Positions 1 through 64,000 of a stretch of DNA of 64,000 nucleotides are shown here, piece by piece; position 1 is the first letter of the stretch; the number at the start of each line of letters is the position of its first letter. Both the position numbers and the translations under genes were made by a program. Source of the DNA: Pecten maximus (Eukaryota); assembly GCF_902652985.1 (NCBI RefSeq), contig NC_047020.1:40176001-40240000 (forward strand), written 5' to 3'. Below the pieces are notes generated by a model. It had not been told where the DNA came from and ran no database searches. It saw nothing but the letters and a program-made list of their open reading frames with translations.

Positions 1-769
1 TCACAAACACCCATATATAGAGGTTATCATGACTAAATTAACCCAGCAAAATATAGTAAATCAATTGTTAAAATATTCCTGACTGAAAAAATGCAAAATG
101 TTAGAAAGTTGAATATACCATATTCACCCTTTAACAATGTAATATACATAGGTGGGCTTATTACCAGGCATGAGCTTTTTACTGGACAAATACAGTAGTA
201 TGAACACTACTGAAAGAATGCATGTGAAGTAGCCATGATGTATGAAGCATGGAAATCTAAGGGAATTTTTTTTTTTAAATATTCAAAAATGATTTCATGG
301 CATGCTTTTAATGGTGATTTCAATTAATTATTTTTTTTAATCAAATCTCTTTTAGTAGTGCAAGTCTATTTACCCAGACTTGTTGACACCACCAGGTATC
401 GAGACGGAGGCGGACAGGATATTGCTGTTATGGTGATTTGGTGACAAAATGGTTACACCAGTATGTAATTACCTTCCCATTGTTTCCTGAAACAAAACCT
501 ACCTATTGTTCAAAAAGTTTTGGTGTTTAGAGACCCCCCCCCTCAAGTTTGTTATCATAGTATAACATACAGGGTACAACAGTTGAATTATTCTGGTACA
601 GAGGAATTGTGACATGTGACTTCTTGGTAAACTTTGACGCAGAGTCGATTCCATTTAGTTAGTTCTAGTTTCCTGTCTACATTTACATTAATTCAAATAA
701 TAACAAGTCTTCACAACCTCCAGGTTAATAAAACTCGCTCACAGTAAAAACATCATACACAACAGTGGC

Positions 770-920
770 TTTGCTAGTCAACAAGAGCTTCATAAGTCAA
801 TTTTTTGTTTGTCTTCACTAGTCGGCAACAGGTGCCTCACTAGTCAACAGGGGCTTCGCTTGTAAACAGGGGCTTCACTAGTCAACAACAAGGGGTTCTC
901 TTGTCAACAGGGGCTTCAAA
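770..920. repeat. Short tandem repeat of about 19-20 bp
   Basis: GTCAACAGGGGCTTCACTA-like units. Confidence 0.7.
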
Positions 921-1347
921 ATCTATACATTTGTTATAATAATTCAACCATTCAGGAATAGAAATGATCTTTTAAAGAGTTACAAACTTAAAAAATGTTA
1001 ATGTCATTTCAACATGGGGACCATGCATGTCAGGCATTTTGAATTGATAGGCTGGAATAAAATCTACTACCGGTAAGCTACCCAACTGCAACTTGGTGAT
1101 TTTCACAACACTGGCTACTGGATGAAGTATGTTAACACCAACCTGCCATGCAGATCTTTACTTGGAATATACTCATTTAAGTTGATTACATTAATTTGAT
1201 TATTAAGTCTTTTTTATCATGCGGGTGTATGGAGTAATCTGAACAACATACCCAATGCTACATATGAATATGAATCATATATAATCACTAATAAGTACAG
1301 TGTTTGGAGGTCAATCAGATTAAAATCTTCTGTTCCTGGCTGTTGCT

Positions 1348-1428
1348 TGGTTTGTTTTTTGCTTAACGTCCTATTAACAGCCAGGGTTATTGATAGGACG
1401 TTAAGCAAAAACAAACCAAACAAACCAA
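1348..1428. mobile_element. Two inverted SINE 3' ends flanked by a 9-bp direct repeat
   Basis: cttaacgtcctattaa and ttgataggacgttaag arms carry AAAC tails pointing outward. GCTGTTGCT occurs at 1339-1347 and 1429-1437. Confidence 0.75.
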
Positions 1429-4400
1429 GCTGTTGCTATGCTTGGCGTGGCAACATTGGTCATCAGGCCATTCTGTCATATCTTAAATACAAAGTGAATG
1501 AAAACTGAGATTTTGAAAATGTCTGTTTCCCTTGACTTACAAAGAGTAGTCTGCTTGTCAGTTTCCATTGTCAAGTAAAGAGTGGACCACCTGTCTGATC
1601 TAATTGGCTTGACAAAGGAAACAAGAAGTTTTTTTAAGCCATGCAAAGTTTTCAATCATTGTTGGTGTTTAAATTAAATATCTTTCCAAAAATATTACTG
1701 TGACACCAAACTGATGAATCTCATTCTGACCACTTCCTTCTTGTCATACTCTATACCTTCTAAAAAATAGTTTACCTACATACATCATAATAACAGCACC
1801 ATTATCAAAAATCACATCTTTTAGGTACTACAACATGACAGAAATTATACAGATGATTCGTTCAAAGTGTTAAGAAAAATACAAATACATGGTATAAAAT
1901 GCAGGTAACAGAGGTATAGAAATAATTAACAGAGTGAAATTATTTCTAACTAAAACAACAAAAATTAAAATCAATAACTGATGTATATATCTGAACAAAA
2001 TCTGATATGTCTGGCAAAGCAACATGCATATAGTCATTGGTTGTAAAAGTTATTTAACTGTACACTGTATATGACCCCCAAAAATACAAATATTATTAAA
2101 CAATTATAACTTGATTACATAGATTAGACACAAGTTAAAAAAACCCCTTATAATCCACCACCTAGTCATTATTTTATTACTGCAGACGGAAAAAATCTAC
2201 AAAAACTATTTGTTTAGACAAAACACATAAAACATGGTTTCTTAGTTTTTTACATACACACATGATTTTTTTTACCTACATATTTATTTTTTTACTCTAT
2301 AAAACTTTATTAGAGACTGTCATAGTTATATGTTATATTACACTATCAGACTGTATGCATTTTTGCATTATATAACATTTTTATGCAATAATTGTTTAAT
2401 CTAAATACGATTCAATTTTTTTAATCCTCTTAGACTAAAAATTACTGGTTCATAAGTAAAATGTATCTGCCCAAACTAAACAAAAACAAAACATTAGTGA
2501 TTGGGTATGTAACTAAATAATACCGATTCATTGCTTTGCTTAATATATTTATCTATACATAATGACTATATATATGTAAAAAGAACCCGTAGTTCATATT
2601 AGTCTATTAAATTCACTTAACCTGATTCATTAACCATAATGCACTGATTACCTAATAGTGATATTAAGATGTTTTACAGGTAGTTGCTCAACCGTGACTA
2701 AAATAACTTATTTAGCAATCATTGCTATCAACATGATAATTAAAATGACTGTTCACAAGTTATTTTATGTATTCATATATCAGTTTTAAAAACATTCATG
2801 GATACACTATATCATGGACATGAAATTAAAAAAAAAAATGACGAAAGCTTTTTGATAACATTTCCAAGCATGTGAGCCATGCATGCCCTTAAAAATTGTG
2901 ATATCGATGATGCAACTGAAGCAATGGAAGTGTACCGTTGTAAGTCTGGCTAGGACAGCTAATGTGTAAACAGACCTTGAAGGTGGTGTTAATTCGTCCT
3001 CAATCACTGCATTTTATTTCACAACATGCATGTACAGTCAAACCTGCCTTAGCGACCACCTGAATTAAACGACTTCCTTTCATATGCGACCGTATTTTTT
3101 CCTCCCAACGTTATTTACTATACTAGTGACCTGAATTAAGCGACTACCTGTCAGACGCGACTAACGACCATCATTTCCGTGTCCCAAATGCTGAAAAGCG
3201 ACTTTTTTTCAGCGACTTTCCGAGTTTTCCGAAGTCATAATCAAGAAGAAACCGGACGAACTTGTCTGCTTTCAAAGATTAAAAAATACTTTAGAAATGT
3301 ATGAAATGTCTTATTCTGTCTCAAAAAATGTATTGAATTTATTATCTTTGCCCTGATAACACCCAAAAACGAACGAAACTGTACTTTACTTCTAAAGAAT
3401 GAAAGGAGATGGGATATGGCGAAAAAACGTCCTCGCCATTCAGACGATTTTCACGAAATTTTGATAGATAAAAATACAAACATTTGCTTGACAAGTATGA
3501 AAAAGAGTGAATAAACAGTCAACTTACTGTTTAACTGAAATTTATGTTCTTTTTGAGACATTAGGACAGATATTTGCCAGTTAAAAACGTCTCCATCGTT
3601 ATGAAGGAAATGCAGTTACGTGACTAATAATCCGGACGGAAGTCCGGACCAGGAATTCAGGAATGAAAAAAAAAAAAGTTTTTTTTTTTTTTTTTTTGTA
3701 AATGTATCCGGCACTGGAAATAATCAAATTAGCCATTCAAACTCTTTGATTATTTTTTGTATTTTAAAATTAAAAAAATTATTGTAACATGCTAAAAGAA
3801 TTTAAATATATATATTAATGAATTTGTTAGTATGATTTCTGTAATAATGAATATTCAATAGCATCTCATAAATATTCAACACTTTTTTATGATTTTTTTT
3901 TTTTTAAATATTCAGCAACATCTAATTATCTGGTAATGAATATTCAACACTATTTAATGAAAATTCATCATGTAATGAATATTCAACTTAACTTTTAATG
4001 AATATTCAATTCAACCTATTCTATGAATATATATATATATATATTCATCCTATTTAATGAATATTCAACATCATCAACCCATGTTGCATGTGTAAATACT
4101 TATAAGAAGCACGACAAAAAGACAGGCACTTAATATCTGTGTTTAAATAATCTTGTCTGATCTGGCAAATTGATAACTAAAAAATATTACAGGTTATATA
4201 AAAAGCTTTGCTTTGTACATCATAATGAAAATTAATTTTTCACAGATTAGCTAGAACCAATTCATCCCAAAAACAAAACAGTGAAACTCGTGTATAGGCA
4301 ATACATTTATAATGTAAATATAATCAATACGTGTATTAAAAAAAATAACAAGATGTTCAAAGCGCTTGAATACATCATCCATCTGGGTGTTGAATCAACA

Positions 4401-4688
4401 ATGAGAAAATATTTCATACATACATGTAGTATATTTGGACAGACACTCTGTTAATCCAACAATGTTTCTTTCCTCTGACTGGATTAGGAATAGTCTAGAA
4501 GTTCTATATGGAAAATTTGTCGCAGTGGCAACGGATAACAAAATTTGAACCTCGATATAATTATAAGCTCACATGACTCTTCAGACAAGGTGAGCTACAA
4601 CAACTAAAAGCATGATTAGAAAGTTGCCTTCATACATGACATACATGTTACATACTTAAACAAATTCAACCATAATTGTACCAAATAA

Positions 4689-6218
4689 TTAAAGCCGGAG
4701 GGTGGTGCTCAGCAGTAAATTGGGAACCAGACTTTGAGGCAGATGATTTTCTTTGACCAAATCCAGCAGTTTGGTTTTAATATCTAGTCCCAGTATCTTA
4801 CGAACTCTTAAGATTGACATATGGCGTAATGTTGGTACATTTTGTATGTGATCATTGAAGAGCTCCTCGAATTTGACCTGGTCCAATTCTCTACCAATGC
4901 TGTTTAGGGTCTGATAGTCAAACTTTGCTCCGGCTCTCACCATGACACTTAAGATCTCTAGATCCTTGACCATTTGGGCGGTTACCTCTGGACTGCAGTA
5001 TGGTGGGTAATCTGTCGGACAATTCTCCTGCAGCAGAATTTTGACCAACGGCAATGAACGATTTTTGATTGCATGGAATAATGGGTTTTCGCTGCGGATG
5101 AATTCAAGGGTCAGTCTGGCACCTAGCTTCAACAGTAGAAGTGTCATGTCTACGTCACCGTTTGAGACGGCAACAGTGAGAAGGGATTGTTTTGATTCTG
5201 TGCGCAGGTTTACGTCACCCCCATGAGCGACCAGCATGGGAAGAATCTTCATGTTGTGCTCGGTGACTGCCAGCCACAGAGGAGTGGTATGATACATATC
5301 CATGACATTGGGATCAGCGTTATATTTCAACAGATGCTGCACACTTAAATCGTCACTTTTAGATACAGCAATGTGAAGCGGAGTACGACCGGGAGCCGTG
5401 GAAACTTTCGTGTCAGCTCCGGCCTTGAGTAACATCTCGACAGTGTCATGGCGTATCTGATTCTGACACATTACACGCAGTAAAGGGCTGTTACCTTCCT
5501 TACATATGGCGTTAACATTAGCTCCGGCTTTCACTAGAATCTCTGTCAATTCTTTATCTTTTATCACAGCTACATGCAGTGGACTGATTCCGGAGTCTGG
5601 ACTCAGATTAACATCACAGCCTGCATTGACTAGTAGGTATACAATCTTCATGCAACTTTTCTTGTATTGGTGGCGGAAATGGAATACAGCTTTGATCAGA
5701 GGAGTTACACCATGGTTGTTCTTGATATCTTTACATTCTGAATTATGTTCCAGAAACAGACGAACAGCATGGTAGTTACCAGACTTACAAGCCACGTGGA
5801 TGGCCAGATCCCCAAGTCTATTTCCCTGCATCACATCTGCATTGTATTTCAACAGAAGTTGCAGAATTCCAGTACTTTTAGACTTCTCCTCTTTATGCTG
5901 CTCAGAGAGAATGTGTATGGCTCGACAGCCTTGATGCCAGGGCTGGATTTGGCTCCTCCCTATAAATATATGATTCACATCCACCTTTTTCTGTTCTAAC
6001 AAATTCTCTATCACATTTATATCCTTCTCCAGGACAGCCTGATAGAACTCTCGTGAGTCTGGCGATTTTACATTCATTGCCATAGTCATTTGGAGAATAT
6101 GGTTTTTAATATCAAACTGATCCGGGTCATTTGTGTCGTCCAAGCCGATACCCGTATAAGGACACTTACTAGAAACTTCTTCCTCTTCTTCCACAGGAAC
6201 CTGCATATTTTCTGCCAT
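4689..6218 (-). CDS. Ankyrin-repeat and SOCS-box protein (ASB-like E3 ligase adaptor), 509 aa, single coding exon
   Basis: About 9-10 ankyrin repeats (GDLAIHVAC, GVTPLIKAV, GISPLHVAV, GRTPLHIAV, TTPLWLAV) and a C-terminal SOCS box (VPTLRHMSILRVRKILG...LPQSLVPNLL). Good start context aaacaATGG. A strong splice acceptor (tctcctccttttgacag) sits 204 nt upstream, with the exon starting at 6422. Confidence 0.92.
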   Translation of the reverse strand: MAENMQVPVEEEEEVSSKCPYTGIGLDDTNDPDQFDIKNHILQMTMAMNVKSPDSREFYQAVLEKDINVIENLLEQKKVDVNHIFIGRSQIQPWHQGCRAIHILSEQHKEEKSKSTGILQLLLKYNADVMQGNRLGDLAIHVACKSGNYHAVRLFLEHNSECKDIKNNHGVTPLIKAVFHFRHQYKKSCMKIVYLLVNAGCDVNLSPDSGISPLHVAVIKDKELTEILVKAGANVNAICKEGNSPLLRVMCQNQIRHDTVEMLLKAGADTKVSTAPGRTPLHIAVSKSDDLSVQHLLKYNADPNVMDMYHTTPLWLAVTEHNMKILPMLVAHGGDVNLRTESKQSLLTVAVSNGDVDMTLLLLKLGARLTLEFIRSENPLFHAIKNRSLPLVKILLQENCPTDYPPYCSPEVTAQMVKDLEILSVMVRAGAKFDYQTLNSIGRELDQVKFEELFNDHIQNVPTLRHMSILRVRKILGLDIKTKLLDLVKENHLPQSLVPNLLLSTTLRL

Positions 6219-7047
6219 TGTTTTTTCACAATTCTAGTTAAAATTGAATTCCTTGCAGAAATAATCTAACAAACCAATGAAAATGTCTTAACTAAAATGA
6301 TTGACTATTTTTGCTTTGACAAGGTCTCGCATCTGACATCAATGAACTGCACAAAACATTGCGTTGACCCGGCTTACAGTTGTCAGTCACCATAGTAACA
6401 GTCAAACGTCTTCATGGACACCCTGTCAAAAGGAGGAGATCGTCTCAGAAAACAGAAGATAAGATTTTTTATTCATTTTTTGTTTATATTACTGCAGTAA
6501 ATTAATTTAATTTTACTTTAATATCATTACTGAATATTGTTTGTAAATAATTCTACAAAAAAATTTCTGTTTTTTTATGTGGACTACAGACTAGTCACTG
6601 AATTATATTATTAGACTGCTGTGTAAATGGATGTCACATGATAAATATGTCTTATAACTTCAGTGATTTTTGTGATGCTGCCAAGAAGATCTCCATTTAA
6701 GACCATTTGACAAGGTTGCCATTTATAAAAATCAAGCATATTTAAATAATTGTTTTCATAATTTCATATATCCAGCTGGAATCCACAAAACTATGTATGT
6801 TTTTGACTCCCTAAGGACTGAAAAGTATTTTTGGACTTTTCCGTTTGAAGAGACATGCATGGCTGTTTGAGAATATGTTTTGAATCTTCAGATTTGATCA
6901 CTCCTGGGCAGTTTTAGCAAACGAGATCGTTAAAAATGTATACAACAATTTACTTGACCAATCTTTGTTAACAAAAGTGGTCAACACCTTTGATGTAATA
7001 TATAACCAATAAATTTAGATGGTGTTCACCATATACATTTTACTTAC

Positions 7048-7996
7048 ATGTCGCTTTTTATCGAAGCTATCATAATACAACTTGGAGAAAACTTCCCCTG
7101 CTTCACTTGCTTGATCAACTTTTGCCTGGAAGTCCTATAAGTATAGGCAATAAAAACAAATTATTAATGATATAAGCCCATTCGTACAGTGATAAGTGAT
7201 GTCACAATGTCCAGTTTAGCTCCTCCCACTGGTGGTTTGTCCATGGCCATGTATCACTGTACAATAGGAAGCTTCAATAGTTAATTTCTTCCTTATTTTT
7301 CGACCAAATTTTAAATGTCATGTATCAAAATGAAGATTGAATCATTCTCTTTCCCGTGATGCCTTTCATTTTTCACTGGATATGACTTTATCAATAATTA
7401 TATATCCGCTCACCTGTAATTTTTTTCACTATATATAACGTTAACTCTACTTAACCTAAGCCAATTAAGTCCACTAATGGGCGTGGCCTAATCTATAGTT
7501 CTGACCAATGTGACGTCAGCATGAATGACCATATTCAATATGTTCCAAAAATGTTGGAGGTTCTGCACGGTGACAAAATTTCGACAGAATCCGTAAAACG
7601 TCGCAAAATCCCCAATGCAAACGTGCGCTAGACCTCTTATAAAGCTTTTAAGACTAAATTTTGACCATGTCAAATACTAACAAATATGTCATAGTCTACT
7701 AAGTGCTGTATGTCCATGAAAAAAGAGCTATATTTAGACAGTGATGATATTTCACAAGACAAATGGCACCATTTTTAATTAACAAAGACTAATCAGCTGA
7801 TCAACCCGTGAGTTTTATCACCGCCAAAAATAGAATATGCACGCGGGCAAACGAATGTTTTTTTTTTATGGTTGCATATGAAGGTTAATCATAATGCTCA
7901 TGAATCATCAATATATTGGCTAAAGAGGAATAGATAAAAGTGACTTTTTGTATAAAACCCATCTAAAATTGTGTAAAACTGCCTTACCGATGCCAT
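7048..7996 (-). CDS. NXT2: NTF2-related export protein NXT1/NXT2, first two coding exons (rest not found in this window)
   Basis: Exon 1 is 7996..7988 (ATG GCA TCG then gtaagg); exon 2 is 7134..7048 (87 nt, ag/gtaagt). They give MAS-DFQAKVDQASEAGEVFSKLYYDSFDKKRH, which matches the recalled human NXT N-terminus [33 protein letters not shown]. No exon with the expected LVWNGN motif was found in 1..7047. NXT1 versus NXT2 cannot be resolved, as they are vertebrate paralogues. Confidence 0.85.
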
Positions 7997-8354
7997 TTTC
8001 TTAATTTCATTAACGGAAGTGGAATCCGATGCCTAATAATAAAACATTATTCCTAACCACAATTCCGGATTCTACATCAATTTGGGCTTTAAGGGAAAAA
8101 CAAACTGAATTATGATATTCAAGAACATCAATATTCCTAAAGAATTAAAAACATATGAAGATCGGTGTTTGATAAATCATTCATCTTCAAAAAATATTAT
8201 TGAACGTGTGCAATGCATCTTGAATATTCGGACAAAAATCCTGCCCGTCTTTAATATTACCTACCTTTCAATAACTTCCGAAAGTTCACACGTGTGAAAA
8301 GTTTCTCGTTTACTGTATGGTTTATGATAAGAATTTACCTTTGATGGAACAACA
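7997..8354. promoter_or_regulatory. Bidirectional promoter / 5' UTRs shared by NXT (-) and POLR1E (+)
   Basis: Only 358 bp lie between the two divergent ATGs. ETS/GABP-type CGGAAGT at 8014-8020 and ACTTCCG at 8274-8280, E-box palindrome TTCACACGTGTGAA at 8285-8298, and YY1-like GCCATTTT over the NXT ATG. Confidence 0.7.
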
Positions 8355-11300
8355 ATGACGGATGTGACACTAGATGTACCTAGTGAGAGGAAGTCGGTTT
8401 TGATAGGTAATACATTTACGACATTTTGAGTGAAAGATGAGGAAGAGCGCACCTTATTGCTGCTTCAGACATAGGGAGAGAATTGGTAGATCCCTTTACA
8501 ATTATTACCAGATTACAACTGTATTGACCGATCCAGTGAGCCGCGTCATTATGAATCAGCTGATCGAGTTAACTGTGTAATTAAGCCAAGTTTCTGATAA
8601 TGTGAAGTTTTTCACAAAACCAGGTTTCTGATGCAGTGAACAGCTGACCAAATGTTACCAAGCCATGCCAGGTTTCTTCTGATCCACCACAGGGGTTAAT
8701 TGGGTAATGAATGAAAAGGTCTATGATAACGATATGAATTGAAAATAGAGTCGAGATCAATATAAACAAATTCATTACAAACCCCTTTGCTTTTGTTTAT
8801 ATTGATTTCAACTCTATGTTTGATTATTGTCATTATCATAATCATTCACTACATACAAATGATCATGAACCATCTACATAAGTCAGGATTCTGATCCACT
8901 GAACTGTGTCAATAACTAACCAAGGTTTCTGATCCAGTGAACTGTGTCTCTAAGCCGGTGGGAGTTCTCTGATCCAGTCAGTAATTTTATTTGGGCACAC
9001 TTGGGACCGGATATTGGCCTCTTGATTTCCCTAGAGAAATTTTCACCCCAATTGTTAGTTTTCCTTGTGTGATATTGTTAATTCATACTAATTTTCTCAA
9101 AGCCAGTGAATCATATCACTATGCCAGGTTTCTGACCTAGTGAATTGTGTCACTAAATGAGGTCTCTGATCCAGTAAACTGTCTCTAAGCCAGTTTATCT
9201 ACTATACATGTACTGATATACAGAAAAGAATCTTGCTTCACAGGCACAAACCTCATTGCTACTTGTACCCAAGGAAAACTTTGGAACAAGTTCCTTCCTG
9301 GAGTGGGAATACATATATGTGCTTGGCTAGGACATGGCTAGTGAGGACCAGAGGATTTTTCCAGCATTATAAGATAGAGGACCCAGAATTGATCCTTGGT
9401 GGAGGCACTGGAAAAAAAACAATGACTTAAAAAAATGAAATGGACTTTCTTCATGTCACTGTATGACAGTGCTTTATCTCATTGATTATTGATATTTGGT
9501 TGTATGTTCCTGTATACTGACCCTAGGTTTAATCACCTATAAATCTAGTCTACAGAGTGTTACATGTATTGTCCTGGCCTTTGTTCGTTTACGTCACATA
9601 TGTCCCAATTTCTGTTGTCAGATGACAGAGTATTGTATGAGTTGCCAAAAAATTTATATTTGAATACCTTTAGTTTAAAGAATTATTCTTTTTTATTGTT
9701 ATTCGTAATAGCAGTGTCACAAGCTAAAAATCAAATAAGGTGGCCGGGTGGCCAAATGGTAACTAACTTGCCTTTCACCTAAAGCTAGCCAAGCTGGAGT
9801 TTGATTACCTGATCAAATGTGATCAAAGGTGATTTCCTCCAAATACTTCAATTACCGGTACCTGTTAATGAAGCTTACAGTTTTTAAAAATCAAATAAAT
9901 CCACTGTGGTATATATACTTATACACCATACAGGCAGTTATGATAATTGTTCATATCCTATATCAGAATATGTGCTGCAGTGGAAGATCACTACAAATTG
10001 AAGTATGAAAATTGATACAATATTTGTGTTCCAGCAAACTTCTCAAATGGCCAGGTAAATAGAAAGAGATGTGATGACCTGTCAATTGGCCACTTTGTGT
10101 CCTCACAGAACCGTCCTGGTGGCAAAAGGAAGAAACAGTTACTGGTAGGTAAATCAGGATTTCATCAGATGAAGGTAACTCCTTGTAAGTTATAATATAC
10201 CACATGGAGAAATTCACAACCCATGGTACATACATGTATTATTACAATATTTGACCTAATAAGTGCACCTGTCCCTACTGGCACACCCCATTCCTTTTCA
10301 TGAAATGAGGATTGGTGCAGTGATTAAATCATATAAAAAGAGGATGGGTGTGCAAATTTCAACAAATAAAAGTCCCCTACCTCTGATCTGCCAATATAAT
10401 CTTCAGTCTTTTAAACAAAACCCTTTTGTGTTCACTTCAAAATGTGTGTAAAAGTTATTTTTTTCCAACCCAGATTTCACACAGAAATTTGTCTTTGTAC
10501 ATGGTTATATATTTACCATTGTATGGCACTGCCACTATATAACCCTACCAATTCAGTTGCGAGTTCACCAGCTTATGAACTGCCAACTGAAATTTGTATT
10601 TGAAAATTTCAAAAAAAAAATCGCACGACAAATAAAAAATCGCAGATGGTAAATATAAACATTGAACAGCTTTCAGTTGGCATTCATAGTCAATATGAAT
10701 GCCAACTGAAAGCCGTTCAATGCTTAAATGAAGGGCTCCCCTTTTGTGTTTTTTTAAACACGTACAATGTAGTGTAATTATTAGGTCAAATAAGGTAGTA
10801 TTGTATATATATGCATCATATACATATGTACAGACTTTGGGTTGGGAATATGTGACAAGTCGACGTCCTTGTGAGTAATTCTGACAAACAGTATCAGAGC
10901 AATCAGCTCAAAGGGCAATGAAATTTAGATGAAAAAGGTACGGGTAGATATTTTCATCAGTTCACCTAGATGCAAGTTATTTGTAATGGAGATGAAAGTG
11001 ATGAAAATATGCTAGTTTATGTTTTTTCTGATTTTTCTGATTTTTTTTTTTTTGGCATTGAACTTGAAAAACAAATAAAATTTACTTTTTGGGTGGGCGT
11101 TTTTGCTGAGTTTGGAGAATGGTCCCAAAATTGATTTTTAATAACCGCCTACAATGTATATATTCTGCAACCAGAAAGTAATTTGGCATTAGTCCCCCCC
11201 TCCCCCCCAAAAAAAACAAAAAAACCCACATTATTCAAATATGTATACATTTTCTAGAATTGTTTAAGGATATTGATAATTGATTTAAAAAAAAATGCAT

Positions 11301-14300
11301 TCAAATATATGTACATGCGATTTCATTTACCTGATATGAAATCTCTTGTGTATTGGAATGCAGTTAATGTAATAAATTACCACAAAAATCAAAATCAAGT
11401 GTAAAAGTGAATTTACTGAGAATAACTGTAGAAATTGTAGAGTTTGACTTTGTTTGTACCTTGTAGGTAGCCGAGACAGAGCAGATGGCATATGTTGGCC
11501 AGAACTTTGGAGTGTCGGCTGACAGATCACAGAATTTCTGCAAGTAAGAATTTTTGTTCTGAAAGATAACTCATAAATATAAAAAAAAACAGGGATCTGA
11601 ATATGTGAAAACATTTCTAGTTGTGTAAGTTGCACAAAAATAATGGCACATATTTCAAATGTTTTATGATAGTATGCATATTATGCAATTAGTATATAGT
11701 GGAACTGGACCGGGCTGAGCACTGGTGGTGAGGTAGCTCAAATGGTTAAGAGTGTCCAAATAGAGTTTGGAGGTCTGGAGTTCGAGTCCTGGTCTGGTTG
11801 TTGCATTTTTCATCTCCTGTTACTTTGGTGCCCAACTAAATACCCGCGGAAGGTGGTATATGGTCTTGTGTGTGTCTTTGGGGTCAAAGACTTTTTTGAA
11901 GGAGGTAGGAATGTAGCAGAACTGGACCTGGCAGAGCGCTGGTGCCCAGATAGCTCAAATAGTTAGAGCATCCGTCTAGAGTTTGAAGGTCCCAGGTTCG
12001 AGTCCCAGTCTGGGTGTTGCATTTCACATCTTCTTTTACATTTATATAAGATTCTTGTCGGCATGCAATGTAATTAACATAAGGAAGACACCATCTTGTC
12101 CAATCAAACTTCGCGAGCGAGGTACGTATTAAATATTGTATCTTTCTGAAATGTCTGATAATATTTTTCATATTACAGGTACTATGTGGGCGTGAGAAAC
12201 AAAGACACTGGAAAAATGACAATATGTGATGCTGAGATCTTCAACATGTTACCAAAAATTCCAGGTAAATACGTTCATTATTATGGACTAGTACAACAGT
12301 TTAAATTTGGTAGATATGAATAAATTAAGAATTACACAAATTTTTTACTTACTAGTACATTTGTACTCCGATCTTAATTTCTAAATATTTGGTAAAATTA
12401 TGAAAGTTTGAACCATTGGAGAAAAAAAATGCATATTTTCGAAGGAAACTGTATTTTTACAAATCATTATCTAAATTAGAATACAAATGAAAAACAAAGC
12501 CATGGGCTCATGGTGACATATTGGTATGGCCTTTTGTCTGTTTTTGTGTGTTTTCTGTCATTTGTCATCCATCATGCATTAACTTATTCTTTGATCTCGA
12601 TAACTTCAGTAGATATAAACAGATTCTGATGAAACTTGGTTGCATCCTCATATCAATAGGATATTGGATGATTTTGACAATCAGTCTGATTCATTCGTAA
12701 CTTACAGAGTTATTACCCTTTGTAGCTTTATGACAATTTGACGTTGTGAACATGAAAACTTGAGTAAATATGAACAGATTTTCTTGAAACTTGGTATGCA
12801 ACCTAATATTAATAAGATTTCTGTCGAGTTGGGGACTGATTTAATCATGACTTACTGAGTTATGTCCCTTTGCAGTTTTATTACCATTGGCCCTTTTGAA
12901 CATGCTTATAAGGGTCAGATATGTTAAATCTGAGTTTAAAAGCCAAACTCATTTATCAATACATGTATGCATATACCTATAAGACCCATGGGCCTCTGCT
13001 TATTTGAAAACATGAATGAAAGATATAATGTACTTTTATTTGGGAAAATGAAAGCAGTTTCTTTTCGTATTTGGTGAACATTTTAAAACTTGTTCTTAAA
13101 AATTATTTAACCTCCACAGGTGATGACCCAGAGGAAAGTCAGAAAGAAGACCTATCCCGTAGTTTTCTGGAAAAGGTTTGTCTAACACTTCAGCTATCTA
13201 GACATCTGTGTGTTATGGAACTACTGTAAACTTACTTTATTTAGCCCATTGAGATTTTAACACATATCTGTATTTAGCGATATCAAATTTTAACACATTT
13301 TTTATATATAGAAACAGTGTATTGAAAGTGCAATTAGCGCAATCATAATTTAGTGTAATGCTTCTATAGCTATAGTGAGAAAGCGCTAAAATAATATAAC
13401 TGCTAAAATATGTACCTAATCACCTCAGGTAAAGTATCTAGAGACCTGTGTATAGACGAAATGTATAGTATAGAAATAAAGATGTTTCTTTAAACATTTT
13501 GGTACTTATGTCAAGTTTGATAAAACCAGTACACTCCTGAGCAAAATCAAGTGGCAGTCAGTTTGAAACATTATATCAAGGGGCCGCAATAGCTCTGTCA
13601 GTTAGAATGCTAGCTACATAACCTCAGGTGAAGATCCGAGATGCGTGGTTTGACACTCCCTACCTGTGTCGGTTTGTGTTTCTCAAGAAACTGAGAAATG
13701 GGCTGGTCTGTTATGGTTATTTCCTGGGGCAAGACACTTTACCCTAATTGCTCTATATGACATGCACCGGGCCTCCTGTATGTTGGTCAGTGAGGTAGTC
13801 ACCAGCTACTACATGGAGATTCTGCCTCAAAACGATATTGGCTGTTTATGGGGCGATGAACCCACCAAACAAACAAGAAACATTTAAAAATGAACTGAGG
13901 AAGAATTTTTCTGAAAGTTTAGTTTCTCCCCATTATGAAAATGGACAGAGTAGGTAGATCAGGCCAGTAATAGCTATGATATTAATTCAGCACTGAGATT
14001 AATGGGCTTCATTGATATATATGGATACACTGTATCAGTGTTGCTTGTGGTCATTCCTCATTTTGTACCGCAGAACGACTTCCTGACGGAGGCATTTGGC
14101 AGTAAGAAGAAGCAGAAAGCCATGGAGAATCGTTTGAGGAACAAATCTGCTGCTAAATCTATGGAGACTATTATGGACTCTGCTGCAAAACAAGCCCTTT
14201 CACAACAAACACACACACCGAGGCCGCAGGGTATGTATGTAATTAAAATAAGCAATGAAATTGGCCCTATCAGAGTTCTCCTATGAACAAAGGCCAACAT

Positions 14301-17300
14301 GTATGTATAATAATAATAAATTAGTATCATACCAATTAAGATCTAATATTTATCACATAATCAGCAAGTTATCAAGTGAATTTGTCCCTGTAATATTTTT
14401 GCATATGTCACTTGTGTAATATACCCTGACATCAATTGTTCTATAGATCAGCTGTCTACGTTAAATTATGTTTGCCACATTTGACTTTAAAACCTGTCAA
14501 AATGAACGTTTTCTGAGTTATGTGATGAAAAAGTGTCCTAAATTTGTTTTTCGTTTTATGTGAGATTGTATGAATCTTACTTCATTGTTTTAATTTTTGT
14601 TTGCCAATTTGAAAGTTTGCAAAACTAAAAACTTCTGAGACTCGTTTCATAGAATCTCATATTAAGTGAAAATGCATTAAAGATCCAATATTTATCTGCC
14701 AATAAGCCCATGCTTGTAACAAACCAACTTGATAAAACATAATTTGCAGTTCGGTGGAAATGATAACAAATTTTTATGTCCTTGCCCTGCTCCCAGCTCA
14801 CCTCTGTGTTTGCTGCAAGAGTTTTTTGTTCGGCCTCTGAGCTTATTGCAAGATAATTACGGCTGGTATACTTGACATGTGAGGAGATTTGTATCATTTG
14901 CAATGCCATGTTTTCATAGAAACACAAGCTACGAAATATGTACCGATATCTGTAAATAAGAATCAGTGATAAGTCGCATGCTTTCTCAGATTTTGCTAGG
15001 AGCCCTAATGATGCATTATATTTGCGACTTCTTGCCATGTCACATCAGCTTTGCGATCCACAATGTACCAGTAAAAAACTGGCAGATCAACATTCCATAA
15101 AAAAAGTTCTGAGAATGTTTTCATTGCTAACTGTGCCACTGCCACCACTCAAAGGAGATTGAATTCTGTTTTAGCTGAAGATCAGGTCGATGGCATCCCT
15201 CCATGTAACAAGGAAGCTACATCACCAAGGGAAGTCTACAGGCTCCATGACAGTGAGTGTCCACATTGTTATTACTACCAGTATTAATACAACAATGTCC
15301 GGGTACCAGATTTACGGTGATAACATTACTACCAGTATTAATACAACAATGTCCGGGTACCAGATTTAGGGACGATAACATTAGTAGCAGTATTAATACA
15401 ACAATGCCGGGTACCAGATTTGCGGCCGATTAACATTACTACCAGTATTAATACAACAATGCCGGGTACCAGATTTGCGTCGATAACATTATTACCAGTA
15501 TTAATACAACAATGCTGGGTACCAGATTTACGGCCGATAACATTACTAGCAGTATTAATACAACAATGCCGGGTACCAGATTTGCGGCCGATAACATTAC
15601 TACCAGTATTAATACAACAATGACGGGTAGCGCATTTGCGGCTGTTAACACTCATTTAGCTTATTTTATCTACCACAACTACAGTAGGTTATATTCAGAA
15701 AGTTCATATCAACTTTAGTCACAATTTACCATATGTTACAGAAACTTTTTCTGATTTCATCACCTCAACCTTATATTGGTCATGTCATGACTCGCTGAAA
15801 TGTTGAAATATTCTAGCAACACTAAGTATTTCATTCCCTAACAGTTGATCAGTAATCTAGTAATCCAATGAATTTATTTTGGTTGCTCTTTCAAAGATGC
15901 GTTCACTTGATTTTGAATAGCTGTGACAAGATATATAATCACAGCACGTAGTTTGTCTTTTTATTTCGCTTTAAGCTATTGTTGTGTCGGTGACAATCTA
16001 GTTATGTCGCCAGATGTTGAAGTTTGCAGGGCCCAGTTAAATAAGATCTTGTATAGGGTCTTCTGTGAGTCTTTGCGGTCAAAGACTTTATTGAAAGAGG
16101 CAGGAATGTAGCGAATCTGGACTGGGCCGAGCGCGGATGGCCAGCAGGTAGCTCAAATGCTTAGAGCGTCAATCTGGAATTCGGAGGTCCCGGGTTCGAG
16201 TCCGTGTCTGGGAGTTTAATTTTTCCTCTCCTTTCACTGAATATTTATATCAACCATGAGCTATAAAGTTTATGAAGATGATTATATGGTGTATCAAGTC
16301 TTGACCTTGAAATTAATTTAATTTCATTAATGTTCATTAAATGACCTTGACCTTTGAAGAACAATGGTATCATACATTGTATTACTTTCCCTTTTTACAG
16401 TTATCAGTCCACGTGAAATGGAAGCATTAACTGCCCCTGCCCAGGTGTTCTTTGATTCTAACTACGAACAGGTCAAACAGTGGAGGGAACAGCATACGTA
16501 CGTAGACAACAGAGTTTGTTTATCTCATGTGGTTTTAAGCAATGAGTTTCGCAGAAGACAGGGATTTTCCTACAATAGAAACAGGGTCCGTTAAAAGGAC
16601 CCATTCCCTTAAAAAATTCTTGAGAAAATTCCAAATTTGCCACTAAAAAAGTCACTTTTGAATGATTAAGTAAGTTTTATCTACAAAGACTTATAATAAA
16701 GTACTTTTGAAAAATAAAAAAAAACAGCTATCGATACAGTGTAACAAAATGATATAAAGGCAATATTCATCAAAGAAAAACTGAAATTTTTACCAATTTC
16801 ACTATTTTTTTGTTTTTCCCAATGTCACATTTTGTCATGTAGATATTCCCAATTCAACATACCCTGGACCCAGTTGAAAAATTGTAGGAAAATCTCTGTA
16901 AGATACATCTTTTAAATCTTTTGTATTCCTTGTGATTTTGTTAGTCTGTGGATCCAAATCAACATTTAAAAGGTTTGGTTTGGTATGTTAATTATTTAAA
17001 ATATCCTTTACTGTTATACAAGTGGGCAGCAATAGCTCCGTCAGTAGAGTATCATACAATGTAATATCAGGTCAAAAAGGTCAAAGTGTTTGGTCCCTAG
17101 CTGTAAGATTTATGGTTCTCATAGAAGCTGATGTTATGTACGATCCTGTGCAGTTTTGATTGCATCCAGGAGCAAGATACTTTACCCTATTGGTCTAGAC
17201 ATCGTCGACAGGCCTCATGTATGTTATTCAGCGAAATCAAGTATCAAGGATGTTTCTTTGTCAACTGCGACATAACTTCATTAAATAAAAGATACTTTCA

Positions 17301-20300
17301 TTAGTACCATTAGTAACATTAGTTTCATTGCAGATATCCTGAGTACATTACAAGTCACCTTATGACCTTGCCGTTGTCAGAGGAAGAGCGTTGGAAGAAG
17401 TCGAAATGTCTACTGTATCTTCACTACCTATTCACACTTAACAACCTCACCACGAAGGTCCTCACACAGAGAGGTAGGTATAACACACAACATCCGGGTA
17501 ATCGCACAGAGAGGTGGGTATAACACTCAACACCCGGGTCATCACACAGAGAGGTGGGTATAACACTCAACACCCGGGTCATCACACAGAGAGGTGGGTA
17601 TAACACTCAACACCAGGGTCATCACACAGAGAGGTGGGTATAACACTCGACACTCGGGTCATCACACAGAGAGGTGGGTATAACACACAACACCCGGGTC
17701 ATCACACAGAGAGGTGGGTATAACACACAACACCCGGGTCATCACACAGAGAGGTGGGTATAACACACAACACCCGGGTCATCACACAGAGAGGTGGGTA
17801 TAACACACAACACCCGGGTCATCACACAGAGAGGTGGGTATAACACACAACGCCTGGGTCATCACACAGAGAGGTAGGTATAACACATAACATCCGGGTC
17901 ATCACACAGAGAGGTGGGTATAACACTCAACATCCAGGTCATCACACAGAGAGGTGGGTATAACACTCGACACCCGGGTCATCACACAGAGAGGTGGGTA
18001 TAACACTCGACACTCGGGTCATCACACAGAGAGGTGGGTATAACACTCAACACCCGGGTCATCACACAGAGAGGTGGGTATAACACACAACACCCGGGTC
18101 ATCACACAGAGAGGTGGGTATAACACACAACATCTGGGTCATCACACAGAGAGGTGGGTATAACACACAACACCCGGGTCATCACACAGAGAGGTGGGTA
18201 TAACACACAACGCCTGGGTCATCAGACAGAGAGGTAGGTATAACACACAACATCCGGGTCATCACACAGAGAGGTGGGTATAACACTCGACACCCGGGTC
18301 ATCACACAGAGAGGTGGGTATAACACTCAACACCCGGGTCATCACACAGAGAGGTGGGTATAAAACACAACGTACACATAAATGGATGGAAGAATTCAAA
18401 GTGACTATTATATACCCGATTTAGTTTTCAGGGTATTCATAAACAATAGGTTCTGTGTCTTTTCCCTTTTGTAAATTGTAAATCTTTGAATGTTTCTAGT
18501 ATAATGACTGATTAATAAGCATTGTGATGATGTTTGTGATGCAGTGCCATTACCTGTCGAGTGGCCGGGAGTTGTAATTGAACAGCTACTGAATAGATTC
18601 ACTCTGAAGGTGGACTCCGGTGGCAGATTAAAAAGGTAAGCTGCAGGTTCTGGTGACTACATCATTGTTATACTCCCGTTGGCTGCCAGTCATGTGATGG
18701 TATATCCTGGTCCATTTCGTCAGTTCACTTTCCATGTCTTCACTCTCCTGACATGTGCGACTTTTGTACTTTACGGAGAGAGATTGTACCCTGGTATATG
18801 TATGGCCTGTTACCCAGCTCCCATTAAATCAAATTGATATAACTATATTTTTTATGTTAATGTTGCTGATTTCAGATAATTAATGGGCATTTGTTCTTTC
18901 TTTATGCCCAATTTTGTTTTATTTTGTTTACCCCCTTCAAACCTCAGATTTCCTTGTTTGATACAAAAACTTCTTTAAAATTTCATCCAGATTCACCAAA
19001 ACACTTACTGTAATTATGTGTCTTTATACTTACTGTAATTATGTGTCTTTAGAAGATTAAGTGTAGCTTACTTTAAAGCTAGTCAGTCTGACATATGACG
19101 TTATTGTGATTCTGTTCTGTTTCAGGTGCAGGCCAGCTCGGTTGAAGGACAAAACAATATCTTATATTTTGGTGCTGTGTCTCATGATAGATGAATTTGA
19201 AGTGGAAGTCACAGAATTGATGAAGGATTTAAAACACTCATTAGTCAGGTAGATAATCTTTTATCTTGAAAGGAAGATAAAAAAAAAAAAAAAAATCTAA
19301 ATAGGAGTTTAAAACTCTCCTTGGAGAAGGGAGATAAAGATAACTCTTTTATCTAGGCAACATAATGAAGGATTGAATCTCTTTCTGGAAAGGGAGATGA
19401 CTTTTATCTAGAACTCTACTTGGGAATGAAAATAACTCTTTCATCTAGGTAACTCTGTCTTGAAAGGAAGATAACAAAATTAAAACTCTCATTGGAGAAG
19501 CGAGATAACTCTTTTTATCTAGGCAACACAATTAATTAAGGATTGAATCTCTTTCTGGAAAGGGTGATAACTTTAATCTAGAACTCTACTTGGGAATGAA
19601 AATAACTCCTTCATCTAGGTAACACAACTAATGCAGGATTAAGTCTCTTTCTGGGAAGGGAGATAATTTTTATCTCAAGCGTGCTAATGAATGAGGATTT
19701 AAAACTCTACCTTGGAAGGGAAATAAAACTTTCATTTGGGTAACACAACTGAAGAAAGTTTAAATCTATTTCTGGTAAGGGAGATAATTTTCTTTTAGGT
19801 AGCACAACTGATGAAGCATTTGTCAGCTTTCAATCTCTTTCTGAGAAGGGAGATAATTCTTTGATAGAGGTGATACAGGCAATGAAGGATTAAAACTCTC
19901 CTTGAAGAGAGATAACAGTTTAAGAAACATCCTTTAATATTTTGTAATTCCAAGCATTCCATCGTATAAATCATCAACACATCTAGTCTGGTCCTGTAAT
20001 TACTATATTTTTATATATTAAAGTCCTTAGTTCAGACATCAGAAATATGCACAATTTCTATAGTTCAGACATCAGAAATATGCACAATTTCTATTGATGA
20101 AATCTATGTCCAAACGATGATTAAATGAGTGTTTGTGCCTACAAATAATGAAATTAACACCGAAATGTTCAGGAAAAAGGCGTATCATATTCAAATACCG
20201 TATGTCTTTGCGGTAATTAGTGATACTTCGGGTCGATTATAACTTTTACTACTTTAACTACTTTTACTAGTTTAATTTTGACTACCTAAACGTTATTCAA

Positions 20301-20745
20301 ACAAAGGAATGCCCCTTTAAAGTAGTTTACATCAGTTTTTAACAGGTTGATAATTGTAAACATACTCGTATAATTCATAGATCAATAAACCCATGTCTGA
20401 TGATAAGCCCACCCTTGTCTATTGCTAATGTTGACCACGACCACCTCGCCCCACCGGTCTTATTAAAGGATAGATATATCTCTATATACATATAAGTAGT
20501 CCTTGTTTCTACAATACATTGATCCTCTGCAGGATCGAATCAATATTGCATCAAAGTTTTCCTGTTTAATATAATCGTGTTTTTCTCACAGAGTACAGAA
20601 CCATTTCCGTGCCCTAGGCTGCACTCTGACATCCAAGAAGGCTATAACTGAAGGGGAGCGGTCGTTTTCTGTTACATCTGCCTCGCTGAACCTGCCTCTC
20701 ACCTTCCCGGACCCATCAGCCAGAGCAAAGAAGAAAGGAAGATGA
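8355..20745 (+). CDS. POLR1E: RNA polymerase I subunit RPA49/PAF53, 12 exons, 406 aa
   Basis: Exons 8355-8406, 10035-10144, 11467-11543, 12179-12264, 13120-13175, 14074-14230, 15175-15252, 16401-16497, 17334-17473, 18545-18635, 19126-19248, 20592-20745. All introns are GT-AG and phases join into one 1221-nt frame. Motifs NFSNGQ, AETEQMAYVGQNFG, YYVGVRNKDTGKMTICDAEIFNM, EAFGSKKKQKA, PPCNKEATSPREVY and KDKTISYILVLCLMIDEF match RPA49. AATAAA at 20762. Confidence 0.93.
8525..9195. repeat. Degenerate dispersed/tandem repeats in POLR1E intron 1
   Basis: Recurrent GGTTTCTGATCCAGTGAACTGTGTC. Confidence 0.6.
10245..10796. mobile_element. Degenerate TIR element in POLR1E intron 2
   Basis: TATTTGACCTAATAA near 10248 and TTATTAGGTCAAATA near 10778. 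Confidence 0.55.
11695..12040 (+). mobile_element. Miniature LTR retrotransposon (TRIM) with tRNA-like LTRs (Helenus-like)
   Basis: Direct repeats of about 130 bp at 11695-11824 and 11912-12040 (the second runs TGTA...TACA), each with Pol III A box (TAGCTCAAATGG) and B box (GTTCGAGTCC). PBS-like TGGTGCCCAAC at 11826-11836 and purine tract GAAGGAGGTAGGAA directly before LTR2. Confidence 0.8.
13579..13885 (+). mobile_element. Degenerate tRNA-derived SINE with CORE-like domain (related copies at about 17024-17285 + and 58185-58494 -)
   Basis: GGGGCCGCAATAGCTC head, TTCCTGGGGCAAGACACTTTACCC core and AAAC tail. Confidence 0.6.
15262..15645. repeat. Minisatellite, about 7 x 54 bp, POLR1E intron 7
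   Basis: Unit TAACATTACTACCAGTATTAATACAACAATGCCGGGTACCAGATTTGCGGCCGA. Confidence 0.9.
16027..16237 (+). mobile_element. Second, 5'-truncated copy of the tRNA-LTR TRIM
   Basis: Shares the internal sequence (gtctttgcggtcaaagacttt), PPT (GAAAGAGGCAGGAA) and an LTR starting TGTAGC at 16107 with A/B boxes. Confidence 0.75.
17457..18372. repeat. Minisatellite, 23 x 40 bp, overlapping the POLR1E exon 9 donor
   Basis: Unit ATCACACAGAGAGGTGGGTATAACACACAACACCCGGGTC with exact 40-bp period. Confidence 0.97.
19255..19915. repeat. Degenerate tandem repeats, POLR1E intron 11
   Basis: Recurrent GAAGGGAGATAACTCTTTTATCTAGG and AAAACTCT motifs. Confidence 0.7.
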
Positions 20746-21763
20746 GGAAAAAATTAGAACTAATAAATGCGTGTTAAATGTTGCTTCCATTTTGACTCAT
20801 GAATATTGTAATAAATATATGTATTAATTCTATTGTGATGTCATACATTACCAGAGAGTATTTATGATGTCTATTGTGATGTCATACATTACCGGAGAGT
20901 ATTTATGACACCACACAATTGTTTCTGTAGAGAAAAACATACCCTCCAGGTCGAGAAATTCCTTCCTTTATACAAATTGATTTGAGATTTTCACTTACAT
21001 AACATTCCCATAAATAAGAGATTTGTGATCAACAAAATCATTACACTTGTGACTCTGTCATATGGAATTTACTAAACTCATTATATAAATTCTGTATGAC
21101 ATAGCCACTCATATGAAATCCTGTTGCTGATATCATAATTGGAAAACGTTTAGAGATCGGACATCATAAGTGAGTGAAATTACATCATGATATGGAATAT
21201 ACCAAGAAAACTTAGTCTTATACCCTCTGCTGGCCGTGATGCTAAACTCTTTAAAGCTGAAGTTATTGTAAATTGAAAAGTTTTAATCAACATCCTTCAA
21301 AACTTCCACATAACCAATTTTCAGATTATTCAAGCAATGGCTGAATTCAGACCAAATTGACATCCCTGCAATTGCTGCAATGGCAGCAGAAATTAATATG
21401 ATGAGTGCATTTTTGTACAAACAGTATCTTCAATTATTACAGATTTTATTTGCAGAATGGTTTTGACCAATTACACCTCTGATCTGAAATCTAATAAGAA
21501 AAAAACTACGTAAAAGTAAATCTCCAATTAAAAAAAAAAATCAAAGGCAGAAATTGGTTTATGAGCCTACAAGTTGTCAAAACATGGATTTGTATGTTTT
21601 TCAACAAAGGAGCATAATTATATCTGAAAAAAGTTTCAGAATGAAACATACATGTAATACCTATATGTACAATGTCAGGGGGTAGATCAAATATATGGAA
21701 AGTGTCATTAAAACTGGCTCATAAAATTTAGGAGGCGCCTGGAAAAGTTTCAGCGGATAGACA

Positions 21764-22276
21764 AAGCAGATTAAGTATACCCTCTTAAGATACTGAGGGG
21801 TACAAGCAGATTCAGTATACCCTCTTAGGATACTGAGGGGTACAAGCAGATTCAGTATACCCTCTTAAGATACTGAGGGGTACAGGCAGATTCAGTATAC
21901 CCTCTTAAGATACTGAGGGGTACAAGCAGATTAAGTTTACCCCTTACCCCTTAAGATACTGAGGGGTACAGGCAGATAAGATACTGAGGGGTACAAGCAG
22001 ATTAAGTTTACCCTCTTAAGATACTGAGGGGTACAGGCAGATTCAGTATACCCTCTTAAGATATTGAGGGGTACAAGCAGATTAAGTATACCCTCTTAAG
22101 ATACTGAGGGGTACAGGCAGATTAAGTTTACCCCTTAAGATACTGAGGGGTACAAGCAGATTAAGTATACCCTCTTAAGATACTGAGGGGTACAGGCAGA
22201 TTCAGTATACCCTCTTAAGATACTGAGGGGTACAAGCAGATTCAGTATACCCTCTAAAGACATTGAGGGGGTATAA
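21764..22276. repeat. Minisatellite, about 13 x 40 bp, hairpin-containing
   Basis: Unit AAGCAGATT(A/C)AGTATACCCTCTTAAGATACTGAGGGGTAC. Confidence 0.95.
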
Positions 22277-24133
22277 TTTAATGAGTTTAACGAAAGATGT
22301 GTAATCGGAACTGTCTTTCTAACCAAAAGTCATTAAACACACGGAGACCGGATGCAAAAAGAAGAAATATACCAGGTGTTCTGGTTCACAGACAAAAATT
22401 CAACCCTTGTAAATCTTGTTCGTGGTCAGGAGGTGACACCTATTGTTGTAATTGTGACATTTGAAACAGGCCCTGGGATATGTAACAGAATAAGCATATA
22501 ATGTAAATAGTGTAGGTCAGTGAAGTATTGGTGTTGGGATACCTCATTCAAATCATACGGAAGGCAAATGGTGATAAAATACTTTATATCCTGGAGTATT
22601 TGGAGAATATATGTGTAAAGAAATGTAAATAAAGTAAGAACTTGAGTATAGATTTATATGTTGACAAACAAGTTCTCTTCTATTACTTACTCGGGAAATG
22701 ATATTATCAGCCATTTAAGGGCAAGAGGAAACTCGGGCTATCAGCACTTCTATAGTGTCAATGTGATTACTCTTGCTCATCCAGGAAAAAAATTATACAA
22801 AAATTCAGGTTTCATAAAAAAAGTTATATTTTTTTTCTTAAACGAGCGTTATTTGTAAGGCGACCAATTACAGAAATCCCCCAAACTACCTTTGCAGTGG
22901 ATAGTGAAGCTTAAGAAACCACAATATCGTTCTTTAAGTCATGATGCCTTTAAACACCCATATTTCATCTAAATTTCCACCAGTCAGAATATAGCAAAAT
23001 CGCAGCTATTTTTCAAAATTATAACTCAAAGTTGTATTTGTTATACCATAAATCACCTACATATCAAATTTCATCAAAATCTGACAATCTACATTTTTGC
23101 CAATAAAAGGCTTCCACTTCATTACCATGGCAACTAATTTTTTTGAAACTCTTGCCATCTTGACCAGCATTCCTCAAAACCCTAGGTAAGAATTGTCGGC
23201 AAAATCATACATTTCATCTAAATTTTGATCAATCAGGCCTGATTTTCATTACCATGGCAACCAATATATTCGAAATTGTTGCTGTTGTTTTAGGCATCCT
23301 TCAAAACCATGTACCATTTCAGCAAAATCTTGAAATATTCGCACTGGAGTACGCCAATGCACTCCTAAGGTTGTCGACCTGTGTTAACGTTATGTAAAAT
23401 GTCCCATTGTTTTAAATAAATCATGTCTATTTACAATAAACATAAATTATAATATTCACCACTAAAACTGTCCTTCACTATTTCGTTTCTGTCCGATCCT
23501 GTAAATGGTCACCTGGTTCTCGGCGATACTAGCACCAACCTATCATTTAAAACATATTTTCTTTGTCGATCTCGCGAGTATACAAATCTCGAGTCACGGG
23601 TGCCGACTTTCGCATTTTAAATCATCAATACATATTTTCGTACTTGCAATAGCATAATTGTATCTGGAAGTTAGAGTGCATAGTTACAGTTGCCATTTTT
23701 AGTATATTTGCAATGTAACAGTTTTTCTCAGTTGAATCAACAGAATTGCATTGTTAGAATTTTGACCCCTTTGACCTTCCATATTTCTGTATTAGAGACA
23801 CTTCCGAATTAAACCTTAAGTAATTATGCCATGGACATATACCTAATATACAAGTCCGTGCTTATGCATAAATGGATGCTACTAGTTTTGTGTAAAGTGG
23901 TAAATAGCTATAATCATTGGAGCATGCCACGAATTCGTACGTGCCATCCTTAACCTAATTTGTTGTGTAGGTTCAGAAAATAACTTGTTACTCCAGTGTG
24001 TGGAAGGGGAAGCCAGAGGGCACAACAGCAGGTGAGTAAAGCCCCAAGACTAAAAGTTTGAATTTCGACATCGTAGATGAACTCAAAAGCACATAGGGTG
24101 TATCTAACAGTGTCTTCAGTAAAACCAAATATA

Positions 24134-24340
24134 CTGTAAACGTACTTATTTTAGCGCAATCAAATTTTAGCTCATTTGCAGATTTTAGCCAGTTAGCGCA
24201 ATGATGAATTAGCGCATCCACAGAACTTTCTATAGAAATAAAACGTACAAAAAGTAATTAGCGCAATCATAATTTAGCGCAAGGCTTCCAGCGCGCAAAG
24301 CGCTAAAATAAAATTACCGCTAAAATATGTACGTTTACAG
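24134..24340. mobile_element. Tc1/mariner-type MITE (degenerate relative at about 13222-13415)
   Basis: TIRs CTGTAAACGTAC...GTACGTTTACAG, TA on both flanks, internal TTAGCGCAA repeats. Confidence 0.8.
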
Positions 24341-24817
24341 TATTCGCGCAGCACAAGTGAAAATATATTTGGTATTACTGAAGATACTGTTAGATATTCT
24401 GTTTATTACATTTATATATAGCAAAATATTCCAGGTCAGTTTTTAATTTTCTTCAATGTCGTTTTAAGCAGTATTTTGATTGGTAAAATTATAAAAAAAA
24501 ATGTGATGTTTTTCGCTAGTGAAGAATATCGGAAAAATTGAAAACACGCAAGCTATTCTCAACAGTTTTTTTCTAGATCTTTTACGAAGTACCCCAATAT
24601 TAATACGTATTTATTATAGACCTAAATCGTAATATTATCCAAGTCATAAACAATATTTAGTGTGTCGAATATTAGCGACAGTTCAATTCCCGTCATTTTT
24701 GCTTTTATATATCTTACGATATCATGCACCTATAAAGTACTATTCTGGTCAATTTAACAGAAGTAGCATGATCTGTTGTATCTTGACTAACAATGGGACT
24801 TGTTGACACGTTATTTG

Positions 24818-25003
24818 TTTATCACTATCCGTCCACCTCTGGGTGGCGAGTTCGAAACCTACGTGGGGCAGTTGCCGGGTACTGACCGTAGGCCGGTGGT
24901 TTTTCTCCGGGTACTCTGGCTTTCCTGCTACTCCTCCAAACCTGGCACGTCCTTAAATGACCATGGCTGTTGATAGGACGTTAAACAAAATAAACCAAAC
25001 CAA
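24818..25003 (+). mobile_element. 5'-truncated copy of the same SINE
   Basis: Near-identical to 25405-25590. Confidence 0.85.
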
Positions 25004-25365
25004 AGTTAAGCTATTTGTGAATTTCGAAGCAAGCGAAAATTTATGTTTCAGGTGGACATAATTAGCTTATTTGTATCCCATATATTGCACAAAATAACTA
25101 TGCCGTTATACCCCAAAGTGCCTATAACACACAATAGGAGCATTGGTTTGACAGGATTTGACTTGATATATGTATAAACACTGATTATATTTTAACCCTG
25201 AAATGCAAATGGCGGTTGTGAATCATATCACACAAATTTGCTTTTATTAGACACTATTAAGAACTATGAATATGAAAAGAAGACTGGTTTTATGAACAAT
25301 TGTTCAACCGCTGATTTTGAGGTAATATATGCAAATATTTTTGAAAAAAGCCCCAAACTCCACAG

Positions 25366-25590
25366 GGGGCCGCGGTGGCCGAGTGGTTAAGGTGTCCCGA
25401 CACTTTATCACTAGCCCTCCACCTCTGGGTTGCAAGTTCGAAACCTACGTGGGGCAGTTACCAGGTACTGACCGTAGGCCGGTGGTTTTTCTCCGTGTAC
25501 TCCAGCTTTCCCCCACCTACAAAACCTGGCACGTCCTTAAATGACCATGGCTGTTAATAGGACGTTAAACAAAAAACAAACAAACCAAAC
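25366..25590 (+). mobile_element. Full-length tRNA-derived SINE with V-domain-like core
   Basis: GGGGCCGCGGTGGCCGAGTGG A box, GTTCGAAACC B box, GGTTTTTCTCCG(G/T)GTACTCC(A/G)GCTTTCC core, (AAAC/AAACC)n tail, and CCACAG repeated on both flanks. Confidence 0.85.
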
Positions 25591-27056
25591 CACAGTTTAA
25601 CTAATTGTCTTGAAATTATCCTTCTTACTTTGATAAGATGTTTAAGATTTTTAATGATTGAAAATCCCCTTTTATGCCATATTAGTGAAACTTTATTCTT
25701 AGCCGCCATTTGCATTTCAAGATCAAAACAAAATAAGTATATATACAATATGAACCTAAAGTCATATCCGGTCCATCAAATGCTCTTATTTTGTGCTATC
25801 CACACATGTGAGCATAATAGCATGCTTATTTTCAAGTTTGTCCATACTGCATTTTACCACAAAGTAACTCCACAGAAAAAAACTGTCGACATTTACAGCA
25901 AATTATTAATTATTTTGAGAAACTACGTGTCTAGTCCAACGTTTTGGTATATTACACATGACTGACTTTGTGCAAATTTGTAAGCATTTATTCGCTTTTA
26001 AAATTCAACATCATTCTCCTATACAGACGACCCTTAAATTGAACCCATTGACTGTGCTCTCTTGTATGAATTTGCATTTCAAACTGAGGTCACTCTTAAC
26101 ATATTTTCATCGTCCTCTCTCGACCATCTTCGTTAATTATCGAGTACATATAGTTCTGATACCTTAAATTCTTACCACTATTATCTATTGTTACGCTATT
26201 TAGTATTGTTTTCATTGTTGCGACTTTGTGACCTTACAACAACAATGGTCATAGAAGGACGGACTCCCATATATGCGAGAAGCATGCATGTGGCGAGTGC
26301 TAGTGTGTTTTGAACGGCTGACGTAAGCTCGTGTTTGTCTCCTTTTGCTAACGCGAAACTGATCCCGACTTTATAGTGCTACTTCACTGAAGTGTACTGC
26401 CGAATACACCCAGCAGGACATACTATACCGACAACGGAGAAACCATTCGCCCCGCTCCCGAAAATACTGAGCGGTAAGCAGGAGTAGTAAGTAGCAACTA
26501 CCATTTTATAGACTCTGGCATGTGTCGAAAAGGGGACAGAGCCCTAAGCTTTCCTCAAAAGGATGAACGCTCAACTAAAGGCTAAAGTGAGACAGCGCCA
26601 GGTGAGCAATTAGGAAGAATAAAGTTGCAAGAAAGAAGAGAAAAGATAGGATCACAACTTTGGTCGCCTGTTACGATCATGTAGTGGGGTCAACAGGTAC
26701 AATTGTTACAATTTTTCATAAATGTGAATGTGATATTCACATTTTATGACATAGTCCTGCTATCAAGTTAATTTCATTAGTTTAATGGTATACCCTGGAG
26801 CGTTTTTCATTTGCTGTACCAGTCAGAAATCCACTGTGACGTCATAATATAGACAATGGCGTGACGTCATAAATCGTAAATAGCAACAAAACAGTCGTCT
26901 CCGTTTGATGAAGCACTCCATATTTTGACGATAAACCCTGTAAAAATGAACTTTTCTGTATGTGATAAAAAGTATCTTAAGTTGTCGCCTCATTTGATTT
27001 TTAATTAGTACCTTTAAATATCAATATGTGAATATATACATTATATGACAATTAGT

Positions 27057-27770
27057 TTAGAACTCGTCAGTGATGCTAGGGACATCAGACAGCTGTAACG
27101 TCCATCTAGAACTCATCAGTAATGCTAGGACATCATACAGCTGCAGCGTCCTTCTAAAACTCGTCAGTGACGATAGGAACATCACCCAGTTATTTCGTCC
27201 TTCTAGGACTTGTCAGTGACGCTAGGGGCATCATACAGCTGTTTTGTACGTTTAGGACTCGTTAGGGATGTTAGGGACATCATACAGCTGTTTCATCCTT
27301 ATAAAACTCGCCAGTAACGCTAAAGACATCATACAGCTGTTTCATTCTTCTAGGACTCGTCAGTGATATAAGGGGCATCATACAGCTGTTTCGTCCTTCT
27401 AGGACTCGTCAGTGATAAATTATTAGTGACATCACACAGCTGTGTCGTCCTTTAGGAGCCGTCAGTGATGCTAGGGACATCATACAGCTGTTTCGTCTTT
27501 CTAGGACTCGTCAGTGATGATAGGGACATCATGCAGCTGTTTTGCCCTTTTTAGACTGTTCAATGGTGCTAAGGACATCGTACGGCTGTTTCGTCCTCTT
27601 ATGACTCGTCAGTTATGCTAGATATTTCATACAGCTGTTTTGCTCTTCTAAGACTGTTCAGCGATGCTAGGGACACCAAACAGTTGTTTTGCCCGTCTAC
27701 GACTGTTCAGTGATGCTAGAGACATCATACAACTGACATCATACAGCTGTTTCATCCATCTAAGTCAGTG
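27057..27770 (-). ncRNA. Tandem array of about 14 x 49-bp units, each a minimal type I hammerhead ribozyme motif
   Basis: Minus-strand consensus gcauca-CUGACGA-GUCC(uagaa)GGAC-GAAAC-AGCU-GUA|ugaugu has the complete hammerhead core, stems I and II and a palindromic stem III. The best-preserved units are 27376-27416 and 27478-27519. Confidence 0.85.
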
Positions 27771-28213
27771 ATTCTTTGAAGCAAAAATGAGTTTCAAACA
27801 TTGTAACGTTAATTTAACACCAATTTATATATATGCCTTTACATGTATTCATATCAAATACTTTTGCAACTCTTCTTCAGAGATCGTAAACAAGGCCTCC
27901 ATATAGACAATACACCTAGAGAGGTCATATAGACACATACATATATGTTTGGAGTCAGAGGTGATTTTTACTAACAGAAACCATTTCAGAGGTGTTTTTG
28001 ACTAATAGAGACCGCTTCAGAGATGTCTTTTGATTAACTGAGATCGTGTTAGAGGTGTTTTTGACTAATAGAGACCGCTTCAGAGATGCCTTTTGATTAG
28101 CCGAGACCGTAGTTTTAGTGGTGTTCTTTATTTCGAATTAACAAGTGTTCTTTATTCAGTGACAAAGTCGGCTTGAGGAGAAAATGTATTAATTTTGTCC
28201 ATCATTATTACAG

Positions 28214-31200
28214 ATGGAAATGGAAACCTATGCCTCTCTGAACAATGGACATCGAATTCCCCTTGTAGCCCTAGGAACATCGCGGGTACGTATGATTGTT
28301 ATGGCAATAGGACAATAGCACGTGCAACTATATATAGACATGGATTTTATATGGGTCAAAAAAGTCAGATAAACGGTAATTATCCGGATAACAGTAGGTC
28401 CTTGCAAACGTATGCCAGCAGGATATGAATTTCTTGAAATGTTAAGGTGAGGTAAAGAAGTACAGTCAAACCTGCCTTAGCGACCATTTCTTGACTCCCT
28501 TGGAAGGTCACATATGACAGGTTTGACTGTAATTCCAACTGTGTGGACAATGAACAATGTCACTCTTTCGAGGCCATCCGCCCCTTTATCAAGACACAAA
28601 GAATACAATCACATGGTATATAAACATTCATATATATATTGCATATTTGTCATGTGACAATGTTTCAGGGGGAGTCGCGCATATTTTTTGTTTTATATTT
28701 CTAATTATATTATGCAAGACTTCCCAGATTCATGTATCATAAAGACACGACATGTGCAGTTACAGGTAGCGTTCATTTAAATTCACTTGTTGAAGTGCTT
28801 TAGGTTTTCCGGTGTCATTGTGTGGTTTCTCATACTCTGTAATGATTACGTATGCACATGTTGAAAAACAGTTTCTAAATGCACTACCACTAGCTGAACA
28901 TTTAATGTGCACTGTATGTATGCCTTCTATTTGAACGCATCAGAAGATCTTTTTTAAAGTATGACCATATGAATGTAGTGTTGTAAAGTTAAGAAATGAT
29001 TAACTATCGTGAATGTTTCTGTGAAATATACCGAAATTGTTTGCAATTGTTAAGTAAACTTGTTTAAATCAAACGATTACCGATTGGATGATGTAAATAT
29101 TTTTCTCTAACGATTCTGATCAATTCAAGATGTAACAAGTCATTTGATTGGTTGATCCTATTATTGCGCGGCGGTGAACATTGCATTTATCAGTATATAT
29201 GTATCGACCAATCAGAAAAAGACAAAATTCTCAGCGATTATACTGCATCTCCATATCAGTTATAACGCTTAAAGATATTGTTTGCTGCATTTTACATTCA
29301 TAACAAATGTGATAAAAATTATTTATTAATCTACAGATTCCAGAAGAAAAAACGGAAGCATGTATAAAGCTGGCACTAGAAATGAGTTATCGCCACATTG
29401 ATACTGCATTTCACTATGGAAACGAGGTCGCCATAGGAAAATCGCTTAAAGAGTATTTAGAAAGCACTGGTGTGAAGCGAGAGGATGTCTTCATAACCAC
29501 TAAAGTATGGGTTGTCATTAATATCTTGGATCACCATAATATTAAGTTTAGATTTTTAAATTATAATTATTCCAGATTATTAATACTGACAGATATTATG
29601 ATTTCAATTATATTCAAAATCCTCTTATGAATATTTAATCTGCACTGTTCCAAATCAGTGAGAACGGCTACTTTTACATCCGCCGAAATTTATTCAACAA
29701 AAGTGAAAAGCACTATGAATTACATCCGCCAAAATTTCGTTAACAAAATTTTAGTGAAAGCACTGTAAATTAAATCCTCCAAAATTTCTTACAACGTCTA
29801 AAAATTGTTCCTTGTTGCAGCTGGATGCTATGTTCATGGAAGAAGATACTGTAGTACCAGCAATAGACGAAAGCTTGAGGAGGTTGAACCTGGAGTATGT
29901 CGATCTCTTCCTTATACACGGCCCATGTGCGATGAAGGTAAGGCATTGGAGAATATCAGAGGTTCAGTTCACTTTGAATACAATTTGCACAAATTAATGG
30001 AAACATATGTTGACTAGCTACATTTACTTAATATGGAAGTTTACTGTGGTAAATGCGTATTGCTTAATCTTTATTTAACACTTTATCACTATGATATTAA
30101 AAAAATAAAAGAAGTACTCTGATGCACATCGTAGGAACAGCGGTCAGCTTAACAGAGCAGCCAATTTCAAATAAATCGGGAAAATTGAATACATACAGTA
30201 AACAAAATAGTTCGGAAAGAAAACAATGCAATCAATATGTTAAAGATATTCGTTAGAATATTTAGACATTGCTGTTTATTTTTTTTGAATTATCAATTCA
30301 TCATTAATGTATTTTTTCTTTGATCGTATTGTATAAAATCATAATTTTACCACCGCGTATTTATTCTATGAAAAAGTGGGTAACGAGGCCATCCGATGTC
30401 GATGCGCAAGCCTAATCACAGTACGTAAAATTGATAGCATTGGGCCTGATCAGCTTCATCTAGTGGAAATGCAATTCAAGTGTAAATAGCGTTTTGGTGC
30501 CGTATCGATAGTTCGAGGCCCCGTCAACGATGGATATGTTCACATATAAAAATTACCCTATTTTCTCGCCTTTGTCACGTGTTTTTCCTCCTGTATGATA
30601 TTTGAAGAATAAAGAAAACTTGTAAAAGTCTGAAGTATTACTGGTATTTTTTCTTCGTTTGACAGACTCTGGATTATTTTCCTGAAAAAGCCCCGCTGAC
30701 CACGGAGTATATGCCGATTGATCTGAGAGAAACTTGGAAGGTACCATTTCTAGATCCGTTGACTTTTCTCCACATTGTACATGTAATTCAAACATAGCAG
30801 TGTCAATGATTACAAATAGTTAAAAGACAGACCGAAACAACATGTGATGCTTTTTACGACAAAATCATATAAGGGAATTGCGTTGTTTGTATGCATGTTT
30901 GTTATTTCATTGTCAAGATGTACAGAGCAAATCATTGCCACTCATAGTCATTGGAAATGAGCTATAACATGCTCTGTACTTCAAGTGTTATCAACTTGGT
31001 TATAATTGGCATACAAACTTGACGATTGGTCTGACTATTGTTCACCACAACAAAGTATTTTTAATTAAGATATANNNNNNNNNNNNNNNNNNNNNNNNNN
31101 NNNNNNNNNNNNNNNNNNNNNNNNNNNNNNNNNNNNNNNNNNNNNNNNNNNNNNNNNNNNNNNNNNNNNNNNNNNNNNNNNNNNNNNNNNNNNNNNNNNN

Positions 31201-34200
31201 NNNNNNNNNNNNNNNNNNNNNNNNNNNNNNNNNNNNNNNNNNNNNNNNNNNNNNNNNNNNNNNNNNNNCATTTTGAGGTTGATCGCAAAATTAAGGTATG
31301 AACTTAATTTTGATATTTTTGAATTAAGGGAATGGAAGAAACTGTATATAAAGGAAAGGCTAGATCAATTGGCGTGTCGAACTTCAATTCCAAACAGTTG
31401 GAATACATTTGTGAGACAGCACGTATTCGACCAGCCGTCAATCAGGTAGTAATATTGATAAGACAAGACAACAAAGTCATTTTTTCGTTATGTATTTCTT
31501 TTCGTTTTCATTGAGAAGTGAAACCATTCCTCTAAATCGTTATAAAATTTATTATACATATTTTGGCCAATTCTAATTCCACTCTTTTCGTCTTTAGCAT
31601 CACTGACGAGTCCTTAAATGATGAAACAGCTGTATGATGAAGATTTATCCCTATCAATACACTTATAGTGCATATATATTACAAAATTCATATTGAAAGA
31701 TGCTCTTCACGTTTCTGTTCTAATAATTATTTTCTTTTAATTAAGTTATACCTTTAATTAAAAAGGATCACCTATGACGTTTATTGGTTAAGTTCAATTG
31801 AAATGTTTGACCATATATACTATACGTAATTTTATATATCTTAGAAAAGGACAATGTCGCTGTAGGTCCCAAATGTTGTATTGTACACTCAAATACACAT
31901 TCGATTGATTTTCAGGTTGAAGTTCACGCTAGATTTCCGCAGAAGAAACTCCATGACTTTTGTAAATCTAAGAATATTCAACTTGAAGCATATAGTCCTT
32001 TAGGTTCACCGTATTTCAAAGGACCGGATGCACTCAAGTAACTATCATCAACATGTTACACAATATTCTATTGTTTATCTCGATGGGTTATATAGACGTA
32101 GATAATATCTATATTTATCATGTACTTATTTATACTGTATCGTGTGATGTGTTGGCTCGTGGGGAATGTAAATATATTTACAACGATACTATTCTTACAC
32201 TTAATTACAGAGTCGGATTCCTGACTATCCGGAATCGAGTATAAACTAATACACAAATGAAATATTTCCTAAATTATACGGTCATATACGGTACAATACG
32301 CATAATATGTATGCTTCTCACACTGACATGTCCTCTATGATACAAAAGGGCGGTCAGACCAGGCGTCCCGGTAGGGTAAGTGTCCTCTGCGACATCGACG
32401 AATGTTATGCAAAGTCTTCAAAGTGAGAACCAGGGTTGTGACAATCGAACTACCAGGCATGTCAACAAACATCTAATACATCTAACTTGATATCACAAAC
32501 GGATATAACATATGTCCTATGATATCACGATGTCAACAATAAAACTTCCCCATAGAAACGTAATTCATACTGTACCCGCTTTCCGGAACACTCCTAGACC
32601 TGTACAAAAAAGAAATAAATCACGTTAAAGGCAAGGTTACGATTGATGTTTTTCATCTCTTTCGTCTCAGGTTTGTCTTGATATGGGGACAATTAGGCCA
32701 TAAACGGTGTTATCTTTAAATAGTGTTATGCAGGTTGTGAGATGTAAATGTGGCCATACTAAAGGTTATGACGCTGATGGAAATGTGGTGATGGAGTTTT
32801 AGTTTCATCATATATTGATTAAAAAGTAAAAGTGTGTTTTATGTCTTTTTAGCCGCGTGAAAGCCTCTGATAATTTGGTGGATCATCCTGTTATCGTCAG
32901 CATCGCCGAGAAGTACAATCGTACTGCAGGACAAGTGAGTATTAAACACACAGGGATCAAAGAAAAGCACCATGTTGCAGCTGCATTCAATGAAACGGGT
33001 GTTCATAATCGTGTCATCACGTGACGTGACGGAAACTCCCGAATGATTTCCGGGGTGCCGTTTGTCGCGCGACGTAATCGGTAACGACAAAAATACACAC
33101 TGTGCCAACATAAATCAATAATCAACCATTTTTAATGTTCATGAACAAATTAACTTTCAATAGAACTTGAGTTGTTGAACTGAAAGTAAATTAAATTTGA
33201 AATATAAATGTAATTCAGTTGCCGGCATATATGATGACAGTTTTAGGATATCGCATTCGTAGACAGCTTGTTTGCTTGCATATCACTAAAATATATACTA
33301 TTAGAGGTATATATTTTATTTATTTATTATACATTAATTTCAACATATTTTTGAGTAGAATATTTGAAAAACAAAACCAATTAGCCATATAAGCTTTTCA
33401 TTTATAGTACATATGTTTCATCTTAAAACTTTGTTTTCATAATTTTGATTTTCGTTTTAGGTTCTTCTACGGAACCTTGTCCAAAGAGGTATAGTTGTGA
33501 CCCCAAAGTCTGAAAATCCGAAGAGGTTGAAAGAAAATATTGAGGTAACAGACATTCAAACATTCAGGGATTTAGAAGTAAATGATGGGTGTGGACCATT
33601 GACCTTAACTAATTGTTTTCTGGCGTGTGCAATTTCTTGTTATTCTCTCGACATTTTGTCTTATGTCTATTTATGGATTATACAGCAATTACAAGTACAG
33701 ATTGATGTAATATGTTCTTTATGTAACATTAAGTTATTTTTTTTCCAGATTTTCTCATTCTCTCTGGACGAGGAAGATATGAAAAAGATAGATGGACTAG
33801 ACAATGGAATTCGTCGCTTCTGTCTGTCATAGTAAGATATCCATCCATTCAAGTACAATGTATATTGCATGTCTAAATATTTATGATGTATTGCTTGTCT
33901 TTGGTGGGTTTTTATGTATTGTATGTCTTGTGTAAATGATTTTTAAAATTAATAAAATAAAATAATATTAAAAAGAAAAGATATCCATCATCGAATTAGA
34001 GGATTTAAGAGCAAACCTAACATACCTATACTTATAGGGACCACGGAACCAAATGATTTCCCATAGACGGTAATGTTAACGTTTATCACTGTACTGCTTA
34101 AATGGAGTTTTCAACACTGGTCTAGTAGCAATAATTTTAAAGTATGTCATCTCGGAAACCTCTAAATGGAATTATAAAAAAATCTACCAATTTGAACTTT

Positions 34201-34756
34201 TTTAATATGGGGGCCGCCATCTTGTATTGAAATCAGCACCAAAAATTCATCTAAATTAACAACAAAATACGCACTTACTTACCTCCCCCTGACAAAAACA
34301 GGCTAGCAAAAAAATAACTGTTTTTCTATATATTTTACATCTATATGTATTGCCCGACCCACATATTAAAACTTTGGAACTTCTCTCACCTTAATATCCA
34401 ATCAGTAGGCCCCGATGTATTCACCTTCCTTTTAAATCTTCTGCCCAAACGGGGAAAACCCACATTCTATTTTTGATTTGGTTCTGTGGTCCCTATACAC
34501 AAAGGTCAGATGCACTGTTCGAATATATATTCATCCTCATGTCGACAGGGTTCACAAGGGGAATATATGTATATCTAGTGAATATATTCGTTTGTGAATC
34601 CCACGGCTAGGACAACAATAAAATAAAAAGGGGAGTGGCGTTACCGGTTCATTATAAATATAAAGAACAAAATATTCTTATTCTTCTACATAATTATGTA
34701 TTCTTATTATTTGCAGCTACGACGGACACCCTGACCATCCTTTTGAACAATTGTGA
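28214..34756 (+). CDS. Aldo-keto reductase family 1-like protein, 10 coding exons, 319 aa
   Basis: Exons 28214-28285, 29337-29504, 29821-29937, 30666-30740, 31329-31445, 31916-32037, 32853-32934, 33461-33544, 33749-33831, 34717-34756, phase-consistent (960 nt). Motifs [75 protein letters not shown] and HPDHPF. The ATG directly follows an acceptor, so an upstream exon exists. Confidence 0.93.
28463..28529. mobile_element. 67-bp minimal MITE (same TIR begins a longer relic at about 3035)
   Basis: CAGTCAAACCTG...CAGGTTTGACTG with TA flanks. Confidence 0.75.
31075..31268. other. Assembly gap (N run), within AKR intron 4
   Basis: Run of n. Confidence 1.
31598..31639 (+). ncRNA. Solitary minimal type I hammerhead ribozyme motif in AKR intron 5
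   Basis: catca-CTGACGA-GTC(cttaaat)GAT-GAAAC-AGCT-GTA|tgatg. Same family as the 27 kb array, in the opposite orientation. Confidence 0.75.
34037..34493. mobile_element. MITE in AKR intron 9
   Basis: TIRs GGGACCACGGAACCAAAT...ATTTGGTTCTGTGGTCCC with TA flanks. Confidence 0.8.
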
Positions 34757-37700
34757 AATCAGATGAGTCTTTTCAAAAGTGATAATTCTTAAAGGATTTC
34801 AATGTTCATTAGGTTGAATATGTAATTGATTGTGTTTGTGTCCCCCACACAATTCATTGGCGGAAATTAATGTTTTTCATTCGAATTTTGAATATTTTGT
34901 TTTGTGTAATGATAGTAAAAACTAAATAACCTTGTGATATTAATGGTTTTATGTTTTTGTGTTATTCTTGTTTAATGGCGAAATGCTCTTGTTCAGTAAG
35001 ATGTAAAATAATCTTTGATATGAAGTGATCCCTGATATCGAGTTTGAGGTAACGATTGTCCATTATAGGAGCATGAATTCCTCCTGAAAAATTACAAAAT
35101 CTGGACATTTTGTAGTACTTAGTCCAGTCCTACATCTCGACATATGCATTTATATTTTCATGCAAAATATTTATGAATATAAAGCAGATACAGTAAGATA
35201 AAGCAGGTTGAATATCGGGGAAATGTTTTAACTTAAGTATCCATTTGATAGCAACTCCCTGACCTGATGTTCTAGCCTGCATTCCTTCACAGTAGGTGAG
35301 GTCATATAAACGGATAATATTATAGTGTTATCATACAGAAATGATTGCAACGGCAACGCCACACCCGATTATCTAACATTAGCTGCCAACGGACAAACAA
35401 CCCTTACCTTTCAATCTTGTAAACCGGAAAATTATAAGGACTGGTTTGTCTCAGTCTGAAGAGAAGAATATATATCACTTTAAACAATTTAACCAATAAA
35501 AATTGCAACGTTAGGAAGCTAGGAAGAAAAGGGCAGGGGTGAAGTGGTGAGAAACAAAGACCTCAAATCACTTGTGACCAACTGTATTATACGATTTATA
35601 CGCGTGTTTAAATTGCTAACGATGTTACAAATAAGGTTACACTGTGACGGAGCGTTCACGTGTCTGCATGTGTAATTAGCATAAGTTTAAATGCAAATAC
35701 ATATCATAAGTGCAGATATTGTGCCTGGTGTATAACAAAAAGTAATATTTGAATTCAGGCTTGTTATAAATTGTATGTATTCAAAACAGGCAATATATGT
35801 ATTACATTATAGATGAATATAGCATATTTGGGTTTTTTGTTTTTGTTTATTTGACAAGATGTCATATTTCATCTAATTCGTTTAAAACAGATTTTGCCGT
35901 ATCAGTCCATTTCAATTCCCTCGAAACACATCTTGCTTCTTTTTTCTCTGATCTCATATGAAACAGTGGTATTTAAGTTTTATAAAGAACAGATTGGAAA
36001 TTATTTGTTTTCAAATCAGCTGCAATTTACTACATTGCAAAGGAACTACAAAACACTGCATGATTCTTAAAGTTTCTAAATAAATGTTGGTAATTACATG
36101 TTATCAAACATTTCTGGACAAGGTTCGAAGATAGCTTTTGAGTAAACGTCAACCATCTTATCAAAATTGACTTAAACTTCAGATATGTTTGACTTTTTCT
36201 AAAACTGAATCTCATATCTTAAAAGATACGTTTTCGCTAATATGTCACTCTCCTCTGTTATTTTTCAGTTTTAATACTGGTTTCATTATTATGACGGTAT
36301 TCTTTGATGACCCACTGATTTTGGAATACCAGGCTAATAGCTAAACTGTTTTCGGTCGTGATTTTATTTCACTTTCTAACGCACGTTATTCAATATGTCT
36401 ACAATCTTTTGAGAATTACTATATCCTAATTTTCCAAAAAAGCAGTTTAATGATTAAAAAACGGGTTAAATAAATTCCATATTTATGTAGCCATGCGTTT
36501 AAGTGTGAACATCATCACATAAATCGTGTTTATGATAATCTAAGTAAACACTATCAAATATGTTTCCAATAAAACGAATTTCGACGTTTTGATTTTCTCG
36601 ACATAGGCAATCGTGCGACGTCATATATTTATTGTGATATCAAGAACTTTATGACGTCACAATAGTGTTATTTGACATTATATACCACGATATATGTTAA
36701 GATAGGCCATCCGCTACCGGTCCCTGTGTCAGTGACATATCCTTGTGACATGATAGAACACATCAGTTATGTGATAAATGCTCCTTTTCAAATTAGATCA
36801 TGTTATGTTGAGTAAACAATGAAGAGACACAAGCTTATCAGTGGATGGCAGGTATTTACAAGGTCTTGATGAAAAATCTGGATGTCTGTGCGTCATGACC
36901 GTCCATGACAAACCAACGCCTTTATAAAGACACACCGATGATGATAAGATAACTACGTTGTTGAAAAATATCGCGTTATAAGGATTTGTTGGTTTACGGA
37001 TGCAAGTGATCTGTATATGGCTAATTCTATATCACTACACGAGGTAGCTTGCTAAATATCTAGTCAGCTTTATCATTTATAGATACACAGTAAAAACATG
37101 TGCAGAAGATAGGAAAATTCTGATCTCTACATCCTCATACAGAAAATCCCACTATCCACCATGCCAACTTATGTTTGCCTGATCTATTACGACAACTAAC
37201 AACAGTCTTCAACTTTATCGACGACACATTCTATTCAAATAAATTTATCCCCAAAGTGAGAACAATGACACATCATGTCAAGGAGCATCGAACATATCTG
37301 ACCCCAGATCAACAAAGAAATATAATATCGCTAATGTGATATAATAATATCGCCCATACACCTTTCCCATGAACCTGCATCTGCGTTAAGCTTTCCCCCC
37401 TACAAGTTGTCACCATCTGTCACAGAAATCAGGAAAATGGAAAAACGTCCTCGATTATCGTATAAGCATAGACAAATAACCTTAAATGGTGGAAGCAGAT
37501 ATGTTACTATCTAGAAATGGAAAATTCACCATTGCAACGACCTGGGCATCATTATATTTTAGTTTCTACTTTTATTTCAAATCAAGATGGCCGATACTGA
37601 AATAAGGATATAATGCAGTGATATATAGCGGGTCGTATTCCTCGATTTTTCTACACTTCCACAAATAAAATCGGTACAACAACCACCCTTAACATGCATA

Positions 37701-38462
37701 GGGTTCTTACACGCAGTAAATACAACCGGTATAATAGTTTCCCTTGCCTGTGCGAGTTGCTTTATAATCAGCTCTCGATAACATATCAAAATAACCATTT
37801 CCATATTCATTATTTTGACATTAGTAACAATATTTGCTTGTGATGAAACTAGAAATCTGTATTTTTTTTTTCTTTTTTGTTTTTTTTTTGTTTTGTTTGT
37901 TTGTTTGTTTGTTTTTTTGTTTTGTTTCCGTGACTGTGTAAATTGCTTACTGCTATAAGAAATCAAGAACATGCAAATAGTGTGCCACGCCAATCATCAT
38001 GACGACGCAGGCATGTAGGATATGGAGAGAACCGAGAGCCACACAACAATCTTATCGTTTTGTAAACACTTGATTTGTCCAAAGACCCTATGCCTCATAT
38101 CAGACAAAACGATACGATAGTGATAAATGACCAGTGGGCATGAGCTTATGCCGGTAAAATGTAGATAGAGGACGGTAGTATTTTTCCGAAACAGACTTTA
38201 GGATTACCTAATAATAATGTCTTTTTTTCACGTCATAAAATGTTAGCTGTTTGAATCAAATAGGAGTCCTATTTCAAGAACTTTGGAATTGTGTGTTCCA
38301 TTTTTCGAGGACCGGGAAATCCTGAGTGTTATTCACCCGCTGCACGTTACGATATCGACTGAAATTATCAAGCAGGAAATCTTATTGAGGTGGTTACACA
38401 AATGAACAGGAATTACACGAATGAACAGGAATTCTTATTTTTACAGATTTATCACATCAGAA

Positions 38463-41412
38463 ATGGTTTCAAAAGTAGGTATATTTTGCTTGTATATTGT
38501 TTACTTGCGTCTTTAAGTAGTGCATTCTGTTATATCAATCCTAAAACAGTGTTTGATTTAGTATAATCGATCAGACATACGTGTTTTTTGTTTATCTGTT
38601 TTTTTTTCAGCAATAGATCCTTTGGATTGATTTGATTGCTGATAAGGATTTGTTTACATATGATTTTACTTAAAGTTATGAATCAATGGACATCCCCAGT
38701 AGAATTTTTGGGATGGTAGGTTTTTTAATTCAAGGGACAATAAAGTGACCCAAATTGATATGAATTCCCCATTATAGGGTGTTAATCCCCATACAAATTA
38801 TGATGATCATGAGAAAATAGTATTCAGACATTTTAAAGTGTTGAACACTTTTGGTGTCGTTTATTCGATTTTTATTTTAATTCCAATTTTGAAAAATCCG
38901 AATTTTTTTAATTGATACAATATGTGCTAAATTATAAAAATGCTTTCCTTGCATTTTTATCCTCAATTTTTCATCAGTTTAAGACAGTTTAAATCAACAT
39001 AATCTCATAATAGTATGTTTTGAATATAGAAGTTTCGTTGTATATCAGTGTAAATTCTTCACGTATATATATATATAATTTGTTTGTTTTTAATGTCCTA
39101 TCAACACCCAGGGTCATTATATAAATGATTCATGGATTCTACATTTGAATGTAGATCCTGATAATATCAAGCATACATTAGACAAATTCAAGTTGAAATG
39201 TTGACTAGATTGACTATTTAAATATCCAGAAACAGGCATATTATCAGAAATTTAAAAGATAACAAATTTTGACCTAAGCATTTATCTAACCCACAACTTA
39301 TATTAAAAGACGTTACAACATTGTTTGTCTTTTGTATTATCATTTAAAAAAAAAGTTTTGATATTCTCTGTACACAATGATATCGAATTAATGAATTGAG
39401 TCATATTCTACGGAAGTCTATTTGTGTCAAATTGATAAAAATTTAATTGTTGGTTACTCGTTACATCGGGAAAAACGAAACAAAATACGTATTCACGCGA
39501 ATATTTGCGTTTTACGTAGAAAAAGATGTAATAACAAGAAAAACGCGTATATACGCGAAAATAAACGTAAATACGAAAAACACGCCAAAAAAACCCCCAA
39601 AAAAAACAAAAACAAAAAAACCCCTCACACGAACGCAAATCAAAACACGTAAATATTGATTTTTCCTCTTTGTTTTTCACAGGTCAGAAGGTATATCGTG
39701 ATAATTTTTGGATTGGGAAGTATATTGACTTTCCAAATTTTCTTTCAATTCCAATGCATGAAATCACCAGACTATCGCTGGTCTGAAATCTGCAACACGC
39801 CAGACTCAGAGAAAGTGGATATTTCATCAATACAAATAAACGTGTCAAACATCCCTCGACAGATATTTGATGTAGCAATGTATCTCAAAAGCGCGAGGAT
39901 ACACGCACGGGGATCTAAAACACAAAGGGCATTAAAATATGCAAGTGAACACATGGACGCAATACTGAAAGGATTTGGAACCTCCTTTGAAGACGTCACA
40001 AAACGGAAAGTATATGAACCCAGTAGTATGTGTCCCGAGTATCACGATGATAAAATTAATCGTTACAGAATCAGAGAATGTTCCCATGCCAAGCCTCTAG
40101 AAGAGATAGTCACAATTATTCGTCTTGACCATGGCTCATCTACAGACAAAGTGTTATTAAAGATACGTACGATAGAAACATCCCAATGATAGTTGGTGAC
40201 TACGATGGGAATGTTAAGGAAAAGAGTAATGTACGTGTAAAGCACATGGCATCTACGACAACAGAAGGGGATGCATTGAATACATTAATGGAAGAAGTGA
40301 AAACCGAATATACATTGGTTTTAAGAAATGTGACGGAATTGGATTCAAATGCACAAATCGAACGACTTGTGCGTGAGATTGAGAGTCTAAATGTTAACGC
40401 AGTAGGCGGGGCTATCAGAAACTCTGATAATATTTGGAGGTTAGGTTGTCATCAGAGAGTGTTCCGGAACTACACATTGGTATACGAGGAAGGATATGAT
40501 GAGTCAATGCACGACTGTGTGTTTTGTGATCACGTGGACGGACCATTTCTGATAAAAACCAAAATATTAAAAACAATCAAATTTGATAGTATTTTGACAC
40601 CAATGGGATTGTACGAGGACTTCTTCATGAGACTTAATACGGAAGTTGCTATCTGTCCTGACGCCTTGTTTGATATGGATTTTCCACGCCGTAGTGAGCT
40701 GACAAAAGACTGGGAGAAGTTTGGACGAAAACGGAATCTTTACAAGTTAAAGTTTTCTTTTGGACTAACAATACATTTTGGATGCAATTACGCGTATCCA
40801 TGCGAAAGAATAAAAGGATTTATTAGATCACCGTGCTGTATTCAGGAATTGGCAGATTTAATTTATGGTTTCATGGACATGTGTGAAAAGGTGAAAGGAT
40901 CGTGTCAGTTGAATTGTGGAACTGTCCTTGGAACAGTGAAAATGTATAATGCGATTCCATGGGAAGAAGACGCAGATCTCAACTTTAGGTGTCATGACTT
41001 CACAAAATTGAAAAATGCCTCATCAAAACTGAGTTCCAGTGGCATACGGGTCGGAGTGGAACATTTAAGTAATTGTACTCCAACTGCTATTCCGGCACAA
41101 TTAGGTGCAAGGTCCAAACACTGGCATGCGGATATCTGGTCACGTTATACGATGGAATCCTACGAAGTAAGATCTAAACATCGAAATTTTACCAGAATTC
41201 CATTTAATGGACGTTTAGTACACGGAATGAGAAACCCAGTGTTATTTACACGTATTTCGTATTCAGATATCTTCATGCATCAACAGCATTTCAGAGAAGT
41301 TGGATTTGGGAGGGTTAAACAATTTTCAAAGTGTCCGAAAGTAAACGGTCATGACTGCATAGACAATTACTATGAAGATGGAAATATTCAGTTCCGTGAC
41401 CCGGTGGCATAA
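38463..41412 (+). CDS. Fukutin-related protein-like / LicD-family phosphotransferase, type II membrane protein, interrupted by one frameshift
   Basis: Micro-exon 38463-38474 (MVSK then gtaggt) splices to the acceptor before 39683 (VRRYIVIIFGLGSILTFQIFF, a signal anchor). The second ORF has FKRP-like motifs CDHVDGPFL, TPMGLYEDFF, SPCCIQELADL and the LicD signature GTVLGTVK...IPWEEDADL. ORFs 39656-40189 and 40186-41412 are offset by -1. It may be a pseudogene or an assembly error. Confidence 0.8.
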
Positions 41413-44115
41413 TTTGTTTAAGCTGCGAAATCGATCATGGTAGTTCAATTGAGAAAAGAGCAAATCACAAAATAGAATTATTATTTAACTGTATTTGATA
41501 TCAAAGAATTCATATTTTACAGATACGCCATTGATTTTTAGTTTAGATTTAGATTAGATTTAGATTAGGGGACATAGTTTAGAGCAAATATAACATATTT
41601 CTCTTTTGTCATTTTGATTTTTATTTCTACTTAATGGATCTTTTTCTAAGAAATTAAGTAATCAATGAAGCTAACTAACTTACAAACTAATCAGGTATAA
41701 GTGTTATCGCCCCTCAAAATTAAAGTACACAACATCCACCCTCAACTTAGCTACAAAGTAAAATAACATTACAATTGTATAAAATCATTCGGGGGTGGCT
41801 TGTTTGAAAGAAACAACTATGAAGAATGAATGTTAGCTTATTAAATTATTGTATGGGAAACCATCTTCACTACATTGTGAATAAAATACGGATAACTGCA
41901 ATTAAGTAACTTAAGGTCGTACGATCTAACTGTGTTAACATCATTCAGGAAAAGAACGTCAGGTGGAATAAATGGAAAAATAAATAAATATAAAAATAAA
42001 CCCACCTTAATCTTATTTATTTTTTTCAATTTCACATTGTTCTTGCTGTTATTCTTGTTAGGTGTGGAGAGATATTAATTTTACGTCCGCTACGCGATAA
42101 AAAAATCATCGATTTTTACATTTGAATCCCATATTGTGTAGAGACGGTCGCCATCTTGGAAGGTCATCTGAACCTTATTTAGATTTCATTAAACGTTACC
42201 TTACTATTCGGCAAAACCGATATGAACAGAGTGAAGGAAGACGCTCTGTGTTATGACATTATTTAAAGCTTCTTGACTTGATTTTTTTGTATTCCGGTGC
42301 AGAACGTTTTCGTTATCTATTTTACAACATGAAGGTCATATCAACAGATCAACTTGGTGATATATGCCTCTAGTTCACAAAGAGTGACTTGATGATAAGA
42401 GCTCAGGCAATGGTGGTGATTTACTGAGACTTGTCGCTAAAATAGATATCAGCCTTCAATAGATAATGATATAGATGAATGTGTGTTACACCCAGAGAAA
42501 CGTACGACCGGCTGGAAAATGACTGAGGTTAATTCTATTTCATGAAATTTTCTACCAGATAAACATTAACATAATCATTAATTATTTACATGTATAAGGT
42601 TTAAGAAAAAAATAAAGAAAAAAAATATTATTTCCATAGATGTGTATTTAGAGTGAATGAAACGTAGATAAATACCTGCTGAGCTTCCTTATAAAATAGT
42701 TAAAGGAGAAAAACAGTATGATTTATATAGTCATTCTGATATTTGACTTTCTGTAGGTGGAAAATAACAATAAACACGATTTGCAGTTTACTTTAAATTC
42801 CCAAAAAAATAAAATAAATTAAAACAAAATGAAATAAAATAAAATAAATAAATAAATAAAAAGTAGTTCAAGTGTGTTGAAGTGTCCAAGTTCATCATTA
42901 ACCTAATGTTTGCTTAATCTAGAAGGGTGTTGTCGGGGCAGGATTCACTACAGTCCACTATCGAATCGCAACGATCTTCCAGTGACTGATCAAAGTTAAT
43001 GTATATTTTGAGACCCTGGGAATTGGAGACGTTTTAGTCTATGACCATCCTTCCCCTTGAAGGGACACGCCTTCTTAAGTCAATTAGATATTGGGGTTGG
43101 GTTGGATGAATCCTAGATATCTAAAAGCATCCCGTTTGTTTTACTTGCTATGGTTTTCCTATTCGATACCTAGGTATATTGTGTCAATGTTTATATTATC
43201 TAAGATAAAATAAACCATATGGTATTTCAATGTGTTATGCTGTTCACATAAAAACTTATTTACACCAGAAAAATACATCTATGATATAGATATTCCAAAA
43301 AATTGACGGTTGTTTATCATGTTTATCTTACTCGAATTAGAGGAATATGTTAATAACATTGCTTTTTTACCTACAAATGTAAGTTTGTCTAGTTGAAATT
43401 CTCCCAACGTAGCAAATTAATTCTGTGAACCGAATCATTACGCGACAAAATATAGTTCGTGATGAAGGAAAGTTTATTATTATTTTAGGTGCACTACTAA
43501 TATCATTTGTACCATATTTGGAATTGATATAATTTTTGCAAAATAAAATTTTGGTTTGTCATTGCGTTTGTGTTTTATCAATAGAACAATTGTTTAAAAG
43601 CTTCCACTCAGATATTGAAAGACGACATTATTAGACTAATTATACCGTCAGATTTAACTATAGGTCCTTTCCTGGATTTCAAAGGTAGGCTATTATTGTT
43701 TATAGTGGTGTGAAATGTCCATCTTGAGATTTATTCATTCAAGACACCAAGCATTTCAACAAATATTTCGGAAACCGAGTTGTAGCGCTGAGTGACGTGT
43801 GTATTTTAAATTTGTCAGTGTGCTTACAAGAAATCGGTTATCAGTTTACGATACAAATTCATACTCAAGGTGTGTGGAATGATAAAAAATGTTTTTTTTG
43901 GTCGTTTTTTTTTCTTTCTTCTGTTAGTACAATATTCGTACCGAATGACACCGACCTAGCTTGAAAGGGAAGTTAGGAAAAGGAATGCTCGAGTCTTTTT
44001 TTTTTTTTTTTTTTCAACAAATCAATTTTAATCCCCCATCTATTAGAAAGCTGCTGGGTTTGGGGAGCCCCGGGGTCAGCTCTTTGACAATAATGTGTCC
44101 TCATACAAGAGGGCT

Positions 44116-44257
44116 NNNNNNNNNNNNNNNNNNNNNNNNNNNNNNNNNNNNNNNNNNNNNNNNNNNNNNNNNNNNNNNNNNNNNNNNNNNNNNNNNNNNN
44201 NNNNNNNNNNNNNNNNNNNNNNNNNNNNNNNNNNNNNNNNNNNNNNNNNNNNNNNNN
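44116..44257. other. Assembly gap (N run)
   Basis: Run of n. Confidence 1.
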
Positions 44258-46625
44258 TTATTATTAATACAATAATTATAAGGTAACATCAATTGTAAAA
44301 CATAATACTATAACGTTTGCGTAGCTATGAATATAATATTGTTGTTGCATTAAAAAAGTTTCGTGTAAAAAAAAAAATAGTAATTGACAAAAATACGCTT
44401 CTTCAGTCTGTTATGTAATTTCAAGACAGCTTCTTTTTAATCTAGCAAGGCTATATTTATATATATATATATTTAATTATATGTCCGATGAGCGTGTGTT
44501 AATAATAGAAGTGATTATTTTTGTTTTTTCAAAAATAAAGGGGGAAAAACAGCAATAGGTAGTATAGTGTTAATTTCCCTTTATGGAGCCTCACACATTC
44601 CGCGGCGTACTGGAAGTATCGATATGACTAGTACTGTCGTGTGCTCGAGTCTTACGCCTACGTTTGAAGGCACGACCGTTTCATTTAAATGACTAGGATA
44701 GGAACAGCGATTTAATCATTTTGTCGTACATTTGTTAATTGTCTTGATTATTTAGTCATGGCTATCGGGGTGTGACCATCATGAATCACTGTGGAGGTGG
44801 GGATGTAAATTTCACCATCATCGAAGTCTATTTCGTACGAATCGATCCTAGATTGATATACCTTACAATGAGGACATTCCTCTCACCCATTTTGTCACCC
44901 CCCCACCCCCCGGCAAAACGTGTCCTTATTGGTTTTTTTGAATGATAGACGACAAAAAGAATAAGTGAGAGATGTAAAAGTAGTCAAGGTCAAAGGCCAG
45001 ATGTTAGCCAATCAGAATTGTTGGAGTTCATAAATGATCAATCAGTGGCTTTAAAAACAATAACACGAATTTTAGTACGTGTCATATCAGTTGTGAAACA
45101 AGCGTAGTTATGGGATAAATCTATATCATAATCTATAATTGAATCTATGTTATACATCCTTGTTTGCATGTACATCCTTAAATTCCATTCCATATTTAAG
45201 TAAATGTACATGTGTGTTATATAAAGAAACGCATGTAAAAATGTGGTACTGTTGGTATTGTCATCGACAACGTGCATGCCAGGAACGTTTAGTATACCCC
45301 GGTATCTTGTCATTTTGAAATGCTTATTGTAATCTGACAAAGGAATCAAATCTGACAGCTTGTTTCAATATCATGTATGTTTGGTCATATCCTGGTCAGG
45401 TGTGTATGGATAAGCCCATACATCTAACAACATTTAAAGACTCTAGTTGCGTGTGTGCCATAATTTACTCTATGTCATAATCTGTTCAAAATGTAATGTA
45501 TGTTTATGGTTCATTGCAAGCGTATTTTTTATAAAGTATAAAAATTACAAACGACAAAAATCAGATTCATCATCAAAACAGAAAAAAAAAAAAAAAAAAA
45601 GGCTTGACACGGTCTCTATGAATAAATAACCAATGAAAAGCGAAATGGGTTTCTCTGCTGGTAAAGGATGTGTACCTTCTGCAGGTTTTAGTTTGAACAA
45701 CATTTAACTTACAGATGTATTTTTACACAAGAAATAGAAATATGCGTATGATACCATTTAAAATAACGCAATACACGGTGTCTGTGAGCAGTATCACGTG
45801 TATGCATATTTTTTAAACGTATGGTCTTCTGCCACCATATTTACTTTAATTCATTAAAAGATTTTAATTCAATTAATCTTTTTACATAATAGTATTTTGT
45901 AGAAGTCACCAAAATAAAATTGTATATATATGTGATACATAATGTTATGTACATCTATATAACATCATTTAAGCAGAGTACATTCAAAGTCATTAAAGTT
46001 TTAATCAGCATAATGTATATTAGAGTTCCAAAGTATGACTGTTAGGAAAGTATATCAAATATTATCATATAATCACCAGCAGGTTTTTCTACTACCCAGC
46101 AGAAATGTGTTTCCTTTTTTTTTTAATATATATTTTACACTGATAAACGTACCTGGTGTCGGTTTTTTTTTATCACAGAGTGCTTTCCAACCTTCTAATA
46201 ATGAACACCGGGGGTGTCATTTTTACTGATATTTAATCTACCGCCCTCCCTGCCCCCAAACCCTCTGCCCCCGTCTGAAAATGTGTTATATACACGAGGG
46301 AAGGTCAAAATACACGTTAGTGGTAACAAATAACGAAACGTAATATCCCGTGACATAACCGTAATTGAAACTATTGGCCCCGTATCTTTGATGTAGTCGA
46401 CCCGTTACGAGTAGATCGTTGCCATTCTATAGATTACGAACCTCCACTACAACACCCAAATGGGATTGATCAAACGTTCGGTCTGAATGATTAATTGGAA
46501 CACTTCTTCAAAACTCTTGATTTATTATGACAGATACCAAAATGCATTAAACACACTACCGTGTACTGATATCAAGGACATTTTATTCTCATTCGGGGTC
46601 GTGTTTCTGATGGTGGCGGCATACA

Positions 46626-49600
46626 ATGGGAAATACACAGTAAGTCTTTATTCATTTAAGATATATTTCATCAAAGAAAACATCCCATGATGGTGACATC
46701 ATCGTAAATGATAATTATGGTTCAATTGATGTTTCAATAAATACGAAAATCAAGTAACATTAAATACATAATACGAGTAGTCAAATACATTTAAATGTAG
46801 AGAGTGAGGAATGCCAACATCACTGATAGAGCATTTTATTATAGAACAAAAAACGAAGAAGACAAAGGTCAAGAAAAGGAGGACAAGAAAGTTGCTAATG
46901 AGGAGGACAAAGAAGAAGAGAATAAAGAGAACAAAGAAGAGGGAAATGAGGAGAACAAAGGAGAAGAAAATAAAGAGAACAAAGAAGAGGAAAATGTCGA
47001 TAACAAAGTAGAGGAAAGTGAAGAGGACAAAGAAGAGGAAAATGAGGAGAACAAAGAAGAGGAAAATGAGGAGGTCGAACAGAGGTAGATATATGATAAG
47101 CTTGAAAATAAACTTGATCTTGATAAAGATATTTGATTGATTAAATTATTTATATGCATATATCAAATAACTTTCCTGTTCATATTTTCTTTTATAATTT
47201 TATTTTGACGTTCTAAATAGACAACGAGCGCATTACTATGTGTTTCAGGTCAATCAGAAATACAATACAAGAGGCCCATGGGGCCTGTATCGCTCATCTG
47301 GTTGGATTAGACCAAATGTCAAAATAATGTTCATATACAATTTGTTTTATTTGTAAATCTCAAACAATGCTATATATGGTTATAGTGTGGGAATCCGTAC
47401 TGCTTTATAGATTAATGAAGTCCAGACTCTCTAAGGTCTGAAAGACCTCAAGAATTGTTTTTAGAACATGCATTCATCACTTTATGACTAGTAGCGATTT
47501 AAAGGAACTACCTCTATTTCCCATATTGGGCCCCGTCCCTTGGGCCTCTTTGGGGTCAGAGTCACCATTTATGCAAAATCTGTTCCCCTTCCCCCAAGGA
47601 TGTTTCTGACCAAATTGGGTTCAAATCCATTCATAGCTTAATAACTAGTAGCGATTTAAAGGAATTACCTCTATTTCCCCTATTGGGCCCCGCCCCTTTG
47701 CCCCCTTTGGGGTCAGAACCACCATTTATGCAAAATCTGTTTCCTTTTCCCCCAAGGATGTTTCTGACCAAATTGGGTTCAAATCCATTCATAACTTTAT
47801 GACTAGTAGCGATTCAAAGGAATTACCTCTATTTCCCCTATTGGGTCCCTTTGGGGTCAGAGTCACCATTTATGCAAAATCTGTTCCCTTTCCCCCAAGG
47901 ATGTTTCTGACCAAATTGGATTCAAATCCATACATAACTTTATGACTAGTAGCGATTTAAAGGAATTAACTCTATTTCCCCTATTGAGCCCCGCCCCTTT
48001 GGCCCCTTTGGGGTCAGAGTCACCATTTATGCAAAATCTGTTCCCCTTCCCCCAAGGATGTTTCTGACCAAATTGGGTTCAAATCCATACATAACTTGAT
48101 GACAAGAAGCGATTTAAAGGAATAACCTCTATTTCCCCTATTGAGCCCCGCCCCTTTGGCCCCTTTGGGGTCAGAGTCACCATTTATGCAAAATCTGTTC
48201 CCCTTCCCCCAAGGATGTTTCTGACCAAATTGGGTTCAAATCCATACATAACTTGATGACAAGAAGCGATTTAAAGGAATAACCTCTATTTCCCCTATTG
48301 GGCCCCGCCCCTTTGACCCCTTTGGGATCAGAGCCACCATTTATGCAAAATCTGTTCCCCTTCCCCCAAGGATGTTTTTGACCAAATTGGGTTCAAATCC
48401 ATTCATAACTTTATGACTAGTAGCGATTTAAATGAATTACCTCTATTTCCCCTATTGGGCCCTGCCCCTTTGGACCCTCGGGGGTCAGAGCCACCATTTA
48501 TGCAAAATCTATTCCCCTTCCCCAAGGATGTTTCTGACCTAATTGGGTTCATATCCATTCATAACTTTATGACTAGTAGCGATTTAAAGGAATTACCTCT
48601 ATTTCCCCTTATGGGCCCCGTCGCTTTGACCCCTTTGGGGTAAGAGTCACCATTTATGCAAAATCTGTTCCCTTCCCCCAAGGATGTTTCTGACTAAATT
48701 GGGTTCAAATCCATTCATAACTTTATGACTAGTAGCGATTTACAGGAATTACCTCTATTTCCCCTATTGAGCCCCGCCCCTTTGGCCTCTTTGGGGTCAG
48801 AGCCACCATTTATGCAAAATCTGTTCCCCTTCCCCCAAGGATATTTCGGAACAAATTGCGTTCAAATCCATTCATAACTTTATGACAAGTAGCGATTTAA
48901 AGGAATTACCTCTATTTCCCCTATTGGGCCCCACCCCTTTGGCCCCTTTGAGGTCAGAGCCACTATTTATGCAAAATCTGTTCCCCTTCTCCCAAGGATG
49001 TTTCTGACCAAATTGGGTTCAAATCCATTCATAACTTTATGACTAGTAGCGATTTAAAGGAATTAACTCTATTCCCCCTATTGAGCCCCGCCCCTTTGGC
49101 CCCTTTGGGGTAAGAGCCACTATTTATGCAAAATCTGATTGCCTTCCCCCAAGGATGTTTCTGAACAAATTGGGTTTAAATCCATTCATAACTTTATGAC
49201 TAGTAGCGATTTAAAGGAATTACCTCTATTTCCCCTATTGGGCCCCGCCCCTTTGGACCCTCGGGGGTCAGAGCCACCATTTATGCAAAATCTGTTCCTC
49301 TTCTCCATAGGATGTTTCTGAGCAAATTGGGTTCAAATCCATTCATAACTTTATGACTAGTAGACATTTAAATGAATTACCTCTATTTCCCCTTATGGGC
49401 CCCGTCGCTTTGACCCCTTTGGGATAAGAGTCACCATTTATGCAAAATCTGTCAAAATCCAATAAGAACTTTTTGACTAGTAGCGATTTGAAGCAAATGT
49501 TGACGGACGACGGACGGGCGACGGACGCTGCGCCATGACATAAGCTCACCGGACCTTCGGTCCAGGTGAGCTAATAATTAAACATGTCAATAAGACATTC

Positions 49601-52600
49601 TGTATTATAAAGATATTTATCTAAACTGTTTTCAAGAGAACTGCGTATTATTTAGAAATAAAATTTAGATAAGGCCTTGGTAGATTTCAGCTAGAGTACT
49701 AACTCCGACTGCCAATGCACACTCAATATAATGAACCAATTGCCTCATTAAAATTCACTAGGGAACAGAAGATTACAGCATAAACCTTCCATTATATATC
49801 GCGCTGATAACAGTCTGGATCAATATTTCACTTCAATATAATTTATGATTTGTTGAAACTGTATTTTATACAATGTAAGTTTAACACCTCAGTAAGAAAC
49901 GAGTGCTAGGTACTTATATAGATTCGTCTCCTTCTGTCTTTTGTTTATTTTACGATTAACTGATATGATACTGAAAGTTTGTTCCTTTTAAACCCGATAT
50001 ATTTCCGACCGTTTTATGCGATACAAAAAAACGTAGGATGTGAAACCCACAGTATATGCTGAATTTATCGATCTTAAACCCATGAAAATGATTTCACTCA
50101 TAATAAACGCGGTAAATATGCTTACTAATTATCACATTCTTCACAGAGCAATCCCGTGGTTGTAAGTATTGCATAATTCTATCTCATACTCGTCAGGACA
50201 GGTTACACTCGCTACGACCTATTTACAATTGCCTGACGTCATCATTTCATGTAGTATCACCACGTCACGATTTGATAACGTCATCAATTTTGGCGCACAG
50301 TTTCATTGGAAATTGAAGATGCTGAGATGAAAAAGACCCCAAACACCTTACAATTTGTTCCTTTTTAAGGAATAGTATGTGAAAAAAATAATCAAGCATG
50401 GGCCTGTACAGGGATGTCTCAACCCAAGTGTAAGTTTGGCTGGAATGCACTCGGCAAGCCTCGTGCAGACCAGCAAAACCCTTGGGGTGAGATATTTTTG
50501 TCCACGGCACAGCCCCATGTAAGAATTTTTTTATTAATCTAAGATGTTCTTATCATTGTAGTTTTACTCTGCTTCTCCAAAGCTTACATTATATGGGAGT
50601 TCGACATCTAAAGGGATAACTTTTTATTTTTTTTATTTAAGAGGAAAGCTTTTAAATTGATTGTATTCAAAGGGATAACATTTAACTTGATTGTGTTTAT
50701 GGCATAACATTGAAAGTATTTTATTGAAAGGGCTAATATTTAACATTACTGAATCTAACGTTTTAAAGGTGATTTATATAACAGGAAATATTAATCGTGT
50801 TTGTATTTAATGGGATATAATTGATTATGATTGTATTTAAAGGGACAACATTTATCGTGATAATTTAAAGGGGGTAACATTGATCATGATTGTATTAAAA
50901 CTGGTAACATTAACTTGTTTAGGTAAATGTCTAGCTTTGAAATTTTGATTAACCCTTTAACACTTGTTTTAATTAAATTTATATTACAAGGGATAAGATG
51001 TTCATCCTTTCGCAATATTTAGAATAGCTATTGGAGAGGACTAACTTACATTTACAACATTCGTATCTCGACCCTTTAACAGTCAGGACTCTTTCCTTAT
51101 TGCTTATGGCTAAATTACTTAACATATTACATGATAGCCGTCATATACTATCCAATTTGGGTAAAGTATCTTTCCTAAGGACACAGCCACAGCATAACAG
51201 GATGGTCCCTGATCTCAGCTTTAATAAAAAAAAAACTCAAATTGGTTCGGGTAGAGGTCGAACATTCAATAAGATTTACCTAAGATTTTCGATCCTTTAC
51301 CGACTTGCCATGTCTGCCCGCTTGCCTATTGCAAAGTTTCCACCATTGTGCAATCCTGAAACTTTGATGCAGTTATTCGTACATATCTTTTGTTATTTAT
51401 ATTTGAAAATTTCTGTTTACCTTTCTCTCCAGAAAAGCATCTGTGTTGATAATGCCATGGAGTAACGAAGAACGAAATCAGAGGTTTTCTGAGTTAAAAG
51501 TCCGGAGGGATGAAGACTTAGTATCAACAATATTTAACGTCAAGATTCAAGAAATAGAACAAAAAAAGAACGAAGAATCTGAGTCAGCTACAGAAAGGAC
51601 ACTTAATGATGAAACTGAAGAGACACCAGTTAGATCTGTGCGGTTTCAATACAACTCACGAGGACTCGAGGAAACTGCTTGTATTCATTCTGAAGTTGAT
51701 AGTACTGACGATGAGAAAACTGTTGACTACATTACATTGTCACTAGAAGTGGAAATCGCCAAAAACCTCGTGATTTACACTTTTCACCAATACAACGGAA
51801 GGGAGTGGACCAAATCAGAAATAGAACAGAAGGTTTGTATGAATATAAATTCCGCATAGACAATAAGTGACCTTTGTAATAGGCAGAGTATATGACGACT
51901 AATGAATGTTATTATACCTCATGTTTGTAAAAGTGTTATTCATTATTTGGATTACATCACATGATAGAGAGACAATCATCGAATCTCATCCGAGGGAAAT
52001 CCAACCTTTGATTTCCCTCGGATCTTTGTCGCCATGGCCATCTTCCGTCATATTTGTTCGCGTCTCCTTACCGGTTGTTTACAAATGGTAAGCAAGCACA
52101 AACACAAGGGTTTCCATTCAGTCGAAGAAGAAGAAAAATATAAAATAAGAATGCTTAAAACAAGCAGAAATCAACACATTTATTGGTCAACTAGGGTGAA
52201 TTGGTAGGGTTCCGACTTTTCAATTGAGTTACTTAGATGCAGCTCTCAAACCAAATTTTTGACACGGTGAAGTGAGTTTTTTTTAACGAGAATGTGTTCG
52301 TTTGGTTTGTGCTCTTGCGGTGTTATAAACAATTTATGTCCCTATTTGCAGGGTATATGAAGGTTTATTTACCCATAGGGAAAAAAACTGACCCTTACTG
52401 CAAAACCGACCCTTACAGCTTTTTAGTCTTTCAAGAACAAATCAGTTATGCTTGAGTACACAAGACGATTTATCGTTCCTGCGCTTTCGATCAGTCTGAT
52501 GTAATTTTACAAGGAAGAAAACACTCTTGTTCGTATGTTGAGTTCTTTAATCACAAGAGTTTGTTTGATTTTACGCTTATATTTTGGCGTTAAACGTCCT

Positions 52601-64000: not shown

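What the first reader, a model, noticed from the sequence alone, without database searches (positions are those of the whole stretch)
31598..31639. Solo hammerhead of the same family in sense orientation inside AKR intron 5
Seen: CATCA-CTGACGA-GTC(7 nt)GAT-GAAAC-AGCT-GTA|TGATG on the plus strand, about 150 nt after the exon 5 donor. The core is intact and stem II is weakened by a G-U pair. The AKR pre-mRNA therefore contains a sense hammerhead, and probably also its complement if the upstream array lies in the first intron. Inference: as a lone minimal motif it should need a partner in trans (a second pre-mRNA or an array transcript pairing through ACAGCUGU), which would make cleavage concentration-dependent. 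Pairing with the complementary array in cis could silence it.
Basis: partly seen in the sequence, partly recalled or inferred. Interest (0 to 1): 0.7.

Follow-up and report, generated by a model that had tools for sequence, protein, structure and literature searches.

The report
Decayed retrozyme copy in an intron
The hammerhead-shaped RNA motif in this gene's intron is real, but it is part of a worn-down copy of a likely once-mobile repeat of about 400 bases whose motif occurs over a thousand times in the genome, and it is predicted to be too weakened to cut the gene's RNA, so it is likely an ordinary passenger and not a gene switch.

Summary
Observation confirmed: a type I hammerhead with intact core lies sense at 31598-31639 in AKR intron 31446-31915, which is spliced out in contigs of two runs. 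It is not a lone motif. It sits in a 146-bp remnant (31565-31710) of an old dispersed repeat with a monomer of about 390-400 bp: spacer, head, hammerhead, tail. The repeat occurs partly head-to-tail, so it fits non-LTR retrozymes, likely mobilised by Penelope enzymes. The 49-bp arrays are expansions of its hammerhead unit (1,364 strict matches, control 0). Single-unit copies are the commonest form and decay almost evenly: 1 of 32 keeps an intact core. This copy's four changes all hit stem-loop II. Trans-cleavage is geometrically possible, since a partner's core would cut the intron's intact substrate half, but predicted affinity is 30-100 micromolar or weaker. None of 14 AKR paralog loci shows the repeat at this position. 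Cleavage itself is untested. Verdict: new member of a known kind, likely inert. The scan reported similar decayed intronic hammerhead repeats in other genomes.

The parts
31598..31639 (+). Type I hammerhead motif, core intact; four changes against the family's modal unit at 31615, 31616, 31619, 31622, all in stem-loop II
31634..31635 (+). Predicted cleavage site after GUA (untested)
   Evidence: hammerhead NUH rule (established knowledge)
31610..31622 (+). Stem-loop II: 3 bp with closing G-U; predicted +1.9 kcal/mol against -3.2 for the modal unit
31626..31633 (+). 8-nt palindrome ACAGCTGT: 2-bp stem III plus tetraloop in a monomer, 8-bp intermolecular stem III in a dimer
31565..31710 (+). Remnant of the ~400-bp repeat monomer: ~33 bp of head, hammerhead unit, ~70 bp of tail (profile positions 130-270 of 294)
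31446..31915 (+). Host intron (470 nt, GT..AG) after the fifth coding exon
   Evidence: joint in X6 and X11
28214..33833 (+). Aldo-keto reductase coding region, nine coding exons, 306 aa; junctions of exons 1-6 seen in contigs, later ones inferred from GT/AG and frame
27058..27786 (-). 49-bp tandem array of the same hammerhead unit, antisense to AKR; 4 of 14 scored units keep an intact core; head and tail not detected
52411..52454 (-). Weak, heavily decayed family unit (E 0.07)
55544..55603 (+). Weak, heavily decayed family unit (E 0.12)

Best explanation
The motif is the hammerhead part of a truncated, mutated copy of an old dispersed repeat of about 390-400 bp, likely a non-LTR retrozyme copied by a Penelope-type reverse transcriptase, and in this intron it is predicted to be nearly inactive, so the AKR pre-mRNA is likely spliced without being cut. 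Shown: the repeat's layout (spacer ~110 bp, head ~165 bp, 42-nt hammerhead, tail ~90 bp), partial head-to-tail copies, a shared 3' end, a hammerhead unit present in 1 to 30 copies, near-even decay of single-unit copies, and splicing of the intron. Inferred: in the active ancestor, transcription through two monomers let the hammerheads release a ~400-nt RNA that could circularise and be reverse-transcribed; copies landed at random, one here in sense orientation; later mutation, including CpG decay at C11.1, weakened stem II and stem I; in some copies the 49-bp hammerhead-plus-linker segment expanded as a DNA minisatellite, giving arrays such as 27058-27786.
For: Profile hit extends on both sides of the motif, and a tail stretch is 21 of 22 identical to another dispersed copy. 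1,012 candidate places for a single-unit copy, 40 scored. Of 55 loci picked by head or tail alone, 32 had one unit, 9 more than one, 14 none detectable; 1 of 32 single units had an intact core; mismatches 16% in core against 20% elsewhere, Fisher p=0.09. Outside core and stem I, this copy has 4 changes in 20 sites, the family rate (P=0.55). Of 27 loci picked by the spacer, 12 had the tail just before it, 21 the head just after, 7 both. A different 48-bp segment of the same repeat also forms a minisatellite, so expansion is not tied to the ribozyme. Stem I pair probabilities 0.00 in 3 of 3 intron contexts. 0 of 14 paralog loci carry the repeat near this exon. The same core and palindrome, with compensatory stem I changes, occur in metagenome contigs, in two cases beside Penelope-like coding sequence.
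Against: No cleavage assay and no raw RNA reads; contigs cannot show RNA ends. This copy's unit (90% to the profile majority) is better kept than its head (66%) and tail (60%), and among flank-picked single copies units (79%) also exceed the unselected flank (63-64%); detection bias, subfamily spread in the flanks or gene conversion from arrays can explain this, but selection is not excluded. All 22 core and stem I sites intact has a neutral chance of about 1% per copy, though the finding was picked for that. The copy is present in 2 of 2 other DNA samples laid. No cognate Penelope ORF was found beside any own-genome copy, no target-site duplications (5 of 54 at 8 nt or more, control 4%) and no long array of the full monomer. 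Folding models omit Mg2+ and tertiary contacts, so only comparisons between copies are meaningful.
Confidence: 0.8

Rival explanations
1. Slow cis self-cleavage as a monomer: the copy still cuts a small fraction of pre-mRNA or excised lariat, with little or no effect on the gene.
For: Core and GUA site intact. A hammerhead with 2-bp helix III and a weak helix II cleaved 22% in one hour as a monomer, and a mussel retrozyme lacking most tertiary nucleotides cleaved at about 0.1 per minute (PMC7229834).
Against: Stem II predicted unstable on its own; the active fold is about 4-fold rarer than for the modal unit in isolation and about 3,000-fold rarer again in 121-nt context. Spliced mRNA is present. 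8 of 9 predicted frog retrozyme dimers did not cleave in vitro (bioRxiv 10.64898/2026.07.22.740005).
Confidence: 0.09
2. One reading: the intron copy is cut in trans by another pre-mRNA or by array RNA pairing through the palindrome, making cleavage depend on concentration and tuning AKR output.
For: In the best predicted heterodimer with a modal unit the junction that cuts the intron strand is formed, using the partner's strong stem II. The substrate half is exact here but in only 1 of 32 flank-picked single copies. Tandem family units appear in contigs of both RNA-guess runs.
Against: Predicted Kd 3e-5 to 1e-4 M with free single units, 6e-4 to 4e-3 M with the 49-nt product, 0.06 M or weaker with two- or three-unit RNA (37 C); nuclear RNA levels are far lower (general knowledge). 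Natural hammerheads are described as acting in cis (PMC6155905). 235 element ends in the genome carry the same exact substrate half, so it is not special to AKR.
Confidence: 0.04
3. The motif matters as an inverted repeat, not as a ribozyme: it pairs with the antisense array upstream of the start codon, looping out coding exons 1-5 and promoting back-splicing or A-to-I editing.
For: 11 of the 15 inverted repeats of 25 nt or more in 23000-34500 are array-versus-motif pairs, up to 50 nt at 86%; duplex about -61 kcal/mol. Exons 1-5 total 549 nt, in frame, with no stop around the circle. Inverted repeats of 30-40 nt can suffice for circularisation (PMC4201285, abstract).
Against: The array is not shown to be in the transcript; arms are 3.9-4.5 kb apart; no joint from 31445 back to 28214 among the joints listed (11 were not shown); phase-0 exons are a feature of the gene regardless.
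Confidence: 0.05
4. The repeat is a DNA-mobilised non-autonomous element with internal tandem repeats, and the hammerhead is an inherited passenger of it.
For: Head, variable tandem core and tail resemble bivalve Helentron/MITE-like elements (recalled, not tested against a library); no TSD or Penelope ORF found.
Against: No exact inverted repeat of 7 nt or more in the 294-bp majority sequence and no terminal complementarity above shuffles; circularly permuted head-to-tail copies fit retrozyme or Penelope tandems.
Confidence: 0.02

Closest known systems
Metazoan non-LTR retrozymes (Cervera and de la Pena 2020, PMC7229834; parts 2-4 of 6 read, supplement not readable; Li et al. 2026, bioRxiv 10.64898/2026.07.22.740005, parts 1-3 of 5 read)
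   Same: Type I hammerhead with 2-bp helix III and tetraloop in a non-coding, AT-rich monomer of 150-450 bp (here ~390-400; mussel 350-390); head-to-tail copies; dispersed monomers, over 40% of them intronic in Xenopus; Penelope elements in the same genome.
   Different: Family is old (copies 72-86% alike); only partial dimers seen; the long tandems are 49-bp arrays of the hammerhead itself inside the monomer (shortest family consensus in Li et al.: 51 bp); cut site GUA and 5-nt loop II, against GUC and 6-nt loop II in the metagenome relatives; no circRNA data.
Hammerheads in pseudo-LTRs of Penelope-like elements (Cervera and de la Pena 2014, PMC4209133, parts 1-2 of 4 read; Craig et al. 2021, PMC8557442, passages)
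   Same: Type I, palindromic loop III, most copies solitary and truncated, shared 3' end, partial tandems, dimer geometry.
   Different: Helix II is 4 bp with no extra nucleotide after A9, unlike min-HHR (6-8 bp plus bulge); no RT or GIY-YIG sequence beside any own-genome copy; the young Penelope family found in this genome does not match the repeat.
Newt, axolotl and viroid double hammerheads (via PMC6155905 and PMC7229834; Lunse et al. 2017 not held, title only)
   Same: Adjacent units can swap stem III through a palindrome; two array units form the inner active junction with predicted share 0.23-0.53.
   Different: Those dimers form in cis in tandem RNA; the intron copy has no sense neighbour.
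Conserved intronic hammerheads of amniotes (RECK and others; PMC6155905, passages)
   Same: Sense type I hammerhead in an intron, derived from a retroelement.
   Different: Those are conserved across species; this one is mutated in stem II, absent from paralogs and of unknown presence in other species.

Membership tests
Type I hammerhead ribozyme | Core C3-A9, G12-A14, A15.1-U16.1 and NUH site | tested here: met
   11 core sites and GUA intact
Type I hammerhead ribozyme | Three helices, open at helix I | tested here: met
   5-bp stem I, 3-bp stem II, 2-bp stem III; stem I shows 16 two-sided changes across 11 aligned relatives, 0 of 500 shuffles as high (core, stem II and palindrome were fixed by the search pattern, so only stem I is informative)
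Type I hammerhead ribozyme | G10.1-C11.1 pair | tested here: not met
   G-U here; a common decay variant, 9 of the first 100 listed strict matches and 3 of 32 single copies
Type I hammerhead ribozyme | Loop I - loop II tertiary contact | tested here: inconclusive
   Relatives have TAC before a 6-bp stem I and a 6-nt loop II; this family has TAA/TAG and a 5-nt loop; this copy has two changes in that loop
Type I hammerhead ribozyme | Self-cleavage | not testable with these tools
   Only contigs were available
Non-LTR retrozyme | One type I hammerhead per monomer of 150-450 bp | tested here: met
   294-bp profile plus ~110-bp spacer; tail-to-tail distances 349-395 bp in five loci
Non-LTR retrozyme | Head-to-tail tandem copies | tested here: met
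   7 of 27 spacer-picked loci show tail-spacer-head; partial dimers only, no long arrays of the monomer among fetched loci
Non-LTR retrozyme | No coding capacity, no LTR structure | tested here: met
   No Penelope protein match at family loci apart from an unrelated insert in one query; no terminal repeats
Non-LTR retrozyme | Target-site duplications (when present) | tested here: inconclusive
   5 of 54 at 8 nt or more against 4% in mismatched controls; copies are old and 5' ends uncertain
Non-LTR retrozyme | Expression as linear and circular monomer RNA | not testable with these tools
   Family units appear in RNA-guess contigs, strand and form unknown
Penelope pseudo-LTR | Adjacent RT plus GIY-YIG ORF | tested here: not met
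   None beside own-genome copies, +-1.5 to 5 kb; seen beside related motifs in metagenome loci L231 (tblastn to Penelope RT 3e-23; Pfam RVT_1 E 0.007) and L233 (read by eye, no Pfam hit)
Penelope pseudo-LTR | Shared 3' end, variable 5' truncation, partial tandems | tested here: met
   44 of 60 head-unit-tail hits end at profile 290-293, starts spread over 0-150; partly biased by tail-based picking
min-HHR (Cervera and de la Pena 2014) | Long helix II with an unpaired nucleotide between 9 and 10.1; little or no helix III | tested here: not met
   4-bp helix II, no extra nucleotide, 2-bp helix III with tetraloop
Domesticated intronic hammerhead | Conserved at the orthologous intron across species | not testable with these tools
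   No related genomes held; paralogs 0 of 14, with the whole intron covered in 7 and the first 1.5 kb in the other 7

The most novel reading that the evidence does not exclude
The 49-bp all-hammerhead arrays act as trans-acting ribozymes. Array RNA, or its 49-nt products, pairs 8+5 bp with the intact substrate half left in intronic single copies such as this one and cuts host pre-mRNAs, with the antisense array in the same AKR transcript as a protective decoy. This would be a natural, genome-wide trans-hammerhead network with at least 235 exact target halves at element ends.
Probability: 0.03. Interest if true: 0.85.

Novelty: new member of a known kind. Interest (0 to 1): 0.2.

Why it matters
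As it most likely stands, it matters little: an intact-looking intronic hammerhead is expected now and then from a repeat with over a thousand copies. The family is of modest interest to the retrozyme field because it shows a ~400-bp monomer giving rise to arrays made only of the ribozyme (49-bp period, up to 30 units), where neighbours are predicted to complete each other in cis. If trans-cleavage of host pre-mRNA were real, it would be the first natural trans-acting hammerhead that I know of and a new route by which repeats affect gene expression.

Tried and rejected
1) A young Penelope family near one array (L066; 287 candidates, 40 scored at 93-98% identity) looked by eye to share words with the head, but the repeat profile gave no hit on its 3' end at E<1 and it has no canonical hammerhead there: rejected as the partner. 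2) Tail-only search with the window's own tail found only itself, so no subfamily consensus could be built. 3) TSD and inverted-repeat tests were negative. 4) Core-versus-stem counts over 77 array units were not used, because two long arrays dominate them. 5) Depth over the motif in DNA runs was about 2,000 times flank depth; the tool says this is no copy number, so it is not used as one. 6) No RNA-guess contig covered the unique parts of the intron; this is no evidence of absence. 9) Literature: 'hammerhead + tandem repeat + bivalve + satellite DNA' gave 0 papers; 'hammerhead + scallop + Penelope' gave 2 unrelated papers; 3 of 5 of 'hammerhead, minisatellite, tandem array, mollusc, retrozyme' gave 18, 15 listed, none about such arrays by title or abstract start. 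The taxon words were my guess and come from no call. Lunse et al. 2017 was not held, and the supplement of PMC7229834, which shows mussel hammerheads and tandem minimal hammerheads in axolotl Penelope elements, could not be read; either may already describe this family or such arrays. 10) No measured rate for a G10.1-U11.1 pair was found.

Full report
1. Observation. The sequence is as described: stem I CATCA/TGATG, core CTGACGA and GAAA, stem II GTC/GAT around a 7-nt loop, ACAGCTGT, and GTA with a predicted cut at 31634/31635. It starts 152 nt after the donor at 31445/31446. One contig in each of two RNA-guess runs from different studies joins exons across 31446-31915 and across the four upstream introns, so spliced mRNA is likely made (that these runs are RNA is the tool's guess). 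Two exons match PF00248 and the nine exons give a 306-aa frame. Both contigs stop aligning at 28214, right after an AG, and carry 30 and 296 further nt that do not lie in 28150-28213. So a 5' exon exists upstream. The next gene upstream has its last Pfam-matched exon at 19139-19240. The array at 27058-27786 is therefore probably in a 5'-UTR intron and antisense; this is inference.

2. What it belongs to. A strict pattern finds 1,364 exact matches in the 918-Mb genome, 714 forward and 650 reverse, control 0. In 47 fetched loci plus the window, clusters held 1 to 30 units and shared 5' and 3' flanks (these loci were chosen through the hammerhead). A single-unit copy used as query gave 1,012 candidates, 40 scored. 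A profile from 27 of 30 such copies (three left out as arrays or duplications) is 294 bp long and matches the window at 31565-31710 with E 2e-14. Tail and head are joined in some loci by a shared ~110-bp spacer; a spacer profile also hit 6 non-training loci just before a head and 2 just after a tail. Of 27 loci picked by the spacer alone (30 fetched; the query and two overlapping loci dropped), 12 had the tail before it, 21 the head after it and 7 both. The monomer is thus about 390-400 bp, occurs as partial head-to-tail copies and has one hammerhead. The 49-bp arrays repeat the hammerhead plus a 7-nt linker inside this monomer. A 48-bp piece of the spacer forms its own minisatellite elsewhere, which points to ordinary DNA-level expansion. 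The animal is probably a mollusc; that is my impression and no call tested it.

3. Is the solo state special? No. Among 55 loci picked by head only (26) or tail only (29), 32 had one unit, 9 several and 14 none above threshold. Of the 32, one kept the full core. Mismatch rates were 16% core, 22% stem I, 19% stem II, 19% loop II and 22% stem III; core against the rest p=0.09. G12, which lies in a CpG, differed in 41%. A third sample picked by the spacer gave 2 intact of 17, several poorly aligned. At 19% per site, an intact 12-site core is expected in 8% of copies and intact core plus stem I in 1%. The window copy has four changes, all in stem-loop II: two in the loop, one that breaks the fourth pair and one CpG change that gives G10.1-U11.1. 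That is 4 of the 20 sites not used to spot it, the family rate. Against this reading, units are better kept than flanks, here (90% against 66% and 60%; random baseline 47% and 52%) and in the flank-picked set (79% against 63-64%). I put this down to detection bias, subfamily spread and possible conversion from arrays, but I did not separate these from selection. The copy is spanned by a contig in one other DNA sample and covered by two barely overlapping contigs in another, and no empty-site joint is among those listed. No paralog locus (0 of 14) has the repeat near this exon.

4. Mechanism. Folding (ViennaRNA, no Mg2+ or tertiary terms, so comparative only): stem II alone +1.9 kcal/mol against -3.2 for the modal unit; active fold +1.6 against -4.4; stem I pairing 0.00 in three intron contexts. 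Two adjacent array units form the inner junction, with stem III swapped through the palindrome, in a predicted 23% (37 C) to 53% (15 C) of molecules; Rfam sees the same fold as a weak type III hit across two units. But estimated dissociation constants are 3e-5 to 1e-4 M for free single units and 0.06 M or weaker for array RNA. Pairing with the antisense array would be far stronger (about -61 kcal/mol) if both are in one RNA. The likely outcome is little or no cutting before the 470-nt intron is removed. Shown: layout, copy structure, decay, splicing. Inferred: retrotransposition by Penelope enzymes, activity of the ancestor, inactivity of this copy.

5. Relatives elsewhere. Among 99 distinct matches, 95 have GUC and 87 a 6-nt loop II, and 47 form a 6-bp stem I. 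In 11 hand-picked sequences, stem I shows 16 two-sided changes, above all 500 shuffles (relatedness inflates such counts). In L231 a 734-aa Penelope-like RT frame ends 486 nt before the motif, and in L233 the motif precedes what I read as truncated RT and GIY-YIG pieces. In the own genome no such frame lay beside a family copy, and the one young Penelope family found does not match.

6. Comparison with what is known. Non-LTR retrozymes are 150-450-bp repeats with type I hammerheads; invertebrate ones can cleave as monomers, and axolotl Penelope elements carry minimal hammerheads in tandem (PMC7229834, parts 2-4 of 6; PMC7761336, passages). Dispersed monomers, intronic copies and families as short as 51 bp are reported, and derivation from Penelope ends is proposed (bioRxiv 10.64898/2026.07.22.740005, parts 1-3 of 5). 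Solitary Penelope-type hammerheads are common; a single one was inactive in vitro and dimers weak (PMC4209133, parts 1-2 of 4; PMC6765202, passages). I file the repeat as a new, old member of the non-LTR retrozyme kind, with expression and TSDs unproven. It fails the strict min-HHR definition, and conservation like that of domesticated intronic hammerheads could not be tested. I found no paper on this family or on its 49-bp arrays, but one key paper and one supplement were not readable. Earlier notes of this scan describe similar decayed intronic hammerhead repeats in other genomes; they were read after my own reading was set and are not evidence.

7. Verdict. Real motif, ordinary origin, likely inert. 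Interest 0.2. The boldest reading left open, trans-cleavage of host pre-mRNA by array RNA, has about 3% probability and can be tested cheaply in vitro.

Noticed in passing
window 28214-31445 with 27058-27786 and 31590-31639: Coding exons 1-5 are all phase 0, total 549 nt and have no stop around a circle; the antisense array and sense motif flank them as inverted repeats (back-splice geometry). No RNA support.
   Followed up: partly
window 23971-24031 (+): Candidate 5'-UTR exon of AKR (AG before, CAG|GTGAGT after), with a TCTCGCGAG promoter-like word near 23570 (motif recalled); unverified.
   Followed up: no
run X11, record 3: A 128-nt contig matches 31595-31638 with no differences but has other flanks and spans the predicted cut site; another copy or allele, unexplained.
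   Followed up: no
L349 (G000:C14 ~3055400-3057320): 48-bp minisatellite made from the spacer of the same repeat, without any hammerhead.
   Followed up: partly
L066 7400-9900 (-), L124-L137: Young Penelope-like family (RT PF00078, GIY-YIG PF01541), 93-98% identical copies, inverted 5' repeat, no canonical hammerhead found near its 3' end.
   Followed up: partly
L193-L312 (metagenome contigs): At least 120 stretches carry the same core and palindrome with GUC site, 6-bp covarying stem I and 6-nt loop II; several distinct flank families; L231 and L233 lie beside Penelope-like coding sequence.
   Followed up: partly
window 12039-19240 (+), 4689-6233 (-), 40129-41412 (+): Neighbours: RNA polymerase I A49-like gene (PF06870 exons), ankyrin-repeat ORF, fukutin-related-like ORF (weak).
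   Followed up: no
window 11944-12016 (+): tRNA-like hit (Rfam 36 bits) just upstream of the first A49-like exon match.
   Followed up: no
window 39281-39342 (+) and 57662-57757 (+): Weak matches to the tail (E 0.03) and spacer (E 0.003) of the same repeat.
   Followed up: no
window 15271-15650, 17457-18371, 21764-22270, 47471-49452: Other tandem repeats (54, 40, 40 and 157 bp periods) with no strict hammerhead pattern.
   Followed up: no
G000:C6 ~25.02-25.07 Mb (L314-L317, L319): Cluster of five close AKR paralogs, about 15 Mb from the window.
   Followed up: partly
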